Part shown: piece by piece, positions 1 to 64,000 of the stretch
Position numbering within the stretch: the first letter of the stretch is position 1
Layout: every line of letters starts with the position of its first letter
The notes under the pieces: generated by a model
Seen by the model: the letters and a program-made list of their open reading frames with translations, nothing else
What the model was told of the DNA's origin: nothing
The model's database searches: none
Translations under genes and position numbers: made by a program
Source of the DNA: Parcubacteria bacterium RAAC4_OD1_1
GTDB lineage: Bacteria; Patescibacteriota; Minisyncoccia; Phycocordibacterales; UBA9973
DNA: 64,000 nucleotides
Direction of reading: 5' to 3'
Assembly: GCA_000505065.1 (NCBI GenBank)
Contig: AWSN01000001.1
Coordinates: 559,929-623,928 of the forward strand

Positions 1-914
1 AGTCCTAACTGGATAAGGTATGGCTCTATAACTTCCTCGATCGTCGATTCCTCTTCGCTTGTTGCAGCAGAAAGGGTCTTGAGCCCTACTGGGCCACCAC
101 CAAATTTACTTATTATAATATCAAGGATTCTTCTGTCGGAAGAATTAAGTCCAAGCTCGTCTATTTCAAGTAGAGCCAAAGCATTTTTTACAGCTTCTTT
201 AGTAAGTGGTAATTTGTGTACTTGAGCGTAGTCACGACATCTTTTTAGAAAATAGTTTGCTGTTCTTGGTGTAAACCTTGCTCTTTTAGATATTTCATCT
301 AGTGCTTCTTCATTTAACTCTACACCCAAAATTTTTGCAGAACGAGCAAGGATTTTTTTTATTTGTTCATTATTATAAAATTCAAGCCTGAAAACTCCAC
401 CAGAAAATCTGGATCGAAGAGGAGATGAAAGTAATGCTATGCGGGTTGTTGCTGCGATGAGTGTGAAAGGGGGGAGTTCTAGTTGTATGGTGCGAGCAGA
501 AGGTCCCTTACCAATAATTATATCTAAAACTCCAGACTCCATTGCGGGGTATAGTATTTCTTCTACCATTTTATTAAGTCTATGTATTTCGTCTATAAAA
601 ACAATATCCCCTGGAGATAGGTTTGTGAGTATTGAAGCTAGGTCCCCAACTTTTTCTATGGCTGGACCAGATGTTATTTTTATCTGTCTTTTTGTTTCTT
701 TTGCTATTAAATGAGCAAGTGTTGTTTTTCCAAGCCCTGGTGGTCCATAAAAAAGGATATGCTCAGCGGGGTGAGAGCGTTCTTCGGCTGCTTGAAGGAG
801 GATTTTTAGGTTTTGTTTGATATTATCTTGACCAATATATTCATCCCAATTACTAGGACGTAATGTTTGGTCTAAAAACCCCTCATCTTTAGTTGTGTTT
901 TTAGTGCTTGACAT
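1..914 (-). CDS. ruvB: Holliday junction branch-migration ATPase RuvB (C-terminus runs off the window start)
   Basis: Hand translation of minus strand from ATG at 914: MSSTKNTTKDEGFLDQTLRPSNWDEYIGQDNIKQNLKILLQAAEERSHPAEHILFYGPPGLGKTTLAHLIAKE...; Walker A GPPGLGKTT and overall RuvB architecture. Absent from ORF track because it is open at the window edge. Confidence 0.85.
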   Translation of the reverse strand, partial: MSSTKNTTKDEGFLDQTLRPSNWDEYIGQDNIKQNLKILLQAAEERSHPAEHILFYGPPGLGKTTLAHLIAKETKRQIKITSGPAIEKVGDLASILTNLSPGDIVFIDEIHRLNKMVEEILYPAMESGVLDIIIGKGPSARTIQLELPPFTLIAATTRIALLSSPLRSRFSGGVFRLEFYNNEQIKKILARSAKILGVELNEEALDEISKRARFTPRTANYFLKRCRDYAQVHKLPLTKEAVKNALALLEIDELGLNSSDRRILDIIISKFGGGPVGLKTLSAATSEEESTIEEVIEPYLIQLG

Positions 915-983
915 TATTATTTAAATATGCTATATTCTCACTAACAGTTTATTAACACAGACATTATAGCATTTTTAACGAAT

Positions 984-1049
984 CCCCACACCTATATTTT
1001 TATAGTCGTAAACAACGCAGTATTCTGCAATAAAAATATGGGTGTGGGG
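984..1049. repeat. 20-bp inverted repeat tccccacacctatattttta / taaaaatatgggtgtgggga in ruvB-pilB intergenic region; carries the recurring GGGTGTGGGG motif
   Basis: Arms at 984-1000 and 1033-1049 are reverse complements with 1 mismatch; same motif recurs at 12233-12463 and 41884-41900. Confidence 0.6.
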
Positions 1050-1220
1050 ACGAAGAGAACATAAATCTCTAAGCAATCGGCCACGTGCTCTATATATGTG
1101 CGTAGGACGCCCTGGTTTCCTTTTGGTCTACTGGGACTATCCTGTAATCATATGTTACTTTATAAGTTTTATATTTATAAAGGAGTGTTTAGAGATTTAT
1201 GTTTTTTTCTTGCCTTTATG

Positions 1221-1260
1221 AAGAATAAAAAGTCGCCAAATTGGCGACTTTTTATTCTTC
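1221..1260. terminator. Bidirectional rho-independent terminator (40-nt perfect palindrome gaagaataaaaagtcgccaaattggcgactttttattcttc)
   Basis: GC stem agtcgcc/ggcgact flanked by A and T runs, directly after pilB stop. Confidence 0.7.
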
Positions 1261-2979
1261 ATAAAGATCTACAACACTAGCTACTTCATCATAAGAAGTA
1301 ATTCCTTTTAATATTTTTACTACCCCGTCTTCTTTCATATCCAAGTAGCCCTGCTTTTTTGCAATTTCTTTAATTTCTCTTTCGCTTGGGTTGTTTGGAA
1401 TTATTTTTTCTATTCCAGCATTGTTGTCTATTGCTTCAAATATTCCCATTCTTCCAGAAAATCCTGTCATATTACATTTTTCACAACCAACAGGTTCAAA
1501 TATTTTTATTTCATCTGTGTCTTTTGTGTTTACTCCATAGTTTGTAAAATCTTTACCATACTCTTTAGCTTCAGCCCAAATTTTTTTTATTGTTTTAAGT
1601 TCTTTTTCGTTTGGAGTTTTTTCTTTTTTGCAATGTACACAAAGTTTCCTTACAAGTCTTTGTGCTATTGAAAGAGATAAAGCTGAAACTAAAATTTTTG
1701 GATTTACATCTAGGTCTATAAGTCTAGGGATTACTCCAGCAGCATTGTTTGTGTGAAGTGTCGAGAAGACAAGGTGCCCAGTAAGAGCGGACTCCACTGC
1801 CGTTTTAGCTGTTTCGTTGTCTCTTATTTCTCCAACCATTATTACATCTGGGTCTTGTCTTAAGGCAGAACGAAGTCCTTCTAGGAATGTATAACCTTTT
1901 TCGTTATCAGTTTGGGTTTGAGAAATCCCATCTAGGTGGTATTCGATAGGGTCTTCAATCGTTATTATTTTTATTTCAGTTGAGTATATTCTTTGAAGAA
2001 AAGAATAAAGAGTGGTTGTCTTACCAGACCCTGTAGGACCAGTAAGAAGAATTAAACCGTTTGGTTTTTTTATTTGGTACATAAATAAATCAAAAAGTTT
2101 TGGTTCTATACCAAGATCATCAAGTTCAACTCTTATCGTTTTTGGATTAAGTATTCTTATGACAATAGACTCCCCATAAGCTCCAGGCATAATAGAAATA
2201 CGCAAGTTTATTTCAGTTCCATCAAGATATATACTAAACCGCCCATCCTGAGCGATAGAAGTGTTTGTTATTTTAAGCCCAGAAATAAGCTTGATACGAG
2301 AATTAATAAATTTATGAATATCATAACTTATATCAAGTACATTATGAAGTACTCCATCAAGGCGGAACCTCACACGCACTGCTTTTTCTTCTGGTTCAAA
2401 GTGTATATCTGAAGCATCGATAGCGATTGCTCCGGCTATTGCTGTTTCTAATATTTTAGAAGTTGTATGTATTTTATCTTCCTCGTTTTTTTCTATTTCT
2501 TTTTTAATATCTTCAATTGTTTTTATATTTTCAATTATTTTTTTAACTTCTTCTCCTGTGATGCTCACAGTTCCTACTTTTGATGATACAGCAAAAGACA
2601 TTTCTTTATATCTATCCCAAACTTTTTCAAGTGAAGAAAGAGATGCCATATAAAAATGGGGGATATAACCTTTATCTGTAAAATATTTTGTTAGTTTATC
2701 TATTGTATCTTTAGATGGAGTGCGTACTCCTACATCTAAATCTTTATCAGTTATTTTGAACGGAGCTACTTCAAGACCCCTTGCTTCTTTTTCATCTATT
2801 GATCTTATTGCGTCTATTTCTATCGGCATACCAGAAAGGTTTACTGGTGTCACACCATACTTAGCTTCAGCTAAAATTTGCACAAGATCCTCCTCTTCTT
2901 GTTTTCTGAGCTCATCTATCTCTCTTTTTTGTTTTTCTTCATCAAAATAAATCACCATATTAGTCTTATTATATCGCAC
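1252..2979 (-). CDS. pilB: Type IV pilus assembly ATPase PilB/GspE family
   Basis: 575 aa; Walker A LLTGPTGSGKTTTL, Asp box, His box, C-terminal tetracysteine (CVHCKK...CEKC); N-terminal GSPII_E-like domain. Confidence 0.9.
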   Translation of the reverse strand: MRYNKTNMVIYFDEEKQKREIDELRKQEEEDLVQILAEAKYGVTPVNLSGMPIEIDAIRSIDEKEARGLEVAPFKITDKDLDVGVRTPSKDTIDKLTKYFTDKGYIPHFYMASLSSLEKVWDRYKEMSFAVSSKVGTVSITGEEVKKIIENIKTIEDIKKEIEKNEEDKIHTTSKILETAIAGAIAIDASDIHFEPEEKAVRVRFRLDGVLHNVLDISYDIHKFINSRIKLISGLKITNTSIAQDGRFSIYLDGTEINLRISIMPGAYGESIVIRILNPKTIRVELDDLGIEPKLFDLFMYQIKKPNGLILLTGPTGSGKTTTLYSFLQRIYSTEIKIITIEDPIEYHLDGISQTQTDNEKGYTFLEGLRSALRQDPDVIMVGEIRDNETAKTAVESALTGHLVFSTLHTNNAAGVIPRLIDLDVNPKILVSALSLSIAQRLVRKLCVHCKKEKTPNEKELKTIKKIWAEAKEYGKDFTNYGVNTKDTDEIKIFEPVGCEKCNMTGFSGRMGIFEAIDNNAGIEKIIPNNPSEREIKEIAKKQGYLDMKEDGVVKILKGITSYDEVASVVDLYEE

Positions 2980-3118
2980 GAAATGGGTAAATAGATACTT
3001 GACAATTGTCTATATATATGATATCATATAGAAGAATGTCATAGAATTTAAATTGTTCTACTTTTTTCTAAGTTTACCAACTTGGATGCAGGTAGAACAA
3101 TTTAAAACTATAAAAAAA

Positions 3119-3934
3119 ATGAAAAAGTATGTATTGTTGCTCGTCGCAGTCCTTTTAATAGGATTCCGAGCAGTGTTTGGACAACCTGTTGAACAGGAAG
3201 TTATATTCGGTTCTGTTAGAACCGATGGTTATGAACATGTAACTAAAGGGGCGTTTTGGGAAAAGCGCCCTGAGTCTAAGTTAATTTATGAAGGTAAAAC
3301 CGTTGCAGGTTTTACTGCTTATAAACTTAACTCTGATCACTTCCTACGTTTTGTTGGCGGAGAACATAACCAGAATGATAAAAATTATATAATAATTCCT
3401 AAAGGGGAATTGGTATATAAAAACAATCAAACCGGTGAGATCTTTTCCGCAAAATGTGGAAATAGAATTGAATACCTTAGGCCTGTGGACAAGGTTAGAA
3501 TTATTGAGAAACAAGTAGTTTCTGTGGTTGAAGTTGAAAAAGAAGTACCGGTAGAAAAAATTGTTGAAGTTGAAAAAGAAGTATTGGTACCAGTAGAGAA
3601 AATTGTTGTTATTCAACAGCAACCTCAGATTCAACAAATGGTTCCTGTATCGATGCCTATGATGCAGAGTTATGGAGGATCAAATTTTGGCATGAGGATT
3701 AGGATAGTTGCTGGAAGTAACAGAGGTTACTATCCCCAACAACAATGCTATCCTCAGCAAAGAACATATCAAAATAATAGGTATCAACAACGCACATATA
3801 GACAACCATTTAATCGTGGTACGATGTCTGGAGGTCGTGGAGGTTATACTCAAAATCATGGTACTATGTCTGGTGGTCGTGGTGTGATGTCCGGCGGTGG
3901 TTCTGGTGGAGCTGGTGGTGGACGTGGATACTAA
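3119..3934 (+). CDS. Secreted low-complexity protein (signal peptide, (V/E/K)-rich repeats, Q-rich, C-terminal RGG/GGRGG tail)
   Basis: ORF track 3053..3934; likely start MKKYVLLLVAVLL (signal peptide) at 3119; repeats VEVEKEVPVEKIVEVEKEVLVPVEKIV; MSGGRGG repeats. Confidence 0.55.
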   Translation: MKKYVLLLVAVLLIGFRAVFGQPVEQEVIFGSVRTDGYEHVTKGAFWEKRPESKLIYEGKTVAGFTAYKLNSDHFLRFVGGEHNQNDKNYIIIPKGELVYKNNQTGEIFSAKCGNRIEYLRPVDKVRIIEKQVVSVVEVEKEVPVEKIVEVEKEVLVPVEKIVVIQQQPQIQQMVPVSMPMMQSYGGSNFGMRIRIVAGSNRGYYPQQQCYPQQRTYQNNRYQQRTYRQPFNRGTMSGGRGGYTQNHGTMSGGRGVMSGGGSGGAGGGRGY

Positions 3935-4079
3935 TGTTCTTTTAAAAATAAAGCAGTGAAAATATTTTGGAATATAGATATTACTCACTACTTTTTTAAG
4001 CCATTAACTTTATGTTGAGGGTTTAAAATTGTAAATTAAAATTATTAAACAAAGTCGTTAATTATAAATTATTAATATT

Positions 4080-6725
4080 ATGAAAAATTATATGAAAAAA
4101 ATAATAGTCGGAATGTTTGCTTTTGTTGTTCTTTTTGCAGGGCAGAGTCTTTTTGCTTCTGGTCCTTTCAATGGTCAATCTGGTGATTGTAATCCAGCAA
4201 TAGCAATAGGAGTGTATCCAAACAATATTCCAAAAGATAGTTATGGTTGTTGGACCGCGACAAGTATAAATGCAAATCCAGGTGATATTGTAAACATTGC
4301 AATGTATTATCACAATAATACAAACCAACCACTAACAAATGTTTATGGTTCTATAATCAAATCTTCTTCTGGTCCATCAAATACATTTACTTTTACAGGT
4401 AAAATGTATTCAGATCAAGGATCGCAAACAATTGGTACTGTAACTTTAAAATTAAGTAGTTCACAAACCATTTCTTATAGTTCTACACACTGGATGAAAG
4501 ATGCAAATGCTGTTAAGAGTGATACTGATACAGATGTTTTCTATAATGATGGAGGAAAGATTTATCTAGGCACAGTACAACCTGGTTGGAATTATTTTGG
4601 AGAACTTCTTGCTGTATATAAAGTTAGTCAAAACACAACCCCAGAACCCGATATCTGTACAGATCCAGATGCTACAAATTATGGAGAAATTGGTGATTGT
4701 ATAATTCCAACACCAAAATATTGCAAGATCTCTTACTTCACAATAGACGGAAAGAGTTCATCTTCAATAAATAAAGGAGATTATTCAAAATTAGAATGGG
4801 GAACAGAAAATTGTACATCGGTTAGCCTTTCAGGAACTGGGTCAGTTTCTTCTTCTAGTTCAATAAATGTCAGACCAAATTATTCTACAAGTTACACTTT
4901 GACAGCATATAGCCCAACTACAGGAAATATTACAAAAACAGTTTATGTAAATGTTGCTTCACAACCAGACAATATTTGTACAAATCCAAGTGCAACAAAC
5001 TATGGGCAAATAGGAGATTGTGTTTTTTCAAATCCAAAATATTGTCAAATAAATAATTTTTCAGCTAGTGATACATCTATAGAAAAAGGAGATACTTCGA
5101 CATTAACTTGGACTACTTCAAATTGTAATTATGTTGTACTATCTAGTTATGGACAATTAAGTGCTAATAGTAGTAAAAGTGTAAAACCTTCCTATGATAC
5201 AGTTTATACTTTAACAGCGTATGGTAATAATGGTAATGATGAAGATACTGTAAAGATTTATGTAGATGAAGGTAGTAATGACGATAACGAATGTCGTATT
5301 ACAGACTTTTCTTCTGATGATACAACTGTAGATGATGGAGACTATGTAGAATTGGAATGGGAAACAGAAAATTGTGATTATGTAAATATCGCTGGAGTTG
5401 GAAGTTATATGAATGAAAATGATAGTGAAAGAGTAAAAATGACTTCCACAAAAACATTTACTCTTAAAGCTTATGGTAAAAACGGATCAGATTCCGATAC
5501 TCTTAAGATTTATGTAGATGAAGACAATGATAATGATAATGACAATGATAATGAATGTCGTGTTGTAGATTTTTCTGCAAGCAATACTTCAGTCAAAAAA
5601 GGTGATCCTGTTGTTATAGATTGGGATACAGAAGATTGTGATTATGTAAATATTTCTGGTATTGGAAGTTATTTGAATCCAACAGATGATTATAGGTTTT
5701 ATCCACCATATACAGGTACGTATACTATAAAAGCTTATGGATATAATGGAACAGATTCTGATTCGCTTAAGGTTTATGTAAATGAAACAATTGATCCAAA
5801 TCCAATTTATGAAGTAAATTCTAGTGTTGTCACAACTGTAGCTACAAATATTACACAAAATTCTGCTTTATTAAATGGTCTTGTGACAAATTCAAATAGT
5901 ACTACAGCAAACGTTTATTTCGAATATGGTACATCTGTAAATTTGGGATCTAGAACTGGTACTAAGACAGTAAATGGCAATAGTTCATTTTCTGATTATG
6001 TTTATGGATTAAAGGCAAACACTATTTATTACTTTAGAGCAGTTTCTGAAAATAATAATGGAATTTCAAGAGGTTCTATTCAAGTATTTAGAACAATTGG
6101 AGTTACTTCTCAAACAACAAATACTATAATAAGGACTGTTGTTGAAGGTACTACTGTCGTGGGTACTGCTTCACCTGTTATACTTGAAATAAGTAATCGT
6201 TATCAATACTTAGGTATAGGTGATTTGGTGGACTACACAGTTTACTATAAGAATATTGGTAATAGCACACTAAGAAATCCAATGCTTCAAGTTGTATTAC
6301 CAAGTGGCATTACACTTTTAAATTCTTCAGCTGGAACTTTTTCAAATGAAACAAATACACTTTCAGTTCCAATTATGGATTTGAAAAAAGGGGAAGAGGG
6401 CATACTATATTTACAAGGAAGAGTAGACTCTATTCCAGACGGACTCGCACAAATAGTTACTACTGCTATATTTGTTTATACTTCTTCAAATGGAGCACAA
6501 GAGAATGCTATGGCTTATGTGCTTAATAATCCAAAGGTTATGATAGTGGGGGGTGTATCAAATAATTTAGGAGCTGCCGCATTTCTTTCAGGAGGGTTTG
6601 TAAATATTGGTTTTATAGGATGGTTACTTATCGTTCTTATAATTCTTCTTATGGTTTTAGTCGCAAGATTATTCTTTAGAGACAGAACTGTAGTTTATAC
6701 ACCTTCAAATCATAATAGTCACTAA
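4080..6725 (+). CDS. Large cell-surface protein: signal peptide, 4 tandem ~95-aa Cys-bounded repeats, FN3-like and DUF11-like domains, C-terminal TM anchor
   Basis: 881 aa; repeats starting ICTDPDATNYGEIGDC / ICTNPSATNYGQIGDC / ECRITDFSSDD / ECRVVDFSASN each ending TLTAY/TLKAY; (DN)n linker; C-terminal helix IGFIGWLLIVLIILLMVLV. Confidence 0.7.
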   Translation: MKNYMKKIIVGMFAFVVLFAGQSLFASGPFNGQSGDCNPAIAIGVYPNNIPKDSYGCWTATSINANPGDIVNIAMYYHNNTNQPLTNVYGSIIKSSSGPSNTFTFTGKMYSDQGSQTIGTVTLKLSSSQTISYSSTHWMKDANAVKSDTDTDVFYNDGGKIYLGTVQPGWNYFGELLAVYKVSQNTTPEPDICTDPDATNYGEIGDCIIPTPKYCKISYFTIDGKSSSSINKGDYSKLEWGTENCTSVSLSGTGSVSSSSSINVRPNYSTSYTLTAYSPTTGNITKTVYVNVASQPDNICTNPSATNYGQIGDCVFSNPKYCQINNFSASDTSIEKGDTSTLTWTTSNCNYVVLSSYGQLSANSSKSVKPSYDTVYTLTAYGNNGNDEDTVKIYVDEGSNDDNECRITDFSSDDTTVDDGDYVELEWETENCDYVNIAGVGSYMNENDSERVKMTSTKTFTLKAYGKNGSDSDTLKIYVDEDNDNDNDNDNECRVVDFSASNTSVKKGDPVVIDWDTEDCDYVNISGIGSYLNPTDDYRFYPPYTGTYTIKAYGYNGTDSDSLKVYVNETIDPNPIYEVNSSVVTTVATNITQNSALLNGLVTNSNSTTANVYFEYGTSVNLGSRTGTKTVNGNSSFSDYVYGLKANTIYYFRAVSENNNGISRGSIQVFRTIGVTSQTTNTIIRTVVEGTTVVGTASPVILEISNRYQYLGIGDLVDYTVYYKNIGNSTLRNPMLQVVLPSGITLLNSSAGTFSNETNTLSVPIMDLKKGEEGILYLQGRVDSIPDGLAQIVTTAIFVYTSSNGAQENAMAYVLNNPKVMIVGGVSNNLGAAAFLSGGFVNIGFIGWLLIVLIILLMVLVARLFFRDRTVVYTPSNHNSH

Positions 6726-6742
6726 AATTAAAAAATAAAATA

Positions 6743-6782
6743 AATCCCCCCGTTTAGAGATTAGTCTCGGCGGGGGGATTTA
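6743..6782 (+). terminator. Rho-independent terminator (aaatccccccg...cggggggattt)
   Basis: 8-bp G/C stem followed by T-rich tract directly after the 881-aa ORF. Confidence 0.7.
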
Positions 6783-6798
6783 TGCTAATATAAAGATT

Positions 6799-7233
6799 AT
6801 GAAAATAGAGTTTGAATTAAAAGACATAAATATAATTACAGAAAATATATTAGAAAAAATAGAAAAACTTAGAAGCCCTAATAAAGCCACAGTACTTCTT
6901 TTTTATGGTGATTTAGGTGCAGGGAAAACTACTATTTCAAAAACTTTAGCAAAAAAGCTTGGTGTTAGAGAAAAAGTTTTATCTCCTACTTTTGTAATTA
7001 TGAAAAAATATAAAACTAAACACAAATATTTTAAGAATTTGATTCACATAGATGCATATCGATTAGAAAAAGGAGAAGAACTCATTAAGCTTGGATTTAA
7101 AGATTGGGTTTTAGAAGAAGACAATCTTATTATAATAGAATGGCCAGAAAATGTATCAAATATTTTAAATAATAAATTTTTGAAAATTTTTCTTAAGCAC
7201 AAAGATGACAAAACTAGATTAATAGAATTTTAA
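6799..7233 (+). CDS. tsaE: tRNA threonylcarbamoyladenosine biosynthesis protein TsaE (YjeE)
   Basis: 144 aa; P-loop GDLGAGKTT, SPTF and HIDAYRL motifs. Confidence 0.8.
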   Translation: MKIEFELKDINIITENILEKIEKLRSPNKATVLLFYGDLGAGKTTISKTLAKKLGVREKVLSPTFVIMKKYKTKHKYFKNLIHIDAYRLEKGEELIKLGFKDWVLEEDNLIIIEWPENVSNILNNKFLKIFLKHKDDKTRLIEF

Positions 7234-7244
7234 TAAAAATATTT

Positions 7245-7697
7245 ATGTATATATTATATGCATTGGCTGGAGCTGTGTTTGCGAGTTTGGGGACAATTTT
7301 TGCAAAGCTTGGACTTAAGGGGGTGGACTCAAATTTACTCACAGTTATAAGGGGTATTGTGATGGCTATTGTGGTTTTAGTGGTCGCTTTTTCTATGGGC
7401 AAAGTTTCAGCTTCTTCGTTGTCTTCTTTGAGTACAAGGCAATGGATTTTTGTAATTCTTTCAGGTCTTGGTGGGGCACTTTCTTGGCTCTTTTTCTATT
7501 ATGCTTTATCTGTTGGTCCCACAGTTCCTGTGACAGTTATAGACAAGCTTTCAATTGTGATTACTGCAATTTTAGCTGTAATAATTCTTTCCGAGAAATT
7601 AAATTTCCAATCAATAATTGGTCTAGTTCTTGTTTTTACAGGGACACTTTTAGTGGCTATTCCTTTTGAAAAAATTATTGCTTTCTTTAAGCACTAA
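7245..7697 (+). CDS. Small EamA/DMT-like membrane transporter (half-size)
   Basis: 150 aa, 4-5 predicted TM helices, EamA-like hydrophobic pattern. Confidence 0.45.
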   Translation: MYILYALAGAVFASLGTIFAKLGLKGVDSNLLTVIRGIVMAIVVLVVAFSMGKVSASSLSSLSTRQWIFVILSGLGGALSWLFFYYALSVGPTVPVTVIDKLSIVITAILAVIILSEKLNFQSIIGLVLVFTGTLLVAIPFEKIIAFFKH

Positions 7698-7699
7698 TC

Positions 7700-7730
7700 A
7701 AAACTGTCCAGGCAAGGCCTGGACAGTTTT
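7700..7730 (+). terminator. Rho-independent terminator (aaaactgtccagg caa ggcctggacagtttt)
   Basis: Perfect 10-bp stem plus T tract. Confidence 0.7.
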
Positions 7731-7774
7731 GATTTGAAAGTATAAATAAACTTTTGTTGTGATATAATTATAGG

Positions 7775-10150
7775 GTGAAAAAAGAAACTCACAATAAAAA
7801 TAAATGTGTAGTTTTGCTTGATGCTCATGCCATAATTCACCGGGCTTATCATGCACTGCCTTCATTTGTAAATAGTAATGGTGAGCCTACTGGGGCTATC
7901 TATGGTCTTTCTACAATGCTTTTTAAGATTATAACTGAACTTAAGCCGGATTATATTATAGCTTGTTATGATCTTCCTAAAAAAACTTTTCGTCATATTG
8001 CTTACGCAGATTATAAAGCAGGCAGAGCAAAAGCTGATGAAAATTTAGTTTCTCAGCTTATTAGTTCGCGTGAATTATTTTCTGCTTTTTCTATCCCTAT
8101 TTATGAAAAAGAAGGATTTGAGGCAGACGACATCCTGGGTACAATTGGAGAAAGACTAAAGTCCACATCCGGGGTAGATACGATAATTGCATCAGGAGAT
8201 ATGGATACTCTTCAGCTTGTAAATAATGATAAAGTGAGAGTTTATACTTTGAAGAAAGGTATAAATGATACGATTATTTATAATGAAAAATCTGTGATGG
8301 AAAGATTTGGTTTTGCTCCAAAATATTTACCAGATTATAAAGGGCTTCGAGGTGATCCATCTGACAATATCATTGGGGTTAAGGGTATAGGAGAAAAAAC
8401 AGCAATGACTTTGATTTCCAAATACCACACTATTGAAAATTTATACAAAGAAATAAAATCAAACCCTGTTGGTTTGGGTGTAAGTGAAAGGATTTTAAAT
8501 ATATTAAAAGAAGGTGAAGATGAAGCTGTTTTTTCGAAAACTTTGGCGACAATAAGGCGAGATGCTCCTATAGAATTTTCTTTACCAGAAAATTTTTGGA
8601 AAGATTCTGTTTCTAAAGAAAAAGTTCTTGATTTTTTTAGAAAGATGGAATTTAGAAGTTTACCTAATAGATTTTTGTCCATTCTAAATGGAGGTGATAT
8701 AGAAATAAAAAATAAAATAAATACAAATATAAAAACAGAAGACAGTTTCCTTTTAGAAAAAGCCCGGATTGCTTATTGGTTGCTTGATTCTGAAAGAACA
8801 AACGCTAAAGAAGATGAAGTTATTTCTTATAAAGGAAGTACTTCTTTGGAAGAAGCAATAGAAAAATTGGAAGAAGATATAAAAAAAGAAGATTTAAGTT
8901 ATGTTTATAATGAAATAGAAATACCAGTTATAAATATAATAAAAAAAATGGAAGAAAATGGTATTTTGATAGATAAAAATTATATTAAAAAATTAGGAGA
9001 AGAATACCATAAAGATTTAAATATTTTAGAAAAAGAAATTTGGCAAATGTCCGGTATGGAATTCAATATTAATTCCCCAAAACAATTAGGAGAAGTTCTT
9101 TTTGATAAAATTGGTCTTAGTGCGAAAGGGCTTAAGAAAAGTAAGGGTGGTGCCAGATCTACAAGAGAAAGTGAACTTGAAAAATTGAAAGACATACATC
9201 CTATTATTGGTGAAATATTGAAATATCGAGAATTTCAGAAATTACTTTCAACTTATATAGACAATATTCCTAAACTAATAGGTAAGGATGGTCGTCTTCA
9301 TGCAAATTTTATTCAGACTGGAACGACCACAGGAAGATTTTCTTCGACAGAGCCAAATTTACAAAATATTCCTATTAAAACAGAAAAAGGTAAAAATATT
9401 AGAAATGCTTTTATTGCAGAGAAGGGATATAAATTAGTTTCTTTTGATTATTCTCAGGTGGAACTTCGTGTCGCTGCTTTGATGTCTCAGGATTCTTACT
9501 TTATTAAATCTTTTAAAGAAGGTAAAGATATTCATAGTGCTGTCGCAATGAAGGTTTTCAATGTGGATGAGAACGGTCTTACTCCTGAAATGAGAAGACG
9601 TGCTAAGGTTATTAATTTTGGTATTTTATATGGGATGGGGGTGAATGCTTTACGTGAGAATTTAGGTGGGGAAAGGAGTGAGGCTCAAACTTTTTATGAT
9701 AATTATTTTAAAGAATTTCCTACCATTGCTTCTTATTTAGAAAGTATTAAAGAATTTGCAAAGAAAAATGGTTATACAAAAACTTTATTTGGAAGAAAAA
9801 GGTATTTTAGAGGTATTAAATCCCAACTTCCTTTTATAAGAGCAATGAATGAAAGAATGGCCATCAATGCTCCTATACAAGGGACTGCTACAGCTGATAT
9901 TATAAAAATTGGTATGAAAAAAGCTGATGAAGCTATAAAAGGAAAAGGTCTATCTTCTTATGTTAGAGTGTTGCTTCAAATTCATGATGAGCTTATTTTT
10001 GAAGTAAAAGAAGAAAAAGTCTTGGAATTTATAGATATAATAAAAAATGAAATGGAAAATGTGATCCCAAAAGAATTTTTAAAAGATTTAGAATCTGTAC
10101 CCCTTGTAGTATCTGCTTCTTATGGAGCTAATTGGGGTGAGCTCAAATAG
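7775..10150 (+). CDS. polA: DNA polymerase I (5'-3' exonuclease + polymerase domains; compact, 3'-5' exo domain reduced)
   Basis: 791 aa; N-terminal VLLDAHAIIHRAYHALP (FEN-like), motif A DYSQVELRVAA, motif B RRRAKVINFGILYGMG, motif C QIHDELIFEV. Confidence 0.9.
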   Translation: MKKETHNKNKCVVLLDAHAIIHRAYHALPSFVNSNGEPTGAIYGLSTMLFKIITELKPDYIIACYDLPKKTFRHIAYADYKAGRAKADENLVSQLISSRELFSAFSIPIYEKEGFEADDILGTIGERLKSTSGVDTIIASGDMDTLQLVNNDKVRVYTLKKGINDTIIYNEKSVMERFGFAPKYLPDYKGLRGDPSDNIIGVKGIGEKTAMTLISKYHTIENLYKEIKSNPVGLGVSERILNILKEGEDEAVFSKTLATIRRDAPIEFSLPENFWKDSVSKEKVLDFFRKMEFRSLPNRFLSILNGGDIEIKNKINTNIKTEDSFLLEKARIAYWLLDSERTNAKEDEVISYKGSTSLEEAIEKLEEDIKKEDLSYVYNEIEIPVINIIKKMEENGILIDKNYIKKLGEEYHKDLNILEKEIWQMSGMEFNINSPKQLGEVLFDKIGLSAKGLKKSKGGARSTRESELEKLKDIHPIIGEILKYREFQKLLSTYIDNIPKLIGKDGRLHANFIQTGTTTGRFSSTEPNLQNIPIKTEKGKNIRNAFIAEKGYKLVSFDYSQVELRVAALMSQDSYFIKSFKEGKDIHSAVAMKVFNVDENGLTPEMRRRAKVINFGILYGMGVNALRENLGGERSEAQTFYDNYFKEFPTIASYLESIKEFAKKNGYTKTLFGRKRYFRGIKSQLPFIRAMNERMAINAPIQGTATADIIKIGMKKADEAIKGKGLSSYVRVLLQIHDELIFEVKEEKVLEFIDIIKNEMENVIPKEFLKDLESVPLVVSASYGANWGELK

Positions 10151-10186
10151 TAGCATAAAATTATTGAGAGTGATAAAATTATAATT

Positions 10187-10678
10187 ATGGAAGAAAATAT
10201 CAATAAAGAAAATAATTCACCAAAAGGTATAGTTCATGTGATTTTGTCATATGAATATTCTTTGTTTTTAATTGCTATAATTTTAGGTATTCTCTGTGAT
10301 CATATTTTTCATACAAAAATTATAGATAGTATCGATCTTTCTTATATGGGAATATTTATGATATTTATTGGATCTAGTTTGGTGTATTGGGCTCAAAGAT
10401 CAACAAGTGTATCTAAATCTAAAACCGAAGAAGAAAGGAAAACAGATTTCTTTTACAAGGGTCCATATAAATACAATCGTAACCCCACACATTTTGGACT
10501 TTTTGTAATGTCTTTAGGATTAGGATTTATTTTAAATTCAGTTTTTTCTATTATTTTTATTTTTATAATACATTTAATAGCCAAGCGCACTTTTCTTAAA
10601 AAACAAGATAAAATTTTAGAAGAGAGATATGGGGAGAGTTTTTCTTCTTATAAAAATAAAGTTAAAGATTGGATATGA
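10187..10678 (+). CDS. Isoprenylcysteine carboxyl methyltransferase (ICMT)/phospholipid methyltransferase-like membrane protein
   Basis: 163 aa; multi-TM; C-terminal YKYNRNPTHFG motif resembling ICMT family RHPxY. Confidence 0.45.
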   Translation: MEENINKENNSPKGIVHVILSYEYSLFLIAIILGILCDHIFHTKIIDSIDLSYMGIFMIFIGSSLVYWAQRSTSVSKSKTEEERKTDFFYKGPYKYNRNPTHFGLFVMSLGLGFILNSVFSIIFIFIIHLIAKRTFLKKQDKILEERYGESFSSYKNKVKDWI

Positions 10679-11304
10679 TATATGTCTTGGTTGGAGGTGA
10701 AATAAAAGAAAGAAATATTTTTCTTAACAAAAATATTAAAAAAGGCCTCACTCCTATATTTTTGGATGTTTTAAATAAAGAGGTTATTTTAAATGAAGCA
10801 CTTAGTGTATCTTTTTTTGAGAATGATAATTTTTTTATAATTGATAATATTATTAGTGAAGGCAAAATTCTCTTTGACGATGAAGATCTTAAAATTATAA
10901 ATGATTCTGAGAAACTTTTTGTATTTAAAGAAGATAAAATTACAGCAGTAAATGAAAAGAAATTTAAAAAGTTTTCTAAAATAGAGTTTTTTGAAAACAA
11001 GGTGATAAAATTAAAAAAGGACAATACTTTTTTAATAGCAGAATATTTTGGATTTAATAATAAACTTAAAACATGGATAATATACAGAAGTTTGATTGAT
11101 GGGGGGATAGAGCCAGAAGCTATTTCAGGGATACTTTTTTGGAAGATAAAGGCTATGTTGCTTTATGGAACTAAATTTTTTACAAAAGATATTTTAAAAA
11201 AGATGTCATCTTCTCTGGTTTCTATTTATCATGAAGCTCATAGGGGGGAGTCTGATATGACTATTTCTCTTGAGAAATTTATTCTTTCCTCACTTAATAA
11301 ATAA
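10669..11304 (+). CDS. Hypothetical protein (weak resemblance to DNA pol III delta HolA N-terminus)
   Basis: 211 aa; MIYVLVGGEI start; no strong motif. Confidence 0.3.
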   Translation: MDMIYVLVGGEIKERNIFLNKNIKKGLTPIFLDVLNKEVILNEALSVSFFENDNFFIIDNIISEGKILFDDEDLKIINDSEKLFVFKEDKITAVNEKKFKKFSKIEFFENKVIKLKKDNTFLIAEYFGFNNKLKTWIIYRSLIDGGIEPEAISGILFWKIKAMLLYGTKFFTKDILKKMSSSLVSIYHEAHRGESDMTISLEKFILSSLNK

Positions 11305-11322
11305 ATGATATAATAAGATTAT

Positions 11323-11580
11323 ATGGAACCAATATTAAAATCAGAAATATTTTTCTTTATTAGCTCTGTCGCTGTAATTTTATTTACAGTTGTTTTTCTT
11401 ATTTTTGGATTTTATCTTATTAAGATAATGAGAAATTTTTCTCATATATCAGACAAGTTAAAAAAAGGGGTCGATAATGCATCTGCTTCACTTGAAGAAG
11501 TGGGGGAGAGTATAAAAGAAAGCAAATTATTTTCTTTTATATTTGGAGATCAAAAGAAAAAGAAAAAAAGTCGTAATTAA
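11323..11580 (+). CDS. Small membrane protein
   Basis: 85 aa, one N-terminal TM helix. Confidence 0.4.
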   Translation: MEPILKSEIFFFISSVAVILFTVVFLIFGFYLIKIMRNFSHISDKLKKGVDNASASLEEVGESIKESKLFSFIFGDQKKKKKSRN

Positions 11581-11600
11581 AAATTAATTTAAAAAATAAA

Positions 11601-11957
11601 ATGGTAAATAGTAAAACAAATAAAAAGAGTATGAGTGTAGGTAAGGCTATAGGAGTAGGAGCATCTGTTGCAGCACTTTCTGCTGCTGCGTATCTACTTT
11701 TTGGACCAGAGGGTAAAAAGAATAGAAAGATAATAAAAGGTTGGTCTGTAAAAATGAAAGGTGAAATAATTGAAAAGCTTGAAAAAGCTAAAGATGTCAC
11801 CGAGCCGATTTATCATAAGGTTGTAGATGAGATATCATCAAAATACAAAAAGATGAAAAATATTGATCCAAAAGAATTAGAAGAAGTAATTGGTGAAATA
11901 AAGAAGCATTGGAAGGGTATGATAAAAGGATCAAAGCCAAAAGCAAAAAAGAAATAA
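11601..11957 (+). CDS. YtxH-like (DUF948-like) small protein
   Basis: 118 aa; N-terminal hydrophobic segment then GPEGKKNRK, Lys-rich. Confidence 0.4.
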   Translation: MVNSKTNKKSMSVGKAIGVGASVAALSAAAYLLFGPEGKKNRKIIKGWSVKMKGEIIEKLEKAKDVTEPIYHKVVDEISSKYKKMKNIDPKELEEVIGEIKKHWKGMIKGSKPKAKKK

Positions 11958-12232
11958 TACAAATTTAAAAGCGCCTTCGGGTGCTTTTAAAATATTTAGA
12001 CAAAAAGAAAAGGCTTAGGAGTCAGCCCTCAAAAATTTGAGAAATGGCTCCTAAGCCTTTTAGACTTTTAATAAAGAACAATTGTGTTTTTAATAATGAT
12101 AAACACAATATAATGAACTATTTTATAAAAAAACTTCCCCTAAATAATAACCCTATATACTGGGTGAGATTTGGGATATTTATAATTTCAAACTTGTTTA
12201 TATTATAACTCCTTATTTTAAATAAGTAAATT

Positions 12233-12463
12233 GGGGGTGTGGATAAACCCCCACACCTACTTTTAGGTTGTTCTGCTTTTTTACAAGACAAAGATAATTA
12301 TATTTTATATATTTATTGAGTATATTAGATATTATTAATGTTTCTTTATTGGCAGAACTAAAAAGTTACCTAAAAGTGGGTGTGGGGGTAAACCGCATTA
12401 TATAATCAAAATAATGTTGTTTATTTTTCAAATTAATAAAAATATGGGTGTGGGGTAAACCCA
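12233..12463. repeat. Three copies of GGGTGTGGGG-containing motif (aaaaTATGGGTGTGGGGtaaacc) in a 620-bp AT-rich non-coding region upstream of tRNA-Lys
   Basis: 12233-12257 gggggtgtggataaacccccacacc (also contains TGTGGATAA); 12372-12394; 12439-12463. Confidence 0.6.
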
Positions 12464-12583
12464 TTGATTTTATCTATTAAATATGGTATTTTTTAAGGGT
12501 TATAGTTTTATCCGCTTATAGCTGTTTTGGTAGATATAAAGCTTAAATAACGGTTAGAGTTTAGTTTGTTGATAATTTTATAT

Positions 12584-12656
12584 CCGCTCGTAGCTCAGTC
12601 GGTAGAGCAGCTCCCTTTTAAGGAGATGGTCGTAGGTTCGATTCCTACCGAGCGGA
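12584..12656 (+). tRNA. tRNA-Lys (anticodon TTT)
   Basis: 7-bp acceptor ccgctcg/cgagcgg, D-arm gctcagtcggtagagc, anticodon loop cTTTTaa, T-arm ggttcgattcc, discriminator A; no encoded CCA. Confidence 0.85.
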
Positions 12657-12733
12657 CAATGATTATATTTTAAGGCTTATTTTTAAAAAAGCTCTATTTT
12701 TGACGACCACTTCCCTTTAAAAACAGGTCGTCA

Positions 12734-13651
12734 GTGTTTTATTTTTGGTTCAAAAAAATGGATATAGCAATTCTAGTTCACAAGTTCTGTGACTATTCAT
12801 CTTTCATTAAAGGATACTCATCTGCAACGATTAAGAGATATAAAAATACTGTTCTGAGTTACTGTAAGATAATGAAAGTATTTGAAATAAGCCAAGTAAA
12901 CGAAAATAATGTTCGTGAGTTATTTTATATAGGCAGAACAGAGCGAAAATGGTCAGCGAATACCTTTATAGTATACCATAAGACCCTTTTAGTATTCTTC
13001 CGTTGGTGTGTTAAACAAGGATATTTAACTAAGAATCCAATAGAAGATATAGAAAAACCAAAACTTGAAAATAAATTACCATTTAAACTAAATAAACAGA
13101 CGGCACTTAGATTATTGGAGATTGTATATAACTACCCATATGATAGTAAGTTCTTGAGATACAGAAATCATGCTATTTTTTCAACATTTATCTTTACTGG
13201 ATTAAGGAAGAAAGAGTTATTGAATCTTAAATTTACAGATGTAGATCTAGAAAACTTTACTATATTTGTAAAACAAGGGAAAGGAAATAAGGACCGTATT
13301 GTTCCTATGAGTTATACTTTGGCCCAAACATTAAAAAGATATGTGGAGGAAAGAAAAAGATTCAATAAAACATGTCCTGAATTCTTTGCTTCATCAAGAG
13401 AAAATATGGGATTTACTGATAATGGACTAAAAAAATTAGTAGAACAGATGAGAGAGAAATCAAAGATAAAATTTACTGTTCATAAATTAAGACATACCTT
13501 TGCAACTCTTATGCTTGAGGGTGGATGTGATATCTACTCTCTATCTCGTATGATGGGACACTCTGATATAAAAACAACAACAATTTACTTATCTGCTAGT
13601 GCAGAACATTTAAGAGGACAGATCACAAAACATCCATTAAATGATATATAA
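12734..13651 (+). CDS. Tyrosine recombinase/integrase (XerC/D-like)
   Basis: 305 aa; C-terminal HKLRHTFATLMLEGGCDIYSLSRMMGHSDIKTTTIYL (R-H-R-Y catalytic signature); may start at internal MDIAIL (12767). Confidence 0.85.
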   Translation: MFYFWFKKMDIAILVHKFCDYSSFIKGYSSATIKRYKNTVLSYCKIMKVFEISQVNENNVRELFYIGRTERKWSANTFIVYHKTLLVFFRWCVKQGYLTKNPIEDIEKPKLENKLPFKLNKQTALRLLEIVYNYPYDSKFLRYRNHAIFSTFIFTGLRKKELLNLKFTDVDLENFTIFVKQGKGNKDRIVPMSYTLAQTLKRYVEERKRFNKTCPEFFASSRENMGFTDNGLKKLVEQMREKSKIKFTVHKLRHTFATLMLEGGCDIYSLSRMMGHSDIKTTTIYLSASAEHLRGQITKHPLNDI

Positions 13652-13774
13652 AAGGCTTATTTATTAGAAATATAAATTCATAGCTGACATTTTATTGATT
13701 ATGTTTTATAAATATATATAGTGCTGTTTTTTAATATGGTACATGATATAATCAAGAGTATCAAAATAAAAATT

Positions 13775-14836
13775 ATGAGAAAATTAAAAGTAGTAGATCT
13801 ATTTTCTGGTTGTGGTGGGTTAAGTTTGGGTTTTGAGATGGCTGGTTTTGATATTATTGGTGGAATTGATTTCGATAAAGATTCAATAATAACTTTCCAA
13901 AAAAACTTTAAAAATTCAATTACATTTACAGAAGATATTAGAAAAATTCCAGATTCAATAATCAAAAAAACATATAAAGATGTTGATGTTTTAGTTGGTG
14001 GTCCTCCTTGTCAGGGTTTTAGTTCTGCTAATATGCACCAAAAGGATATAAAGGACGATAAAAGAAATCTATTATTTTTAGAATTTTTAAGATTTGTTAA
14101 AATTCTAAGACCAAAAGTAATTCTAATAGAAAATGTTAGCGGAATTTTAACTAAAAATGATAGTTTTGCTAAAAATGGTATTGAGAGCCAACTAACTGAT
14201 TTAGGGTATGAAGTATCTCAAAAAGTTCTTTTTGCTTCAAATTATGGTGTTCCGCAAAAAAGAAAAAGGAATTTTTTTATTGGAATAAAAAAAAGCTATA
14301 AAAAAAGTTTTGATTTTAATCTTTTACCTCAAAATAAAAAAAAGGTTACAGTAGAAGAAGCCATCAGTGATTTATATGCATTAGAGAAAGGAATTAATAA
14401 TAAATTACCTGTTCTTTCTGATTATCAAAAATTGATGAGAAAAAATAGTAATAACAAAATTCTAAATCACGAAATAAGATATCCGAATGATGAAGTTATC
14501 AAAAGAATTAGATACGTGAAAGAGGGTGGAAACTGGCAAGATGTTCCAGAAAATTTATGGAAAACAAAAAGAAACAACCGTCATTCATCCGCTTACAGAA
14601 GATTAAATAGTAAAGATGTTTCTATAACCATAGATACAGGGCATATGAATTATTTCCATCCGAAATTTGATAGGACCCCCACTGTTAGAGAATCTGCGAG
14701 AATACAAAGTTTTCCTGATAATTTTGAATTTACTGGAAAAACAGGTTCTCAATTAAAACAAGTAGGTAATGCGGTGCCACCTATTTTAGCAAAAGAAATT
14801 GCTTTAATTATAAAAAAATATTTGGAAGAAAAATAA
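13775..14836 (+). CDS. DNA (cytosine-5)-methyltransferase, first of two
   Basis: Motif I DLFSGCGGLSLGF, motif IV GGPPCQGFS, motif VI ENV, motif X QVGNAVPP; ORF track start 13721, likely start MRKLKVV at 13775. Confidence 0.9.
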   Translation: MRKLKVVDLFSGCGGLSLGFEMAGFDIIGGIDFDKDSIITFQKNFKNSITFTEDIRKIPDSIIKKTYKDVDVLVGGPPCQGFSSANMHQKDIKDDKRNLLFLEFLRFVKILRPKVILIENVSGILTKNDSFAKNGIESQLTDLGYEVSQKVLFASNYGVPQKRKRNFFIGIKKSYKKSFDFNLLPQNKKKVTVEEAISDLYALEKGINNKLPVLSDYQKLMRKNSNNKILNHEIRYPNDEVIKRIRYVKEGGNWQDVPENLWKTKRNNRHSSAYRRLNSKDVSITIDTGHMNYFHPKFDRTPTVRESARIQSFPDNFEFTGKTGSQLKQVGNAVPPILAKEIALIIKKYLEEK

Positions 14837-14837
14837 T

Positions 14838-15878
14838 ATGAAAAATAAGATAATTGATTTATTTTCAGGTGTTGGAGGTTTAAGTTTGGGGTTTGAAAAT
14901 GCTGGATTTGATATAGCATTAGCTATTGATCATTGGGATGATTCAATAAAAACCTTCAATCACAACAGAAAAGATAAAGTTGGAACAACCAAAGATGTAT
15001 ACGATTTTACAGACCAAGAATTGAAAACTTTAAAAAAAGAAGTTATTGGCATTGTTGGTGGTCCTCCTTGTCAGGGTTTTAGTATGGTAGGAACCAGAGA
15101 CCACAAAGATAAGAGAAATAGTCTTTATTTAGAATTTGTAAGATTTGTTCAAATAATAGAACCAAAATTTTTTGTTTTGGAAAATGTTAAAGGTTTATTA
15201 ACTTTAAAAGGTGGATCTTTCAAGCAAGATATTATCAAAAGATTTTCAGATATAGGCTATAATGTAACATTCAAGATCTTAAGGGCTTCTGATTACGGAG
15301 TTCCCCAAAATAGAGATAGAGTTTTTTTTGTTGGCCTAAAAAAGAGTTATTTTAAAGATAAATTTTTTGAATTTCCTGATGTAAACAAGAAAATAGTAAC
15401 AACGGAAGAAGCTTTATCAGACCTTCTTGATGTTGAAGAAAAATCAGAAACTCAAAAATATAAAAAACCACCAAAAAGTGACTATCAAAAATTTATTAGA
15501 GAAAATTCATCTTTAATTTTTAATCATGAAATAACAAATCATTCGGATCAAACAGTTGATATTATAAGTAAAATACCAGATGGTGGTAATATAAAATCAA
15601 TTTCACAAGATTATTACAAGATTAGAAATTATAATACTGCTTTTAAAAGAATGAATAGTAAAAAACCATCAAATACTATTGATTGTGGACATAGAAATTA
15701 TTTTCACTACTGCAAAAATCGTATCCCTACTGTTAGAGAATCTGCGAGAATACAAAGTTTTCCTGATGTCTTTGAGTTTTTAGGTTCTAAAACAAGTCAA
15801 TACAAACAGGTTGGTAATGCCGTTCCACCACTTCTAGCTTATGCGGTTGCTAAAAAAATAAAGAAAATGCTATTATAA
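14838..15878 (+). CDS. DNA (cytosine-5)-methyltransferase, second of two
   Basis: 346 aa; DLFSGVGGLSLGF, GGPPCQGFS, ENV, QVGNAVPP; start overlaps stop of upstream methyltransferase (operon). Confidence 0.9.
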   Translation: MKNKIIDLFSGVGGLSLGFENAGFDIALAIDHWDDSIKTFNHNRKDKVGTTKDVYDFTDQELKTLKKEVIGIVGGPPCQGFSMVGTRDHKDKRNSLYLEFVRFVQIIEPKFFVLENVKGLLTLKGGSFKQDIIKRFSDIGYNVTFKILRASDYGVPQNRDRVFFVGLKKSYFKDKFFEFPDVNKKIVTTEEALSDLLDVEEKSETQKYKKPPKSDYQKFIRENSSLIFNHEITNHSDQTVDIISKIPDGGNIKSISQDYYKIRNYNTAFKRMNSKKPSNTIDCGHRNYFHYCKNRIPTVRESARIQSFPDVFEFLGSKTSQYKQVGNAVPPLLAYAVAKKIKKMLL

Positions 15879-15884
15879 TAGTAC

Positions 15885-17015
15885 ATGTTGCTATATAATT
15901 CTGTAGAAAATAAAACCTTATTATACGATACAGTTTTCAGAAAAAAGGCATCTTTTGAAGAAGATACTGAGCTTACAATTATAACTGGATATATTGGTTT
16001 TTCTACACCAGAAGGACTTTCAAAATTGGGATTTAAAAATACAAAAGTCATTATTGGTATGTATGGTTCTAGTGTTAGCCCTGACATGCATTCTATATTA
16101 TTGAGAATTCAGAAACAAAATACCAATATAAAATTTTTTTATACAAGCAGTAAAATACACTCAAAAATATACATATGGCACAAAGGAAACAGTATAAAAG
16201 AATATGCTATTGGTAGTGCTAATTTTTCTTCCGCTACTGCATTGGTTGAAAATTTATACAGAGAAACACTGGATTTATTCCCTACAGAAATAGAATCGGA
16301 AGAAAAAATTAATCAATATATTAAGGACATCAATAGTTTTTTGGTTCCTATTGATAATTATACAGCTACATTAGGAGCAACACAAAGAGAAAGACATTTA
16401 TTAGTTGAGGAAAGGGGTAGAATTTTATCTCTATTGTCTTCTAAATCAACACCGACAAAACCTAATATAATTGGAGCAACCACAATAGCAGGAGGTGTTT
16501 CTGTTTCAAGTGGATTAAATTGGGGATATTCAAATGGATTACCATTATTAGGAGATGCATATATTGCTATTAGTGCTGAATTTATAAAAAATAATCCTGA
16601 TATTATCCTTCCTAAACAAAAAGAAGAAAATGTCCCAATTGAAGTGCTTTGGGATGATGGCACAACAATGTTAATGTTAATGGAAGGTAATATGGGTACA
16701 GATATTTTATATCCAAAACAAATATCATCTTATAATAACAAATCATTATTAGGATCTTATTTAAGAAAAAGAATTGGTGAAAAAATAAACAAAAATTTAG
16801 AATTTACAGAAGAAGAAATAAGTGAGATCAAAAAACATAAATATCTATTAAGAAAAGAAGAAGCAACTAATATAGATGTACAAATTTTTAATTCAATTAA
16901 AACAAAACTAATTACAAAAGATATGTTAGATGAATATGGAAGAACGACTATAGACATAAAAAAGCTAGATGACGGTTCTTTTTATTTTGATTTCGGAGCA
17001 AGAAATAATGACTAG
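15885..17015 (+). CDS. Putative restriction endonuclease, phospholipase-D (Nuc/BfiI-like) family
   Basis: 376 aa immediately after the two methyltransferases; N-terminal HSKIYIW...GSANFS resembles the PLD HxK...GSxN motif. Confidence 0.55.
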   Translation: MLLYNSVENKTLLYDTVFRKKASFEEDTELTIITGYIGFSTPEGLSKLGFKNTKVIIGMYGSSVSPDMHSILLRIQKQNTNIKFFYTSSKIHSKIYIWHKGNSIKEYAIGSANFSSATALVENLYRETLDLFPTEIESEEKINQYIKDINSFLVPIDNYTATLGATQRERHLLVEERGRILSLLSSKSTPTKPNIIGATTIAGGVSVSSGLNWGYSNGLPLLGDAYIAISAEFIKNNPDIILPKQKEENVPIEVLWDDGTTMLMLMEGNMGTDILYPKQISSYNNKSLLGSYLRKRIGEKINKNLEFTEEEISEIKKHKYLLRKEEATNIDVQIFNSIKTKLITKDMLDEYGRTTIDIKKLDDGSFYFDFGARNND

Positions 17016-17074
17016 TTTTTAAATGATTTGTCATCTATCACACCATAATGATATAATAAATTTACAATCAAATA

Positions 17075-17225
17075 GTTAGTTATCAAGAGTATGGCGAGAG
17101 TATTGGCTCAATGACCCATCAGCAACCTGCAGAAACAAGGTGCTAAATCCAACCAAATAGTGGAAACACTATATGGAAAGATAAGACTAGTCATCTATCT
17201 TTCCTCTTATTAGAGGAATTTTTTA
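17075..17225 (+). promoter_or_regulatory. SAM-I riboswitch with intrinsic terminator expression platform, upstream of metK
   Basis: TTATCAAGAG...GGCGAGAG..TGGCTCAATGACCC..AGCAACC...GGTGCTAAATCC...AAGATAAGA matches the SAM-I core; then hairpin cctcttattagagg plus T6. Confidence 0.8.
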
Positions 17226-17238
17226 ATTCAAAAATAAT

Positions 17239-18204
17239 ATGAAGAAAACAGCAGAGTGTGTAAGTCCAATGCATCCAGATAAAATTTGCGATTTCATTGC
17301 AGATAATATTTTAGATGCATATCTAGAAGAAGATAAAAATAGTCGTTGTGCCATTGAAGTCATGGGAGGCCATAACCTTATTACAATAAATGGAGAAGTA
17401 ACATCAGGAGCTACCCCAGATATAGAAAAAGTAGTAAAAAGTTTAGTGGGTAATAATTTCAAGGTTATTTGTAATATAGTTAAACAGAGTCCAGAAATAG
17501 CTCGAGGTGTAGTTTCGGGTGGAGCTGGTGACCAAGGGATAATGAAAGGTTATGCTACAAGTGAAACCTCTTCCCTTATGCCATTAGAGTATGAACTTGC
17601 TAGAAGTTTATGTAATTATATCTATGATAAATATCCTTATGATGGAAAAACTCAAATTACTACAGAAAATGGATGTATTAATACGATTATTGCCAGTTTT
17701 CAAAATGCCCCCAAAAAAGAATTGGAAAAACTTGTTATGGAATGGTTTAAAAAACATGGAACAAAATCAAATAAAATATTTCAATATGAGGTATTTATAA
17801 ACCCAGCTGGAGATTGGTCTTTAGGTGGTTTTGATGCAGACACAGGACTTTCTGGTAGAAAGCTTATTGTTGATAACTATGGACCAGAAATACCTATTGG
17901 TGGTGGGTCATTCTCTGGTAAAGATTATACAAAAGTTGATCGTTCAGGTGCTTATATGGCTCGTAAAATAGCAGTTGATCTTCTTAAAAAACATAAAGCA
18001 AAAGAGGTCCATACTAAACTAGCATATGCTATTGGTAAAGCAGAACCAGTAATGGCAGTAGCTAGTATTGATGGACTTGAAATAGAAATTAAGGGTTATG
18101 ATTTAACACCCAAAGGAATATATGAATACTTAAATTTACAAGAAGTAAAATTCTCTAAAACTTCTAACTGGGGACATTTTGGAAGAGATTTCACTTGGAA
18201 TTAA
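17239..18204 (+). CDS. metK: S-adenosylmethionine synthetase, compact form (321 aa)
   Basis: SPMHPDKICDFIAD (GHPDK motif), GGAGDQGIMKGYA, IGGGSFSGKDYTKVDRSGAYMARKIA. Confidence 0.85.
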   Translation: MKKTAECVSPMHPDKICDFIADNILDAYLEEDKNSRCAIEVMGGHNLITINGEVTSGATPDIEKVVKSLVGNNFKVICNIVKQSPEIARGVVSGGAGDQGIMKGYATSETSSLMPLEYELARSLCNYIYDKYPYDGKTQITTENGCINTIIASFQNAPKKELEKLVMEWFKKHGTKSNKIFQYEVFINPAGDWSLGGFDADTGLSGRKLIVDNYGPEIPIGGGSFSGKDYTKVDRSGAYMARKIAVDLLKKHKAKEVHTKLAYAIGKAEPVMAVASIDGLEIEIKGYDLTPKGIYEYLNLQEVKFSKTSNWGHFGRDFTWN

Positions 18205-18228
18205 GAATTGGTGATATAATCATAAAAT

Positions 18229-18735
18229 ATGAGTTATATAAAATATTACAACTTGGAACAATATATATTCCAAGATGTTGGACCAAATTTTAGAAAGACA
18301 GGTAAAATTACCATAGAGGATTTTTTCTGTATAGTAATTTGGAAGGCAAATAGAGCTAAAACCAACATAAGAAAAAAATTATCTAAAAATACGACACTAA
18401 GTAAATCTATAATAAGTATTTCAGATGATATATATAATGCCCATTCAAAAGAAGAAAAACTAGAGATAATGATAAAGAAATGGAAGTTTGGATTTCCAAT
18501 GGCTACAGCTATTTTAACTGTATTATATCCAGAAGATTTCACTGTATATGACTATCGAGTACGAGGACAATTAAAAATAGAAAATATTTATAGCGTAGAT
18601 AAATATTTTAGTAAGTTTTTACCAAAAGTTAAAAAATATGCAGATTCTTTGGGTGAAAATTTAAGGAATACAGATAAGGAATTGTGGGGAAAATCTTTCT
18701 ATGAAGATCTTCAAAAACTAATAAAAAATGATTAA
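18229..18735 (+). CDS. Hypothetical protein; paralog of 41051..41659; possible HhH-GPD-like DNA glycosylase fold
   Basis: 168 aa; LEIMIKKWKFGFPMATAILTVLYPEDFTVYDYRV aligns with LEILKKCFNNSLVGSSKILHFINPDKFAIWDSRV of the other gene and loosely with Nth LPGVGRKTANVVL...IAVDTHIFRV. Confidence 0.35.
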   Translation: MSYIKYYNLEQYIFQDVGPNFRKTGKITIEDFFCIVIWKANRAKTNIRKKLSKNTTLSKSIISISDDIYNAHSKEEKLEIMIKKWKFGFPMATAILTVLYPEDFTVYDYRVRGQLKIENIYSVDKYFSKFLPKVKKYADSLGENLRNTDKELWGKSFYEDLQKLIKND

Positions 18736-19444
18736 TGCTAACCTACTAAACGATAGAATAAAAAACTTTTTTGGATACGGTAGTCTAGATTCTACTGTCT
18801 GGTTTGTTGGTATGGAAGAAGGATTAAACCCAGGTATTGATGTAAAAGAATTAGAACTTCGTTTTCTTTCAGCATTTGGGAATGTAACTATTGATATGAG
18901 AAAAGATATGTCTAGGTTAGAAGGACATATGAAATGGTTTAAAAAAGATTCTCCAATACAAGCAACTTGGAAATATCCTATTGCTCTATATCTGTATCTT
19001 AAAAATAATAGAATCCCTACAAAAGAAGAAATTAGAGAACATCAAGGATTAGTACTTGGTGATAAAGAAAAGAAAGAAAGCACAACAATAGAATTAATGC
19101 CATTACCTTCAAATAAAGCTAACCAATCTACTTGGTTATATAAGAAATATAATGTTCCTGGTTTAAATTCAAGAAAAGAATATCTTGAAATGTATAAACC
19201 AGAAAGGGTTCAGAAATTAAAGAAACTAATAGAGAAGCACCGACCTAAACTAGTTATATTTTACTCTCTTACTTATTTACCAGAATGGACCGAGATTATA
19301 GGTGTTAATCCAAAAGAAATAACGAAACAAATGTATTTTATTAAGAAAAGTAATACTAGCTTTTGCATATTACCTCAAGGAGCTTCCCACGGTATGTCTT
19401 ATACAAGAGTTTATGAATATGGAGATAAAATAAAAACTCTCTAA
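18728..19444 (+). CDS. Hypothetical protein
   Basis: 238 aa ORF, no recognised motif. Confidence 0.4.
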   Translation: MINANLLNDRIKNFFGYGSLDSTVWFVGMEEGLNPGIDVKELELRFLSAFGNVTIDMRKDMSRLEGHMKWFKKDSPIQATWKYPIALYLYLKNNRIPTKEEIREHQGLVLGDKEKKESTTIELMPLPSNKANQSTWLYKKYNVPGLNSRKEYLEMYKPERVQKLKKLIEKHRPKLVIFYSLTYLPEWTEIIGVNPKEITKQMYFIKKSNTSFCILPQGASHGMSYTRVYEYGDKIKTL

Positions 19445-28676: not shown

Positions 28677-28719
28677 AATTCACGTTTTTATTGACAAAAA
28701 AACGTGAATTTGCTACAAT
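28677..28719 (+). promoter_or_regulatory. Consensus sigma70-type promoter (TTGACA -17- TACAAT) embedded in a 14-bp inverted repeat (putative operator) upstream of fic
   Basis: aaattcacgttttta TTGACA aaaaaacgtgaattt gc TACAAT; -35 at 28691-28696, -10 at 28714-28719. Confidence 0.6.
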
Positions 28720-28733
28720 ATAAGTATATATTT

Positions 28734-29606
28734 ATGATTAAAATAAGTAAAAAATTTCAAAATATCTTAGACCTGAAAAAAACTTTTGATTCATTAAAAC
28801 AAGGGAAAGAGTCTCTTTTAAAAATAATTGATGAGGTAGAACTTGCCGAATCTGTTTATAATTCAAATGCAATAGAAAACTCAACACTCACTCTTCCTGA
28901 TACAGAAAAAATTCTTTTAGATTTAGAAGTTTCAAAAAATTATTCCCTTCGAGAAGTTTTTGAAGCTAAAAATTTAGCTCGTGTTTATGAGTACATAAAA
29001 GCCAAAAAAGAAAATATTATATTAAAACAAGAAACAATACTTTTTATACATAGTTTATTAATTGGTGGTATAAATGATTATATTGCTGGACGTTTTAGAC
29101 AATCTGGAGAATTTGTACGAGTAGGGAAACATATAGCACCAGCTCCTGAGCATATAGTCAGAATGATAGAAGTGCTACTTAATGAATACAAAACGGATTA
29201 TGAACCAAATATCTTAAAAAAGATAGCATATTTTCATTTAAATTTTGAACATATTCATCCATTTAATGATGGAAATGGTCGTATCGGAAGAGTCCTTGTT
29301 AATTTACAACTTCAAGAATTTGGTTATCCAAATATAATTATTCGCAATAAAGAAAAACATATTTATTATAAAACATTTATTTATTTTAAAGATAAAAAAT
29401 CAACTAAAGAAATGGAACAAGTTTTATATTTAGCTCTTTCTGAAAGCTTAAATAAAAGAATAGCCTATCTTAAGGGATTAGAAATTATAAAATTAGCAGA
29501 TTATGCGAAAAAGAAAAAAGTTTCTTTATCTAGTTTAATCAATTCTGCTAGAAGGCAAACCATTAGAGCATTTCGAGAAAAAGGTATTTGGAAGATTGGA
29601 ATTTAA
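28734..29606 (+). CDS. Fic/DOC family protein (AMPylation/adenylyltransferase-type)
   Basis: Fic motif HPFNDGNGRIGR; ORF track start 28704 lies upstream of the promoter -10, so MIKISKK at 28734 is the likelier start. Confidence 0.8.
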   Translation: MIKISKKFQNILDLKKTFDSLKQGKESLLKIIDEVELAESVYNSNAIENSTLTLPDTEKILLDLEVSKNYSLREVFEAKNLARVYEYIKAKKENIILKQETILFIHSLLIGGINDYIAGRFRQSGEFVRVGKHIAPAPEHIVRMIEVLLNEYKTDYEPNILKKIAYFHLNFEHIHPFNDGNGRIGRVLVNLQLQEFGYPNIIIRNKEKHIYYKTFIYFKDKKSTKEMEQVLYLALSESLNKRIAYLKGLEIIKLADYAKKKKVSLSSLINSARRQTIRAFREKGIWKIGI

Positions 29607-29745
29607 TTTTATATTTGAAATATTTTAATAAACATTAAATATTTGTTTAAAATTATACAATGAAAACATTTTTCCTTGTATTATCTATCTATGTGTGTTA
29701 ACCTGGGAATAGGGTCGTATTTTGCTAGTTAATTTGAAAAACATT

Positions 29746-29853
29746 ATGGACGAAAATACACAAAACACAAATGAGACAACAGATACACCAGTAGTTTCAG
29801 AAGAAACAACTGAAGAAGCTACTCCTGAAACAACAGAAGAAGCTCAACAATAA
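29746..29853 (+). CDS. Possible 35-aa highly acidic peptide
   Basis: MDENTQNTNETTDTPVVSEETTEEATPETTEEAQQ; followed by a strong terminator. Confidence 0.2.
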   Translation: MDENTQNTNETTDTPVVSEETTEEATPETTEEAQQ

Positions 29854-29870
29854 AAATAATTTATTTTTAT

Positions 29871-29905
29871 AAAACCCCTCTCTATCTTATGCTAGAGAGG
29901 GGTTT
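29871..29905. terminator. Bidirectional terminator (cccctctct...agagagggg)
   Basis: 9-bp GC-rich stem between convergent genes. Confidence 0.7.
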
Positions 29906-29910
29906 GCGTT

Positions 29911-31479
29911 TTATTCCTCGTCTTTAATTTTTGGTAATTTAACAAAGAAAGAAGCTCCCTTGTCACGACCTTCTGATTCTACCCAGATTTTACCACCAAT
30001 CTTTCCCAATACAGTTTTTGATAAATAAAGTCCGATTCCCATACCTTCAGTATGAGCTTTTTTACCTTCATCTGATCTATAAAAATTAGTAAATATATAT
30101 TTTCTATCTTTTTCTTCAAGTCCTATACCCGTATTTTCTATTTTAATTATTATATTGTTTTCATCTGGGTGAATAGCCTCAATTTCTATTTTGCCACCTT
30201 CTTTGTTGTATATTATTGCATTGTCTATAATCGTCTGAAATACAAATTTAAGTTTATTTTCATGAGCAAATACAAAATCTTCAAAATTATGAATAGGGGA
30301 TACATTTATTTTTTTTATTTTCATTATTTCATTACTCTCATCTATTATTTTTACTATCATATCTCTCAGATTTATTTTTATTAAATGATTTTCAATTACT
30401 TTTCTGTCATAATCAGCCACACTCACAAGTAGGTTTGTAAGGCTTATAAGGTTGTTGGCTGATCTTTTGATCCCCTCCACATCTCCTTTTAAATTTTCTG
30501 GTATTGATTTAATCAAATCCTCACTATACCATTTGATGGCTGTTAGTGGTGTCCTAAATTTATGAGTAATTACTTTGATGAATTCATATTTAAGGAAATC
30601 TGATTCTCGTATTTTTTTCCAAAAGAACAAAAGACCAGATGTTATTATAAATGCCATCAAAATAGAGGAAACCCATCTAGGGAAGTTTGTGCTACCTTGT
30701 ATTATTAGAGTATTTATATAATTTAAAAGAACTAGCATTAAACCAAAAACAGCACTTGTGATTATATAAATAAATGATTTTTTGGCAATAATTTTTACAT
30801 CCATAAGTTCATATTGGACTGCAGCATAAGTAAGAGGAATAGCAAAAAGTGGAATAAAAAGGAATGCCCAAAGAGGGTTTACTTGTATATTATAAACAAG
30901 CAAAAAGTCTATTGAACCAAATAGGTATCCAAAGAAAAGAGCTATTCCAAAATATTTAATTCTATTTTTTTCAACAAAGTTTGCTATTTTATAGGCTTTC
31001 CATAATATATAAAAAGAATACACCACCATTAAAAAGAAAAATATGAGCATAAGGAAATATTGAGGACCTGCTTCATAATAATTTGGAAAATACATTTTTG
31101 GTTCTGACGTTAAAAGATATTTTAGAGGATTTAAAATAAAATATATTACGAGCCCAATCCCTATAGTATAGAAACTAATAATAATTTTTCTTTGTTCTTT
31201 TAATTGTTTTATAAAAGCAAGTGTTGTATGAGTAGTAAAAACAGGAAGAAGTGTCACTATGACGTTAAACATAAGAATTCTCCTTGAAAGTTCACTATCA
31301 TATACGGAAACCCCAATTATTTGAGATAATTCAAATATGATAGTACAGAAAAGTGCCATAATGAGAGCCATTTTAGCTACTCCTTTTTCTGCTTTTAAAA
31401 AAAGGAAAATTATCATATAAGACGATAATAAAAAACTAAAGAAAAATAATAAATTGTGCATTAATAAATTTATATTCAT
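29911..31479 (-). CDS. Sensor histidine kinase with large N-terminal polytopic membrane domain (orphan: no response regulator adjacent)
   Basis: 522 aa; ~8 TM helices; H-box HKFRTPLTAIKWYSEDL; HATPase_c GMGIGLYLSKTVL...KIWVESEG. Confidence 0.8.
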   Translation of the reverse strand: MNINLLMHNLLFFFSFLLSSYMIIFLFLKAEKGVAKMALIMALFCTIIFELSQIIGVSVYDSELSRRILMFNVIVTLLPVFTTHTTLAFIKQLKEQRKIIISFYTIGIGLVIYFILNPLKYLLTSEPKMYFPNYYEAGPQYFLMLIFFFLMVVYSFYILWKAYKIANFVEKNRIKYFGIALFFGYLFGSIDFLLVYNIQVNPLWAFLFIPLFAIPLTYAAVQYELMDVKIIAKKSFIYIITSAVFGLMLVLLNYINTLIIQGSTNFPRWVSSILMAFIITSGLLFFWKKIRESDFLKYEFIKVITHKFRTPLTAIKWYSEDLIKSIPENLKGDVEGIKRSANNLISLTNLLVSVADYDRKVIENHLIKINLRDMIVKIIDESNEIMKIKKINVSPIHNFEDFVFAHENKLKFVFQTIIDNAIIYNKEGGKIEIEAIHPDENNIIIKIENTGIGLEEKDRKYIFTNFYRSDEGKKAHTEGMGIGLYLSKTVLGKIGGKIWVESEGRDKGASFFVKLPKIKDEE

Positions 31480-31562
31480 ATATTAAATTGTATCATAATG
31501 ACACTTTGACTACAAAGTATAAATGTGTGTTTATCTTTAAAATAGTTTATAATATCTTCTGT

Positions 31563-32045
31563 ATGAATAAGAATAATAAATTAAAAGTCTTAATACTTCC
31601 CAATATTCGTTCGGCGATAAATGTCGGAGCGATTTTCCGTACTGCCGATGCTCTTGGTATAGATATGGTATATCTCGTAGGGGTGACTCCAAGACCTACA
31701 GATAAATTTGGCAGAATCCAAAAAGATATTAAAAAAAGCGCCTTAGGGGCTGAAGAATTTGTAAAATGGGAATATAAAGAAAAATTACTTCCACTTTTAA
31801 ACAAACTTAGAAAAGATAATTATTTTATTGTGGCGATAGAGCAAGGTAAAAATTCTAAAGATTATAGAAAAATAAAAATAAAAGAAAAAACAGCTTTTAT
31901 TCTTGGAGAAGAAGTTTATGGTATAAAAGAAAATATTTTAGATAAATGTGATGCAATAGCTGAAATACCTATGCATGGTAAAAAAGAGTCCTTAAATGTA
32001 TCTGTAGCCTGTGGGGTAGCATTATTTAGGATGATGTATCTGTAA
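31563..32045 (+). CDS. TrmH/SpoU family RNA 2'-O-methyltransferase
   Basis: ILGEEVYGIKENIL, IPMHGKKESLNVSVACGVALF motifs; likely start MNKNNK at 31563. Confidence 0.75.
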   Translation: MNKNNKLKVLILPNIRSAINVGAIFRTADALGIDMVYLVGVTPRPTDKFGRIQKDIKKSALGAEEFVKWEYKEKLLPLLNKLRKDNYFIVAIEQGKNSKDYRKIKIKEKTAFILGEEVYGIKENILDKCDAIAEIPMHGKKESLNVSVACGVALFRMMYL

Positions 32046-32046
32046 A

Positions 32047-32265
32047 TTATCGGAGTGGGTAGCTTACCGCCTCCTCATAAACTGGTTTTATAAGAGGAGT
32101 AGAATCTTCACCGTATCTGGTACCTCCTGTAAGAATCCATATTACAAAAATAATAATTAGAAATATTATAACCTGTAAACCAAATGGCATTTCACCGCCG
32201 TTATAATTTTTGAATTTTTTATTAGACATAAATATATTTATATAAATTTTTGATGTGTGTTGCAA
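32047..32265 (-). CDS. Small membrane protein
   Basis: 72 aa, one TM. Confidence 0.3.
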   Translation of the reverse strand: MQHTSKIYINIFMSNKKFKNYNGGEMPFGLQVIIFLIIIFVIWILTGGTRYGEDSTPLIKPVYEEAVSYPLR

Positions 32266-33176
32266 AAGTGAGCACTGCGACCATTTATAACTTTTCTTAT
32301 TATAACACCTTTACAATTTTTTTGTCCGCATTTATCTCCTTTTTTCTTATAGACATTGTGGTGATTTTGGAAATTTCCCCTTTCCCCATATATGTTTCTA
32401 TAATCAGACATTGAATCTCCACCGAAATCTATTCCTTTTTTCAAGATGTTTTTCATATTCTCAAACATTTTTTTGAAATCCTTTTTATTCATATTGATTG
32501 GTTTTGATTCTGGATGTATTCCTGAAGCCCACAATATTTCGTCAGAATAAATGTTGCCAATACCGGAAATAATATGTTGATCCATAAGTATAGTTTTTAT
32601 ATTTTTATTTATTTTTATTAGTCTTTCTGTAAATTTTTTTAAATCAAAGTCTTTATCAAGTGGTTCGGGTCCTAGATTACAAATCCCATGATTTATTTTA
32701 TCTTCGTCATTTTCAAGCAAGGTGACTTTCCCAAATTTTCTACTATCACTCATTACTAAATGTTTATTATTGTTTAGAGAAAAAACCACATGTACAAATC
32801 TGTTGTATTTATCATGGAGAGATTTCTTTTCATTTTCATCTGGTATCCATTTTTCTACTTTCCTGTTAATACTTATTACTTTATTATATCTCCCATAGAG
32901 TAAATGCCCAGTCATTTTTAGATGAATAAGTATGGTTTTGTTATTTTGTAGGTGAATCAATATATTCTTTGCTTTTCTTTCTATCCCTATTATCTTTTGT
33001 CTAATTATTTTTTTCTTAAATTTTTTAAAAAATATATCATTTTTGATTGTGTTTTTAAATTGTTTTATTTTTTGATCTTTTTTTGCCAAATCTGTCCAAA
33101 CATCAGAAATAACAAGACCCCTTACAGTCTTTTTAAGTCCATTTACTGTTGTTGTAACTTCTGGGAGTTCTGGCAT
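32238..33176 (-). CDS. mutM: Formamidopyrimidine-DNA glycosylase (Fpg/MutM/Nei family)
   Basis: N-terminal MPELPEVTT (catalytic Pro2, Glu3), C-terminal zinc finger C..C...C..C. Confidence 0.8.
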   Translation of the reverse strand: MPELPEVTTTVNGLKKTVRGLVISDVWTDLAKKDQKIKQFKNTIKNDIFFKKFKKKIIRQKIIGIERKAKNILIHLQNNKTILIHLKMTGHLLYGRYNKVISINRKVEKWIPDENEKKSLHDKYNRFVHVVFSLNNNKHLVMSDSRKFGKVTLLENDEDKINHGICNLGPEPLDKDFDLKKFTERLIKINKNIKTILMDQHIISGIGNIYSDEILWASGIHPESKPINMNKKDFKKMFENMKNILKKGIDFGGDSMSDYRNIYGERGNFQNHHNVYKKKGDKCGQKNCKGVIIRKVINGRSAHFCNTHQKFI

Positions 33177-33181
33177 AAGTG

Positions 33182-33757
33182 TTAATGGTTATTTAAAATT
33201 CTTAGAGCTTCTTTTATTTTTTCGTTAGTTTTTTCTATTTCAGGTGAAATTTTCTTTACTACTTCGCGAGCTTCTGTTTGTGAATATCCAAGAGATTTAA
33301 GTGCTTCTATAATATCTCCTTCATCACGAAGAGATTTCTCCCCATTTTCATTTTTGTAAGACTGGAGCTTGTCTCGTAATTCGACAACAATTTTCTCAGC
33401 AGTTTTCCTTCCTATACCAGAGACTTTGTTTAAATAGCTTGTATCTCCTGTGGATATTGCACGAGCTAGATTTTCTACTGGCGCTATATTTAATATTCCC
33501 AGAGCAGATTTTGGTCCAATCCCAGACACAGAAAGCAACATTTCAAAAAATGATAAATCCTCATTATTTATAAATCCGTATAAGTCTATAGAATTTTCTC
33601 GGACAGCAGTATATATAAAGAGTATTACTTCATCTTCCTCTTTGGATTTAGATAAGGTTTCATTTGATACATATACTTTATATCCAACACCAGAGACATC
33701 AATAAGGATAAATTTATCCCCAGTAAATACAATATTTCCTTTTAATCTTCCTATCAT
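33182..33757 (-). CDS. ruvA: Holliday junction DNA helicase subunit RuvA
   Basis: 191 aa; MIGRLKG...GVGYKV OB domain, HhH pair, C-terminal domain. Confidence 0.8.
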   Translation of the reverse strand: MIGRLKGNIVFTGDKFILIDVSGVGYKVYVSNETLSKSKEEDEVILFIYTAVRENSIDLYGFINNEDLSFFEMLLSVSGIGPKSALGILNIAPVENLARAISTGDTSYLNKVSGIGRKTAEKIVVELRDKLQSYKNENGEKSLRDEGDIIEALKSLGYSQTEAREVVKKISPEIEKTNEKIKEALRILNNH

Positions 33758-33850
33758 ATATATGATAATATCAAATATTGATATTTTTTGCTATTTCTGG
33801 TATTGTAAAGAAGTCTCAGTCTATTTAATTAATATTAAGTATATAAAATT

Positions 33851-34105
33851 ATGCCAATTACAAAATCAGCAAAAAAGGCACTAAGATCATCTGCTAAAAA
33901 AAGAGCTGTTAATGATCGTAACAAAAAGGTAGTCAAAGAATCAATTAAAGGTATTGAAAAGCTTGTTAAAGAAAAGAAAAAAGATGAAGCAAAAAAGCTT
34001 TTACCAAAAGCTTACAGTGCTATAGATAAAGCTTATAAAAAAGGAGTTATAAAGAAGAATAATGCATCTCGCAAGAAATCTCGTCTTTCACGAATTACAA
34101 AATAA
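33851..34105 (+). CDS. rpsT: 30S ribosomal protein S20
   Basis: 84 aa; MPITKSAKKALRSSAKKRAVNDRNKK. Confidence 0.85.
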   Translation: MPITKSAKKALRSSAKKRAVNDRNKKVVKESIKGIEKLVKEKKKDEAKKLLPKAYSAIDKAYKKGVIKKNNASRKKSRLSRITK

Positions 34106-34115
34106 GTATTTAGAA

Positions 34116-34145
34116 ACAATTCCCCGATTTATCGGGGAATTGTTT
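34116..34145 (+). terminator. Rho-independent terminator (aacaattccccgat..atcggggaattgtt)
   Basis: Perfect stem plus T-run after rpsT. Confidence 0.7.
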
Positions 34146-34156
34146 ATTTTGAGTAG

Positions 34157-34441
34157 GTGAGTATAATTATGTATATGCAAGATCTTATATTTTTTTATGG
34201 AGAGGGGTGCTCGTATTGTGTAGATATGGAAGAGAAAATTGATACTCTAATCAAAGAAGGTTTTAATATTTCTAAATTAGAAGTTTGGAACAATATGAAA
34301 AATGATGCTTTTTTAGAAAAGTTAGATAATGGAGAAGAGATTTGTGGTGGTGTGCCTTTTCTTATAAATAATAAATCTGGTAAAAGGATTTGTGGAGAGG
34401 CAACACTTGACGAACTTCGTTCTTGGGCCAAAGGAGAATAG
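34157..34441 (+). CDS. Glutaredoxin/thioredoxin-fold small protein (CxxC)
   Basis: FFYGEGCSYCVDMEEKI. Confidence 0.6.
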   Translation: MSIIMYMQDLIFFYGEGCSYCVDMEEKIDTLIKEGFNISKLEVWNNMKNDAFLEKLDNGEEICGGVPFLINNKSGKRICGEATLDELRSWAKGE

Positions 34442-34462
34442 TTATTAATAATCTAAAAATTT

Positions 34463-35716
34463 ATGAAAAAGTTTATTGTTATCTTTTTGTTTGTATTATC
34501 ATTTTTGCAATTTGCAAAAATTTCTTATGCCGAAGAATTAAATGCTTATTTTTTCTATGGGCAAGGTTGTCCTCACTGTGCTAAAGAAGAAGTTTTTCTC
34601 GATAGTATCAAAGATAAATACCCCACACTTCAAATAAATACTTTTGAAGTTTATTACAATAAAGAGAATGGGGAATTGATGTCTAAAGTTTCAAAGATTT
34701 TAGGAGTAACTGCAAACGGTGTCCCATTTTTTGTGCTTGGTGATAAATCCTTTATTGGATTTTCAGAAAGTGTAACTCCAAGGGAAATTGAGACAAGGAT
34801 TAATGAATGTATAGTAAATACTTGTTCTGATTCTATAAAATCTTTAATCATTAAACCTCAAGTTATAACAGAAATTCAAAAAGAAAATATTGAAATAAAA
34901 AGTAGTGAAGTAGTAGATACAGCAAGTGTAGAAATAAAAACAGAAGGTAATATTAACAAGGAGAAAGAAAAAATTATAGATGTCCCATTTTTAGGAGAAT
35001 TAAATGTTTATGATTTTTCCCTACCTTTTATTACACTTGTCCTTGGACTTTTGGATGGGTTTAATCCTTGTGCTATGTGGACCCTCATCTTTCTTATAAG
35101 TTTGCTTCTTGGAATGGAAAATAAAAAAAGAATGTGGACACTAGGGATTGCCTTTATTGTTGTTTCTGGTGCAGTTTACTTTTTGTTTATGTCGGCTTGG
35201 CTAAACCTCATTCTTTTTCTTGGGTTTATAGCAATTGTTCGGATTATCATTGGACTCGTGGCTCTCTTTGGGGGAGGTTACTCACTTCGAGAATTCTTTA
35301 TAAATAAAGAGAATGTTTGTAAAGTCGGGGATGAAAATAAAAAAGAAAAAGTTTTTGAAAGATTAAAAATAATTACAAAAAAGAATAATCTTTTTATTGC
35401 TCTTTCGGGGATAATTTTACTTGCTTTTGTCGTGAATCTGATCGAGCTTGTTTGCTCGGCTGGGCTTCCTGCAGTGTACACACAGATACTTGCTATGAAT
35501 GATTTACCAAAAGCTGGATATTATTTGTATATACTTTTGTATATTTTTTTCTTTATGCTTGATGATCTTTTTGTTTTCATCATAGCGATGGTGACACTTC
35601 GTATGACAGGACTCAGTGGCAAGTATGCAAGGTTTTCTCATCTTATCGGCGGAACCATAATGATCATTATTGGTGTTTTTCTCATATTTAAGCCCGAGTG
35701 GTTGATGTTTGGATAA
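34463..35716 (+). CDS. Thioredoxin-like domain fused to CcdA/DsbD-type membrane thiol:disulfide transporter
   Basis: 417 aa; signal peptide; FFYGQGCPHCAKEE; membrane domain with LGLLDGFNPCAMW and second Cys in SAGLPAVY region. Confidence 0.7.
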   Translation: MKKFIVIFLFVLSFLQFAKISYAEELNAYFFYGQGCPHCAKEEVFLDSIKDKYPTLQINTFEVYYNKENGELMSKVSKILGVTANGVPFFVLGDKSFIGFSESVTPREIETRINECIVNTCSDSIKSLIIKPQVITEIQKENIEIKSSEVVDTASVEIKTEGNINKEKEKIIDVPFLGELNVYDFSLPFITLVLGLLDGFNPCAMWTLIFLISLLLGMENKKRMWTLGIAFIVVSGAVYFLFMSAWLNLILFLGFIAIVRIIIGLVALFGGGYSLREFFINKENVCKVGDENKKEKVFERLKIITKKNNLFIALSGIILLAFVVNLIELVCSAGLPAVYTQILAMNDLPKAGYYLYILLYIFFFMLDDLFVFIIAMVTLRMTGLSGKYARFSHLIGGTIMIIIGVFLIFKPEWLMFG

Positions 35717-35741
35717 AATTATTATTAATTAAAAAATATTT

Positions 35742-36140
35742 ATGAAAAATTCTTATAATTGGTACCAGACTCTTGTGAAGCCCACTTGGGCGCCACCATC
35801 ATGGCTTTTTGGGCCGGTGTGGAGTGTCCTTTATGTGCTCATTGCCATTTCTTTTGGTAGTGTGTTTGTAAAATTCTTCCAAAAGAAAATTCCTTTTATT
35901 GTAATCTTGCCATTTATTTTAAATTTAATTTTTAATTTCACTTTCACTTATTTTCAATTCGGATTAAAGAGTAATATTTTGGCAATGATAGACATCCTCC
36001 TAGTCCTTATTACTCTCATCTGGGCGATGCTCGCTATTTACCCATATATGAAATGGGTAGCACTTATAAACATCCCATATCTTCTTTGGGTTTCTTTTGC
36101 GACAGTTCTCCAAATCACGATTACTGTTTTAAATAAATAA
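35742..36140 (+). CDS. TspO/MBR (tryptophan-rich sensory protein)-like membrane protein, short
   Basis: WYQTLVKPTWAPPSWLFGPVWSVLYVLIAISFG. Confidence 0.55.
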   Translation: MKNSYNWYQTLVKPTWAPPSWLFGPVWSVLYVLIAISFGSVFVKFFQKKIPFIVILPFILNLIFNFTFTYFQFGLKSNILAMIDILLVLITLIWAMLAIYPYMKWVALINIPYLLWVSFATVLQITITVLNK

Positions 36141-36145
36141 TTTAA

Positions 36146-36176
36146 AATTTTAGTAGTCCGACTACTAAAATTTTAA
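36146..36176. repeat. 31-nt palindromic hairpin (aattttagtagtccgactactaaaattttaa), copy 1; acts as bidirectional terminator
   Basis: Identical copy at 37734-37764. Confidence 0.75.
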
Positions 36177-36283
36177 TCTGTGTTATAATTTTACTTTAAA
36201 TAATATGAATTGAAAGAAAAGTATTCCCTCGTTTGTACTATTAATATAAAGGTCGTATTAATAGATATTAAACAACAAATACA

Positions 36284-36670
36284 ATGAATAAAAAAACATT
36301 AGCATTGATAGGGGTTTCGACTTTAGCACTAGGTGCAGTAGTCCTTTCACCGAGCTTTATAGAAGCTTACCGTGGGGACATAAATGTAAAAGGTCCAAAT
36401 TATACAGCCGAGAGACATGAAGCAATGGAGAAGGCTTTTGAAACTAAAGACTTTACAGCATGGCAGAAGCTTATGGAAGGCAGGGGCAGAGTTACACAAG
36501 TTATAAACAAAGACAACTTTGCAAAGTTTGCAGAAATTCACGAGCTTTTAGAAGATGGCAAAAAGGATGAAGCAAATAAATTAAGAGCGGAGCTTGGACT
36601 TGGATTACAAAATGGTATGGGCCAAGGCAAGGGAATGGGCCAAGGTATGGGTAGGATGAATAATCGTTAA
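36284..36670 (+). CDS. Secreted hypothetical protein with C-terminal (MGQGKG)n repeats
   Basis: 128 aa, signal peptide. Confidence 0.45.
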   Translation: MNKKTLALIGVSTLALGAVVLSPSFIEAYRGDINVKGPNYTAERHEAMEKAFETKDFTAWQKLMEGRGRVTQVINKDNFAKFAEIHELLEDGKKDEANKLRAELGLGLQNGMGQGKGMGQGMGRMNNR

Positions 36671-36726
36671 AACTAATTTTAATTCAAAAGCCCTGAAGTG
36701 TCGGGGCTTTGGGTTAAATATATTAA

Positions 36727-37269
36727 ATGTTTGAATACAAAAATAAAACAGATGAAGAAGTTGTCTCTTATGTCCAATCAGAATATCAGGAGTTTTATTT
36801 TGTGATAGTAGATAGATATAAAGACAAGCTCTCCCGCTATGTGGGTTCAATGACCAAGGATGAAGTGAAAACGAGGGATATAGTACAGGAAACTTTTATA
36901 AAAGCATTTATAAATTTAAGAGGTTTTGATAAGAATAAAAAGTTTTCAAGTTGGATATATCGTATCGCTCACAATGAAGCAATAAATACACTCAAGAAGA
37001 ATTATAGAGAAATTCCTTTTGAAGAAGATTTTGATATAAAAAGTGAAGAAGACATTGTTCTTGATTTTGAAAAGAAGGAAATATCAAAAAAACTGGATAA
37101 ATGTATAAATGATATGCCACTTATTTACAGAGAGTCACTCGTCCTTTATTTTATAGAAGAGAAATCATATGAAGAAATAAGCGACATCATCCGTATCCCT
37201 ATGGGGACTGTCGCCACGAGGATTAATAGGGCAAAAATTTTAATGAAAAAAATATGTCAAAAGAATTAA
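36727..37269 (+). CDS. ECF-type RNA polymerase sigma-70 factor
   Basis: Region 2 IVQETFIKAFINLRGF...WIYRIAHNEAIN; region 4 YRESLVLYFIEEKSYEEISDIIRIPMGTVATRINRAK. Confidence 0.8.
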   Translation: MFEYKNKTDEEVVSYVQSEYQEFYFVIVDRYKDKLSRYVGSMTKDEVKTRDIVQETFIKAFINLRGFDKNKKFSSWIYRIAHNEAINTLKKNYREIPFEEDFDIKSEEDIVLDFEKKEISKKLDKCINDMPLIYRESLVLYFIEEKSYEEISDIIRIPMGTVATRINRAKILMKKICQKN

Positions 37270-37733
37270 ACAAAACAACAGAAGAAATAATGGAGAAAAT
37301 AAAAAAGGGGCATATAAAGATGCGCCCAAGAGTTTATTTTGTAATGGGTTACATTCTCACTATATTGGGTGCTGTCTTTTCATTTGTCACTTCTGTATTT
37401 TTTATTGGATTAACTCGGTTTGCGATTCGGGCCCATGGGCCGATGGCAGGGTATCGCTTGGACCAAATACTTTCTAGTTTTTCTTGGTGGATACCAGCAC
37501 TAGCAGTGCTCGGTATAGTCTCCGGAGTTTATATATTAAAGAAGTATGACTTTTCTTACAAAATAAATTTTAAATTATTTATCATCGGACTTTTGGCATC
37601 CATACTAATTGCAGGGTATGTGATAGACCTCACAGGACTAAACGATTCCCTAGCCCGCCGTGGTGGCAAATGGAAAGAGGGGAGGCAATTCCAAAAACTA
37701 AATAATCCTCAAGGGGAAGGGTTTAGGAGATAG
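37254..37733 (+). CDS. Putative membrane anti-sigma factor (overlaps sigma gene)
   Basis: 159 aa, several TM helices, translationally coupled to the ECF sigma. Confidence 0.45.
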   Translation: MSKELNKTTEEIMEKIKKGHIKMRPRVYFVMGYILTILGAVFSFVTSVFFIGLTRFAIRAHGPMAGYRLDQILSSFSWWIPALAVLGIVSGVYILKKYDFSYKINFKLFIIGLLASILIAGYVIDLTGLNDSLARRGGKWKEGRQFQKLNNPQGEGFRR

Positions 37734-37764
37734 AATTTTAGTAGTCCGACTACTAAAATTTTAA
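37734..37764. repeat. 31-nt palindromic hairpin, copy 2 (identical to 36146-36176)
   Basis: Exact repeat. Confidence 0.75.
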
Positions 37765-37815
37765 ATTATTTGGTTTATTTTTATGGATAGGTTATAATAT
37801 AAACACAATTAAATA

Positions 37816-37968
37816 GTTTGATATCAAGAGTATGGCGAGAGTACTGGCTCGAAGACCCATCAGCAACCCTTAGAAATAAGAAGGTGCTAAATCCAGCCAA
37901 TAGCAGAAATGTTATATGGAAAGATAAGACTAGTCATCTATCTTTCCTCATTATGAGGAATTTTTTAA
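37816..37968 (+). promoter_or_regulatory. Second SAM-I riboswitch (~90% identical to the metK copy) with terminator
   Basis: ATATCAAGAGTATGGCGAGAGTACTGGCTCGAAGACCCATCAGCAACC...GGTGCTAAATCC...AAGATAAGA; terminator cctcAttatGagg+T6 carries compensatory changes versus cctcTtattaGagg in copy 1. Confidence 0.75.
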
Positions 37969-37980
37969 TTTAAAAGGTAT

Positions 37981-38064
37981 ATGCAACAATTTTTAATTGC
38001 ACTTGCGATAGTTTTTATTCCTATGGTCTTTGGGGGAATATTATATTTAGTTTATATGAAATAA
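37981..38064 (+). CDS. 27-aa hydrophobic peptide directly downstream of riboswitch 2
   Basis: MQQFLIALAIVFIPMVFGGILYLVYMK; occupies the position metK has after riboswitch 1. Confidence 0.3.
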   Translation: MQQFLIALAIVFIPMVFGGILYLVYMK

Positions 38065-38142
38065 GATGAAAACCCCGTATTTTGGGGGTCCAAGATTAAA
38101 TTGTAAAAAAGTTGGAAGTATGAGAGAATAATAATATAATTT

Positions 38143-39204
38143 ATGAAAAAAATGAAAGTATTAGATCTTTTTTCTGGTGTTGGTGGTCTTAGTTATGGTT
38201 TTAAAATGGCAGGTTTTAATATCGCAGGAGCGATAGATTTTGAAAAATCATTTGTTGAATCAATGAAAAAAAATCATTCACATACAGAAGTATTTTGGGG
38301 TGATATAAGAGATATAGAACCAGAAAAAGTAAAAAATAAAATAGGAAATATTGATATTATAGTGGGAGGTCCACCATGCCAAGGTTTTTCTCTTAAGGGA
38401 CAAAGAAAAGGTCTTGAAGATGAAAGGAATTTTTTATTTAAAGAATACATAAAATATATAGCTTACTTTAAGCCGAAGTTTTTTGTTATGGAAAATGTTC
38501 CTAACATTCTTAGCGAAAAAGATGGTTACTTTAAAGATCAAATATTAAAAGAATTTAATAAATTAGGATATAAGGTTACATATGGTATTTTAAATGCTTC
38601 GGATTTTGGTGTTCCTCAGAACAGAAGAAGGGCTATTTTTTTAGGAACAAGATTAAAAAAAGAAATTGAACTCCCAAAGAGAATTATAAAAGAAAAAGTT
38701 ACAGTTTGGGATGCTATTTCTGATTTAGCATATTTGGATTCCGGAGAAGGATATTTTGAATCAAATTACAAGACAAAACCATTATCAGAATATCAAAAAA
38801 TATTAAGAAAAAATTCTAAAAAATTATTTAATCATCAAGCAACAAATCATTCAGTCATAGCAATTGATAGATTAAAACGAATACCACCAGAGAAAGGAAA
38901 AGAGTATTTACAAGAAAGGATATCTTCTACTTTTGGTCAAACATGGGGAAGATTGGAAAAAAATAAGCAGAGCCCAACAATTGTTACAAGATTTGATACA
39001 CCTTCAAATGGAAAAAATTCTCACCCTTTCTTAAATAGAGCAATTACCCCTAGAGAAGCTGCTAGAATACAATCTTTTCCAGATCATTTTATTTTTTATG
39101 GTAATAAAACATCAGTAAATAAACAAATAGGTAATGCTGTTCCTCCTTTGCTTGGCAAAGCTATAGCAGATAGTATAATAAAGTATATAAGACAAAATAA
39201 TTAG
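38143..39204 (+). CDS. DNA (cytosine-5)-methyltransferase
   Basis: 353 aa; DLFSGVGGLSYGF, GGPPCQGFS, ENV, QIGNAVPP. Confidence 0.9.
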   Translation: MKKMKVLDLFSGVGGLSYGFKMAGFNIAGAIDFEKSFVESMKKNHSHTEVFWGDIRDIEPEKVKNKIGNIDIIVGGPPCQGFSLKGQRKGLEDERNFLFKEYIKYIAYFKPKFFVMENVPNILSEKDGYFKDQILKEFNKLGYKVTYGILNASDFGVPQNRRRAIFLGTRLKKEIELPKRIIKEKVTVWDAISDLAYLDSGEGYFESNYKTKPLSEYQKILRKNSKKLFNHQATNHSVIAIDRLKRIPPEKGKEYLQERISSTFGQTWGRLEKNKQSPTIVTRFDTPSNGKNSHPFLNRAITPREAARIQSFPDHFIFYGNKTSVNKQIGNAVPPLLGKAIADSIIKYIRQNN

Positions 39205-39208
39205 TTTT

Positions 39209-39850
39209 ATGATAAACCAAGTACACAACATAGATGCCTTGAAATTACTAAAAGCTATTAAAGATAAATCAATTGATCTTTTTTTAACAGATATCCCTTA
39301 TGAAAAAGTTAATAAAAAATCAAATGGCTTAAGAAAATTGGACAAAGAAAAAGCTAACACAAAAACATTTGAATTGAAAGATTTTCTTGTTCAGGTAGAT
39401 AGAGTAACAAAAGGAAGTGGATATATTTTTTGTGGAAAGGAACAAGTTTCTATAATTTTTGAATTCTTTGACCAAAAGAAATACACAACAAGATTAATGA
39501 TCTGGGAAAAAACAAATCCAAGTCCAATGAATTGTCAATACTCATGGATGAGCGGAATTGAAACTTTTATTTATTTTAAGAAACCGAACGCTACGTTTAA
39601 TGAACATTACAAAAATAGTGTTTTAAGATTCCCGAATGGTCAAAGCAAGAAACATCCAACAGAAAAACCATTAAAATTATTTAAATATTTAATAGAAGTT
39701 AGTTCTAATAAGGGTGATTTAGTTTGTGATCCATGTGTAGGTTCTGGTACTACAGCTGTAGCTTCTAAAATGCTAAGTAGAAATTTTTTGGTTGGTGATA
39801 TTGATGAAAATTATTGTAAGTTAACACAAAAGAGACTAATTATTAGTTAA
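39209..39850 (+). CDS. Beta-class N4-cytosine/N6-adenine DNA methyltransferase
   Basis: 213 aa; N-terminal LTDIPYE (motif IV variant of DPPY), C-terminal motif I VCDPCVGSGTTAVAS. Confidence 0.7.
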   Translation: MINQVHNIDALKLLKAIKDKSIDLFLTDIPYEKVNKKSNGLRKLDKEKANTKTFELKDFLVQVDRVTKGSGYIFCGKEQVSIIFEFFDQKKYTTRLMIWEKTNPSPMNCQYSWMSGIETFIYFKKPNATFNEHYKNSVLRFPNGQSKKHPTEKPLKLFKYLIEVSSNKGDLVCDPCVGSGTTAVASKMLSRNFLVGDIDENYCKLTQKRLIIS

Positions 39851-39861
39851 TTTTTTATTTT

Positions 39862-41028
39862 ATGATAAATATTAATCAATTATTAAATAAACCAATTGAA
39901 ACCTTATTAGCAGTTTTTTTTAATACCACTAAAAATAAAGAAAATAATTTTGAAGTATGTTCAAGATATCGTCAAACTAAATTTGCTAAATTACCTAAAA
40001 ATTCATATGAACAGACAGCTATTAGTTTATCAAATAAATATAAATTAAATTTCAATTCTAATGGAAAAGGGTTAATTATTTCAATTATTAATAATAATCA
40101 TAATTATGATCTTAATGATTTTTTAAATGTCGTTTATGATTCAATTGTTGTTAAGTTAAATAAATTACCTAGTAATTATTTACTTGATGTTGAAATAGCT
40201 TTAGCTCTATTTATGTTTCGTGGAAGTGTAGATTTTAATAGGAGTTTTTATTCTGTTGATTTAAAAAATCCCACAAAGGATTACATTGATAATTTTTTTA
40301 AGGTTCTTTTATCATCAGATGATTTATTATCTCGTCTAAATTTAAATTTCCGCGAATTACAACCCCAATATGTTGAAGGTAGAAATTTAAGAAACACACA
40401 AGTCAGAATAAACTTAAAGTGGTTTTATGATAATGTGATATTAAATTTTAGTAATATTAATAAATATAAAACAGATATTTTTTTTAAAAATATTGCGAAG
40501 TTAGGAGAAATAAGAAAATATAATATTTTTGAAGAAAGAATAATATTATATAAACAATCTATTTTTGGTAGAAAATTAAATAAAAATGAAATAAATAAAC
40601 TTAGAAATGAATTACAATTTAGTTTAAATGATGAACAAACTAAGGGTAATAAATTTTCTATTAGAAATCAAAAAATTGTTTCTTACGCAAGAGAAATATT
40701 TAATGATGTTTGTGTTGGTTGTAATTATACTTATAATATTAAAGATCGTTCTTTTAAAATGCCACGAAACGATAGATATTATTTTGAGATAAATCATGTT
40801 ATTGCTTATTCTAGTGATTCTGTTGTGGTAGATGTATTAGATAATTTAGTAAAACTTTGTCCTACTTGCCATAGAGCTTTAACACCTGGAAGAGCTTATG
40901 AGGAATTACAAAAAACAATTATAAAAAATATGTTAAATTCTAGAAAAGAAGTAAGTAGATTTGTTGATTTAATGAAACCAAAAGAATTTAAGTCGTCTAT
41001 TGATTATGTATATAAAATGTTGAAATAA
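39862..41028 (+). CDS. Putative HNH-family restriction endonuclease
   Basis: 388 aa after two methyltransferases; C-terminal CVGCNY...YFEINHVIAY...KLCPTCHRAL (C-x2-C / H-N-H / C-x2-C). Confidence 0.6.
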   Translation: MININQLLNKPIETLLAVFFNTTKNKENNFEVCSRYRQTKFAKLPKNSYEQTAISLSNKYKLNFNSNGKGLIISIINNNHNYDLNDFLNVVYDSIVVKLNKLPSNYLLDVEIALALFMFRGSVDFNRSFYSVDLKNPTKDYIDNFFKVLLSSDDLLSRLNLNFRELQPQYVEGRNLRNTQVRINLKWFYDNVILNFSNINKYKTDIFFKNIAKLGEIRKYNIFEERIILYKQSIFGRKLNKNEINKLRNELQFSLNDEQTKGNKFSIRNQKIVSYAREIFNDVCVGCNYTYNIKDRSFKMPRNDRYYFEINHVIAYSSDSVVVDVLDNLVKLCPTCHRALTPGRAYEELQKTIIKNMLNSRKEVSRFVDLMKPKEFKSSIDYVYKMLK

Positions 41029-41050
41029 TTTTCATAATTATTTTTAATAA

Positions 41051-41659
41051 ATGAAAAAAGAAATCCTTGAAATTTTTAAAGAAAATGTTGATATTAATCG
41101 TCTTATGAAAGATGAACAGAATATTAATATTAGTTATAAGGATAACTCATATTTTATTTCATATGTTGAATTTTTAAAATATTTTAAGGATTTAAATAAA
41201 ATAACAATACATAATATGATTATCGGTATAAATTTTACTCATGGATGGATGCCTACTATTTTTGATTTCAGATCTAATAATTTTGATGAAGTTGTTAAAA
41301 TATTAAATAATACCAAACAGGGAATAATTCCTAATATAGACCAGCTAGAAATTCTTAAAAAATGTTTCAATAATTCATTAGTTGGATCTTCAAAGATTTT
41401 ACATTTTATAAATCCAGATAAATTTGCTATTTGGGATAGTCGAGTATTTCGTTATTTAACTAATAAAAAATATGGAATTGATAATTGTAAATATTATTTA
41501 GATTATTTAAAATTTTTTGAATATATAACAAATAAACCGGAATATAATAAAATTCACGAATCAATTATAAATAAAGTTGATTATGAAATGACAAAATTTA
41601 GAACATTAGAACTTATTATGTATATTAAAGGGAAGAAAAATAAATTAAATAAAATATAA
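41051..41659 (+). CDS. Hypothetical protein; paralog of 18229..18735 (HhH-GPD-like motif)
   Basis: 202 aa; SSKILHFINPDKFAIWDSRV region aligns with the island-1 paralog. Confidence 0.35.
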   Translation: MKKEILEIFKENVDINRLMKDEQNINISYKDNSYFISYVEFLKYFKDLNKITIHNMIIGINFTHGWMPTIFDFRSNNFDEVVKILNNTKQGIIPNIDQLEILKKCFNNSLVGSSKILHFINPDKFAIWDSRVFRYLTNKKYGIDNCKYYLDYLKFFEYITNKPEYNKIHESIINKVDYEMTKFRTLELIMYIKGKKNKLNKI

Positions 41660-41856
41660 TAATTATGCATTCAAAAACCTAACTCAAAAAACCAAAAATC
41701 ATAAATTTTAAATTTCAGGGGAAGGAGAATTGAGATCCGCCAAAAGGAAGACCTTTATGATGACAAAATGGTAAATGTCCAAATGGGTGTTTGGTTTTAG
41801 AAACTAGCCACAAGTCCGACTTGTAGCTAATTTTTCTTTTATTAAAGAGCTTTGGG

Positions 41857-42222
41857 TTGAGAGAAGTAATCTGTTTGACTTTTGGGGTGGGTGTGATAAG
41901 GTTTAGAAAAAATACATTGTTTAACTTAAAATTTTTAACTATGAAGGAAATTGTTTTGAACAGTAATGAAGTAAGACTTCTTCGTAAAGTTGAAAAAGCT
42001 GGTTATGGGTTTTTTGTCCCAGTTTCCAGCTTTTTGGAAGAGTTTAAGGACGCTTCTGAAGAAGATGTTCTTCCTGAATTGGTATTGAAAAAGGATGAGT
42101 TTGAAGATGTTGTCGAGATGATAGAAGACTATCTGTGCAATGACGGTCTTTCAGACGAAGATTGGCCATCCAAAGAAGAGGAGTCCGAACTAAGAAACCT
42201 TTTGGAAAGGTTGGAGGCTTGA
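41857..42222 (+). CDS. Acidic hypothetical protein (likely start MKEIVLN at 41941)
   Basis: 121 aa; followed by hairpin aacagggtgttg..caacaccctgtt. Confidence 0.35.
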   Translation: MREVICLTFGVGVIRFRKNTLFNLKFLTMKEIVLNSNEVRLLRKVEKAGYGFFVPVSSFLEEFKDASEEDVLPELVLKKDEFEDVVEMIEDYLCNDGLSDEDWPSKEEESELRNLLERLEA

Positions 42223-42316
42223 AGAGTTTAACAGGGTGTTGCATGTAGTCATACAACACCCTGTTTTTTTGTATTTTTTAAAATTAAAATATTTTTTTGT
42301 GTGATATAATAGATTT

Positions 42317-42760
42317 ATGAAGAAAAACAAATATATAATAATTTTTACAGGGGTAGTGCTTATAGGTGTAGCTTTTGTGTTTTTCAATTCACAGAAATGT
42401 AGTGGTGCAGAATGTGAGGTGAAAGAGATGAGAGTAGAAAAATATGATATTTACAATGAAATGAATCCAGAAACTTTACCCACAAAAGTTTTAAATGGGG
42501 AAGTTGTACTTTTAGATGTGAGAGAAGATTCTGAATGGAGCGATGGCCATATAGAGGGTGCACTCCATTTACCACTTGGAGAAATAAATGAGGAAAGTGT
42601 AATAAATCTTCCAAAAGATAAAGAAATATACATATATTGTAGGTCTGGCAGGAGAGCGGGAGAAGCTGAAACAATATTGAAGTCATTAGGATTTTCAAAT
42701 GTTTTAAACATAGGTGGAATAAACCATTTTGTAGAAAGGGGAGGTAAGTTGGTGAAATAA
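42317..42760 (+). CDS. Rhodanese-domain sulfurtransferase with N-terminal TM/signal anchor
   Basis: 147 aa; active-site loop YIYCRSGRRAG. Confidence 0.75.
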   Translation: MKKNKYIIIFTGVVLIGVAFVFFNSQKCSGAECEVKEMRVEKYDIYNEMNPETLPTKVLNGEVVLLDVREDSEWSDGHIEGALHLPLGEINEESVINLPKDKEIYIYCRSGRRAGEAETILKSLGFSNVLNIGGINHFVERGGKLVK

Positions 42761-42805
42761 ACATATTGCCTTATATTGTCTTTTAGTGTAGATTTATACA
42801 GTATT

Positions 42806-42880
42806 GGTCCCGTCGTTCAATGGATAGGACGCAACTTTGCGGAAGTTGCGATGCAGGTTCGATTCCTGCCGGGATCACCA
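42806..42880 (+). tRNA. tRNA-Arg (anticodon GCG) with encoded CCA
   Basis: Acceptor ggtcccg/cgggatc, anticodon stem caact/agttg with loop ttGCGga, T-arm caggttcgattcctg, 3' ACCA. Confidence 0.75.
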
Positions 42881-42891
42881 AGCGTGAATTT

Positions 42892-42919
42892 AAAAAGACT
42901 GAACTGCTTCAGTCTTTTT
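42892..42919 (+). terminator. Rho-independent terminator after tRNA-Arg (aaaaagactgaa..ttcagtcttttt)
   Basis: Perfect 8-bp stem flanked by A5/T5. Confidence 0.7.
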
Positions 42920-43032
42920 CGCTTGGTGATGATCGCAGTGTTGTTTTGTTAGCAGACAAAACCACGAGGGGTGGACTGCGAAAATTTCGAGCTACGGCGA
43001 GAAATTATTTGTAGTCACAAGATTGTAAGGAC

Positions 43033-43070
43033 GAGCAAGCAAACTGCTTTGCTTGCGTGCAGGAATCGAA
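43033..43070. repeat. Second copy of the 27-nt hairpin element fused to an inverted tRNA-Arg T-arm fragment
   Basis: gagcaagcaaactgctttgcttgcgtgCaggaatcgaa; 37/38 nt identical to 27522-27559; minus strand reads ttcgattcctgc + acgcaagcaaagcagtttgcttgct. Confidence 0.7.
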
Positions 43071-43200
43071 AACCTTAAACTTAATATTTGAAATTTAATA
43101 ATTTCAAATATTAAGAAAGGTCTACTGTTCTCGTAGAGAAAGATATCCTACCGGAATTATAAATTAAAAAAAGACCAAACTGGTCTTTTTTATATTTTTC

Positions 43201-43674
43201 CTAAAATCCGATTTTTTCGGCGAACAAAACAGAGTTGGATTCTTTGAGTTCAAGAATTGGTAAAACTTTTTCTAAATTCTCCCTCAATTCTTCTACTTGA
43301 ATATCTTTTATTGGGACGGTATAGTGGGGGAGTATTTTTCTTTTAAGTTCAATAAGAAGCACAGAACCATTTTCTTTTTTCTTTATTGTAAATCCATTTA
43401 TTTTCCCCCATTCAAAGAAATCTCTACCCATAGTCATACCTTTATTATCAATCGAGAAATAAATCTCTTGCGGTGCCCTTATTGCAAAAAGGATCATCGT
43501 CCCACCAGAGACAAGTATAAATATAGCCAGTAAATAATTATGGAGCCAGATGCTCACTATCGCCCCTATAACTGCGATAAGTCCTACTGTCCAATACCAA
43601 TCGGGGTTTTTTTCTTTATGATTGTATTCACTTTCAGTCCACTCTATTTTATTTATTTGTACTTCTTTTTCCAT
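43201..43674 (-). CDS. Hypothetical membrane protein
   Basis: 157 aa, 2 TM helices. Confidence 0.4.
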   Translation of the reverse strand: MEKEVQINKIEWTESEYNHKEKNPDWYWTVGLIAVIGAIVSIWLHNYLLAIFILVSGGTMILFAIRAPQEIYFSIDNKGMTMGRDFFEWGKINGFTIKKKENGSVLLIELKRKILPHYTVPIKDIQVEELRENLEKVLPILELKESNSVLFAEKIGF

Positions 43675-43693
43675 CTCTTTATATTATACCATC

Positions 43694-44851
43694 TTATTTT
43701 TTAATAGAAAGGGAAGAAACAGCTTTATATACAGTTTCTTTTACTCCTTTATCAAACATACTTGGAATTATTTTTTCTTTATTTGGATTTTTTATTAATT
43801 TAGCTAAACTTTCAGCTATTTTTATAAAAATCTTGTTTTCAAATTGGGGAATCTTTTTATCAAGCATCGCCTTGAATGCCCCAGGGAAAACTAGGGAATT
43901 GTTTATCTGATTTGGGAAGTCAGATCTTCCTGTTGCCACTATAAGAGCCCCAGCTTTTTGGGCTTCATCGGGGAATATTTCAGGAGTAGGATTTGCAAGT
44001 GCAAAAATTATTGGGTTTTTGTTCATACTCTTTACCATATCTATCGTTAGAGTTCCTGGCTTTGAAAGTCCAATAAATACATCAGCTCCTTTGACAGCAT
44101 CTTTTATTTCTCCTTCTTTTACATTTGCGATACTTTTCCCTATAAGTTCTATTTTTTCTTTCGTAAGGCTAGCTCTTTCTTGGTGGATGATACCTTTACT
44201 ATCACAAAATGTTATATCTTTTATTCCGTAATCTAAGAGAAGTCTTCCTGTAGCAACTCCAGCTGCCCCTACACCCACTATCACTACTTTTGCTTTTTCT
44301 TTTTTAATTTTAGCAATTTTCAAAGCATTGATGAGTGCAGAGAGTGTCACTGTCGCTGCACCCCACTGGTCATCATGCATTACTGGGATGTCGAGCTCTT
44401 TGCGAAGTCGCTCTTCTATTTCAAAGCAACGTGGAGCTGAAATGTCTTCTAGATTTATTCCACCGAAAACAGGAGCGATTTGTTTTACTGTTTTTATTAT
44501 TTCCTCGGTATCTTTCGTATCAAGGCAGATTGGAAAAGCATCAACTCCACCAAATTCTTTAAAAATTGCAGCCTTTCCTTCCATAACAGGGATAGCAGAG
44601 AGAGGACCCAAATCTCCAAGGCCTAGTATTGCAGTACCATCAGAAACTATCGCAACCGTATTTTTCTTTATGGTGTATTCTCTTGCTAGACTTTTATTTT
44701 GAGCGATTGCCTCACAGACTCCAGCTACTCCTGGGGTATAAGCGATAGATAAATCATCTCTATTTTTTAATTTAACTTTACTTTTTACTTCTAATTTGCC
44801 ACCGTATTTTTTATGCAAAATAATTGCTTCTTTATATTTTTTGTTTATCAT
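43694..44851 (-). CDS. NAD(P)-dependent malic enzyme, short form
   Basis: 385 aa; AYTPGVAGVCEAIA, VSDGTAILGLGDLGP, Rossmann VVIVGVGAAGVATG. Confidence 0.8.
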   Translation of the reverse strand: MINKKYKEAIILHKKYGGKLEVKSKVKLKNRDDLSIAYTPGVAGVCEAIAQNKSLAREYTIKKNTVAIVSDGTAILGLGDLGPLSAIPVMEGKAAIFKEFGGVDAFPICLDTKDTEEIIKTVKQIAPVFGGINLEDISAPRCFEIEERLRKELDIPVMHDDQWGAATVTLSALINALKIAKIKKEKAKVVIVGVGAAGVATGRLLLDYGIKDITFCDSKGIIHQERASLTKEKIELIGKSIANVKEGEIKDAVKGADVFIGLSKPGTLTIDMVKSMNKNPIIFALANPTPEIFPDEAQKAGALIVATGRSDFPNQINNSLVFPGAFKAMLDKKIPQFENKIFIKIAESLAKLIKNPNKEKIIPSMFDKGVKETVYKAVSSLSIKK

Positions 44852-44854
44852 AAT

Positions 44855-45400
44855 TTATTTTTGTGAGTTTTTTAATTTTAGAGCCAAGTCTTTTAGTTTT
44901 TCGAGATCTGCCATTTTACTTCCAGCAGATATTATGTAGCCATCATACTTTTCAATCCAAATATCTTCTTTATGAGAAAAAAGTAGTTGCTCCCATTTGC
45001 CACCTTTTAAATGACCTGTCCCATGCATAGGGAAGAGCTTGGTGTGGATATGATTTATACCCATTCCTTCAATGATAAACCCTACTCGTCCGACATCTTT
45101 GAAATAATTTTCTAAAACCTTCGCCGCTTTTTTAGAAGCAATAATAAGCTTACCCAAATCCTCATCTGGTAATGAAAGTGGATCTGAATCAAAATGTTCT
45201 TTAGAAATAACCACAGAGAATCCTTCGGTATTTGGATCTATTGCAAGGAAACACATATGAGTATCACTTTCCCAAAATATTGGGGCAGGGATATTACCTT
45301 TTACAATTTCACAGAAAACACATTTATTATCTTTGGTTGTTGGTTCATATTTTGCCATATTTTTATTATAGCACTTAATTAAAACTTGAAAAAATAACAA
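44855..45400 (-). CDS. HIT-family (histidine triad) hydrolase/nucleotidyltransferase-like protein
   Basis: 181 aa; CVFCEIVKGNIPAP...; GINHIHTKLFPMHG triad-like. Confidence 0.55.
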   Translation of the reverse strand: MLFFQVLIKCYNKNMAKYEPTTKDNKCVFCEIVKGNIPAPIFWESDTHMCFLAIDPNTEGFSVVISKEHFDSDPLSLPDEDLGKLIIASKKAAKVLENYFKDVGRVGFIIEGMGINHIHTKLFPMHGTGHLKGGKWEQLLFSHKEDIWIEKYDGYIISAGSKMADLEKLKDLALKLKNSQK

Positions 45401-45421
45401 AAATAATGTAATGTATTACTC

Positions 45422-45508
45422 GGAAGCGTGGCTGAGTGGTTTAAGGCACTTGTCTTGAAAACAAGGGACTATGAAAGTGGTCCGTGAGTTCGAATCTCAC
45501 CGCTTCCG
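45422..45508 (+). tRNA. tRNA-Ser (anticodon TGA), long variable arm
   Basis: Acceptor ggaagcg/cgcttcc, D-arm gctgagtggtttaaggc, anticodon loop cTTGAaa, variable arm ggactatgaaagtggtcc, T-arm gagttcgaatctcac. Confidence 0.8.
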
Positions 45509-45578
45509 CAGGAAAAATAAAGTATCGGAAGACTCATAGGCATATATTTTGATATGTCTATTTGTTTTTTCAACTATT

Positions 45579-45854
45579 CTAAAGATTAGCTCTTAACCAA
45601 TTAACAACTTCTGGTTTAAGATTTAAGCTACCCCAATCTTTACCTATTTCTATAACAAGTAATTTATCATTTGAATGCATTAATGGTTGTAGTCTTCTAG
45701 CTATATCTATCGCTGTTAAATCACTTTTTATTATAAAAACAGATTCAAGTGGTTTAGACCAATATGCAACTTTAGTTATTGCATTTCTTAGATTTTGATA
45801 AGAAGTTATAGGTTGTCCACCTATTAAATCATATGATATTAAATAATTTTTCAT
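45579..45854 (-). CDS. Cas2/VapD-like small protein (putative endoribonuclease fold)
   Basis: 91 aa; MKNYLISYDL...SVFIIKSDLTAIDIARRL...LLVIEI follows the Cas2 pattern (YDI...SVFEC...RRL...VRIY); no cas1 or array nearby. Confidence 0.35.
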   Translation of the reverse strand: MKNYLISYDLIGGQPITSYQNLRNAITKVAYWSKPLESVFIIKSDLTAIDIARRLQPLMHSNDKLLVIEIGKDWGSLNLKPEVVNWLRANL

Positions 45855-45855
45855 T

Positions 45856-46779
45856 TTAATTAGTTACTTGTTCATTATTTAATAAAGATGAGTCAACCCC
45901 GACCACAGAGGACCCCACAACAACTTCATTTTCTACAATCTCTTTTTCATTATCAAACAACGGAACATAATTCTTTTCTGTTATATATTTTATAAATTCT
46001 TCTAAATTTAGAATCGAAAACAATTTACCTGATTTATCATGAAACTCTTTTACTAAAGATCTTCTTGGAAAAATTTTATCATTTCTCTTTTTTTCTTCCC
46101 AAAAATCATCTTTAGTTTCCTCAGTAACAAGAATTATTGGTTTTGATAAATTTTCTGAATAATCAAGTATCTGAAACCATGCTATTGTATCACCATTACT
46201 TTTACCAATATCTGATACCCCAGGTTGTTTTTTAATTCTTGCTCTTTTATTTATCTCCGATTCTATTGCTGATTTTTTATCATCATCATAATCATTCCCA
46301 ATTTTATCTTTTAAGATTTTTTCTAATCTTTTTAAAATTATGTCATTTTCTGGTTCTCTCCAGTCAGGATTACATTTATTTTTATTAATTTTATTTTTTT
46401 GTCTAGTGATTGTATTTTGTAAATCTTTTACTATAGAGTCTATTTTAAGAGTAAAATGCTCTTGATCATTAAAATAACTTGAATATAAGTCTTTTTCTAA
46501 TGAATCTAATTTCCCAATAACTATTTCTTTTCTTTTAAATTCTTGGTCAATTCTATCTTTTCTATTCTTATAGAATTCACTACAGAATTGATAAGGTATC
46601 CAAACTCTATCTTTTTTCGATAAATCATCCATCATTTTTAAAATAGAATTTCTCTTTTTATTCTTATATCCATACAATCTCAAAAGAGCACACGCATCAA
46701 ATACAAAAATTGCATTTTTCTTCATTCGGATTAATTCTTTCTTTGTTGGGTGATAATATTCCCAAAAACTATCTTTCAT
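45856..46779 (-). CDS. PIN-like nuclease domain protein (split PIN with long insertion)
   Basis: 307 aa; N-terminal AIFVFDACALLRLY and C-terminal PIILVTEETKDDF. Confidence 0.5.
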   Translation of the reverse strand: MKDSFWEYYHPTKKELIRMKKNAIFVFDACALLRLYGYKNKKRNSILKMMDDLSKKDRVWIPYQFCSEFYKNRKDRIDQEFKRKEIVIGKLDSLEKDLYSSYFNDQEHFTLKIDSIVKDLQNTITRQKNKINKNKCNPDWREPENDIILKRLEKILKDKIGNDYDDDKKSAIESEINKRARIKKQPGVSDIGKSNGDTIAWFQILDYSENLSKPIILVTEETKDDFWEEKKRNDKIFPRRSLVKEFHDKSGKLFSILNLEEFIKYITEKNYVPLFDNEKEIVENEVVVGSSVVGVDSSLLNNEQVTN

Positions 46780-46781
46780 AA

Positions 46782-46955
46782 TTATATTTTTATTTTAATA
46801 ATTTTACCCTTATTTTGACAATTTCCGTTTGTACATTCAAATTCAAAATATCCATTCCATTTATGTGCAGATTGCCCTTCTTCCATTTTTCTAGCAAATG
46901 GACCTATTTGATGCATTAATTCATTACATTTTTCACAGTTAATATTCTGTTCCAT
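46782..46955 (-). CDS. Possible 57-aa zinc-ribbon protein
   Basis: MEQNINCEKCNELMHQIGPFARKMEEGQSAHKWNGYFEFECTNGNCQNKGKIIKIKI; CxxC...CxxxxC. Confidence 0.3.
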   Translation of the reverse strand: MEQNINCEKCNELMHQIGPFARKMEEGQSAHKWNGYFEFECTNGNCQNKGKIIKIKI

Positions 46956-46996
46956 GTGTCTAATTATAGAACAAATATAGATTTAATTAAATACCC

Positions 46997-47548
46997 CTAA
47001 ATTATATTAATAATTCCATCCATCATCTTAATCTTTGATTTAAAGCATCCCATTAATTCTCTCTTCTCTTCATTTGAACCACTTCTGAGCACATACTTGG
47101 CGTAAGTTTTAAGATTAATTTCCTTATGCTTTTTATTTGAATTATTTATCTCAAGTACTCCTTTATTAAAATTATTTATCCTCTTCGATTCTTCTTCAAA
47201 CTTAATTTGCAATCCAACATCATTCACATCTATTTTATCTATCAACTTTATAAGTTGCTCTATTAACTCTTCTTCTCTTAAATATTCATTCTTACAGTGC
47301 CTATCTTTCGATCTTCCACATCCATAATAAATATATTTAGCTACCGTTCCATTCTTAAGTTTTTTGTATTTCTCTTCAGCTGATATTCCAGAACCACATA
47401 AACCACAGGTCATTAATTTAGTGAATGCAAACTCATGATTCTCTCTTAATTGCTCTTTTGCTTCCTTATTCCACCTTCTTGGATTATACTCACAAGGTTT
47501 TAGAGTATTAATGTCTGCATACTCTATTTTCAAGTTATCTTTCGACAT
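46997..47548 (-). pseudogene. Truncated large serine recombinase (only C-terminal zinc-ribbon/coiled-coil part; catalytic N-domain missing)
   Basis: LMTCGLCGSGISAEEKYKKLKNGTVAKYIYYGCGRSKDRHCKNEY = recombinase zinc-beta-ribbon motif; 183 aa is far too short for an intact enzyme. Confidence 0.55.
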
Positions 47549-47635
47549 AATGTTTTTAAAATTAAACTAATAAATCGTGAGGCCTTCACGATTTAAGTAA
47601 AACATAATGCAAAATATCATTTGGAAACTAGTGAA

Positions 47636-48337
47636 CTACTTTTTTCCAAGTTTCTTAAAACGAATTTTTCTGGTTGATTCTAATTTTCTAGGAATATCAT
47701 AAATATCTTTTGTCTTTATTTTCTTTCCAGTATCTGCTTTAACATTTTCTGCAATTTCTTTTGCACTTAATCTATATTCCTTGAAAGATTCTGGGTCACA
47801 AACATTTCTATTTTTATAATATTTTTCAACAACTAATTTTGGCTCAATATTTTTCAATGGTCTTATTTCATTCAAATATTTATCAAAATAATCATTTGTT
47901 ATTTCTTTTAACTTAATTAAATCTTTATCTGTTAATTTTTCGTGTACCTTTACATTCACAGATTTTTTATTTTTATCCAGCCAGAAAGAAAAAGGCGGAA
48001 TTGGATATTTAACTTTATTGAAATAAATAAAATGTTCAATTATTGAGGAATAATGTTCAGGTAAATTAAATTCATTGATTATCTCTTTGATTCCATCGGC
48101 TAATATATTAAGAGGTCTTTCTCCTTCGTCTAACTTAGTAATTATTTTTCCCATTAGCAATTGACTATATATTTCTTTATCTATATCATCGGTTTCTTCA
48201 CTAAACATTTCTTTCGGAATTCCAATACTTTTTCTTATATTCTCAACTTTTTCTATAAACTCATCCATGGAAAATAACAACAAAATATTGTCCATTTCTT
48301 TGCTTCCAAGACTTCTTTTATTCTTATTTTTCTTCAT
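47636..48337 (-). CDS. Hypothetical protein
   Basis: 233 aa, Lys-rich termini. Confidence 0.4.
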   Translation of the reverse strand: MKKNKNKRSLGSKEMDNILLLFSMDEFIEKVENIRKSIGIPKEMFSEETDDIDKEIYSQLLMGKIITKLDEGERPLNILADGIKEIINEFNLPEHYSSIIEHFIYFNKVKYPIPPFSFWLDKNKKSVNVKVHEKLTDKDLIKLKEITNDYFDKYLNEIRPLKNIEPKLVVEKYYKNRNVCDPESFKEYRLSAKEIAENVKADTGKKIKTKDIYDIPRKLESTRKIRFKKLGKK

Positions 48338-48417
48338 AACAGAATCTTATCATTATTTTAAATAAAGATTAATCATTAATAATTGGTTAATATGTCATTA
48401 TATGATAATATTTTCAT

Positions 48418-49248
48418 ATGAAAGAGAATATGCCATATAGAAATGATCCACCATTAAACATTAATGTATTTAGACATGGTGAATCAGAATATAAACAAAA
48501 AGATGTATCGATAGAAAATGCAAATGATTTAACCGAGAAAGGAATAGAAGATGTTAAAGATAGCGCGGTAAAATTATCTGAATTAATTAAACCAGAAGAA
48601 GAGGTTGAAATTTGGTCTTCACCTACAAGTAGAACATTACAAACTTCAAAAATAATTAGTGAGACACTAAAAAATAAAGGAATCCACATTAGAGAAAAGG
48701 GGTGTGATAACAATTTTGGAGTCAAAGTTTTTGATCAGCTATCTGAGGTAAAAAATTTTTCATGGAAGCTTTTTTATCCACTTGTTAATGGTGGTGATGT
48801 TGAATTCGAAGGAGAAAAGTTTCTTGTTGATAAAAAATTTACCAATCCACTTGATATTCATCTTAATGAATATTTTTCTAAAAATGGGATAGCTACCATT
48901 GATATAGATTATAAGAAAACATTACCCAGTAATTACGTAAAAGAAATAGATGGATTTGAAAAGTTTACAGATGCAGTAAGAAGAATTATCATACCGCTAT
49001 CAAGATTAAAAAAAATTAAAGATAAACCCTACCGTATAATCATGGTTACACATGATGTTTTTTCTGGATTTATTGCTAATATATTTTCTGCAGGAGAAGA
49101 TAGTGAAAAACATACTATTAATCCGGGAGAATTTATAAACATTGAACGGGATAATGATAAGTTAGTTGCTACTAAAGTTGGAGACTTTAGTGATGGAAAT
49201 AAAGATACTGATATAATTGAAGAATTTAATAATAAGTATGGTTCTTAA
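48418..49248 (+). CDS. Histidine phosphatase superfamily (phosphoglycerate mutase-like) protein
   Basis: 276 aa; NVFRHGESEYK (RHG catalytic motif), later H in TLQTS region. Confidence 0.55.
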   Translation: MKENMPYRNDPPLNINVFRHGESEYKQKDVSIENANDLTEKGIEDVKDSAVKLSELIKPEEEVEIWSSPTSRTLQTSKIISETLKNKGIHIREKGCDNNFGVKVFDQLSEVKNFSWKLFYPLVNGGDVEFEGEKFLVDKKFTNPLDIHLNEYFSKNGIATIDIDYKKTLPSNYVKEIDGFEKFTDAVRRIIIPLSRLKKIKDKPYRIIMVTHDVFSGFIANIFSAGEDSEKHTINPGEFINIERDNDKLVATKVGDFSDGNKDTDIIEEFNNKYGS

Positions 49249-50502
49249 TTATTTAAAATAAACTTTCCTAATTTTTGAGCCCAATAAAGAAGTAAAATAA
49301 TTTAAAAATTTATTATTACTTTTAGATACTTGATTTAAAGAGATTTTTTTATCATTATTTTTTACCAAAAAAACTCTCGTCCCTAAATTGCATTTATTTA
49401 TATTTGTTATATTTATAGCAAAATTATTAGAACTAATTAGCCCAAGATTATGAGTATGTTTTTTATTTAAAAAGACTGTTGCTTTTTCTGATAAATATCC
49501 TGTATTACCCCATCCTACAGGGATAGTGGCAACCTTTAATTTTTGTTTTGCTACATATTTTTTAAAATATCCAATAGCATCACCCTTACTAACATAATTT
49601 ATATCTGTTATGTGTGTTATCACTGATGAAATAATAGGATTATTTAAAAATCTACCTTTCTTATCTTGAAGAGTCCCATAAATAAGACACCCTGGTCTTA
49701 CAAAAACCTTAACACCAGGTAGAATATCATTAAATATTTTTTTATTATAAGATTTTTTAAAATTAATAATAGCAGAACTATTGGCACAATGTATTGATGA
49801 AATTTTTATCTTACTATAAGATACTTCCTTTAAAATATGTAAAAATTTATCAAACTGAATAGCTGTAAATTTTTTATCTTCGGCATCAGTAAAATGAGTC
49901 CACAAACTTTCTATTTTTATAAAGCTTAATTTAGAAGTATTATGAATTAATTTAAATGCTTTATTTACATTAACACCATATCGATTTAATCCAGTATTAA
50001 TTTGGATATGAACTTTTGCTATTTTATTTTTATCTTTTGCTATTTTATTTAATAAAACCATTAATTCATAAGAGCTAACAGTAATTTCGACATCCAAATC
50101 TAAAAGTTTTGAAAAATGATCATAGAATGGTGGATAAAGCAAAATAATAGGTGTTTTTATTTTATTTTCTCTGAGAATTATGGCTTCATCTATAGAACCA
50201 ACAGCAATTTTATCTGTGCCTAACTTTTCTAATATTTTAGCTATTGGTACTAACCCATGTCCATAAGCATTGGCCTTCAGAACAGAAATTATTCCTATGT
50301 TTAAACCAACTTCACTTGATATTTTTTTATAGTTTTCTTCTAATTGATATAAGTTAATATTCATCCAAGTTAATGGTAAATTATTTTTTTCTATTATTTT
50401 GCTTTTAATATTTTTATTAAAATAATTGTTTATATCAGTATTCCCTCTGATACTGAATAGGCCCCCGTCTTCTTTCTCATAATAAATATTTTCTTTAATC
50501 AT
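49249..50502 (-). CDS. Alanine racemase-family PLP enzyme
   Basis: 417 aa; ISVLKANAYGHGLVPIAKIL (PLP-Lys in the KANAYGHG motif). Confidence 0.7.
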   Translation of the reverse strand: MIKENIYYEKEDGGLFSIRGNTDINNYFNKNIKSKIIEKNNLPLTWMNINLYQLEENYKKISSEVGLNIGIISVLKANAYGHGLVPIAKILEKLGTDKIAVGSIDEAIILRENKIKTPIILLYPPFYDHFSKLLDLDVEITVSSYELMVLLNKIAKDKNKIAKVHIQINTGLNRYGVNVNKAFKLIHNTSKLSFIKIESLWTHFTDAEDKKFTAIQFDKFLHILKEVSYSKIKISSIHCANSSAIINFKKSYNKKIFNDILPGVKVFVRPGCLIYGTLQDKKGRFLNNPIISSVITHITDINYVSKGDAIGYFKKYVAKQKLKVATIPVGWGNTGYLSEKATVFLNKKHTHNLGLISSNNFAINITNINKCNLGTRVFLVKNNDKKISLNQVSKSNNKFLNYFTSLLGSKIRKVYFK

Positions 50503-50514
50503 ATTAATAAAAAA

Positions 50515-51732
50515 TTAATCAAAACTATAATAAATATTCTTAAATCGTGAATTAAATTTAATTACGTTGTTTTTAATATTTTTCCCTTTTAGTGAATCAT
50601 CTATAAAAATAGCTATTTCTTCCATATCTTTTTCCCTCATACCTCTTCTTGTGATTTCTTGTGTGCCAAGCCTGATAAATAATCTATTCCCCAATCTGTC
50701 ATCAAAATTAGTTGATATATTATTCTTAACAAGGTTGTTGTATGTTTTCTTTCTATTACCAAAATTATCTATATACAAATGAACCTGATGATTTAATGAA
50801 TACAAACCGTCAGGCGTTCTCCTTACTTCATAACCAAGACTTTCTAAACTCGCCCCTAGCTGATTAGAATTTTTTATAATTTGTTTCGCATACTCTTTAC
50901 CATATTTTTTCATTTCAAGAATGGATATAGATAATGATATAAGATGATGTGTATGAGAAGAAGAAACCAGTCCTTTGCTAATAACATCATTTACTTTCTT
51001 GGCTAATTTTTTATTTTTAAAAGCAATTAATCCTTTTTGTGGCCCTGGAAGAGTTTTGTGTGTATTTGCACAAATAATATCAGCTCCTTCTTTGAGAGGT
51101 GATTGAAATTGCCCACCCATCATTAAACCTATTGTGTGGCTTGCATCATATATAATAATAGCCTTATTGCCTAATGATTTTCTTAGTACCTTAATATTTA
51201 TTGGATTAATACAATATGAGATATCTAAATATAATAGTTTACACTTTTTTTCTTTAAAAATATCCTTAATTTTTTTACTATCAAAATCTAAAGATTCTAA
51301 ATTAAATGGGGCATAGACATATTTTCTGCCAGTTCTTTTTAAAATGTGACTTGTTGCAAAATGCCCTCCATCTTTATGTGCTACAATCATTACAGTATCA
51401 CCTGGATTAGATAAAGAAAGTATAGCGCACATCATTGCATGCACACCAGAAAGACAAAGTGGTGTAAAACTCTCACAGTTTATCATTTTTTTCATTGATG
51501 AATTTGCTTCATCTATTAAATCCTGAATATCTTTAAGTCCAAGACATGTGAAAGGATTCCAATCTATAATTCCTTTTACACCTGAACCAAAGAAATATCT
51601 CTCAGATAATTTACTGAATAAAAAGCCATTGGCTGTCTCAGAAAGCTGATTTTCATATGCAGTTAAATGCAAGAAATTACTATTCCTTTTTTCTAACTTT
51701 TTTATATTACTAATTAATTTATTTATTTTCAT
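50515..51732 (-). CDS. Serine hydroxymethyltransferase-like (SHMT/threonine-transaldolase fold) PLP enzyme
   Basis: 405 aa; ANTHKTLPGPQKGLI matches SHMT TTHKTLRGPRGG PLP-lysine motif; otherwise diverged. Confidence 0.55.
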   Translation of the reverse strand: MKINKLISNIKKLEKRNSNFLHLTAYENQLSETANGFLFSKLSERYFFGSGVKGIIDWNPFTCLGLKDIQDLIDEANSSMKKMINCESFTPLCLSGVHAMMCAILSLSNPGDTVMIVAHKDGGHFATSHILKRTGRKYVYAPFNLESLDFDSKKIKDIFKEKKCKLLYLDISYCINPINIKVLRKSLGNKAIIIYDASHTIGLMMGGQFQSPLKEGADIICANTHKTLPGPQKGLIAFKNKKLAKKVNDVISKGLVSSSHTHHLISLSISILEMKKYGKEYAKQIIKNSNQLGASLESLGYEVRRTPDGLYSLNHQVHLYIDNFGNRKKTYNNLVKNNISTNFDDRLGNRLFIRLGTQEITRRGMREKDMEEIAIFIDDSLKGKNIKNNVIKFNSRFKNIYYSFD

Positions 51733-51735
51733 AAC

Positions 51736-53112
51736 TTATATTTTTACGTATAAAATCATTAACTTATTGCTATTTCGCATTTTTATAAGTACATTTTTAA
51801 TCTCTTGTAAGCTAATCTTATTATAATCAATTTCAATCTTATCTATTTTTTTATCAATATTATAAATACTGGAAATTAATTTTTGCCCACCAGTGGAAAC
51901 AGAACCATTATTATCTATAACAATAATCCCCATTGAAATCTTTCTAGAAACAGCTTCAGATAGTGCTTGAATTCCGCTATGTAAAAAAGAAGCATCCCCA
52001 GTAATACAAAATGGATATTGAACTCCCCCTAAAACAAGACCAATGCCATTCCCGACAGAAGATCCTAAACATAGGCAAGAATCAATCACATGTGTCGATT
52101 CAACTGTGAATTGTCCTACGTCACCAACTACAAAACTTGGTTTTATAGATTTAATTGCTTTAAATAATTTAGATAAATTATCCCAAACAATCCAATTCTT
52201 AGATTCATCAGAAATAATTTTAATCTTTGATTTTAGGACCAGATTCTTATTTTTGTTTTGAATTAAATTCTCAATTTTTTTGAAGACTAAATCATCTCCT
52301 TGTTCAAGAACAACAACTTCATTTTTTTTATTAATAAATTTTTGAATTGTTTTTTTGGGGATGGGATATGTTTCAATAAATAATTTATCCCAGTATTTAT
52401 ACTTTTTTAAATATGACTCCTCTAATGAAGCCCCAACAGCTATAACACCTAATTTACTTTTTTTATATGGTATATACTTTATAAATTTATCAACAAAATT
52501 ATCGATCTCAATATTTTTTTGGTCTAATCTTTTTTTCTGTTCTAACCAATAATTTGGGTAAATTATATATTTATTACTATTTTTGGATATCTTTATTTTA
52601 TCTAATTTTATTTTGTCTAATTTTTTATAATCATCAATTAAATTAAAAAAATTATTTGTAAGACGTATAACAACAGGAGTATCATATTTTTCTGATAAAT
52701 AAAAAGACTGTCGTGCAATATTATATGCAGAATTTAATGAATTAGGCTCAAACCACATCCCACCAAAGAAATCATGGTAATGCCTTGAATCTTGTCTTTC
52801 TTGTGATGCAACAACATCAACATCTTCTGTAATAACAATAACCATCCCCCCATTAACTCCAGATAATAATGAATGTAAAAATGGGTCAGATGCAACATTT
52901 AGCCCAATATTTTTTATTGTTAAAAGACTTCTTTTTCCTGACAAACTAATCCCATAAGATATATCAAAAGCTACTCTTTCATTCAATGATATTCTATCCC
53001 CGTTAAGATTATCAAAAATTTCATGACTATAAAAACCTGGGAAATTTATAACATTATCAACTCCGCCATCAATAAAACCGTCACACAATGTTTTTATAGA
53101 TTTTTTAATCAT
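51736..53112 (-). CDS. Thiamine-pyrophosphate-dependent enzyme (2-keto-acid decarboxylase/sulfo- or phosphonopyruvate decarboxylase-like)
   Basis: 458 aa; C-terminal TPP-binding fold GDVGQFT...ITGDASFLHSG...IDNNGSVSTGGQ. Confidence 0.55.
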   Translation of the reverse strand: MIKKSIKTLCDGFIDGGVDNVINFPGFYSHEIFDNLNGDRISLNERVAFDISYGISLSGKRSLLTIKNIGLNVASDPFLHSLLSGVNGGMVIVITEDVDVVASQERQDSRHYHDFFGGMWFEPNSLNSAYNIARQSFYLSEKYDTPVVIRLTNNFFNLIDDYKKLDKIKLDKIKISKNSNKYIIYPNYWLEQKKRLDQKNIEIDNFVDKFIKYIPYKKSKLGVIAVGASLEESYLKKYKYWDKLFIETYPIPKKTIQKFINKKNEVVVLEQGDDLVFKKIENLIQNKNKNLVLKSKIKIISDESKNWIVWDNLSKLFKAIKSIKPSFVVGDVGQFTVESTHVIDSCLCLGSSVGNGIGLVLGGVQYPFCITGDASFLHSGIQALSEAVSRKISMGIIVIDNNGSVSTGGQKLISSIYNIDKKIDKIEIDYNKISLQEIKNVLIKMRNSNKLMILYVKI

Positions 53113-54584
53113 ATTTCAATTTTAGATTTTATTAATGGGCTATCATTATTTTCAAAATTAATATTTGATTTATAAATTAAACTCATTATTTTTGCGGGAA
53201 TATCATGTGATGTTATATTAGACAACATAGAATTTATATCAATAAAACCTCCTAAATAATTTAAAAATTCTAATATCACCAATTCTTTTGCGGTTTCATG
53301 AAATAATTTATTATCCTGAAAGTCATTTTCCTTATCTAAATCTTTGAGATTATAAACTTTTAATGGTAATTCATCTTTGCTAAACATTTTTGCATTTCTA
53401 AAAACATAAATATCAAAATGATTATTCCCCCCTAAATTATAATCGTGAACAGTATTTTTATCTTGCATATCATTAGATTGATAATTATGTATTTGTATAC
53501 ACTGAAATGGACCTTGTTGTATATAATAATATTGATGCTTTACTCTTCCGTTTCCTTTATATAAATCATCATTGGGCTTAATCCATGCTCTTCTTGAAAA
53601 ACTGTTGTGAAGTAAATTTACTGATATATTACAAATATTTATATTATTTTTTGTTAATTTTATATTAGAAAAAATATCTATTTCCCCATAGTTTTTATAT
53701 AGTTCTTTAAGCTCTATTTCATCTCTTCTTTTACATTTATTATAAACTTCTTTACCAAAATAATTCTCATAATCTTTTTGCCCAAATTGAACCAATAAAC
53801 CTTCTGGATTAAGAAAAGATGAATATACCTCTATTCCATCTGGTTCTTTATCTTTTACTAAACCATTTTTATAGAGTTGCCAAATTATATCAAAAATATG
53901 ATAACTACTATGTGACCCCTTACCATAACCCAAATTATATGGATGATATGTTTGTTCAACTATTTCATCTGGAAATATCCATACCCCATCTGAGTGCATT
54001 GCCTGTATTGATGTTACTGGTGCATTAAATTTTTCTGAAACTTCTTTAATTAAATCAAATACTTTTAAATATCCTTTTTCATATCTTCGCTGTACATTTA
54101 TAGAAAAAACTGTTTCTTTTTCTTTTTGTAATTTTAAATAAGCTTTCAGTATTTCCTCATAGTCATCATAAATACCATCAGCCTGTTTTATATTATGACT
54201 AACATTTTTTCTTGTTGAAATTGGTTTATCCATTAAAATATTTAAACCTTGACTAATTGCCCATAATGCATAACTTTTATGAGCTAATGGTTCCGTAGAA
54301 ATAACAACACCTGTTATATTATTTTCTTTAACAGCAATAGAAAGTAAATCTCTGTTTTCTTCTGATAATTCTTGAGTATTATCATAATCCTCAATGTAAA
54401 ACATTTTTAGGTTAAAATTATTAGAATCAAGATAGTCTTCTATATTATTTTTTTTACTTTTAAAATCTACTCCTAATTTTAAACAAAAAGGCATATTATC
54501 CATATGTTTAAACAATGTTGGAATATAAATTCTCTTTGCATGCAATCCAACCCCTATTATCATTATGTTATTACATATGGGCAT
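53109..54584 (-). CDS. Gfo/Idh/MocA-like NAD(P)-dependent oxidoreductase
   Basis: 491 aa; N-terminal Rossmann IMIIGVGLHAKRIYIP. Confidence 0.45.
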   Translation of the reverse strand: MPICNNIMIIGVGLHAKRIYIPTLFKHMDNMPFCLKLGVDFKSKKNNIEDYLDSNNFNLKMFYIEDYDNTQELSEENRDLLSIAVKENNITGVVISTEPLAHKSYALWAISQGLNILMDKPISTRKNVSHNIKQADGIYDDYEEILKAYLKLQKEKETVFSINVQRRYEKGYLKVFDLIKEVSEKFNAPVTSIQAMHSDGVWIFPDEIVEQTYHPYNLGYGKGSHSSYHIFDIIWQLYKNGLVKDKEPDGIEVYSSFLNPEGLLVQFGQKDYENYFGKEVYNKCKRRDEIELKELYKNYGEIDIFSNIKLTKNNINICNISVNLLHNSFSRRAWIKPNDDLYKGNGRVKHQYYYIQQGPFQCIQIHNYQSNDMQDKNTVHDYNLGGNNHFDIYVFRNAKMFSKDELPLKVYNLKDLDKENDFQDNKLFHETAKELVILEFLNYLGGFIDINSMLSNITSHDIPAKIMSLIYKSNINFENNDSPLIKSKIEI

Positions 54585-54670
54585 ATAATATATAGTAACT
54601 ATATCATTATCTGTTAAAAATTAAAATGTATACCTTATGTTGTTGATTGGCCATATGATATAATTACTAA

Positions 54671-55660
54671 ATGAGTAAACATGATATTTATATTAAAAAA
54701 ATTATAAAATTTAAAGTTGGTGGTAATCTATTGAAATCTAAAAGAATATTGGGTGGACATAGTGGTTATGTATATGCAGTTAGCGTAAAATTAAATTCTA
54801 ATATAAATGAATACATCATAAAATTATCAAATATAATAGGTTCAAAATCATTGAGGGATGAAAAAAATGAGCAACGAGTATATGGAGGTCATTCAAAAAG
54901 TCTAGCTAAGGTTCATAATCTTCTTAAAAAGAAAAATTTAAAAACATTTACTTTAATATCACACTCGTTACCAAACAAAGAAATACCATATTTCTACCAA
55001 TTAATTTCTAAATTAAATGGATTTTCTGTGAGAGAACATTTAGTGATTAATAATATTAATAAAAAAGAATTATTTGAATTAGCTGGTGTTGAATTTGCTA
55101 AATTACATTTAATAACAAGAAATTATGACGGTTGGGTGGAACAAGATACTCCATATAATATAAGCTGGGAGGAATCTTTTTTTTCAGCATTAGATTTTAG
55201 ATTAAAATATTTAATAGAAAATAAATATTTTAATGACAAAGATTCAAAAAAATTAATTCATTTTATTAAAAATAAAAAAATAAAATGGACGTCACCCAAA
55301 GAATATGTTTTTTCTCATGTGGATGGGTTACAAGGGATGGTTGAGTATAAAAAAAATAATTGGATATTTAATGGACATATTGATTTAGAAGATTATAGAT
55401 TTACTGATCAAAGATTTGTTTTAGCTGGATTTGAAATTGGAGCAAATTATTCAACAAAAGAAGCTCCTATTAATTTTTGGGACGGTTATTTAAAATTTAA
55501 AAAGATAGATAAGAGTTACCATGAATTAAAAGATTTATTTAAAGTATTTTACTTTATGTCTTGGATACATATGACTGCTCTTAGTTTAAAAAATGATAAA
55601 TTGTCTCGAAAAATAAGTAAAATTTATATTAAAAAAATAAAGATATTAATGATTAAATAA
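54671..55660 (+). CDS. APH/choline-kinase-like phosphotransferase
   Basis: 329 aa; catalytic loop FSHVDGLQGMV (HxD..) and NGHIDLEDY (metal-binding D). Confidence 0.5.
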   Translation: MSKHDIYIKKIIKFKVGGNLLKSKRILGGHSGYVYAVSVKLNSNINEYIIKLSNIIGSKSLRDEKNEQRVYGGHSKSLAKVHNLLKKKNLKTFTLISHSLPNKEIPYFYQLISKLNGFSVREHLVINNINKKELFELAGVEFAKLHLITRNYDGWVEQDTPYNISWEESFFSALDFRLKYLIENKYFNDKDSKKLIHFIKNKKIKWTSPKEYVFSHVDGLQGMVEYKKNNWIFNGHIDLEDYRFTDQRFVLAGFEIGANYSTKEAPINFWDGYLKFKKIDKSYHELKDLFKVFYFMSWIHMTALSLKNDKLSRKISKIYIKKIKILMIK

Positions 55661-55757
55661 ATGATATGTCTTTATCCTTAGAATCAGCTCAAAATTATTT
55701 AGAAAAAAGAAGTAAAAGTTGTCATAGATAGACAACTTGGTTCTCCTCATCCAAAAT

Positions 55758-56171
55758 ATGAATATAATAAAGAAAATAAAAGAATTAAATTTACCCAAAG
55801 ACCAATATATAGTTGTTGGTAGTGGTATTTTAGACATGTTAGGAATTAGAAAATCTAATGATATAGATATTGCAGTTACAAAAGATTTATTCGATAAAAT
55901 GAGAAAAACTGATGAATGGGAAGAAGTAGAAAAATACAATAAAATTTTTCTCAAAAAAGAAGGTTTTGATATTATCCCTCAGTTAGATTGGGAAAATTAT
56001 ACCACCACCACAGAAGAAGCAATATCTAGTGCTTTAATAATAGAGGGTATTCCATTTATGAATTTAAATGAACTTATTAAATTCAAAACTGCATTAGGAA
56101 GAGAAAAAGATTTTAAGGACATAGAACTTATTAAAGAGTATTCAACTAAGAAACTAGAAAAAAGGCCTTAG
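55758..56171 (+). CDS. Pol-beta-superfamily nucleotidyltransferase (ANT/Lnu-like)
   Basis: GSGILDMLGIRKSNDIDIAV = GS...DxD nucleotidyltransferase motif; likely start MNIIKK. Confidence 0.5.
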   Translation: MNIIKKIKELNLPKDQYIVVGSGILDMLGIRKSNDIDIAVTKDLFDKMRKTDEWEEVEKYNKIFLKKEGFDIIPQLDWENYTTTTEEAISSALIIEGIPFMNLNELIKFKTALGREKDFKDIELIKEYSTKKLEKRP

Positions 56172-56488
56172 CGTGTCGCATTTGTCGCATTTTTGGTAAA
56201 AGAGCTATAGATAGCAATAAACGAAGAGTGACTCACAGGGCTAATTTAGAGTCCTTTAAATGTGTTAAAATACCTTTACAAGGGTTGAACTCGTGGGTAC
56301 TGAACTCACATGGCCCGCAATAAAATAACGAACCCAATGTGAAAACATTGGGTGATTTATTTTATAGGAGAATGGTGGATTCGAACCGAGGGCTTGCGAA
56401 GCCTGCGGTAGCGGAAAGCCCGAGTGGGGGTCGAACGAGTGAGATATTTTATGAATGAGAATAAAATAAAATATCCACGAGAGTGACC

Positions 56489-56521
56489 GAATCTCACCGC
56501 TTTCACAGAAAAATAAAGTAT
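56489..56521 (+). repeat. Decayed attR-like repeat of the tRNA-Ser 3' end plus 17 nt of downstream flank
   Basis: 30 of 34 positions identical to 45492-45525. Confidence 0.6.
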
Positions 56522-56567
56522 ATGTAATTCAATTACCTTAATTTAATATTTAAGGTATAATTTATGA

Positions 56568-57551
56568 ATGAAAGAATTATTAAAAATAAACAAGGTAGAA
56601 AATATTGATAATGAGGAAAAAAATACCCCAGAGTTAGAACAGAACCCTGATTTAGCTAATGCTGCATATGAAACTTTAGGTTTTAAAGGAAAAGATTTTG
56701 TTTATACTTCTGAATTAATAGATGAGGTTATCGAAAAACCTGATTTTGAAGAATTATTACCGGTTGCTCAAATTTTTAAACATAAAGATAGAATAAATCA
56801 TACCAAAGTTTTTTTGGGTAAAAATGTTCGATCGGTAAATTTTTTAAATCAAAACACAATAGCTCTTGGTCAAACAACAAATTTTATAGAGAATAATAAA
56901 ATAGCCAATAATATTTTTGTTTTTGATAAAAAATATTACGAAGCACTAGGTAAACCTGAAAGAGAAAGTCAGCAGTCCACTTTATTACACGAAGAGATAC
57001 ACAGATATACTTCATTTATAATTGGAGAATATAAAAAAATAGCCAAATTCCCTGGTATTGAATATTGTGAAAAATTTAAGGAACATTTTAATTCCCTTGG
57101 TATTCATGATGTGTCTTTAGAAATTGAATTCTTAAAAGAATATTTTAACTTATTTGAAATATATAAAAATCAAGGAGGATGGCTTAATTCAATTGAGTTT
57201 ATTACATATGGGTTAACAAATAAAGGAGGGGTTGATTTTCTAAAAAATATTAGATTGCATGGCAGAGAACTTTCTAAAAGGAGTCAAGATTCACTTAATA
57301 ATCTCACACTATATGATGCTCTATTAGATTTATTTAAATATTACTATACAAACTTATCTGATGATGTTTATGCTTCTTCTACAGATACAGTTAAGTTAAA
57401 ATTTGACAGCGTTTTAGTATCTACAGAACAAAAAAATAAAGCTGAGCAAATATATTTAGAATATATAAAAACTTTAGCAAGTAAAAACGATATAACAAAA
57501 GAAGGATTTATCGATTTTATAAAAACAAAAGAATTAGGTTCACATATTTAG
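56568..57551 (+). CDS. Hypothetical protein with HExxH (putative zinc metallopeptidase) motif
   Basis: 327 aa; STLLHEEIHRYTSF. Confidence 0.35.
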   Translation: MKELLKINKVENIDNEEKNTPELEQNPDLANAAYETLGFKGKDFVYTSELIDEVIEKPDFEELLPVAQIFKHKDRINHTKVFLGKNVRSVNFLNQNTIALGQTTNFIENNKIANNIFVFDKKYYEALGKPERESQQSTLLHEEIHRYTSFIIGEYKKIAKFPGIEYCEKFKEHFNSLGIHDVSLEIEFLKEYFNLFEIYKNQGGWLNSIEFITYGLTNKGGVDFLKNIRLHGRELSKRSQDSLNNLTLYDALLDLFKYYYTNLSDDVYASSTDTVKLKFDSVLVSTEQKNKAEQIYLEYIKTLASKNDITKEGFIDFIKTKELGSHI

Positions 57552-57655
57552 CTTATTATCTTTAAAATATACTAAAATACTATACAGGGTTTGAGTTTGT
57601 GGGTATCGAAATCACCACCTCCGTAATTATATAATCTTTATGTTATAATATATCT

Positions 57656-58453
57656 ATGGAAATATTTCCAAAAAATCGCAATGAAACAAAAGATCAAAAT
57701 CAAATTGAATCTTTAAATCCAATTATTTCTAAACAGTCTGAAGTTATTAATAGGCAAACTGAAACAGAAAACTCTCAAGAAAGAGATAATCTTATTAATT
57801 CAAAAAGGGATGAGATTCTAGATATGCTTGATGATAGAAAAAATAATATTGAGAATGAAGAAGAAATAAAAGAAGGTATTGATTTTGTGTTTGAACAAAA
57901 TTCAGAATTAGAAAAAATCGGAACGAAAGAACAGTATTCTAAATATTTAGATACTATATTTCCTGACAGTAAAGTAACAGATATTGTTTATCATGGAACT
58001 GTTAATAATTTTGATGAATTTAATCTTAATTATTTTAATTCAAATTCTGGATCTAGAGACAGAAAAGATCCTGCTTTTTATTTTACTAGTAAAAGTATAG
58101 TTGCTAAAGATTTTTTATTTAAAAAAAATGGGAAAATACTATCTTCTTTACTTAATATAAAAAATCCAGAAATAATAGATGGTAAACATAAAAACCTTAT
58201 AGGCAAAAGAGGAGTAACCACATTCGTTGATATTCCAGGTTTTATAAAAAATGGTAAAGATGGAATGGTTATTAATGATGTTTTGGATATAGATCCAAAA
58301 GCTGGGTTAAAGAGAGTAATTGATGGTATTGGAAATGAAGAATATTATTCTAATATTTATGCAACTTTTGGAAATAATCAGTCTTTTATTCTAGGATCTA
58401 AACAAGATTTAGAAAATTTCAAAAAATTTCTTGAAAATAATAAAGACTCATAG
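57656..58453 (+). CDS. Hypothetical protein; weak H-G-T / Y / E pattern reminiscent of H-Y-E class ADP-ribosyltransferases
   Basis: 265 aa; IVYHGTVNNFDEF ... AFYFTS. Confidence 0.25.
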   Translation: MEIFPKNRNETKDQNQIESLNPIISKQSEVINRQTETENSQERDNLINSKRDEILDMLDDRKNNIENEEEIKEGIDFVFEQNSELEKIGTKEQYSKYLDTIFPDSKVTDIVYHGTVNNFDEFNLNYFNSNSGSRDRKDPAFYFTSKSIVAKDFLFKKNGKILSSLLNIKNPEIIDGKHKNLIGKRGVTTFVDIPGFIKNGKDGMVINDVLDIDPKAGLKRVIDGIGNEEYYSNIYATFGNNQSFILGSKQDLENFKKFLENNKDS

Positions 58454-58543
58454 TCCTAGTTTATAGACTCTAAAATACCCTTATTAACATTAGTATCGTA
58501 AGTACTGAACCCATATGGCTTGTATTTAAATTTTACTATTTTA

Positions 58544-58574
58544 AAAAACAACCTGCAAAACAGGTTGTTTTTTA
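58544..58574. terminator. Bidirectional terminator (aaaaaacaacctg caaaa caggttgtttttt)
   Basis: Perfect 9-bp stem with A/T runs on both sides between convergent genes. Confidence 0.75.
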
Positions 58575-58588
58575 AAATTAATTTTTAT

Positions 58589-59797
58589 CTAGATTTCATC
58601 TAATGCTTCATCTACTAGATCCAAAGATTCTTCAGCTAGATCTTTCGCTTCTTCATAATCTTCTTCATCAAAAGCTTCTTCAGCATCATCTAGTAAATCT
58701 TTCGCTTCATCAAGTAAGTCTTCAGCATCATCAACGTCTTCTCCATCTTCATCAGCCTCATTTATTTCATCATCCGCATCATTTATTGCATCTTTTGCGT
58801 CATCTATTGTTTCTTCTGCATCATCTTTGTCACTATTTTTACCTATTGCATCAATGGCATCATTTGCTAAATCTTTTGCTTCGTCGGCTAAATCTTCTGC
58901 TTCTTCATAATCTTCTTCATCAAAAGCTTCTTTTGATTTTTCTAGTGTGTCATTGGCATCATCTAATATTTCTTCTGCTTCATCTATATCTTTATCATTA
59001 TCTTCAGCCTCGTCAATCTTGTCTTTAGCCTCATCGATTTTATCTTCTGCTTTATCTATAATATTTTCTACTTCATCTTTTAAAGATTCTCCACCTGCAT
59101 CTTCAAAAGCATCTTCTGCATTCTTGTATGCATCATCAGCGTAATCATAAGCATCACTATAATCTTTATCTATAAGAGCAATAATTGCGTCAAATAAATC
59201 TTCTTTAGCATCCTCTAGGTTACCTTCAGATGAAGAAGTATTTTCATCACTATCCTCAATCTGATCTTCTGCGTCGTTAATCATCACTATTGCTTCCTTT
59301 ATTCTTTTCATAGCTTTTCCTTGCTCTCCTGTATTGGGGATAGTTGTAGATGGGGTATTTGTAGTTTCGTCTGGCTTACATTTTTTACCAGTTGTAATAT
59401 CATATATAGCAGATGAAGAACAATCAGTTGAAACAGTATTTGTATTTGTCGTATTAGAAGTATTACTATTAGTAGTTTTGATTAATGAATTATATTTCAT
59501 TCTAGATTTCATCCCAAAATATCCTTTGGATGGAGTTATGTTGTTTGCTATTTGCCAGCGGATAAGAGCTTTTTGTGTTAACTCTCCAAAATTTTCAGTT
59601 TCATTCCCCAAAGAGCCCACCCCAGAAGAAGATATTGTATATCCAGAATTATTTAGATATTCTTGTAAGCAACGAACATCTTCACCTTTAGAATCAATTT
59701 CTAAATCTCTAGTAAATTCACAACTAGATGCACTTACATTTAAAGCTAAAAACCCAACGATAAAAATAAATAATGTTTTAAAAATTTTTGTATACAT
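58589..59797 (-). CDS. Secreted protein with N-terminal peptidoglycan-binding-like domain and long acidic (D/E/A) repeat region
   Basis: 402 aa; signal peptide; CLQEYLNNSGY...ALIRWQIANNI (PG_binding_1-like); C-terminal (DEAEDxxDxAKD)n. Confidence 0.6.
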   Translation of the reverse strand: MYTKIFKTLFIFIVGFLALNVSASSCEFTRDLEIDSKGEDVRCLQEYLNNSGYTISSSGVGSLGNETENFGELTQKALIRWQIANNITPSKGYFGMKSRMKYNSLIKTTNSNTSNTTNTNTVSTDCSSSAIYDITTGKKCKPDETTNTPSTTIPNTGEQGKAMKRIKEAIVMINDAEDQIEDSDENTSSSEGNLEDAKEDLFDAIIALIDKDYSDAYDYADDAYKNAEDAFEDAGGESLKDEVENIIDKAEDKIDEAKDKIDEAEDNDKDIDEAEEILDDANDTLEKSKEAFDEEDYEEAEDLADEAKDLANDAIDAIGKNSDKDDAEETIDDAKDAINDADDEINEADEDGEDVDDAEDLLDEAKDLLDDAEEAFDEEDYEEAKDLAEESLDLVDEALDEI

Positions 59798-59952
59798 ATA
59801 AAAATATTAAGATTAATAAATAATTTAAAGTTTTAATTGAATTAGCATTTATGTTTATTATTAATTTAATTAAAACAAATATTACAATACATATTATATG
59901 CTTTATTTTAAAAAATTCAAACGATTATATGTCTTTTAAGTTCTATTTAATA

Positions 59953-59987
59953 AAATCAAAGCCGAGCTAATGCTCGGCTTTGATTTT
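59953..59987. terminator. Rho-independent terminator (aaaatcaaagccgag..ctcggctttgatttt)
   Basis: Perfect 13-bp stem. Confidence 0.75.
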
Positions 59988-60219
59988 AAATATTTTCTTT
60001 TAATTCTTTTGCTATATCTTTTGGCTTTTTCTTTGCAAAATAGAAGATATAAAATATATCTAATATTGCAAATGTATTTATTATCACAAGGATTATAAAC
60101 CACACTTTATGATTAAGCCTAGCTGATGTCCAAAGGGCATAAGCTTTCCATGGTAGAACCCAAATTATTAAAATTAGAAACAGCCACCAATTATTTTGTA
60201 TGAATATTGAATCAAACAT
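59986..60219 (-). CDS. Small membrane protein (2 TM)
   Basis: 77 aa. Confidence 0.4.
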   Translation of the reverse strand: MFDSIFIQNNWWLFLILIIWVLPWKAYALWTSARLNHKVWFIILVIINTFAILDIFYIFYFAKKKPKDIAKELKENI

Positions 60220-60273
60220 ACTTAAATGATAACAAAAAAGGATTTTTCTAGCAATTATGGTAAGATAATAAGA

Positions 60274-60690
60274 ATGAAATATTTAGGTATAGATTATGGA
60301 GAAAAGAGAGTGGGGCTTGCTATCTCTGATGATGGGGGGCAATTTTCTTTTTCTTATAAGGTCTTAAAGAATAATAACGAACTTATAGATAGTATCCATA
60401 ATATATGCGGAGAAGAAGAAATAAAGGAGATAGTACTTGGTGAACCAGAAGATAGAAATAAAATTTATGAAAAAGTTTTAAATTTTGAAAAAAAGTTAAA
60501 AGAAGAGCTTAAACTTCCGGTCTATAAAGAAAAAGAATTTATGACATCATCTTATTCTGGAATACAAAAATCAAAAGATATGTTTATAGATAGAAAAATA
60601 AAAAAAGATAAAGAAGTAAAGGATGATAGTAAAGCCGCAACATTTATTTTACAAAGATTTTTAGATAAAATTAATAATAAAAATATTTAA
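60274..60690 (+). CDS. ruvX: Putative pre-16S rRNA nuclease / Holliday junction resolvase-like YqgF (RuvX)
   Basis: MKYLGIDYGEKRVGLAISD N-terminus; ORF track start 60226, likely start at 60274. Confidence 0.75.
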   Translation: MKYLGIDYGEKRVGLAISDDGGQFSFSYKVLKNNNELIDSIHNICGEEEIKEIVLGEPEDRNKIYEKVLNFEKKLKEELKLPVYKEKEFMTSSYSGIQKSKDMFIDRKIKKDKEVKDDSKAATFILQRFLDKINNKNI

Positions 60691-60694
60691 TACC

Positions 60695-61048
60695 ATGGAA
60701 TACATAACTTTTGAAGAATTTAAAAAAATGGATATAAGAGTCGGGACTATTTGTGAAGTAGAAGCTGTGCCAGATACAGATAAACTTTTAAGATGTCAGA
60801 TAGATTTTGGTGAAATAGATGAAAATGGAGAAAAGAAATTAAGACAGATAATATCAGGAATAAAAGAAACCTATCCAGATCCTAGTGTGCTCATAAATAA
60901 ACAAGTTTTGTATATTGTAAATTTAGAACCAAGAAAGATAAAAGGCTATGATAGTAATGGTATGCTTATGGCAGTCGATGGGGTGGATGGGAAGCCAGTA
61001 TTTCTTGTTCCAGAAAATCCTGTATCTTCTGGGGTTCGAATTCATTAA
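60695..61048 (+). CDS. tRNA-binding domain protein (CsaA/Trbp111/MetRS C-terminal-like)
   Basis: 117 aa; DIRVGTICEVEAVPDTDKLLRCQIDFG...NGMLMA. Confidence 0.7.
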   Translation: MEYITFEEFKKMDIRVGTICEVEAVPDTDKLLRCQIDFGEIDENGEKKLRQIISGIKETYPDPSVLINKQVLYIVNLEPRKIKGYDSNGMLMAVDGVDGKPVFLVPENPVSSGVRIH

Positions 61049-61099
61049 TAATTTTTCTCTTCAAGGCCTTGCCTTGGGGAAACTTAAGGTAAGGCTTTT

Positions 61100-61699
61100 T
61101 TGAAAAATATGCTTGATCCAGTCACAATAATAAAGACAGTAGGGGTTGTAGGAATCATACTTATCGTTTTTGCAGAGACGGGGCTTTTTTTTGGTTTCTT
61201 TTTTCCCGGAGACTCACTTCTTTTTACTGCGGGGATAATTGCTTCACAGGGATATTTAAATATCTGGGTACTTTTGATTGGGTGTATAATCTTTGCAATT
61301 TTAGGAGACAGTGTGGGGTATTGGTCTGGGAAAAAATATGGTAGAAAACTTTTTGATAGAGATCAAGGTTTTTTCTTTCAAAGGAAAAGAATTTTAGAAG
61401 CAGAACAGTTTTATGAAAAGTATGGAAAGATGACTATTATTATAGCTAGATTTGTTCCTGTTGTTAGAACTTTTGCTCCTATTGTGGCGGGTATAGGAAA
61501 GATGCATTATAAGACATTTATATCTTACAATATCATAGGGGGTATTGTTTGGGTATCTTCTATGCTTTTGCTCGGATATTTCTTAGGAGGTCTTATTCCC
61601 AATCCCGACAAATATATAATTCCGATTGCTTTGTTTATAATTTTTATATCTTTTATTCCAATAATTTTAAAAATTATTAAAAATAATATTAAAAAGTAA
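61100..61699 (+). CDS. DedA/TVP38 family membrane protein
   Basis: 199 aa; FFPGDSLLFTAG and GYWSGKKYGRKL motifs. Confidence 0.75.
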   Translation: MKNMLDPVTIIKTVGVVGIILIVFAETGLFFGFFFPGDSLLFTAGIIASQGYLNIWVLLIGCIIFAILGDSVGYWSGKKYGRKLFDRDQGFFFQRKRILEAEQFYEKYGKMTIIIARFVPVVRTFAPIVAGIGKMHYKTFISYNIIGGIVWVSSMLLLGYFLGGLIPNPDKYIIPIALFIIFISFIPIILKIIKNNIKK

Positions 61700-61776
61700 T
61701 TTTTAATTCATATTAAGTATAATTGTTTGCTTGTATCTCTTTATTAAAAATTCGCTACGGGGTATAATATAAAAGG

Positions 61777-63420
61777 ATGAAGAATTTATACAATCATTAT
61801 TTTCCGACACCTACATATCTTGCGATGAATTCGTGTGCTATTGATATTTCAGATCAGTCTATAAAATTTGGAGAGCTTGTTCCTACTTCAAACGGTCTTC
61901 AGCTCGGTAGATATGGTAAAGAGAAGATTCCCGAAGGAGTTGTTGTATCAGGGAAAATTGAAGACGAGCAAAAGCTTATATCTATACTTCAAAATCTTAA
62001 AAAGAAACACAAAATTTCTTTTGTTAGAGTTTCTTTACCTGAGGAGCAAATGTATCTTTTTGATTTACTTATTCCTAAAATGGAAGAAAAAAATATAAAA
62101 GATACCATACTTTTACAATTAGAAGAGCATATTCCATTAAAAGCAGAAGATTCTATTTTTGATTATTCTATAATAAGACAAGATAATGACAATATGTTTG
62201 TTAAGGTTTCAGCTATATCAAGAGGAATCTTAGAAAGTTATCTTTATGTTTTTAAAAGTGCTGGACTTACCCCTCTTTCTTTTGAGCTTGAAGCTGAAGC
62301 CATATCAAGAGCCGTAGTACCTATTGGAGATTTGAAGCCGATTATGATTGTAGATTTTGGTGATACTAGGACTGGTATATTTATTTCTTATGTTGGAAAT
62401 ATATTTATGACCACTACTGTGGCTTTAGGAGGGGAGAATCTAACAAACATGATATCTAAAACTTTTTCAATTTCTTTTGAAGAAGCGGAAAAAAAGAAAA
62501 GATTATATGGATTGGGTGGGACTTCAAAAATAGAAGATATTTTTCCTGCAATATTAAATGGTATTTCTGTTCTACGTGATGAAATATCAAAGCAATTAAA
62601 ATATTGGGATGAGCATTGTGATGATAATATATGTTCAAAAAAAGAGCCAATAGATAAAATAATTCTTTGTGGTGGTGATTCAAACCTAGTAGGACTTTCA
62701 GATTATTTATCTTTAAGTCTTAAATTAAAAGTGGAGCATGCGAATGTCTGGACCAATATTTTAACTATAAAAAATAAAATACCAGAAATGACTTTTGAAG
62801 AATCCTTGAGTTATACGACTGTTTTAGGTCTTACTCTTGGGGATTATTCTGGTACAAATTTATCAATAATTAATGTTTTAACAGATGATGAAAAGAAACA
62901 AATAAAAAAAGAATATAGAAAAAGACTTTCAACTATTATTTTAAATATTATTGCTGTTCTTTGTCTTTTGGCTACATTACTTATGACACCATCATATTTC
63001 TTTTCTAAATCAAAAGAAATTTTAGCCGAAGAAAGATTAGAAAGTTTTAATCGTGATAATCCAGAGATAAATAGTAAAGATTTGGATAGTATGATAAATG
63101 AGATAAACAATAAACTAAATATTATTGGTACGACAGCACCCACTTATAATGCTTATGAAGACATTTTCATTTATCTTTTAGATTCAAGAGTAGAGGGAAT
63201 AAAATATAATCAAATTATTTTTGATAAAAAAGCACCAAACAAAAAAAGTGCTAGTCTTACAAGCATAGAAATAAGAGGATCTGCCAAAGACAGAGTAGTA
63301 CTTAGAAGTTTTAAAGATAAACTAGATGCTAATCCGAATTTTTCGGAGGTTAATTTACCAGTTTCTAGCTTTCTTGAAAAGACAGATTTAAATTTTAATA
63401 TATCAATCATTTTAAAATAA
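61777..63420 (+). CDS. pilM: Type IV pilus assembly protein PilM (actin-like) fused to a PilN-like membrane segment
   Basis: 547 aa; N-terminal actin-like ATPase fold (IVDFGDTRTG, ILCGGDSNL), TM helix ~aa 385-405, then periplasmic region. Confidence 0.65.
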   Translation: MKNLYNHYFPTPTYLAMNSCAIDISDQSIKFGELVPTSNGLQLGRYGKEKIPEGVVVSGKIEDEQKLISILQNLKKKHKISFVRVSLPEEQMYLFDLLIPKMEEKNIKDTILLQLEEHIPLKAEDSIFDYSIIRQDNDNMFVKVSAISRGILESYLYVFKSAGLTPLSFELEAEAISRAVVPIGDLKPIMIVDFGDTRTGIFISYVGNIFMTTTVALGGENLTNMISKTFSISFEEAEKKKRLYGLGGTSKIEDIFPAILNGISVLRDEISKQLKYWDEHCDDNICSKKEPIDKIILCGGDSNLVGLSDYLSLSLKLKVEHANVWTNILTIKNKIPEMTFEESLSYTTVLGLTLGDYSGTNLSIINVLTDDEKKQIKKEYRKRLSTIILNIIAVLCLLATLLMTPSYFFSKSKEILAEERLESFNRDNPEINSKDLDSMINEINNKLNIIGTTAPTYNAYEDIFIYLLDSRVEGIKYNQIIFDKKAPNKKSASLTSIEIRGSAKDRVVLRSFKDKLDANPNFSEVNLPVSSFLEKTDLNFNISIILK

Positions 63421-63421
63421 G

Positions 63422-63970
63422 ATGAATAATAAGAAAACCAATTTAATATTATTTGTATCCGTTATAACGACCATTATGTCTTTATTGGTATTTATTTTCT
63501 TTTTTAAAATTATTGAAAATAAAAATAAACACACAGGGGCAGTTTTATATACTTTACAAGAAAAGATTTTAGATAAAGAAAATTCTGAATCATTAAAAGA
63601 TCGTTTGGTGGAAATAGAAACGACATTTAACAAGATAGATGGTTATCTTTTTGATAAAGAATCCGTAGATACTTTTGTTGGGTATATAGAAGATTTGGGA
63701 AGTAGTGTGGGGGCTGAAATATCTGTAAGAAGTATTGATGCTATAAAAAATGAGAAAAATTTAATGAAAATAAAAGTTCATTCTAATGGAAGTTTCTCCA
63801 GTGTCATAAAAAGTATTTCTCTTATAGAAAATATGTCTTATAAAATTGAGGTTGTTCAGGTTTATTTAAATCGAAATTTAGAGACAGAAGAAAAAGAGGG
63901 TGAACAAACAAAGACCATTTTAAATAATTGGGGGGCAGATATTACTTTTAATATTAAAAGTTCTAAATAA
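63422..63970 (+). CDS. PilO-like pilus assembly membrane protein
   Basis: 182 aa, N-terminal TM, coupled directly after pilM/N. Confidence 0.4.
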   Translation: MNNKKTNLILFVSVITTIMSLLVFIFFFKIIENKNKHTGAVLYTLQEKILDKENSESLKDRLVEIETTFNKIDGYLFDKESVDTFVGYIEDLGSSVGAEISVRSIDAIKNEKNLMKIKVHSNGSFSSVIKSISLIENMSYKIEVVQVYLNRNLETEEKEGEQTKTILNNWGADITFNIKSSK

Positions 63971-64000
63971 TTTATATATGAAAAAAATATTACAGTATAT

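Follow-up and report, generated by a model that had tools for sequence, protein, structure and literature searches.

An intact SAM-I riboswitch, probably an orphaned metK leader, beside an MnlI-like restriction-modification cassette in a Patescibacteria genome

The stretch of DNA analysed here (64,000 nucleotides, hereafter the window) carries two SAM-I riboswitches, the first of which (copy 1) leads metK, as an earlier note on this DNA had described, while the second (copy 2) lies ahead of a 27-codon open reading frame (ORF27) and restriction-modification (RM) genes, with no gene for Met, Cys or SAM metabolism or transport downstream. Does copy 2 control the RM genes? The earlier note left two readings: either the riboswitch gates the RM operon, or it marks a shuffled module in which metK was replaced. 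Here, we favour the second, based on copy 2 belonging to the metK-leader family, its homology stopping at the metK ATG, and the surrounding block being an insertion. We propose, with a probability of roughly 0.58, that copy 2 is an orphaned but intact metK-leader OFF switch beside an acquired, autonomous RM cassette, where a SAM-dependent top-up of RM transcripts is possible.

The riboswitch and the genes behind it

The features of the locus are as follows:

37771-37798, plus strand: candidate leader promoter of copy 2 (TTGGTT, 16 nt, TATAAT, with the -10 at 37793-37798); a consensus match only
37818-37930, plus strand: SAM-I (S-box) aptamer of copy 2, RF00162 by cmscan at Rfam gathering thresholds
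37918-37966, plus strand: expression platform of copy 2, from a terminator scan and folds
37918-37947, plus strand: antiterminator, GGAAAGATA (37918-37926) pairing with TATCTTTCC (37939-37947), -10.4 kcal/mol
37944-37966, plus strand: terminator, stem 37944-37960 and T6 run 37961-37966, -7.6 kcal/mol
37981-38064, plus strand: ORF27 (MQQFLIALAIVFIPMVFGGILYLVYMK), 27 codons, from the ORF list
38070-38091, minus strand: G+C-rich hairpin from the terminator scan, -9.2 kcal/mol
38112-38140, plus strand: candidate RM cassette promoter (TTGGAA, 17 nt, TATAAT), a 10/12 consensus match
38143-39204, plus strand: C5 cytosine DNA methyltransferase, alternative start 38152 (PF00145, E 2.5e-81; TIGR00675 dcm)
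39209-39850, plus strand: N4/N6 DNA methyltransferase (PF01555, E 1.4e-26)
39862-41028, plus strand: MnlI-like HNH type II(S) restriction endonuclease (PF01844; PADLOC REase_II, E 7e-65, full length)
41051-41659, plus strand: 202-aa gene, inside the inserted block and outside the RM cassette of relatives

The RF00162 comparison, which the earlier note had put forward as a check, bears out both loci and, with them, a second SAM-I riboswitch ahead of a 27-aa ORF and RM genes: at Rfam gathering thresholds (44.4 bits for this family) cmscan gives copy 2 57.9 bits (E 8.8e-11, model positions 1-108 of 108), above the 54.5 bits of copy 1. As a SAM-I riboswitch, copy 2 is intact in structure and has a complete antiterminator/terminator platform. 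Its pseudoknot, as read from the sequence, pairs CUGG in the P2 loop with a perfectly complementary CCAG in J3/4; non-canonical pairs in the cmscan alignment are confined to P1, which the leader alignment shows to lack its fifth pair (GATATC, against GTTATC in relatives); and no disruptive change was seen in aptamer or platform in the cmscan alignment. In the folds, the antiterminator overlaps the terminator and its 5' arm is also the 3' strand of P1, which couples the platform to P1. On these features, copy 2 is predicted to act as a transcriptional OFF switch of the metK type.

The genes downstream are those the earlier note had listed (ORF27, C5 methyltransferase, N4/N6 methyltransferase, HNH nuclease and a further gene). 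The RM genes run methyltransferase, methyltransferase, endonuclease with gaps of 4-22 nt, a single cassette of an HNH endonuclease with one C5 and one N4/N6 methyltransferase that is conserved in relatives, and the nuclease is named 'MnlI restriction endonuclease' in nr. The 202-aa gene has no match in Pfam, NCBIfam or PADLOC. It belongs to a large family (1033 representatives), stands alone in two phage contigs (L147 and L148) and is absent beside the orthologous RM cassettes. The earlier suggestion that it is paralogous to a 168-aa gene of the first island is not established, since the two share one 36-residue motif (BLASTP E 7e-4) and profile comparison gives a probability of only 2.6%.

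Ancestry of the leader and of the inserted block

Among 126 related loci with which the copy 2 leader was compared, the ten nearest leaders (73-87% identity) all lead metK (L139, L032, L101, copy 1, L128, L121, L123, L028, L090 and L031). Copy 2 equals L139 and L128 at 22/22 positions of P3, L032 at 28/28 positions of the terminator, and copy 1 at 38/41 positions of P2, a mosaic which indicates that more than a plain duplication of copy 1 lies behind it; the identity of the two copies, previously put at about 90%, is 85% (133 of 156 aligned columns). Homology to the metK leaders ends at the position of the metK ATG, with which the ATG of ORF27 aligns, and tblastn found no metK remnant behind copy 2. 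Hence copy 2 appears to be a member of the metK-leader family that lost its metK. Across the wider set, for 44 of the 96 related CPR riboswitches that were informative, the gene that follows is not metK; most of these genes are uncharacterised.

The earlier note also held that a compensated pair in the terminator stem shows that copy 2 is kept for its structure. The pair is real, and alignment of the copies adds further double changes, in P4 (AUAGUG/CACUAU vs AUAGCA/UGUUAU) and, compensatory, in the pseudoknot (UUGG/CCAA in copy 1, CUGG/CCAG in copy 2). As an argument it is weaker than it seemed, because such pairs tell lineages of metK leaders apart and thus record past selection on leaders of metK rather than selection where copy 2 now lies.

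The metK-leader family itself seems to be mobile. L139 and the IMG/VR viral contig L145 are one contig, riboswitch-metK is also found on a further viral contig, L144, an integrase lies just 3' of riboswitch-metK in L139, L128 and L121, and in L139 and L121 the pair is placed after RM or methyltransferase genes. Copy 1 lies in an element at a tRNA-Lys gene:

12584-27480, plus strand: integrative element carrying copy 1, from repeat D10, the gene table, the tRNA and the LOOT RNA
17052-18204, plus strand: copy 1, with promoter, SAM-I aptamer (17077-17187), terminator and short-form metK (17239-18204); RF00162 54.5 bits

The element runs from tRNA-Lys through an integrase, two C5 methyltransferases, an NgoFVII-type endonuclease and riboswitch-metK to the LOOT RNA, an S49 peptidase, a second integrase and a 49-nt direct repeat. 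This repeat (D10) is a copy of the tRNA-Lys 3' end (12615-12663 and 27432-27480, 98%).

Copy 2 lies in a different setting, a defence-gene hotspot downstream of a conserved sigma/anti-sigma pair, with these features at its edges:

37731-37771, no strand assigned: palindromic terminator-like hairpin just past the anti-sigma gene (repeats D17 and I1), -13.5 kcal/mol
41733-41799, no strand assigned: 3'-end remnant of a DUF1905 gene at the right block edge, 92.5% identical to L142 13734-13800

The sister genome L142 is collinear with window positions 29672-37739 by blastn (81% nucleotide identity), diverges, and resumes at 41733, its positions 13734-13800 being the end of its own DUF1905 gene. Homology to the sister genomes thus stops in or just beyond the hairpin, of which a second copy lies at 36135-36175. 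Both L142 and L143 lack the block (about 37775-41732) and carry other defence genes there instead, and no riboswitch was found at the corresponding site of either. The G+C content of the block is below that of its flanks (0.22 for the HNH gene and 0.20 for the 202-aa gene, against 0.34-0.39). Taken together, these comparisons suggest that the roughly 4 kb block is a window-specific, horizontally acquired insertion in a variable defence-gene hotspot, for which no donor was found among a limited sample of relatives.

We therefore picture the history of the locus as follows. Copy 2 would have begun as the leader of metK on a prophage-like patescibacterial mobile element; metK would have been lost, with the junction at its start codon; and the block, with copy 2 at its left end, would have been inserted into the hotspot. 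ORF27 would then be a by-product of T-rich foreign DNA read from the former metK start codon. Its segment (28% G+C) reads T-rich, and by our estimate a 27-codon frame of this composition stays open by chance about once in 10 per frame. Most likely, then, ORF27 is a fortuitous frame where the metK leader joins foreign DNA.

What copy 2 may do for the RM genes

The RM cassette looks like a self-contained mobile unit. Orthologous C5 - N4/N6 - HNH cassettes (60-68% identity) occur in seven other independent contexts, and none of the seven has an RF00162 match, while a promoter-like sequence, judged by eye, lies within about 60 nt of the methyltransferase start in all of them; in L047 and L049, which are CPR relatives, it reads TGTGGTAGAAT, 6 nt before the methyltransferase ATG. 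The candidate promoter at our locus is the second-best match over the 5.2 kb of the scan, where promoter-like sites in total equal those in shuffled sequence, and is overlapped by TATGAGAGAAT (38119-38129), which resembles the lineage motif TGTGG[G/T]AGAAT. The cassette is thus probably driven mainly by its own candidate promoter directly upstream of the first methyltransferase.

When SAM is high, the aptamer would close P1 and the terminator (37944-37960 plus U6) would form, ending transcripts near 37966. When SAM is low, the antiterminator (37918-37947) would send transcripts through ORF27 into the methyltransferase, methyltransferase and endonuclease genes. Such transcripts could reach the RM genes because the terminator scan found no plus-strand intrinsic terminator between 37966 and 38143; the hairpin at 38070-38091 has its T-run on the minus strand only and is therefore not a canonical terminator for plus-strand transcripts. 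A SAM-dependent top-up of RM transcripts may thus take place, as a consequence of juxtaposition and not of a conserved regulatory design.

Several observations count against the orphan reading: the leader is without obvious decay, outscoring copy 1 and keeping a perfect pseudoknot; riboswitch and RM genes share one orientation with no plus-strand terminator between them, making coupling plausible; the internal RM promoter is a consensus match only; and so do the stable recurrence of the arrangement and the other CPR operons with methylation genes, both described next.

Could the RM operon instead be under the control of a recruited riboswitch? In SAM shortage, read-through would raise the methyltransferases (and the endonuclease) and keep the genome methylated, and when SAM is plentiful, expression would fall back to the basal level of the cassette's own promoter. 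The geometry suits this, with an intact, co-directional switch 177 nt upstream of the first of three closely spaced genes, as does recurrence of the arrangement in several samples: an identical nuclease sits in the same arrangement in assembly GCA_003543255.1, and an identical methyltransferase lies behind the same upstream stretch in contigs of three sequencing runs, with ORF27 present in the two that have readable DNA there, so that the arrangement appears stable. Moreover, operons headed by other CPR riboswitches of this class extend into DNA methyltransferase or RM genes (L027, L030/L077, L099, L108 and L118), but in these the first regulated gene is a conserved small protein, not a methyltransferase. 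Against recruitment also stand the riboswitch-free cassettes (0/7 contexts, besides the sister genomes without the block), the cassette's own promoter-like sequence, the metK-leader ancestry with its junction at the metK ATG, and the endonuclease, which would rise with the methyltransferases and so bring no obvious protective change in ratio. The first reading of the earlier note is thus unsupported as a conserved design, and we consider recruitment unlikely.

Conversely, the leader may be transcriptionally dead, its promoter weakened by the junction, too young to have decayed and without effect downstream. Consistent with this, the extended -10 TG of all close metK leaders (TGATATAAT) reads GG in copy 2 in the leader alignment, the junction alignment shows the 5' part of the promoter region as a divergent form of the hotspot's resident promoter, and the fifth P1 pair is gone. 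A perfect TATAAT is kept, however, as is a -35 containing TTG at a spacing of 16 nt, and aptamer and platform are free of disruptive change, making a silent relic rather improbable.

Finally, ORF27 could be the true target, as a real membrane peptide of 27 aa (toxin-like of type I, or a small regulator) to which the RM genes are mere neighbours, but this is very improbable. In its favour, the ATG lies where a regulated gene would start, with AAGG shortly upstream, the peptide would form one clean hydrophobic helix with K as its last residue, a hairpin directly follows the stop codon, and mobile islands often carry small hydrophobic toxins. Against it, the roughly 150 fetched loci that made up the search contain no DNA or protein homologue beyond copies of the same contig, a T-rich non-coding strand would encode hydrophobic residues anyway, a frame this short can be open by chance, and the hairpin lacks a plus-strand U-tract. 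Neither an antisense RNA nor an antitoxin was identified, and a conserved hydrophobic ORF paired with an antisense RNA was not seen among the fetched loci.

Comparison with known systems

Copy 2 resembles the S-box/SAM-I metK leaders of, for example, Bacillus and Clostridia (RF00162) in its full model match, its four-helix aptamer with pseudoknot, its mutually exclusive antiterminator and terminator with a predicted OFF behaviour, and in that every close sequence relative leads metK. It differs in being followed by ORF27 and the RM cassette in place of a Met/Cys/SAM gene, and in its position in a horizontally acquired block of a Patescibacteria genome. MnlI is a type IIS RM system with an HNH nuclease and m5C and N6/N4 methyltransferases, which recognises CCTC and cleaves at a distance. 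The cassette here likewise has three genes, one methyltransferase per chemistry and an endonuclease homologous over its full length to the HNH enzyme, a likeness of homology and organisation from which the recognition sequence is not inferable at this divergence. MnlI-like cassettes are conserved as a unit in many genomes, and among the contexts compared a SAM riboswitch lies upstream only here, in contrast to the seven others.

Dedicated regulators of RM systems include C (controller) proteins, autorepression by the methyltransferase (e.g. SsoII) and antisense RNAs. Riboswitch control would likewise tune the balance or timing of methyltransferase and endonuclease, but these regulators sense the system's own products, unlike a SAM riboswitch, and to our knowledge no RM regulator senses the methyl donor. 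The ORF list holds no C protein upstream of the cassette, the sole ORF there being ORF27 with its hydrophobic peptide, and no paper in the literature searched mentions both 'SAM riboswitch' and 'restriction-modification'.

Parallels can be drawn to mobile elements elsewhere. In Streptococcus agalactiae, prophage 12/111phiA carries a shortened MetK beside an endonuclease and an RM system (PMC8223999); the copy 1 element, L139 and L144 are likewise mobile and encode a truncated SAM synthetase of their own close to restriction genes. No riboswitch is reported in the prophage, and it keeps the metK that the copy 2 locus lacks. The C. difficile prophages phiCD630-1 and -2 use c-di-GMP class I riboswitches to control type I antitoxin RNAs (PMC11477304). 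Like copy 2, these are carried and duplicated by mobile elements and precede a non-metabolic target; unlike copy 2, they belong to another ligand class, what they regulate is known and both prophages share the arrangement.

Thus, an orphaned metK leader may give its neighbouring RM genes a SAM-dependent top-up of transcripts, while a selected design is without support at this locus. Across the CPR more widely, control of methylation genes by SAM could be a genuine theme.

The two riboswitches and the ancestry of copy 2

Here, we propose that the unusual association of copy 2, a SAM-I riboswitch, with the RM genes downstream of it is best explained by copy 2 being an orphaned metK leader. An Rfam all-family scan at gathering thresholds finds two RF00162 (SAM-I) aptamers in the window, both on the + strand, both covering the full model and both above the gathering score of 44.4: copy 2 at 37818-37930 (57.9 bits) and copy 1, upstream of metK, at 17077-17187 (54.5 bits). 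The covariance model bears out the earlier note, which had named both loci as SAM-I riboswitches. Copy 2 belongs to a well-known class, of which it is an ordinary example. Its expression platform is of the classical type, with an antiterminator in which GGAAAGAUA (37918-37926) pairs with UAUCUUUCC (37939-37947) at -10.4 kcal/mol, competing with a terminator hairpin (37944-37960, then six U) of -7.6 kcal/mol.

The two copies can be aligned from their -10 element, across the T-run, as far as the start codon, beyond which there is no similarity. Their identity, put by the earlier note at about 90%, measures 85% (133/156 columns) over the stretch for which that figure was given. The compensated terminator pair that it described is real, and inspection of the alignment shows further double changes in P4 and in the P2-loop/J3-4 pseudoknot. 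These compensatory differences separate lineages, each selected in front of metK. The pairs thus stand as such, but the selection that they reflect would have acted in front of metK and does not argue that copy 2 is kept for its structure in its present context.

Over leader and platform, the nearest relatives of copy 2 among the fetched comparison loci (L-numbers; genomes and metagenome or viral contigs) are the metK leaders of L139 (86.7% identity) and L032/L101 (85.2%), followed by copy 1 (84.4%). Its P3 is that of L139 and L128 (22/22), its terminator region is that of L032 (28/28), and its P2 is nearest to copy 1 and L032 (38/41). This similarity to metK leaders is mosaic, and therefore copy 2 is taken as a member of a recombining metK-leader family. 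A recent intragenomic duplication of copy 1 was rejected, given an identity of just 85%, a P3 that matches L139/L128 and a terminator that matches L032. An RNAalifold analysis of ten close leaders was dropped because MAFFT misaligned P4 and P1, so that P2 and P3 only were recovered, and the Rfam model was used instead.

An acquired block with an autonomous cassette

The ORF list, Pfam, PADLOC and nr confirm the gene order previously described behind copy 2.

Genes downstream of copy 2 (coordinates, strand, product, basis)
37981-38064, +, ORF27, a 27-codon ORF (ORF list)
38143-39204, +, C5 MTase (PF00145)
39209-39850, +, N4/N6 MTase (PF01555)
39862-41028, +, HNH nuclease (PF01844; PADLOC type II REase, E 7e-65; nr name "MnlI restriction endonuclease")
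41051-41659, +, 202-aa protein (without family match)

The ATG of ORF27 lies where related leaders have that of metK. Its segment is T-rich, which alone yields hydrophobic codons such as those of ORF27, and by our own estimate the chance of a 27-codon open frame at this composition is about 1 in 10. With ORF27 and the segment 37965-38145 as queries, blastn/tblastn against all fetched loci hit nothing but copies of the same contig, and tblastn of MetK against the window found no metK remnant by copy 2. The hairpin 3' of ORF27 has a T-run on the minus strand only.

At the other end, the claimed paralogy of the 202-aa protein with the 168-aa protein encoded after metK could not be established: the two share one 36-residue motif (BLASTP E 7e-4), and a profile of 42 members of the 202-aa family gives the 168-aa protein a probability of 2.6% only. 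The 202-aa gene has no Pfam, NCBIfam, PADLOC or PDB-sequence match. Cassettes elsewhere do not include it, and a place in a metK or RM module is ruled out by its absence beside orthologous cassettes and its occurrence alone in phage contigs.

Just upstream of these genes and their leader is encoded an anti-sigma-like protein with homologues 90-91% identical in two sister genomes, L142 and L143. L142 is collinear with window 29672-37739 (81% nucleotide identity), diverges after 37739, and picks up again at 41733-41799, at 41874-41911 and in the rhodanese gene. Among the genes of L142 at this site are a MazG-like gene and an SLFN-like helicase (L142 10454-18042); those of L143 are an EcoRI-like MTase, Fic and GmrSD (L143 5557-11000). 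Neither genome has a SAM riboswitch there, which, with their different genes, rules out a riboswitch ancestral at the site whose metK was replaced in situ. The left junction lies at ~37772-37790, just 5' of the -10 element of the leader itself. The right edge adjoins a 67-nt remnant of a DUF1905 gene (41733-41799), 92.5% identical to the intact L142 gene; this remnant is the scar of a replacement event.

G+C of the block and its flanks
MTase genes: 0.28-0.29
HNH nuclease: 0.22
202-aa gene: 0.20
Flanking genes: 0.34-0.39

From the junctions, the sister-genome comparison and the G+C, it follows that the leader, ORF27, the RM cassette and the 202-aa gene are a ~4 kb acquired block. A 241 kb contig from a sediment metagenome carries identical genes, as does NCBI assembly GCA_003543255.1, which bears the label Candidatus Nomurabacteria.

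Downstream of a conserved sigma/anti-sigma pair, three closely related genomes (the window, L142 and L143) each have distinct defence cargo, which makes this site a hotspot; the cargo of the window (37740-41732) is an MnlI-type RM system. The breakpoint in L142/L143 is the start codon of the first gene, with a conserved promoter-like TTTGTGGGAGAAT ahead of it. A 41-nt perfect-palindrome hairpin (-13.5 kcal/mol) occurs in two copies, 95-97% identical, that flank the 128-aa/sigma/anti-sigma block (36135-36175 and 37731-37771); the second is missing from L142 and L143.

The RM cassette itself appears, from its distribution, to be autonomous. Homologues of the nuclease (60-68% identity) always lie within the same C5 - N4/N6 - HNH cassette, fused in one case, and in otherwise unrelated contexts that include a prophage and a viral contig; an RF00162 match was found in 0/7 contexts of the orthologous cassette. 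Within ~60 nt of the first start codon, each cassette has a promoter-like sequence as judged by eye. The CPR relatives L047 and L049 have TGTGGTAGAAT there, 6 nt upstream of the ATG, and the first hotspot gene of L142 and L143 and the rhodanese gene of the window share this geometry. The candidate promoter of the cassette in the window, a consensus match only, is TTGGAA-17-TATAAT (38112-38140), overlapped by TATGAGAGAAT and placed immediately 5' of the MTase start. A promoter scan gave the same hit count as shuffled sequence and so has little value as evidence; for the strict lineage motif TGTGRNANAAT, the two occurrences in the window do not exceed chance expectation.

An extended -10-like motif, TGTG(G/A)NA(G/T)AAT, ends 6 nt before an ATG that lacks a Shine-Dalgarno sequence at window 42300-42317, L047 3695-3712, L049 5243-5259 and the first hotspot genes of L142/L143. 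This promoter-to-ATG geometry and the missing Shine-Dalgarno sequence suggest leaderless transcripts in this lineage.

Mobile metK modules and other riboswitch-led genes

The copy 1 locus is not a housekeeping one: because copy 1 and metK lie inside a tRNA-Lys integrative element, the sole metK of the window is on a mobile element. This ~15 kb element, island 1 (12584-27480), sits in tRNA-Lys (12584-12657) with a 49-nt direct repeat of the tRNA 3' end (12615-12663 and 27432-27480, 98%), and carries two tyrosine integrases, two C5 MTases, an NgoFVII-type REase, riboswitch-metK, a LOOT RNA and an S49 peptidase. Riboswitch-metK also sits after RM or methyltransferase genes in L139 and L121, and has an integrase just downstream in L139, L128 and L121. 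The L139 contig (= L145) is also an IMG/VR viral contig, and a second such contig, L144, has the same module type. A prophage-borne shortened MetK beside restriction genes has already been published (PMC8223999); it resembles the present modules but lacks the riboswitch.

The MetK of the window (17239-18204) is a short form of 321 aa with all three Pfam domains, below the NCBIfam metK cut-off (249.5 vs 309.4 bits); in these CPR loci, MetK proteins that go with a riboswitch are mostly 310-360 aa long. The LOOT RNA (RF03000) of island 1 (22307-22430, 85.8 bits) has a counterpart on a Saccharibacteria chromosome, ~1 kb upstream of a riboswitch-famA locus (L027 4470-4590, 84.9 bits), which hints that mobile elements of this type carry the RNA with them. 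A 49-nt element is present in two copies (90% identical) shortly downstream of the tRNA-Lys att repeat (27511-27559) and of tRNA-Arg (43022-43070); on the minus strand it resembles a tRNA 3' end (TTCGATTCCT...) broken by a 25-nt hairpin.

Related loci were surveyed with a degenerate pattern for this aptamer-core variant, yielding 39 loci in species-representative genomes (mostly labelled Patescibacteria) and 87 in metagenome contigs, or 104 distinct aptamer sequences among 126 loci.

First gene downstream of related riboswitches (distinct aptamers)
Short-form metK: 52
famA (uncharacterised 133-146 aa family): 18
famB: 8
famC: 6
famD: 1
Other genes: 11
Locus truncated, no first gene: 8

A first gene other than metK, mostly uncharacterised, thus follows 44/96 distinct riboswitches with an informative downstream region (46%), and every such example that was tested scores at or above the Rfam gathering threshold. 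In L027, L030/L077, L099, L108 and L118, same-strand DNA MTase/RM genes come after riboswitch-led small genes; the types there include Eco57I/MmeI-like, C5, type III Mod/Res, SNF2 helicase with N6 MTase, and Mrr-like with N6 MTase. A small RM and integrase panel matches 18/126 loci, a descriptive count without a proper background.

The famA proteins share the motif RPELNxFPFNVLF and have no Pfam or PADLOC match; famB, famC and others are often in one operon with famA. The AlphaFold2 model of famA is confident (pLDDT 87.6), and Foldseek found no PDB match to it at E <= 0.001. Examples of riboswitch loci ahead of uncharacterised families are L027 5595-6190, L021, L099, L108 and L122 (within L055-L141 and L004-L042).

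Possible regulation and its meaning

In light of this setting, what might copy 2 do? It has an intact SAM-I aptamer, a terminator/antiterminator platform and a candidate promoter, and it points the same way as the RM genes; the stretch from its platform to 38143 showed no + strand intrinsic terminator. At high SAM, transcripts would terminate near 37966; at low SAM, they would pass ORF27 into the MTase-MTase-REase genes, adding to the output of the cassette's own promoter. The earlier note had offered two readings, RM gating and a shuffled module. The comparative evidence goes against gating as a conserved design, and a shuffled mobile block is favoured by the insertion and by the metK-leader kin of copy 2. 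Comparison across loci indicates that the coupling is probably a juxtaposition within such a block, for which cassette shuffling in a defence-island hotspot is the best explanation.

A broader reading, which we consider unlikely, is that the SAM-I riboswitch in Patescibacteria serves beyond metabolic feedback as a portable sensor for prophages and defence islands; copy 2 would then couple the RM cassette to methyl-donor supply, raising the methyltransferases at low SAM, and the famA/famB/famC-MTase/RM loci would be further instances. If true, this would be the first RM regulation that senses a cofactor directly through RNA; no paper in the library that we searched combines "SAM riboswitch" and "restriction-modification". 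A riboswitch beside unusual genes does not by itself count as evidence for a new regulon.

Of more interest than copy 2 and its RM genes are results from beyond their coordinates: the metK modules on RM-rich mobile elements and the non-metK riboswitches. In these ultra-small bacteria, SAM riboswitch-metK modules ride integrative or prophage-like, RM-rich elements. If part of the 44/96 non-metK cases represents SAM-dependent control of DNA methylation or mobile-element genes, they would widen the known targets of SAM riboswitches and tie restriction-modification to cofactor supply in a testable way.

Follow-up and report, generated by a model that had tools for sequence, protein, structure and literature searches.

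We found that the DNA following a serine tRNA gene in a Candidatus Nomurabacteria genome is probably a degraded phage-like element of the large serine recombinase (LSR) type, inserted at the 3' end of the tRNA gene and since deprived of its interior by deletion. In this reading, a direct repeat containing the tRNA end marks two insertion junctions, attL1 at its first copy and attL2 at its second. The window is the whole 64,000-nucleotide stretch of DNA that was analysed, and coordinates refer to it unless another locus is named; L and P numbers denote compared loci and proteins.

Inserted DNA downstream of tRNA-Ser

The tRNA-Ser(TGA) gene claimed by an earlier note on this DNA is present and intact (45422-45509, + strand; called by both ARAGORN and Rfam, tRNA 58.2 bits), and in the proposed attL1 it would act as the B arm. 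In related genomes, genes for DUF5652 and RuvX lie approximately 40-300 nt after tRNA-Ser; in the window they start at 59986 (native right flank 59986-60690, with DUF5652 at 59986-60219 on the - strand and RuvX at 60226-60690 on the + strand, both by Pfam). Homologs of both genes follow tRNA-Ser directly in L007, and the adjacent pair is found in L011, L016, L022 and L028. The comparison with related genomes that the earlier note had proposed thus returned tRNA-Ser and then DUF5652/RuvX with no insertion, and its claim that the DNA after tRNA-Ser is inserted stands. Its extent does not, as the native flank resumes at about 59950, 3.4 kb beyond the second repeat copy, and the window-specific DNA amounts to 14.4 kb with three element remnants in tandem, not 11 kb. 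The blocks after tRNA-Ser in L008 and L013 hold copper-resistance genes, with no integrase seen in them.

We also observe occupied sites with intact members of the family. L186 contains tRNA-Ser(tga), a convergent LSR gene, a TerS-like gene, a ParB-methyltransferase (ParB-MTase) gene and a conserved motif of about 90 nt. L130 contains tRNA-Ser(tga), a convergent LSR gene, the motif and RuvX, a host context that it shares with the window. Further integrated examples are L213 and L054, and in the close relative L014 this site is occupied by ParB-MTase and the motif. These gene orders suggest an element family, widespread in Patescibacteria, whose LSR would insert it into tRNA-Ser genes at their outermost 3' end. 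In the intact layout, the attL side would hold the LSR gene, which converges on the tRNA, and the attR side ParB-MTase, TerS and TerL beside the approximately 90-nt arm, with all of these genes on one strand. In sister clades the target would be the end of an Arg-GCG or Asp-GTC tRNA.

Proposed ends of the element and a conserved motif

In the window, the element extends over approximately 45510-56319, or about 10.8 kb. Its attL side begins directly behind the tRNA gene with a P'-type arm (45510-45570, + strand), composed of an A-rich spacer, GTATCGG (45522-45528), GACTCATAGGCAT (45531-45543), a hairpin and a T-run. This P' block follows 28 of 85 tRNA-Ser genes and 19 of 121 motif copies, occurs at none of the empty sites, and has 83% identity to L112 8624-8693, where it stands directly 3' of the motif. 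The flank GGAAAAATAAAGTATCGG...GACTCA after the tRNA-Ser of the window would therefore be element P' arm and not host sequence, judging from the sequence comparisons, and copy 1 of the repeat, read as attL1, would consist of the tRNA end and the P' arm of the element. An LSR 3' end convergent to the tRNA 3' end is combined with the P' block in the window, L186, L130 and L054.

The attR side is marked by the first copy of the motif (56230-56319, + strand; GACTCACAGGGCT ... TGTTAAAATACC ... GTGGGTACTGAACTCACATGGCCCGCA; nhmmer E 5e-20), which we propose to be attR1, the P arm; behind it come a terminator and a tRNA-like RNA. A tandem 9-mer (GTCGCATTT x2, 56175-56192, + strand) precedes it as part of the extended att region, and similar tandem 8-10-mers of locus-specific sequence are found upstream of many motif copies. 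The final 28 nt of the motif imitate tRNA-Ser in its T-arm and acceptor 3' strand, and the 3' half of copy 1 is identical over 35 nt to L112. Two further copies lie at 57541-57625 (+ strand; nhmmer E 1.2e-12) and 58445-58524 (+ strand; nhmmer E 3e-12), the latter followed by a bidirectional terminator at 58538-58578. The eight empty sites (L007, L011, L013, L015, L016, L019, L022 and L025) contain neither the motif nor the GTATCGG/GACYC block.

The junctions in the window are B+P' at 45509 and P+B' at 56319, and they share CCGC(A) alone, as do those of L130, L186 and L213. In the L112 contig, P and P' are contiguous and join both element ends, as expected for attP; the tRNA-like RNA follows this joint, so the contig may be chromosomal and the joint secondary. 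Taken together, these junctions are consistent with LSR-catalysed integration and a crossover within CCGC(A). What speaks against this reading is that the att set is pieced together across species, with no matched set from a single species, and the motif-beside-LSR loci L123, L184 and L163 might represent prophages in tandem instead of attP.

The motif is carried by at least 120 metagenome loci, and it adjoins ParB-MTase and LSR genes. Among the copies with a tRNA inside 1.5 kb, 21 of 27 adjoin tRNA-Ser (P about 1e-17). When ORFs up to 5 kb from the motif were clustered without bias across 120 metagenome loci, ParB-MTase was found in 18 of the 120, always upstream and on the opposite strand. 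A full-length LSR occurred in 10 loci; in seven of these it lay downstream in opposite orientation, with a median distance of 358 nt. Terminase small subunit (n=10) and large subunit (n=5) genes were also recurrent, and the identities of the recurrent neighbours are backed by Pfam and PHROGs. In viral contigs, the motif scan gave one match (L092) and the exact scan for the tRNA-Ser end plus flank gave none.

Other identities of the motif were considered and rejected. A promoter and leader of the downstream gene does not fit, as several copies precede a terminator or a convergent gene. An attC or integron site does not fit either, since both a palindrome and IntI are lacking and a single stem of 5-6 bp is supported. 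Neither the motif nor the GC-rich tRNA-like element reached the Rfam gathering threshold, in searches whose only matches were tRNAs, LOOT and SAM riboswitches; with no ARAGORN or Rfam match, tmRNA and known RNA families were dismissed for both.

The repeat and a tRNA-like RNA

The repeat comprises 18-19 nt of tRNA 3' end plus 16 nt of flank. Copy 1 (CGAATCTCACCGCTTCCGCAGGAAAAATAAAGTAT, 45491-45525, + strand) holds the last 19 nt of the tRNA and then 16 nt of element-type flank, whereas copy 2 (56488-56521, + strand) holds the 3' end of the tRNA-like RNA and 15 nt of P'-type spacer, ending after GTAT. The earlier note had described this recurrence at 56489-56521 as 17+17 nt with 3-4 mismatches, which is correct within 1-2 nt. 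The alignment of the two copies that it had recommended gave 2 mismatches and one 1-nt gap (local alignment), with a score of 53 against a maximum of 31 among 30 shuffles of the window, far beyond chance. Because of the 1-nt gap in copy 2, an ungapped search allowing three mismatches recovers copy 1 alone. A decayed complete tRNA at copy 2 was a rejected candidate, as neither ARAGORN nor Rfam (E up to 10) detected one.

The role that the earlier note gave to the repeat, as the attachment ends of the island, did not hold: the distal junction is the motif at 56230-56319, and copy 2 lies in a native tRNA-like RNA. Serine integrases leave only a short common core, here CCGC(A). The repeat is not the attL/attR pair of one island but would be two insertion junctions, attL1 and attL2. 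For comparison, one prophage with a serine integrase has an 8-bp common core, and two with tyrosine integrases have cores of 17 and 39 bp (PMC9303363). A repeat containing a tRNA end does not by itself prove attL/attR.

The tRNA-like RNA (56367-56507, + strand), which we term class B, is a native neighbour of tRNA-Ser, and its 3' strand forms the tRNA-derived part of copy 2. It is preceded by an intrinsic terminator (56332-56365, + strand), seen in the sequence, which we read as B', the original tRNA-Ser flank. The element has 49% GC against 29% for the window, the MFE z-score of 56275-56512 is -5.8, and 18 of 20 pairs covary in the class-B family. The sequence profile of the family gave no match to 56367-56507, so class-B membership is based on orthology with L023, in which the ortholog directly follows tRNA-Ser, together with a similar fold. 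Seven relatives (L008, L013, L015, L016, L022, L023 and L025) natively have tRNA-Ser followed by a terminator and then the class-B RNA. In L016, L022 and L023 the tRNA 3' end is unmistakably copied at the end of this RNA, and L025 has a near-copy.

These relatives also bring up an alternative, in which the repeat reflects native paralogy of tRNA-Ser and the tRNA-like RNA, covering 3' end and terminator, with one LSR element between them, no second element at the tRNA-like RNA, and motif copies 2 and 3 arriving by other routes. In L022, where no element is present, the flank is duplicated too, and the tRNA and class-B RNA natively share about 33 nt; comparison of L016 with L017 indicates that the tRNA and class-B repeats recombine with each other. 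We nevertheless consider this account unlikely, since the shared flank GGAAAAATAAAGTAT runs at copy 1 into GTATCGG..GACTCA, a block found in no empty site yet following motif copies in unrelated samples, and copy 2 is then followed by the same 'one ORF, motif' layout that follows tRNA-Ser in 20 loci. In the preferred reading of two LSR junctions, copy 2 would be attL2, composed of the native 3' end of the tRNA-like RNA and the first 15 nt of the P' arm of a sister element, so that its flank would be a P' remnant. A second landing site thus seems to have been provided by the class-B RNA. The RNA itself appears to be undescribed, and it represents a covariation-supported tRNA-like family outside Rfam that occurs beside several tRNAs.

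Proposed second and third remnants

Motif copies 2 and 3 would mark two more remnants, each with a single gene. The second encodes a 327-aa ORF (56568-57551, + strand) with HExxH by eye and no family match, and the third a 265-aa ORF (57656-58453, + strand) with an ART-PolyVal ADP-ribosyltransferase domain (PF18760, E 5.6e-9). The layout of the 327-aa unit, tRNA-Ser end, one ORF and motif, recurs in 20 other loci, and the ORF shows no homology to the one at the same position in L036. Separately, we observed a SAM-MTase unit after Ser-GCT in L119 and L183 and after Ser-TGA in L196 and L207.

A more speculative idea, to which we assign a low probability, is that the single-ORF units are cassettes of one gene each, which the phage LSR mobilises in trans. 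The class-B RNA after tRNA-Ser, tRNA-Lys or tRNA-Arg, as a duplicate of the tRNA 3' end, would be a spare landing pad, and the tRNA 3'-half mimic in attP would serve to exploit such sites. If true, these units would be an integron-like gene capture run by a serine recombinase and not mere deletion remnants.

A ParB-recombinase chimera as a probable deletion scar

The ORF at 46997-47548 (- strand, 183 aa) is a chimera in which the start of a ParB-MTase gene is fused in frame to the C-terminal part of an LSR. Residues 42-102 match Zn_ribbon_recom of Pfam (PF13408, E 2.3e-9), residues 103-183 correspond in alignment to the C-terminal region of relatives, and the ORF matches the PHROG integrase family phrog_95. 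Full-length relatives (425-446 aa) align from residue ~285 on, at window 47000-47482, and the LSR portion (46997-47440, - strand) corresponds to their residues ~285-431, that is, zinc ribbon and C-terminal region. Pfam detects in this ORF neither the resolvase catalytic domain with the serine nucleophile (PF00239) nor the Recombinase domain (PF07508), the latter being present in the more complete homologs P0002 and P0004.

The first ~36 codons (47441-47548, - strand) are of a different origin, and their fusion to the LSR remnant is the deletion junction. Residues 1-36 match phrog_620 (E 0.007), a ParB-like gene start, and the N-terminus has up to 61% identity (tblastn, E 1e-10) to ParB-methyltransferase starts, with counterparts in L123, L184, L139, L110 and L186. 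The N-terminus of P0020 matches the ParB portion as well (59% identity, E 1e-8), and the similarity to L093 stops abruptly at the junction. Of the ParB_N domain of about 90 aa, ~36 residues including the NPR motif are kept, and Pfam gives no ParB_N match in the chimera. A PDB sequence search with the 183-aa ORF returned no match.

The earlier note had described this ORF as a truncated recombinase, which is right for the zinc-ribbon C-terminal third, the one part of the LSR that is kept, and wrong for residues 1-36, which are ParB. Its suggested tblastn check, carried out with the full or near-full length proteins P0120, P0121, P0123, P0127 and P0130, found no match before residue ~285 in any frame and, for an N-terminal or frameshifted remnant, nothing better than E 0.04 across the whole window, and no intact recombinase frame was found. 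That this is the sole recombinase-like gene was confirmed by Pfam, PHROGs and PADLOC, which find no other recombinase, tyrosine type included, in ORFs of at least 50 aa at 45.5-60 kb. The element was rightly called immobilised, since with a truncated recombinase it is unable to move itself. It was also called old, which our results do not bear out: the remnant has kept an intact frame, with a dN/dS of 0.044 against the L093 copy (88% protein identity), a value that is not decisive because the compared copies differ in truncation point. We also rejected the 329-aa ORF close to the far end, whose size had made it a candidate integrase: a kinase-like motif is visible by eye, and an integrase signal is absent.

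We propose that a deletion from about codon 36 of ParB-MTase to about codon 285 of the LSR removed the entire phage body. No TerS, TerL or structural phage gene was found in the window by Pfam and PHROGs. With the LSR and ParB-MTase genes at opposite ends of the element, an interior deletion yields exactly such a chimera, and the product, an in-frame protein of 183 aa that lacks the catalytic domain, would not support self-driven excision. ParB::LSR fusions arose independently in P0020 and P0096, each with its own junction, as expected if ParB-MTase and LSR are the first and last prophage genes. This provides a rule by which the many orphan zinc-ribbon recombinase fragments and ParB::recombinase chimeras in Patescibacteria can be read as scars of prophage deletion.

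The chimera could instead be a retained and expressed protein, for example a decoy that blocks integration of sister phages or a regulator of the neighbouring defence genes. The open frame with its low dN/dS would suit such a role, as would the three independent fusions being all in frame, the LSR C-terminal fragments on long contigs that adjoin Shedu, CBASS, Dcm/Vsr and RloB/NERD, and the presence of the catalytic domain in 0 of the top 120 homologs. Against it, the fusion junctions differ case by case, as random deletions predict, ORF callers list exclusively in-frame survivors or internal-Met fragments, short contigs supply many of the truncated matches, and a low dN/dS can predate truncation. 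We therefore regard retention for a function as very unlikely. Also very unlikely is a classical tRNA island of ~11 kb inserted by a tyrosine integrase that was later lost, with the repeats as attL and attR and the LSR fragment as unrelated debris: a direct repeat of the tRNA 3' end does bracket most of the inserted DNA, and the window holds a textbook case at tRNA-Lys (49-nt repeat, 12615-12663/27432-27480, beginning in the anticodon loop), but Pfam, PHROGs and PADLOC find no tyrosine recombinase, copy 2 ends a tRNA-like RNA that is present after tRNA-Ser in island-free relatives, the native flank resumes far past copy 2 and not directly after it, the 16 nt of the repeat past the tRNA are element-type and follow motif copies elsewhere, and the LSR remnant is placed and oriented as in intact members at tRNA-Ser.

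Cargo of the proposed degraded element

In the preferred reading of a deleted LSR element, cargo would have survived at two att-proximal hot spots, a PIN_8 set at the LSR end and an enzyme block at the motif end. At the LSR end we find a 91-aa gene (45579-45854, - strand; phrog_1090, E 1.3e-19, a PHROG family with no assigned function), a PIN_8 protein of 307 aa (45856-46779, - strand; PF18476, E 8.2e-38; phrog_9788, E 2.3e-46) located as cargo between the LSR 3' end and attL, and a Cys-rich ORF of 57 aa with no family match (46782-46955, - strand). The PIN_8 gene is disrupted in one other sample (L004). The 91-aa product is weakly 'Cas2-like' (Pfam E 0.091, 13.4 bits against a cut-off of 23.8), has no PDB or PADLOC match, and neither a CRISPR array nor other cas genes were seen. 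The earlier note had named a PIN/Cas2-like pair and an enzyme cluster as retained cargo; both lie inside the element and the PIN_8 assignment is solid, whereas Cas2 is not established.

A 233-aa ORF with no confident family match (47636-48337, - strand) lies within the element, upstream of the chimera, and beyond it is the enzyme block (48418-56171). By Pfam, this encodes a histidine phosphatase, an alanine racemase, an SHMT-like PLP enzyme, a TPP enzyme and a GFO/Idh/MocA-like oxidoreductase, and it also holds the kinase-like 329-aa ORF and a DUF6036 nucleotidyltransferase. The block is conserved as a unit in L112, another organism, with 84% nucleotide identity, and the motif follows there as well. 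In the window, 8.7 kb separate the ParB start from the motif, compared to 0.4-2 kb in other members of the family, so the enzyme block could be a later insertion.

Comparison with known systems

Taken by itself, the locus in the window is a decayed island of an ordinary kind. The LSR family of Patescibacteria that targets tRNA-Ser appears to be undescribed; our literature searches on serine integrases with a tRNA as attB, on LSRs of CPR bacteria and on cassettes in Patescibacteria returned nothing directly relevant. Natural attB/attP pairs from an under-explored LSR clade become available with this family, and the motif provides a marker of prophage ends where genomes make prophages hard to delimit.

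The single-ORF units resemble integron cassettes in that, at many loci, a co-oriented, promoterless-looking single ORF ends 10-50 nt before a ~90-nt site, and in forming arrays of two or three ORF-site units. In contrast to integrons with attI and attC, there is no IntI-type tyrosine recombinase and the site lacks the imperfect palindrome of attC. Deletion of the LSR element to its maximal extent would explain these units equally well.

Tycheposons of Prochlorococcus reportedly insert beside tRNA genes and accumulate there in tandem. Of 937 such elements, 910 carry tyrosine recombinases and a minority a large serine recombinase (bioRxiv 10.1101/2020.12.28.424599). The present family differs in being LSR-based, in having as its distal mark a conserved tRNA-mimic arm and not a duplicated tRNA piece, and in its hosts and genes (ParB-MTase, TerS and TerL).

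With serine-integrase phages of the phiC31, Bxb1, A118 and SPbeta type, intact members share the Resolvase, Recombinase and zinc-ribbon architecture (419 aa), and they are alike in the end-placed integrase gene, the terminase genes and the very short core CCGC(A). Attachment sites of characterised serine integrases lie mostly within protein genes; here, the outermost 3' end of a tRNA gene serves as attB (Ser, with Arg-GCG and Asp-GTC in sister clades), one attP arm is a 28-nt look-alike of T-arm and acceptor strand, and the hosts are Patescibacteria. The CCGC(A) core is in line with the 8-bp core of a serine-integrase prophage (PMC9303363). Finally, defective ('grounded') prophages and islands are similar to the element in the window in their lost phage body, truncated integrase and att-proximal accessory or defence cargo, whereas here the scar fuses the first and last genes in frame as ParB-MTase::LSR, an outcome that recurs in P0020 and P0096.

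Extent of the inserted DNA

We found that the tRNA-Ser(TGA) gene (45422-45509, + strand; ARAGORN and Rfam) contributes its 3' end and flank to a 35-nt repeat, with copy 1 at 45491-45525 (CGAATCTCACCGCTTCCGCAGGAAAAATAAAGTAT) and copy 2 at 56488-56521. The copies differ by 2 mismatches and one 1-nt gap in local alignment, whose score of 53 compares with 31 for the best of 30 shuffled windows; the tRNA, repeat and recombinase had been correctly observed in the earlier note, with coordinates off by a base or two. Taking the conserved malic-enzyme gene as an anchor, we compared its surroundings across 80 related genomes: the closest relatives carry HIT and tRNA-Ser(TGA), with DUF5652 and RuvX no more than a few hundred bases further on, and in L007 (L numbers denote loci or contigs fetched from related genomes and metagenomes), in which the tRNA is oriented as in the window, a terminator alone separates it from DUF5652. 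Since the DUF5652/RuvX genes start at 59986 in the window, the window-specific DNA extends from 45510 to ~59950 (14.4 kb), versus 11 kb between the repeats. We place the element itself at about 45510-56319, with 26.0% GC compared to 30.2% in the upstream 45 kb, and its boundaries differ from those previously given for the island. The tRNA-Ser neighbourhood is variable in other relatives too.

Among close relatives, tRNA-Ser(TGA) has opposite orientations with respect to HIT and malic enzyme (L007 versus L011, L016, L019, L022, L025 and L028), indicating at least one local inversion. ARAGORN also calls the unusual anticodon ACT for many tRNA-Ser genes beside tRNA-Ser(GCT), including those of L035, L036, L043, L045, L049, L054, L057, L059 and L081, among others.

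A conserved motif marks a family of serine-recombinase phages

At 56262-56320 lies a stretch of ~55 nt with further copies at 57560-57615 and 58471-58519, as well as in other genomes. The profile of this motif, a conserved site of ~90 nt, identifies three + strand copies in the window (motif 1, 56230-56319; motif 2, 57541-57625; motif 3, 58445-58524), each 9-85 nt past the stop of a + strand ORF, and no Rfam family matched it. Using a degenerate motif pattern on a metagenome collection, we recovered at least 120 loci (L096-L215), often at contig ends. Extended alignments revealed a larger unit consisting, in order, of a tandem 8-10-mer, GACYCACnTGCCT, TGCTAAAATACCCTTAC, a small variable hairpin and cGTGGGTACTnAACCCaaGTGGCCCGCA. 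When aligned by eye, the last 28 nt of the motif match the tRNA-Ser 3' end position for position at 17 of 28 sites, with the same G-CA end. Among the matches listed, 27 motif copies have a tRNA no more than 1.5 kb away, and for 21 of them it is tRNA-Ser (probability ~1e-17 under a 4/45 background); nearly all of these 21 are co-oriented with the tRNA, 330-1135 nt downstream of it.

The tandem direct 8-10-mer is found ~40 nt upstream of the motif, at 56175-56192 in the window and at the same position in many motif loci. Its sequence is locus-specific, with both copies changing together (GTCGCATTT twice in the window, GTCTCATTT twice and GGCATTTGTT twice elsewhere), and it may be a paired protein-binding site. 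A tRNA-Ser gene in L081 (11300-11650, - strand) has its first ~17 nt (TTGGAAGCGTGGATGAG) duplicated ~90 nt upstream, just after a motif copy.

When every ORF up to 5 kb away from the motif is clustered, we observe ParB-N/DNA-methyltransferase genes (ParB-MTase; 18 loci, always), terminase small subunits (TerS; 10 loci) and terminase large subunits (TerL; 5 loci) upstream of the motif on the opposite strand, together with full-length large serine recombinases (LSRs) in 10 loci, 7 of them downstream of the motif on the opposite strand at a median of 358 nt. These identities were confirmed with Pfam and PHROGs (TerL phrog_38, E 1.8e-66). Maps of the loci reveal integrated forms. The order in L186 is tRNA-Ser(tga), a convergent LSR (419 aa, with all three domains), ~7 kb, TerS-like, ParB-MTase and motif, and in L130 it is tRNA-Arg(gcg), a DUF5673-like gene, tRNA-Ser(tga), a convergent LSR, motif and RuvX; L130 thus has the host context of the window, but its integrase is intact. 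In L014, among the closest relatives, a TerS-like gene, ParB-MTase and a motif abutting HIT are found. Elsewhere in the clade, the tRNA on which the LSR converges is tRNA-Ser(act), tRNA-Arg(gcg) or tRNA-Asp(gtc). ParB-MTase, motif and LSR are contiguous in L123, L184, L163 and the IMG/VR contig L092, which would represent attP or tandem copies. Additionally, 20 other loci among the matches listed display a tRNA-Ser end, one co-oriented ORF and the motif, with ORFs that are unrelated to each other (GNAT-like, SET, NUDIX, SAM-MTase, GIY-YIG, kinase and PurA-like, as judged by eye from sequence), and the same SAM-MTase unit is found both after Ser-GCT, in L119/L183, and after Ser-TGA, in L196/L207. 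The full-length LSR in L070 converges on the equivalent of the window's tRNA-Arg(GCG).

Junctions and probable crossover

A block formed by an A-rich spacer, GT(A/T)TCGG, 2-3 nt and GACCCGAGTnCCT follows 28 of the 85 tRNA-Ser genes in the fetched loci, 4 of the 48 tRNA-Arg genes and none for most other tRNAs; in the window it occupies 45510-45543. It is absent from the empty sites L007, L011, L013, L015, L016, L019, L022 and L025, where plain terminators are found, and integrated examples carry it on the LSR side only, with a plain terminator after the motif side. The two junctions share CCGC(A) only, or CCGCAGAG in L213. The metagenome contig L112 is 84% DNA-identical to window 48379-55761 (enzyme block, nucleotidyltransferase and motif), and its motif is directly followed by the window's post-tRNA-Ser sequence (83% identity to 45506-45575). 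Because motif and post-tRNA sequence are contiguous in L112, this contig corresponds to P+P', window 56319 to P+B' and window 45509 to B+P', where B is the tRNA-Ser end, B' its original flank (the terminator) and P and P' the element arms, with the motif as proposed P.

This set of junctions fits the pattern expected of attP x attB recombination, with the crossover probably in or next to CCGC(A). So short a common core fits serine integrases; a published prophage with a serine integrase had a core of 8 bp and two with tyrosine integrases had 17 and 39 bp (PMC9303363). The window order of motif 1, terminator and class B (a tRNA-like structured RNA) is that of native tRNA-Ser, terminator and class B with motif 1 replacing the tRNA, as would be expected of attR.

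The recombinase remnant

The LSR-remnant ORF (46997-47548, - strand, 183 aa) contains a recombinase zinc-ribbon (E 2.3e-9) and matches a PHROG integrase family. Searching 1.8 billion representative proteins, we recovered full-length relatives of 425-446 aa, which align to the window by tblastn only from residue ~285 onward (47000-47482), with no intact frame, in agreement with the earlier note's view of a truncated recombinase; for the N-terminal part, tblastn in all frames of the whole window gave nothing better than E 0.04 elsewhere. The first ~36 residues of the ORF (MSKDNLKIEYADINTLKPCEYNPRRWNKEAKEQL) are non-recombinase, matching a PHROG ParB-like family (E 0.007), the N-terminus of the database protein P0020 (59% identity, E 1e-8) and, at a dozen of the loci fetched, the starts of ParB-N/N6_N4-methyltransferase genes (at most 61% identity, E 1e-10). 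In L093, a more complete copy with 88% protein identity, DNA similarity starts abruptly at the junction, beside A-rich microhomology.

From these alignments, we interpret the remnant as a ParB-MTase::LSR deletion scar. The integrated form has ParB-MTase first and LSR last in one co-oriented block, so that an interior deletion yields a ParB(N)::LSR(C) fusion; such a deletion would have joined the ParB-MTase start to the C-terminal part of the LSR, generating the window ORF. The same placement at opposite ends of the block accounts for the independent fusions P0020 and P0096, two further database ParB::LSR proteins whose junctions differ. The window remnant and the L093 copy have a dN/dS of 0.044 at a dS of 1.55, indicating that nearly all of their divergence built up under purifying selection, which, as their truncation points differ, is no proof of selection on the fragment itself. 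These values make the scar young relative to that divergence, and the description of the island as old is not established.

Cargo

The enzyme block is situated between the ParB start and the motif, where other members have 0.4-2 kb of variable DNA. Its seven genes encode a histidine phosphatase, an alanine racemase, an SHMT-like PLP enzyme, a TPP enzyme, a GFO/Idh/MocA-like oxidoreductase, a kinase-like ORF and a DUF6036 nucleotidyltransferase, and window 48418-56171 shares 84% nt identity with L112 55-8074, from another organism. The linkage of the block to the motif in L112 indicates that it is cargo of the element lineage, though unusually large. For the reported PIN/Cas2-like pair, PIN_8 was confirmed (E 8e-38), while the 91-aa partner is not demonstrable as Cas2. 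In other genomes, what comes after the LSR fragment is Shedu, or Dcm/Vsr with CBASS at the opposite flank, and some fragments lie in RloB/NERD neighbourhoods, which marks the LSR-proximal spot as a hot spot for defence cargo. One other sample (L004, 1813-2767) has the same element with its PIN_8 gene broken into two ORFs of 48 and 258 aa, by real decay or assembly error.

Class-B RNAs and the second repeat copy

A stretch of 140 nt that ends within copy 2 (56367-56507) has 49% GC, and 56275-56512 folds far better than shuffles (z = -5.8), with the tRNA-derived strand pairing with an upstream complementary strand. Similarly built elements follow tRNA-Ser(TGA) and a terminator in L008, L013, L015, L016, L022, L023 and L025; their 3' end repeats the tRNA 3' end in L016, L022 and L023 and nearly so in L025, and the L023 copy is visibly orthologous to the window's. 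Across ten aligned members of this class-B family, which is not present in Rfam, we find invariant G(A/G)GATTCGAA and GTACTG..CTGTAAG blocks and compensatory changes in 18 of 20 RNAalifold pairs. Members in the window are found at 56367-56507, 27515-27670 and 43029-43155. The typical place of the family is ~45 nt after tRNA-Ser, tRNA-Lys or tRNA-Arg(GCG), with a 5' strand complementary to the tRNA 3' end and, in the best-preserved copies, a 3' end that copies it. Since relatives natively carry a class B repeating the tRNA end, copy 2 is a pre-existing tRNA-end paralog that this integration did not make, and the repeat was mis-assigned in the earlier note.

Copy 2 has a 15-nt flank of P' type (GAAAAATAAAGTAT) that breaks off after GTAT. 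Beyond it come one ORF (56568-57551), motif 2, another single ORF (ART-PolyVal, 57656-58453), motif 3 and a terminator. We read copy 2 as the probable attL of a sister element, the second at this locus, which has been deleted almost entirely; motif 3 would mark where a third one ends. Alternatively, the flank may reflect native paralogy with no second element there, as in L022, where ~17 nt of flank are natively repeated between tRNA-Ser and class B. After motif 3 and ahead of the native flank, the - strand encodes a 402-aa secreted-looking protein (58589-59797) that combines a peptidoglycan-binding domain with a long acidic region of DUF4398/DUF1771 repeats; the loci of the relatives lack it. 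The tRNA-Ser flank of L017 (7297-7420) is that of the L016 class-B element (8180-8470), so that L017 has lost class B, apparently by recombination between two tRNA-3'-end copies.

Other features of the window

A 49-nt direct repeat (48/49 identical; 12615-12663 and 27432-27480) brackets ~14.8 kb and spans the tRNA-Lys(TTT) anticodon loop through the 3' end plus 6 nt. It has the form of a textbook tyrosine-integrase-type att duplication, and the bracketed DNA is a probable second island; in relatives, the sequence of window 27.5 kb directly follows tRNA-Lys. Rfam identifies a LOOT RNA (22307-22430, 85.8 bits) and two SAM-I riboswitches (17077-17187 and 37818-37930). A restriction-modification-like cluster (Dcm-type methylase, N6_N4 methylase and HNH protein; about 38143-41028, + strand) lies within a stretch of 22-27% GC, upstream of tRNA-Arg(GCG).

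Relation to known systems

Overall, the locus by itself is an ordinary decayed prophage, and the first description had the gist right: an island at tRNA-Ser that has been immobilised and whose serine recombinase is truncated. LSR elements that target the tRNA-Ser end and carry a tRNA-mimic att arm appear undescribed in Rfam and the literature searched, as do the tandem single-gene remnants and the covarying tRNA-like RNA by tRNA-Ser, -Lys and -Arg. The nearest published parallel is the tycheposons, of which a minority use LSRs (bioRxiv 10.1101/2020.12.28.424599).

Follow-up and report, generated by a model that had tools for sequence, protein, structure and literature searches.

Two adjacent genes in a 64-kb stretch of a Candidatus Nomurabacteria genome (the window, i.e. 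the whole stretch of DNA analysed) are best explained as a mobile nuclease module of two genes that combines a short-form PIN_8 protein with a non-CRISPR member of the Cas2 superfamily, is present here as an orphan copy and would serve as a latent conflict module of the toxin–antitoxin (TA) or abortive-infection kind. We assign this reading a probability of roughly one half. The pair probably constitutes an extra defence or addiction module, because its relatives sit inside restriction–modification (R-M) operons; a candidate TA or stand-alone defence pair had already been proposed by an earlier, sequence-only reading of the same DNA, and we infer the same.

Cas2 is universal in CRISPR systems, and both what it does itself and how it evolved are still debated. 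A large Cas2-like family that exists apart from CRISPR and is paired with PIN nucleases in R-M operons, phages, plasmids and integrative elements would offer a concrete, testable system for a role of the Cas2 fold outside adaptation, and the PIN_8 family gains both a context and a candidate function. If the pair is indeed a defence or addiction device, it would represent a new two-gene system, and one relevant to CPR bacteria, which have small genomes and few recognised defences. PADLOC-DB v2.0.0 contains no family matching either protein at E ≤ 1, NCBIfam gave no match for the pair, and no description of it was found in the literature on PIN_8/PF18476, DUF4935, stand-alone Cas2 or R-M systems with PIN or Cas2 proteins.

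An intact gene pair on a probable decayed island

The features of the locus are as follows:

45422..45509, plus strand: tRNA-Ser(TGA), convergent with the pair (ARAGORN)
45579..45854, minus strand: gene of the non-CRISPR Cas2-superfamily protein, 91 aa, starting 1 nt after the PIN_8 stop codon
45856..46779, minus strand: PIN_8 (PF18476) gene, short-form predicted nuclease, 307 aa (Pfam, PHROG, alignment, AF2)
46782..46955, minus strand: zinc-ribbon-like ORF (CxxC...C), 57 aa, ending 2 nt upstream of PIN_8 (ORF listing)
46997..47548, minus strand: chimeric remnant, 183 aa, marker of a decayed integrative element (Pfam, locus comparison)
47636..48337, minus strand: ORF of unknown function, 233 aa (no family match)

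The coordinates and peptides from which a PIN-like 307-aa protein followed 1 nt later by a 91-aa protein had been described were confirmed, with position 45855 as the single intervening nucleotide. FVFDAC in the larger protein contains the invariant D28 of PIN_8 and ILVTEETKDD contains D225, and YLISYDL, SVFIIKSD and LLVIEI are the three best-conserved blocks of the small-protein family. Both window genes are intact, and comparison with the closest homologous locus (L006) shows purifying selection on each (dN/dS 0.09 in the small gene, 0.25 in PIN_8). Because these values are low and alignments with homologues cover the full length of both ORFs, the two are true genes rather than chance ORFs. 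L006 also lacks an adjacent mod or res gene. Since the small gene starts 1 nt past the PIN_8 stop codon, translational coupling of the two appears likely from their arrangement. A scan for promoters and terminators around the operon showed no difference from shuffled sequence.

The 57-aa ORF may be co-transcribed with PIN_8. Its membership in the module is doubtful, because it is not conserved in related loci: tblastn found no match in any related locus fetched, and searches of Pfam, PADLOC and NCBIfam gave nothing significant (DUF6431 is sub-threshold at E 0.11). As a conserved third gene of the module it was hence discarded, having no homologue in any related locus. Further upstream, residues 1–35 of the 183-aa ORF resemble the N-terminus of a ParB_N–N6/N4 methyltransferase, with a match in L025 (ParB_N + N6_N4_Mtase), and the remainder derives from a large serine recombinase, of which it keeps the zinc-ribbon/C-terminal part and no catalytic domain. 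Pfam detects Zn_ribbon_recom only (E 2e-9), and the recombinases of L006, L133, L042 and L040 match it in their C-terminal parts at 50–67% identity; loci related to the window copy keep intact recombinases. The 233-aa ORF, which matched no family in Pfam, PADLOC, NCBIfam or PHROG, probably closes the island on its far side, and housekeeping genes (His_Phos, alanine racemase) resume at 48418.

On the other side, 69 nt separate the small gene's end from the tRNA-Ser(TGA) gene, the presumed former integration target; the same tRNA-Ser 3′ segment also borders the related element L133. Of the attachment-site setting put forward earlier, the tRNA gene and a truncated serine recombinase are present, and the site itself is not demonstrable in the window: exact and approximate searches found no second copy there of the tRNA-Ser 3′ end or its flank. 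No mod or res gene adjoins the pair, and the one methyltransferase cluster, at positions 38–41 kb of the window, is distant. The window copy is thus an orphan on what is probably a decayed serine-recombinase island beside tRNA-Ser, and without an adjacent mod or res an R-M-coupled mechanism cannot operate here as such.

A short-form PIN_8 nuclease and its small Cas2-like partner

That the 307-aa protein is PIN-like, as the sequence-only reading had it, is well borne out by Pfam: the protein matches PIN_8 at E 8e-38 (131 bits against a cutoff of 26.1) over the full length of the profile (positions 1–227 of 227), with PIN_12 as a weak further match, and alignments of 14 and 76 sequences show no exception at D28, E68 and D197 and at least 90% conservation at D225. 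It also matches PHROG 9788 (E 2e-46). A PIN core with a large helical insert is followed by an acidic, Ser-rich C-terminal tail (277–307); the AF2 model has a mean pLDDT of 86.7, dropping below 50 in residues 277–307, which are predicted to be disordered. Foldseek of this model against the PDB returned no significant match, with VapC alone at E >1. PIN_8 is listed as ‘function unknown’ in the published PIN classification, in which the genes of the related DUF4935 (PIN_12) are mostly monocistronic (Matelska et al. 2017, PMC5499597). The window protein resembles this PIN_8/DUF4935 branch of the VapC-like PIN group in its full-length PIN_8 match and its predicted active-site acidic residues. Yet, unlike most PIN_8 proteins, it is a short form: the C-terminal domain is missing, and a small partner is encoded separately.

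Most of the PIN_8 proteins found are 400–500 aa long, encoded by single genes and prophage-borne (the long form). Viral and prophage PIN_8 ORFs at 80 loci measured 350–556 aa, bar one fragment, and the small protein was absent within 4 kb in all 80. Short-form PIN_8 genes picked independently had an abutting small gene in four of four cases, and in two of the four it was Cas2-like. A fission, whereby the small protein would be the detached C-terminal domain of long-form PIN_8, was considered and is unsupported at the sequence level: the small-protein HMM matched none of 144 PIN_8 homologues, and hhalign against aligned long-form C-termini gave a probability below 1%. No PIN_8::Cas2-like fusion was found.

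The 91-aa protein is a divergent, non-CRISPR member of the Cas2 superfamily, and the Cas2/VapD likeness claimed for it earlier holds as a remote one. Its predicted ferredoxin-like model is confident, and the top PDB matches of this model in Foldseek are nearly all Cas2. A 140-sequence profile searched against the PDB likewise has Cas2 as its two best matches, at E 0.1–0.2, with YD, SVF and D-x-L aligned; a 19-sequence profile against PDB sequences gave nothing relevant. PF09827 stays below threshold for the window protein (13.4 bits against a gathering score of 23.8, E 0.09) and recurs in 9 of 19 family members, again sub-threshold (best E 1.9e-4). The Y-D, S-V-F/W and D-x-L-x-V motifs align with those of Cas2 (PF09827; TT1823 1zpw, B. 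halodurans 4es1, type I-C 7mi4/8d3l), TT1823 being the Cas2 of T. thermophilus. Among 153 representatives Y8 is conserved in 100% and D9 in 93%, and the Cas2-type Asp, Ser and Asp are kept in 93–98%; the first of these Asp residues aligns with the YD of Cas2 7mi4_E and 4es1 at the end of beta1. Retention of Cas2/VapD catalytic-type residues in 93–100% of the 153 is more in line with an enzyme than with a passive inhibitor. In contrast to CRISPR Cas2, however, the small protein falls under the Pfam gathering threshold, is never found beside cas1 or an array in the loci examined, is extended at the C-terminus by a helix that contains an invariant Trp and has PIN nucleases and R-M genes rather than Cas1 as partners.

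Stand-alone Cas2-like nucleases outside CRISPR are known, i.e. [quoted passage not shown] The type V antitoxin GhoS (PDB 2LLZ) also counts among the closest known systems. Cas2 homologues that lie outside CRISPR, next to resolvases of mobile elements, have been discussed before, as has the PrrC analogy (Makarova et al. 2012, PMC3506569).

Some relatives of the small protein carry the RefSeq label ‘CRISPR-associated protein Cas2’, and this name and the weak PF09827 similarity would suit a degenerate gene left over from CRISPR-Cas adaptation. Such an origin is effectively refuted and the CRISPR remnant was rejected, as no CRISPR-like array exists in the 64-kb window (TRF and direct-repeat scan) or in 132 loci of the family (884 kb, k-mer spacing scan), the annotated neighbours at every small-protein locus include no cas genes, and the family, which comprises about 4,000 clusters at 50% identity, is a coherent clade with its own partners. 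The window itself has 72 ORFs, and the ~15 annotated neighbours of the pair contain no cas genes; a PADLOC scan of the whole window yielded methyltransferase families only, among the matches listed. The earlier statements that there is no repeat array and that cas1 and other cas genes are absent hence agree with our results, the former for the full 64 kb and the latter for these ~15 genes.

Restriction–modification operons as the setting of related pairs

The case for a module had been made to depend on the two genes being neighbours elsewhere, and so they are, in many unrelated loci. The pair spans Patescibacteria, gammaproteobacterial MAGs and Cloacimonadota at only 35–45% identity of the small protein, and is kept in both gene orders. 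Across the family, PIN_8 is directly adjacent in 16 of 99 unique small proteins, and 55 of the 99 have no recognised partner; alternative partners are known on both sides of the small gene.

The small genes closest to the window copy (68–74% identity) belong to Mod–PIN_8–small–Res operons (L010, L049, L051), and a further one (L050, 64% identity) shows the order small–KAP NTPase–Res. Nesting within R-M genes was seen in the homologue loci L010, L049, L051, L163, L164, L168 and L021. The slot between Mod and the small protein can hold PIN_12 or an unknown 210-aa protein instead of PIN_8, and other small genes adjoin type II R-M genes (Dam, MutH-like, DpnII). That R-M operons are the usual home of the module lay beyond what the sequence-only reading could see.

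The nested genes are tightly packed between mod and res (gaps of 2–4 nt or overlaps), and across loci the small protein adjoins R-M genes of types I, II and III. Both observations would be expected if the two proteins were non-toxic accessory subunits or regulators of R-M, acting in the timing of res or in DNA-end processing, with the window copy as a functionless relic. Deletion scars in the island, including the ParB-methyltransferase N-terminus fused to a recombinase C-terminus, are in keeping with a relic. We nevertheless consider this explanation unlikely: neither window gene has decayed, and both are constrained by purifying selection when compared with a locus that itself has no adjacent mod or res, pairs without nearby R-M genes exist (L179, L217, L218, L036), and the small protein also occurs without R-M in phage lysogeny modules and on tiny plasmids. 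At L036, the pair sits downstream of rpsI.

The same operons could be read as a so far unrecognised four-gene variant of type III R-M (Mod–PIN nuclease–Cas2-like–Res), of which the Cas2-like protein would be an integral subunit, its dimer bridging nucleases on DNA as Cas2 bridges Cas1. This is a distinctly improbable idea in our judgement. If true, it would imply a CRISPR-independent, possibly ancestral, nuclease-scaffold role for Cas2, and the machine's minimal core would be what the window retains as an orphan pair.

For a latent conflict module, the nesting of relatives' nuclease genes in R-M operons is informative in that it points to a latent effector of the second line. A gene found inside a multi-gene defence system is frequently a defence in its own right (bioRxiv 10.1101/2024.01.29.577857), and the nuclease genes of the relatives resemble in this respect both such ‘guilt-by-embedding’ genes and PrrC and RloC, the anticodon nucleases linked to type I R-M. 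The protein families are unrelated, however, with PIN and Cas2-like proteins in place of ABC-ATPase–HEPN, an architecture absent from the locus, where the Pfam domains are PIN_8 and Cas2-like only. The module is also made up of two components. Moreover, the host system of the relatives is type III or type II R-M, whereas the window copy lies outside any R-M operon.

Candidate mechanisms and the choice of effector

As a working model of the latent conflict module, PIN_8 and the small gene would be co-transcribed and probably translationally coupled, and their products would form a complex in which the Cas2-like dimer acts as an obligate regulatory or scaffolding partner, by analogy to Cas2 in Cas1–Cas2 and to long-form PIN_8 with its own C-terminal domain. 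The dimer would hold the PIN_8 effector latent, possibly through the conserved disordered acidic tail of PIN_8, until a trigger such as phage interference with the associated R-M enzyme, loss of the element or DNA damage frees the nuclease activity, whereupon cleavage of RNA or DNA would arrest the cell or the invader. In most relatives, where it is nested in R-M operons (typically type III mod–PIN–Cas2-like–res), the pair could thereby serve as an addiction device or, like PrrC, as a second-line backup; in the window genome the carrier element would have lost its R-M genes and its recombinase, leaving the pair to persist alone by tRNA-Ser. The physical complex, the effector subunit, the trigger and the toxicity are the parts of this model that we infer. 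Several observations speak against the model: the catalytic-type residues kept by the small protein, its frequent position behind genes of DNA-binding proteins, the 55 of 99 family members with no recognised partner, the missing mod and res beside the window copy, the blank result in PADLOC and NCBIfam, and the lack both of a PIN_8::Cas2-like fusion and of profile similarity to long-form C-termini.

The layout of the genes is that of type II TA systems, i.e. an adjacent, co-directional and conserved pair with 1-nt spacing and swapping of partners across the family. Pfam finds no DNA-binding domain in either protein, and the last 30 residues of PIN_8, predicted disordered and acidic, are only suggestive of a labile neutralising segment. 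These features leave room for the roles to be reversed: as a real, albeit minority, possibility, the small Cas2/VapD-like protein is itself the toxin, a VapD-type endoribonuclease that its neighbours neutralise or repress. In the window, the acidic disordered tail of PIN_8 would then neutralise it in the manner of a type II antitoxin tail, and the PIN domain would add a second activity. The toxin role accords with a size of about 90 aa, with the conserved Cas2-type Asp, Ser and Asp described above, including the beta1 Asp, and with VapD being a known toxin and Cas2 homologue (PMC3506569). Each of the three classes of partner, namely PIN_8, PIN_12 and the 210-aa family, ends in an acidic, Ser-rich tail, with disorder predicted in the PIN_8 of the window. 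In addition, the small gene often follows genes of DNA-binding proteins, a layout expected if the small protein itself is the toxin: on 4-kb Klebsiella plasmids the first gene of the operon encodes a 72-aa RHH-like protein, on Acinetobacter plasmids the small gene comes after an HTH gene (HTH or RHH genes being the form seen on plasmids and phages), and LexA-like S24 repressors are directly upstream in 12 of 99 loci. Against this, the small gene of prophages is often alone, with opposite-strand flanks and no obvious antitoxin, and PIN_8 retains a full catalytic set that would be unexpected in a mere antitoxin. The LexA-linked cases, too, largely represent one syntenic chromosomal lineage; the nine from GTDB share synteny with cell-envelope genes and hence reflect few independent events, for which reason the linkage was set aside as broad evidence.

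The position of the small gene directly downstream of LexA-like S24 protein genes, along with a Y-family polymerase gene adjoining it in L008/L009 and ImmA/HTH modules beside it in phage phiFL1A and in L133, could also point to an SOS or DNA-damage factor (a LexA-controlled nuclease or repair protein), in which case the pairing with PIN_8 would serve DNA or RNA processing after damage rather than phage conflict. This is very unlikely, as neither the window nor the PIN_8-paired loci have adjacent LexA or repair genes, and it is the association with R-M genes and mobile elements that dominates among the PIN_8-paired members.

A PIN_8 protein and its Cas2-like neighbour

The two genes are encoded on the minus strand of the window, next to a serine tRNA gene:

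45856-46779, minus strand: PIN_8 gene, 307 aa (ORF listing)
45579-45854, minus strand: small gene, 91 aa, a single nucleotide after the 307-aa ORF (ORF listing)
69 nt beyond the small gene, plus strand: tRNA-Ser(TGA)

The peptides quoted from both proteins in the sequence-only reading are found in these ORFs, where they fall on the best-conserved blocks of each family. A sequence identical to the 91-aa protein has been deposited under the name Candidatus Nomurabacteria, and there is no second copy of the pair within the 64 kb window. Relative to L006, the nearest homologous locus, the small gene has a dN/dS of 0.09 and the PIN_8 gene one of 0.25, with dS near saturation; both genes are under purifying selection.

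The proposal that the 307-aa protein is a PIN-like nuclease is borne out by a Pfam PIN_8 (PF18476) match over the full length (E 8e-38, 131 bits against a cutoff of 26.1 bits), accompanied by a weaker second Pfam match to PIN_12/DUF4935 and by a match to PHROG 9788 (E 2e-46). D28, E68 and D197 do not vary in two homologue alignments (14 and 76 sequences), and D225 hardly does; a PIN nuclease that is active would be expected to carry this acidic set. Further conserved residues are R58/W60 (R58 from the 14-sequence alignment), R179, P186/G187, D190 and W201. The confident AF2 model (mean pLDDT 86.7) combines a PIN-type beta/alpha core with long helical insertions; its tail, residues 277-307, is disordered. 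A PDB search with this model returned no close structure, VapC proteins alone appearing, at non-significant E-values; the only systematic treatment found places PIN_8 in the VapC-like group and gives this family as ‘function unknown’ (PMC5499597).

For the small protein, the Pfam match to Cas2 (PF09827) is below threshold (E 0.09) and recurs in 9 of 19 relatives (best E 1.9e-4). Its AF2 model (pLDDT 89) has the topology beta1-alpha1-beta2-beta3-alpha2-beta4(-beta5)-alpha3, and the top of the Foldseek ranking against the PDB is almost exclusively Cas2 (1zpw, 6k2e, 4es1-3, 5h1o, 4qr0, 8d3l; probability ~1, TM 0.52-0.61), with GhoS ranked lower. When a 140-sequence family profile is compared with all PDB sequences, Cas2 takes ranks 1-2 (7mi4_E, E 0.1; 4es1, E 0.21), and the family blocks Y8-D9, S38-V-F/W and D63-x-L-x-V superpose on their counterparts in Cas2. 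No single one of these results reaches significance; combined, they indicate a divergent member of the Cas2 superfamily and more than a fold analogue, in agreement with the Cas2/VapD-like assignment first made from residue spacing. The family comprises 4,032 representatives (50% identity, E <= 1e-3), and among 153 representatives Y8 (100%), D9 (93%), S38 (93%), D63 (98%) and W86 (97%) are conserved. The small protein also matches PHROG 1090 (E 1e-19). A few Bacillales members are already named ‘Cas2’ in RefSeq, and public names are inconsistent overall: ‘sinR-like’, ‘putative SinR-like protein’, ‘hypothetical protein’ and ‘CRISPR-associated protein Cas2’ all occur (phage phiFL1A gp05, L214; Cytobacillus, L001-L003; Paenibacillus, P0030).

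A scan of the 64 kb window found no CRISPR-like array, as had been noted from the sequence, and none was found in 132 loci (884 kb) encoding members of the small-protein family. No cas genes occur among the annotated neighbours of the pair or of the family loci.

Conservation of the pairing and its genomic settings

The two genes recur as neighbours elsewhere, PIN_8 lying directly beside 16 of 99 distinct small proteins (duplicates removed), in both gene orders. It abuts the small gene in L004/L005, L006/L007, L010-12, L049 and L051, in 7/37 GTDB species loci and in 9/70 metagenome loci; L043, L045, L196 and L218 have the inverted order. In the reverse direction, four short-form PIN_8 genes (334-344 aa) were picked from the homologue list blind to the small protein, and each is abutted by a small gene. 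Two of these small genes are Cas2-like (L217, L218); the other two are of unrelated small-protein families (L216, L219), an indication that the range of interchangeable PIN_8 partners may be broader. The latter encode proteins of 124 aa (L216, 4047-4421) and 114 aa (L219, 3089-3433) with no family match. In 80 viral and prophage loci, the PIN_8 ORFs are 350-556 aa long, bar one fragment, and carry an extra C-terminal region; none of the 80 has a Cas2-like gene within 4 kb. Because all four short forms have an abutting small gene and the viral and prophage long forms lack a Cas2-like one, a separate small partner is required by the short form and dispensable for the long form. No fusion of PIN_8 with a Cas2-like domain was found, nor any profile similarity between the small protein and long-form C-termini.

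The closest small genes (68-74% identity to that of the window) sit between mod and res in type III restriction-modification (R-M) operons. The order Mod - PIN_8 - small - Res, with gaps or overlaps of 2-4 nt, is seen in L010/L011, L049 and L051, and the same order on metagenome contigs L163, L164 and L168; L050 (64% identity) has small - KAP NTPase - Res. The PIN_8 slot can be filled by PIN_12 (L150, L153, L154) or by a protein of ~210 aa without known family (L161, L162, L018). Acidic, Ser-rich C-terminal tails are common to these three upstream partner classes (L004-L051, L142-L196; window 45856-45950), with short motifs that are class-specific (e.g. V-[VI]-G-[SA]-[DE] in PIN_8/PIN_12, K-T-S-D-P-I in the 210-aa family); such a tail could be a docking or neutralising segment. 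Type II R-M settings include N6/N4 MTase - MutH-like - PIN_8 - small (L021), PIN_8 - small - DpnII (L041) and Dam - 364 aa - PIN_8 - small (L004/L151). In L004/L151 and L036, from two distantly related CPR lineages, the pair lies immediately downstream of the rpsD-rpoA-rplQ-rplM-rpsI ribosomal cluster, pointing to a hot spot for insertion behind rpsI.

Where PIN_8 is absent, the small gene adjoins a SAVED-domain protein (L042) or, on an element with a serine recombinase at tRNA-Ser, a metallo-beta-lactamase-fold protein (L133). It also lies, on Acinetobacter plasmids, upstream of a cluster of type I R-M, NucS and Abi genes, and forms part of an operon of three genes on ColE1-type Klebsiella plasmids of 4 kb. 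In one of the latter, pHNLW22-3 (L213, 13-810), it comes third, after genes for a 72-aa RHH-like and a 100-aa predicted membrane protein, a compact layout resembling a three-gene toxin-antitoxin cassette. Enterococcus phage phiFL1A carries it as gp05 in the lysogeny module, beside and on the same strand as serine integrase, ImmA and HTH genes; in Cytobacillus prophage-like regions it stands alone on the opposite strand. Elsewhere it directly follows LexA-like S24 repressors; nine such cases share synteny with envelope-biosynthesis genes and therefore represent few independent events. SOS-type links (L008/L009, L025, L015-L030) comprise these repressor neighbours and, on Saccharibacteria contigs, a Y-family (IMS) polymerase gene directly downstream.

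A probable conflict module and its proposed division of labour

The module joins two proteins of nuclease superfamilies, each with catalytic-type residues conserved; the genes are tightly coupled in an operon, partners are exchangeable on both sides, and nesting in R-M operons and on mobile elements is recurrent. Such features are the hallmarks of conflict modules, whether toxin-antitoxin, abortive-infection or addiction systems. These features fit the PrrC paradigm, the ‘guilt-by-embedding’ principle (bioRxiv 10.1101/2024.01.29.577857) and an earlier remark that Cas2 homologues outside CRISPR are found with resolvases on selfish elements (PMC3506569).

In the reading we prefer, at a probability of roughly 0.5, PIN_8 would be the effector, a role that it must also play in the single-gene long forms, and a Cas2-like dimer would regulate or scaffold it, possibly by docking on the acidic, Ser-rich tail found in PIN_8, PIN_12 and the 210-aa partner. 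The main rival makes the Cas2/VapD-like small protein itself the toxin; its conserved Asp/Ser/Asp residues and the DNA-binding proteins that often precede its gene speak for this assignment, which we consider less likely.

The superfamilies involved, PIN and Cas2/VapD, are both known, and the logic of the pair resembles that of known toxins linked to R-M systems or mobile elements. The PIN_8 plus Cas2-like pairing has no match in PADLOC v2 or NCBIfam, neither of them contains the Mod - PIN - Cas2-like - Res architecture or the split of PIN_8 into short and long forms, and literature searches found no description of any of the three. The main reason for interest is that the pair offers a tractable case of the Cas2 fold working outside CRISPR.

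A probable decayed island at tRNA-Ser

Upstream of PIN_8, the window copy is accompanied by three ORFs:

46782-46955, minus strand: 57-aa zinc-ribbon ORF (CxxC...CxxxxC), ending 2 nt before the PIN_8 start codon
46997-47548, minus strand: 183-aa, seemingly chimeric ORF
Upstream of PIN_8: 233-aa ORF, function not assigned

The 57-aa ORF has no homologue in any related locus. Residues 1-35 of the 183-aa ORF match the N-terminus of a ParB_N-N6/N4 methyltransferase (the 444-aa protein of L025), and what follows corresponds solely to the zinc-ribbon region at the C-terminus of a large serine recombinase, with 50-67% identity to recombinases near the small gene in L006, L133, L042 and L040. This ORF looks like an in-frame deletion chimera, and the pieces that it retains imply that the island formerly held both a methyltransferase and an integrase. 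An attachment site had been proposed beside the pair; no att repeat is detectable in the window, which also lacks a res gene. The pair is therefore read as a part that has survived intact when the rest of an integrative element of ~2.9 kb at tRNA-Ser decayed.

The nearest methyltransferase/HNH cluster (38143-41659, plus strand) is ~4 kb away, with housekeeping genes and tRNA-Arg in between. It is R-M-like, lies in very AT-rich DNA (GC 0.19-0.30) and encodes a C5 cytosine methylase (353 aa), an N6/N4 methylase (213 aa), an HNH-motif protein (388 aa) and a 202-aa protein without known family. Across the window, 3-4 methyltransferase-like proteins are among the PADLOC matches listed. Finally, a 402-aa ORF (58589-59797, minus strand) is made up of imperfect 21-nt (7-residue) repeats, seen as repeat families D1/D2 and by TRF, and probably encodes a repetitive acidic, coiled-coil-like protein.

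Follow-up and report, generated by a model that had tools for sequence, protein, structure and literature searches.

Genes at the Locus

We analysed a window of 64,000 nucleotides from Parcubacteria bacterium RAAC4_OD1_1, in which six enzyme genes lie next to each other. Four of them are tightly packed on the minus strand. The first encodes a Gfo/Idh/MocA-like dehydrogenase of 491 aa (53109–54584) and overlaps by 4 bp with the gene for an IorA-derived ThDP enzyme of 458 aa (51736–53112). After gaps of 3 bp and 12 bp, respectively, there follow genes for an SHMT-like protein of 405 aa (50515–51732), which contains CANTHKTLPGPQKG, and for an Alr-like protein of 417 aa (49249–50502), recognized by TIGR00492 and carrying VLKANAYGHG. 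These four genes form one operon, of which the Alr-like gene is the last. Divergent from them, at a distance of 86 bp, the plus strand carries genes for a small-molecule kinase of 329 aa (54671–55660), APH/fructosamine-kinase-like at the family level, and for a small Pol-beta-type nucleotidyltransferase (NTase) of 144 aa with a GSG...DIDI motif (55737–56171). Since the ORFs reach 400–490 aa in DNA of 26% GC and each has many homologues at 40–90% identity, we regard them as real genes rather than chance reading frames. All six had been called, with the same coordinates, in an earlier note on this DNA. Its family assignments were right in outline, except that the ThDP enzyme is not of the PDC/IlvB type and that the kinase can be placed only at the level of a family.

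An Integrative Island at tRNA-Ser

The six genes had previously been suggested to sit on an island at a tRNA-Ser gene, and the boundaries of this island can be recognized. The integration target is tRNA-Ser(tga), found with ARAGORN at 45422–45509 on the plus strand. Its last 19 nt, together with the following 16 nt, make up a 35-nt direct repeat, with an attL-like copy at 45491–45525 and an attR-like copy at 56488–56521 (both plus strand; 31/35 identical). A 15-mer from this repeat, CGAATCTCACCGCTT, has no second occurrence in the window, nor any in the other 108 loci. Such repeat copies bracket about 11 kb, enclosing all six enzyme genes and an integrase remnant, and the island claim therefore holds. 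The remnant is a decayed serine recombinase/integrase fragment of 183 aa (46997–47548, minus strand; PF13408, E = 2e-9), which corresponds to profile positions 364–472 of 651 in the phrog_95 integrase. Only its Zn-ribbon domain is left, and no functional integrase for the island was found with Pfam and PHROGs. The compositional contrast is weak (GC 0.26 for the island vs. 0.293 for the window). Overall, the operon of this genome is located on a decayed integrative island of about 11 kb at tRNA-Ser.

Two accessory genes of the island lie on the minus strand close to the tRNA gene, coding for a phrog_1090 protein of 91 aa (45579–45854; PHROGs) and for a PIN_8 protein (45856–46779; PF18476, E = 8e-38). 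A gene for a histidine-phosphatase-superfamily protein (48418–49248, plus strand; PF00300, E = 2e-9) converges on the Alr-like gene with zero gap; of the relatives, L027 alone, which is the closest, keeps it beside the operon. Past the NTase gene, alignment and blastn revealed an older, diverged remnant resembling a tRNA 3' end (56286–56325, plus strand), which L027 also has. It is followed by an unstranded hairpin (56332–56353) resembling a bidirectional terminator, 3' of the NTase gene.

The Kinase and the Nucleotidyltransferase

The kinase and NTase genes accompany the operon in L027 only, and for this reason we consider them co-cargo and not part of a conserved pathway. Together with the phosphatase, they represent lineage-specific co-cargo of the island. 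The window kinase gave no direct Pfam or PDB match. At the family level, 21/37 members match PF01636 (APH) and 23/37 match PF03881, while the family profile matches hygromycin-B 7''-O-kinase, APH(7''), with E = 4e-7. Read from the sequence, the window protein keeps the DFG-like motif (IDLED), and the Asn of its HxDxxxxN loop is replaced (HVDGLQGM). The NTase scores 18.3 bits against DUF6036, under the cutoff of 23.6, and matches phrog_12854 with E = 1e-11; its counterpart in L027 is fused to NUDIX.

The earlier note had considered that these two proteins might form a resistance cassette. They would then inactivate an aminoglycoside, lincosamide or nucleoside antibiotic and have nothing to do with the operon. 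The APH matches described above and the adjacency of the two genes on a mobile island speak for such a cassette. However, the kinase family matches fructosamine kinase as often as APH, the window kinase lacks the loop Asn, and the family is rare and unannotated (77 representative clusters among 1.84 billion proteins). The NTase, in turn, matches only families of unknown function, and its fusion to NUDIX in L027 also counts against resistance. NCBIfam holds NCBI's curated resistance-enzyme models, and none of its models matched either protein at E ≤ 0.01; PADLOC returned nothing as well. Thus, resistance did not find confirmation, and we deem it very improbable.

Conservation of the Module across Patescibacteria

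Genes for the Gfo-like and ThDP proteins, in this order, are adjacent and co-directional in 26 loci, and in 13 of these they overlap by exactly 4 bp. The pair is kept across relatives in which ThDP protein identity falls to about 30%. The invariant core of the module is thus an NAD-type Gfo/Idh/MocA dehydrogenase of about 490 aa, whose gene usually overlaps the start of the IorA-derived ThDP gene. SHMT-like and Alr genes join this core in only some one in three loci, the other partners being P-loop kinases, SDR, glycosyltransferases and NUDIX.

The order Gfo, ThDP, SHMT-like, Alr, which we call Type A, is also found in L027, L012/L014, L107 and L033, and in a rearranged form in L010. The SHMT-like gene is linked in other arrangements too: L013, L109 and L011 have it upstream, and in L021 it is placed downstream of kinases and GT2. 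In Type B loci, SDR, dNK-like and TMPK-like kinases, GT1 or GT2, and NUDIX compose one co-directional run; dNK-like kinases and a NifS-like sulfur-mobilising enzyme are included in these loci. The operon studied here is the Type A version of a pathway module that is conserved across Patescibacteria. The four genes had been described as an unusual metabolic cargo, a view we cannot share: the module is conserved and stands outside islands in L107 and L012, where ribosomal, translation and aminoacyl-tRNA synthetase genes surround the same four genes.

The Dehydrogenase and the ThDP Enzyme

The dehydrogenase is a long (491 aa) NAD-type member of its family, with an N-terminal Rossmann domain followed by a C-terminal alpha/beta domain. 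It scores 23.0 bits against PF01408 (gathering cutoff, 24), a match that is precomputed for most of its homologues, and the GxGxxA motif, the Asp closing beta-2 and DKP can be read from its sequence. The nearest folds are those of the UDP-GlcNAcA 3-dehydrogenase WlbA, GenD2 and GnnA. Nevertheless, compared with sugar 3-dehydrogenases of the Gfo/Idh/MocA family (WlbA/WbpB, GenD2, GnnA, IolG, DgpA), the window protein is only 10–15% identical, is about 150 residues longer, and, as read from its sequence, carries His at the position of the D-x3-H region that is normally Asp (H225...H229). R166, R167, R332, R347, R396, K246 and K343 are invariant in the family; such a set of basic residues suggests that the substrate is anionic.

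For the ThDP protein, the best sequence model was IorA (TIGR03336), although its 205 bits fall far short of the cutoff (651), and the fold corresponds to OFOR domains I, II and VI. As in IorA, the PYR domain, domain II and the PP domain follow each other, and the ThDP motifs are kept: G372-D373...D400-N401 of the ThDP-binding GDx(25-30)N motif and the cofactor-activating Glu, E45, are invariant. Unlike IorA, the protein has no Fe-S cysteines, and about 45 residues before the PP domain are deleted. Where canonical IorA has CxGCPH, GDIGCYT, a C-terminal Cys and two CxxCxxCxxxCP motifs, the window protein reads IVWDNL and GDVGQFT and ends early. The window protein and the short family lack the Cys ligands for a proximal [4Fe-4S] cluster as well as the 2x[4Fe-4S] ferredoxin domain, and neither the window nor any of eight annotated loci showed an IorB (PF01558) neighbour. 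With ligands, ferredoxin domain and IorB partner all lost, the protein cannot be a ferredoxin oxidoreductase. Its fold is that of IorA/OFOR, and Fe-S clusters are lacking. The earlier note had seen a TPP-dependent 2-keto-acid decarboxylase here; the IorA model and the OFOR domains rule out one of the PDC/IlvB type.

These two enzymes invite the idea that the module tailors a keto-sugar or nucleotide sugar for a surface glycan. An NDP-3- or 4-keto-sugar would come from the dehydrogenase, a two-carbon unit would be added or removed by the ThDP enzyme, and the accessory enzymes would decorate, activate and transfer the product. Branched-sugar chemistry of the YerE/AviB type is a model for such a two-carbon step. 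The WlbA, GenD2 and GnnA folds agree with this idea, the many invariant basic residues would suit a nucleotide-linked substrate, and the Type B runs bring kinases, SDR, glycosyltransferases and NUDIX. Furthermore, genes for a kinase, an NTase and a phosphatase, along with a pyrophosphatase-like ORF, are present both in the window and in L027. However, the clusters contain neither an RmlA-type sugar nucleotidyltransferase nor a 4,6-dehydratase, Type A has no glycosyltransferase, and the transaldolase-like enzyme and the racemase would be left without a role. To our knowledge, all characterised OFOR-superfamily enzymes use 2-oxoacids and none acts on keto-sugars. We therefore find sugar tailoring decidedly unlikely.

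The SHMT-Fold Enzyme and the Racemase

The SHMT-like protein scored higher with the fluorothreonine transaldolase model TIGR04506 (273 bits) than with the SHMT model (200 bits). Both values are below the curated thresholds, 650 bits for TIGR04506 (matched at model positions 3–407 of 609; the window protein lacks the C-terminal domain that fluorothreonine transaldolase has) and 335 bits for GlyA (NF000586), while the broad PF00464 was matched with 92 bits against a cutoff of 27. ObiH is its joint best PDB match. The catalytic and PLP residues of ObiH—Y55, H131, D204, K234 and R366 (PMC10495429)—align to Y46, H124, D196, K226 and R354, invariant in 32 family members (numbering of the 7K34 chain is offset by +12 relative to the ObiH numbers used). 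Loop 1 contains Trp and is within two residues of the length of that in ObiH, and the two proteins have 'STN' in common where SHMTs carry 'NKN'; folate-binding loops 1 and 2 diverge from those of SHMT.

Folate-dependent chemistry in SHMT requires the Glu of the Y-A-E-G-Y-P motif (E57 in E. coli). At the site of this residue ('YAEGYPGKR'), the window protein has RYFFGSG, and 0/120 homologues are acidic there. Comparison with the PDB SHMTs 4J5U and 4BHD gives the same result as that with the E. coli enzyme. A GlyA identity is thus ruled out by the NF000586 score and the missing Glu, and the protein resembles threonine transaldolases, as had been supposed in the earlier note. Still, Glu is missing throughout the Patescibacteria family, including singletons in housekeeping contexts, and its loss alone is consequently no mark of a dedicated secondary-metabolite enzyme. 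The family profile also scores slightly higher with archaeal SHMT (238 bits) than with ObiH (214 bits), and the C-terminal ...YSFD ending resembles that of the M. jannaschii enzyme (4BHD). Yet the latter has retained the catalytic Glu, in RYAEGLPGKR, and has no 7-residue insertion in loop 1, while the Patescibacteria family has both RY[YF]xGxG and the insertion.

The Alr-like protein belongs to the alanine racemase family of PLP enzymes. It exceeds the TIGR00492 equivalog cutoff (227 vs. 168 bits), and models of VanT-type serine racemases give 190 bits. The best PDB match is the alanine racemase 4y2w, with the PLP-Lys (KANAYGHG) and the catalytic Tyr (IGY) aligned. This may be the sole alanine racemase of the genome.

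Such a racemase raises the question of mere co-location, in which Alr would provide D-alanine for peptidoglycan, the SHMT-like protein would be the general glycine/serine/threonine aldolase of the lineage, and both would happen to lie beside an unrelated Gfo-ThDP sugar module. The equivalog match of Alr with its Lys and Tyr is in line with this, as are the size of the SHMT-like family (986 matches, many of them single genes amid housekeeping genes), the absence of both genes next to most core pairs, and the ribosomal, translation-factor and ProRS genes flanking the Type A operons of L107, L012 and L010. On the other hand, the gene order and the 3-bp and 12-bp gaps persist across lineages that share only 43–53% identity in their ThDP proteins, the SHMT-like gene is linked to the core in other layouts as well, and all four genes moved jointly on the island here. 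Linked SHMT-like copies, moreover, form separate clades (3 state changes; with shuffled labels, 13.4 on average and never fewer than 8) and bear their own loop-1 signature; these clades could reflect taxonomy and not paralogy. On balance, co-location seems to us unlikely, if worth keeping in mind. The earlier note had itself named housekeeping orthologues (Alr, GlyA, IlvB) in syntenic non-island contexts as what would speak against its reading. This is the case for the racemase and for the setting of the operon, but not for the SHMT-like protein, which is no GlyA, or for the ThDP enzyme, which is no IlvB.

Proposed Pathway and Precedents

The combination of a ThDP enzyme, an SHMT-fold transaldolase and a racemase, put forward in the earlier note, stays the best reading of the operon. 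We tentatively suppose that dehydrogenase, ThDP enzyme, transaldolase-like enzyme and racemase act in this order and make a beta-hydroxy-alpha-amino acid, which we hold to be possible rather than probable. The dehydrogenase would oxidise a hydroxyl of an anionic substrate (a sugar acid, a 2-hydroxy acid or a phosphorylated or nucleotide-linked polyol) to a 2-oxo compound, which the ThDP enzyme would decarboxylate or cleave non-oxidatively to an aldehyde. With L-threonine or glycine as donor, the PLP enzyme might then transfer a glycyl unit to this aldehyde, and the racemase would invert C-alpha of the product or else supply D-alanine. What counts against this scheme is that ring secondary alcohols, and not 2-hydroxy acids, are the usual substrates of the Gfo family, and that P-loop kinase, SDR, glycosyltransferase and NUDIX partners would better fit a nucleotide or sugar pathway. 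Even so, an unusual hydroxy-amino acid is the most likely output of the Type A operon, rather than a housekeeping function or antibiotic resistance.

A precedent is the acceptor-aldehyde logic of ObiH (PMC10495429). Early obafluorin steps involve a ThDP-dependent arylpyruvate decarboxylase and then ObiH, and likewise, the ThDP gene here adjoins the gene of an SHMT-fold PLP enzyme with the catalytic residues of ObiH, a similar loop 1, 'STN' and no SHMT Glu. The differences are that the ThDP enzyme has the OFOR/IorA and not the PDC fold, that a Gfo-type dehydrogenase is its obligate partner, and that no NRPS or other obafluorin gene is present; the host is a Patescibacteria member with a reduced genome. 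In albomycin biosynthesis, the transaldolase AbmH is followed by the PLP epimerase AbmD, which inverts the amino-acid centre (PMC9032320). The operon similarly has a transaldolase-like gene and then one for a PLP enzyme. Unlike the albomycin system, it has no radical-SAM or siderophore genes and nothing pointing to a nucleoside substrate. In Type B loci, the dNK-like kinases and the NifS-like enzyme recall albomycin with its dCK-like AbmG.

Operon layout and the island at tRNA-Ser

All six genes described in the earlier note were recovered by the ORF listing. On the minus strand lie an alanine racemase (Alr)-like gene (49249-50502), an SHMT-like gene (50515-51732), the gene of a ThDP enzyme (51736-53112) and a Gfo/Idh/MocA-like gene (53109-54584), packed with one 4-bp overlap and gaps of 3 and 12 bp. 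Divergent from this operon, on the plus strand, are a kinase-like gene (54671-55660) and a small nucleotidyltransferase (NTase) gene (55737-56171). Homologues of the window are overwhelmingly Patescibacteria by label. Promoter-like sites in this AT-rich DNA (GC about 29%) numbered 55 against 62 expected from shuffles, showing no enrichment, and therefore we make no claims about promoters.

The tRNA-Ser island proposed from the sequence alone also holds. The last 19 nt of tRNA-Ser and the 16 nt downstream (45491-45525) are repeated at 56488-56521 with 31/35 identity, and these repeats bound about 11 kb containing a phrog_1090 gene, a PIN_8 gene, a recombinase fragment, an unknown gene, a histidine phosphatase gene and all six genes under study. 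The difference in GC content is small (0.26 for the island vs. 0.293). With its integrase decayed, the island is by now probably fixed in place. Its right boundary is composite, including an older, diverged tRNA-end-like remnant (56286-56325) common to L027, the locus of the closest relative (84% nucleotide identity to the window over 7.4 kb); in L027, what comes after this remnant is homologous to the window stretch directly after tRNA-Ser. Between the two tRNA-end remnants (56286-56450 region) there is a GC-rich patch with minus-strand tRNA-like fragments (TGGTGGATTCGAACC...), where ARAGORN found no tRNA and Rfam gave no significant match. The remnant and the patch suggest repeated integration at tRNA-Ser.

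A defence-island reading was discarded, PADLOC having returned no defence-system match for ten proteins in or beside the island. Just outside the attR-like repeat, a 327-aa unannotated ORF (56568-57551) precedes a protein with a 'polyvalent protein'-type ADP-ribosyltransferase domain (57656-58453; PF18760, E=6e-9).

The ThDP enzyme and its dehydrogenase partner

The best model for the 458-aa ThDP enzyme was IorA, the alpha subunit of indolepyruvate:ferredoxin oxidoreductase (OFOR superfamily), at 205 bits, far under the cutoff of 651. Aligned with canonical IorA, the protein lacks the CxGCPH pair, the GDIGCYT Cys, the C-terminal Cys and the entire 2x[4Fe-4S] domain; its GD...DN motif and activating Glu are invariant in the family, and no IorB gene lies nearby in any annotated locus. 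Judged from the residues lost, the enzyme no longer has redox capacity, and ferredoxin chemistry is not possible for it. All members of the OFOR superfamily characterised so far use, to our knowledge, 2-oxoacids as substrates. The family comprises about 100 members among the matches listed; a single-sequence scan of genome contigs returned zero relatives, and an alignment-based scan was needed to find them. A PDB sequence search gave nothing useful, and our literature searches found no description of an Fe-S-free IorA-like family.

The 491-aa Gfo-like protein had no PDB sequence match either. It belongs to a family of more than 1000 homologues without a name, at 50-60% identity, in which many Arg, Lys and His positions are invariant. 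Three known schemes for a Gfo-like and ThDP pair were considered, namely IolG/IolD-type inositol catabolism, phosphonate biosynthesis and a coenzyme-M-like logic; each was rejected since its defining partner genes are missing and its ThDP enzyme is of another superfamily.

The SHMT-like and Alr-like enzymes

The SHMT-like protein matches Pfam SHMT; however, it scores 273 bits with the fluorothreonine-transaldolase model vs. 200 bits with the SHMT model, whose cutoff is 335. In the PDB search, ObiH, the L-threonine transaldolase (TTA) of obafluorin, shared the top position with an archaeal SHMT, both at 162 bits; the bacterial GlyA structures reached at most 102 bits. Where SHMTs have Y-A-E-G-Y-P-G-K-R, the window protein has RYFFGSG, and the catalytic Glu of SHMTs is absent from all 120 closest homologues. 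When the family profile was aligned with ObiH, this Glu was lost in both, the extended loop 1 with its Trp was nearly alike, and an STN motif was common to both in place of the NKN of SHMTs. Moreover, the ObiH residues classed as catalytic or PLP-stabilising (PMC10495429) align to invariant residues of the family. By these sequence criteria, the active site is transaldolase-like.

The Alr-like protein passed the alanine racemase equivalog model (227 bits vs. a cutoff of 168), and its PLP-Lys and second-base Tyr align with those of a solved Alr structure. More distant members of the SHMT-like family (55-59% identity) stand alone, in surroundings of unrelated housekeeping genes. A housekeeping Alr and a general aldolase merely co-located with an unrelated module would be one explanation of the operon, which we find doubtful.

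A neighbour-joining tree was built from 56 SHMT-like members on contigs of at least 10 kb, with linkage represented by a proxy, that is, contigs matched by their length against the Gfo or ThDP hit lists. Linked copies required 3 state changes on this tree; when the labels were shuffled 500 times, the mean was 13.4 and the lowest value 8. Screened strictly for positions fixed to different residues, linked and singleton copies differed at just two, both conservative (M/I 204 and I/V 219). The contrast sits in loop 1, which reads DWNPFTCLG in linked copies of operon Type A, DFxxFTFVG in those of Type B (both types are described below) and mostly D[FML]GHFTALG in singletons, among which the loop is variable. 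Loop 1 is regarded in the TTA literature as the hallmark of each subfamily (PMC10495429), and the pattern fits a specialised subfamily of linked copies. The clade structure may instead be a purely taxonomic effect.

A conserved core with alternative partners

Among the 109 loci gathered for comparison, the Gfo-like gene is followed by an adjacent, co-directional ThDP gene in 26, half of which (13) show an overlap of exactly 4 bp; L010 and L018 are rearranged exceptions with the Gfo-like gene on the opposite strand. The two genes form a conserved core that is combined with alternative partner sets. In Type A (the window, L027, L012/L014, L107 and L033, with a rearranged version in L010), the core is joined by the SHMT-like and then the Alr gene. 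Type B (L109, L011, L013 and L016) is a co-directional series of SHMT-like, an unknown protein of about 240 aa, NifS-like, Gfo-like, ThDP, SDR, dNK-like and TMPK-like P-loop proteins, GT1 and NUDIX. Type C (L019, L020, L026, L034-L037 and others) combines the core with a TMPK-like protein and often an alpha/beta hydrolase. The Type B and C partners suggest a keto-sugar or nucleotide-sugar tailoring pathway, a reading that we regard as unlikely for the operon.

The NifS/IscS-type cysteine desulfurase of Type B (L011 6630-8523, L109 7109-8995) carries the motifs SGHK...GTEN...GSACSS, and the conserved protein of about 240 aa ahead of it matched nothing in Pfam; their presence is a hint that sulfur is incorporated in the Type B variant. 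L108 is the sole locus with a Gfo-like gene and no ThDP gene, its neighbours (7229-11099) being genes for a Peptidase_S51, a WelO5-like 2OG-Fe(II) oxygenase and a class IV aminotransferase.

The Type A operon of L107 has housekeeping neighbours, namely S2, EF-Ts, RRF, UppS and RseP at one end and ProRS, GreA and AspRS at the other. Type A is thus not island-borne in general, and the description of these genes as an unusual cargo has to be abandoned. In L010, L012 and L107, all of them annotated, ProRS is a flanking gene of the Type A cluster; in L033, its position is occupied by a 475-aa ORF, and tRNA-Pro(tgg) lies directly upstream of the cluster in L010 (4770-4843) and L012 (8391-8467). Contigs with Gfo and ThDP genes in L014, L017-L019 and L022-L024 come from MAGs labelled Nitrospirota, Gammaproteobacteria, Legionella, Pirellula and Planctomycetota. 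The high-identity contigs with non-Patescibacteria labels look like mis-binned Patescibacteria; the Planctomycetota contigs, at 29-33% identity, may represent real spread past the phylum.

The kinase-like and NTase proteins

The window set of kinase, NTase and phosphatase was found again only in L027. The kinase-like protein had no direct match in Pfam (even at E<=5) or PDB and its family is rare, with 77 representative clusters; in this family, 21 of 37 members matched Pfam APH and 23 of 37 fructosamine kinase; the family profile matched hygromycin-B 7''-O-kinase with E=4e-7. For the NTase, only DUF6036, below threshold, and a PHROG of unknown function were matched, and a PDB sequence search gave nothing useful. 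A resistance cassette, the other interpretation offered in the earlier note, has this kinase-family resemblance to consider; however, no curated model supports it, and we judge it very improbable.

In L027 (1093-2259), the NTase has a NUDIX domain fused at its C-terminal end (269 aa), and a 116-aa inorganic-pyrophosphatase-like ORF lies between this gene and the kinase; the window has neither. The fusion and the additional ORF point to nucleotide handling as a putative role of the pair.

A candidate pathway

From the earlier interpretation, the pathway logic can be retained along with the island. The dehydrogenase would turn an anionic hydroxy substrate into a 2-oxo compound, from which the ThDP enzyme would produce an aldehyde by non-oxidative decarboxylation; the PLP enzyme would then build a beta-hydroxy-alpha-amino acid, and the racemase would invert C-alpha or supply D-Ala. 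We put this four-step route forward tentatively, as a possible function that may well prove wrong. Its precedents are obafluorin, with the transaldolase ObiH (PMC10495429), and albomycin, with AbmH and AbmD (PMC9032320). Its enzymes are members of known superfamilies, and the logic put forward here is similar to that of known transaldolase pathways; our literature searches found no description of the Gfo/ThDP/SHMT-like/Alr combination in CPR.

It is also conceivable, if improbable as a whole, that we are dealing with a widespread Patescibacteria pathway based on a new enzyme type, an Fe-S-free OFOR/IorA-derived ThDP lyase/decarboxylase with a long Gfo-family dehydrogenase as its obligate partner. 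Type A would then lead to a beta-hydroxy-D-amino acid or a high-carbon amino sugar acid and would be mobile between lineages on tRNA-targeting islands; its product might serve as a building block of the cell wall or act as an antimetabolite against the host or competitors.

The metabolism of Patescibacteria is thought to be minimal and largely salvage-based, with few conserved gene clusters having an assigned role. For a phylum that is poorly understood, the operon is a concrete candidate pathway open to testing, and it offers three testable objects: the Fe-S-free IorA-derived ThDP family, the nameless dehydrogenase family that is its fixed partner, and a transaldolase-like PLP clade with its own substrate-loop signature. 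Should the chemistry be true, it would mean a new route to beta-hydroxy amino acids, of biocatalytic interest, and a specialised metabolite that reduced episymbionts produce and exchange horizontally. If the operon serves peptidoglycan-precursor housekeeping instead, it would show how glycine and D-amino acids are supplied without a canonical GlyA.

Other features of the window

The C5-cytosine methyltransferase motif DLFSGxGGLS starts three ORFs (13721-14836, 14838-15878 and 38143-39204) within the stretches 12584-17015 and 38143-41028, the first two being preceded by tRNA-Lys (12584-12657) and an unannotated 305-aa ORF (12734-13651). Going by this motif, they probably represent cargo for restriction-modification and may mark another island. 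Finally, the protein encoded at 58589-59797 looks secreted; it carries a peptidoglycan-binding domain (PF01471) at the N-terminus and a long region of highly acidic repeats rich in Asp and Glu, with four DUF4398 stretches.
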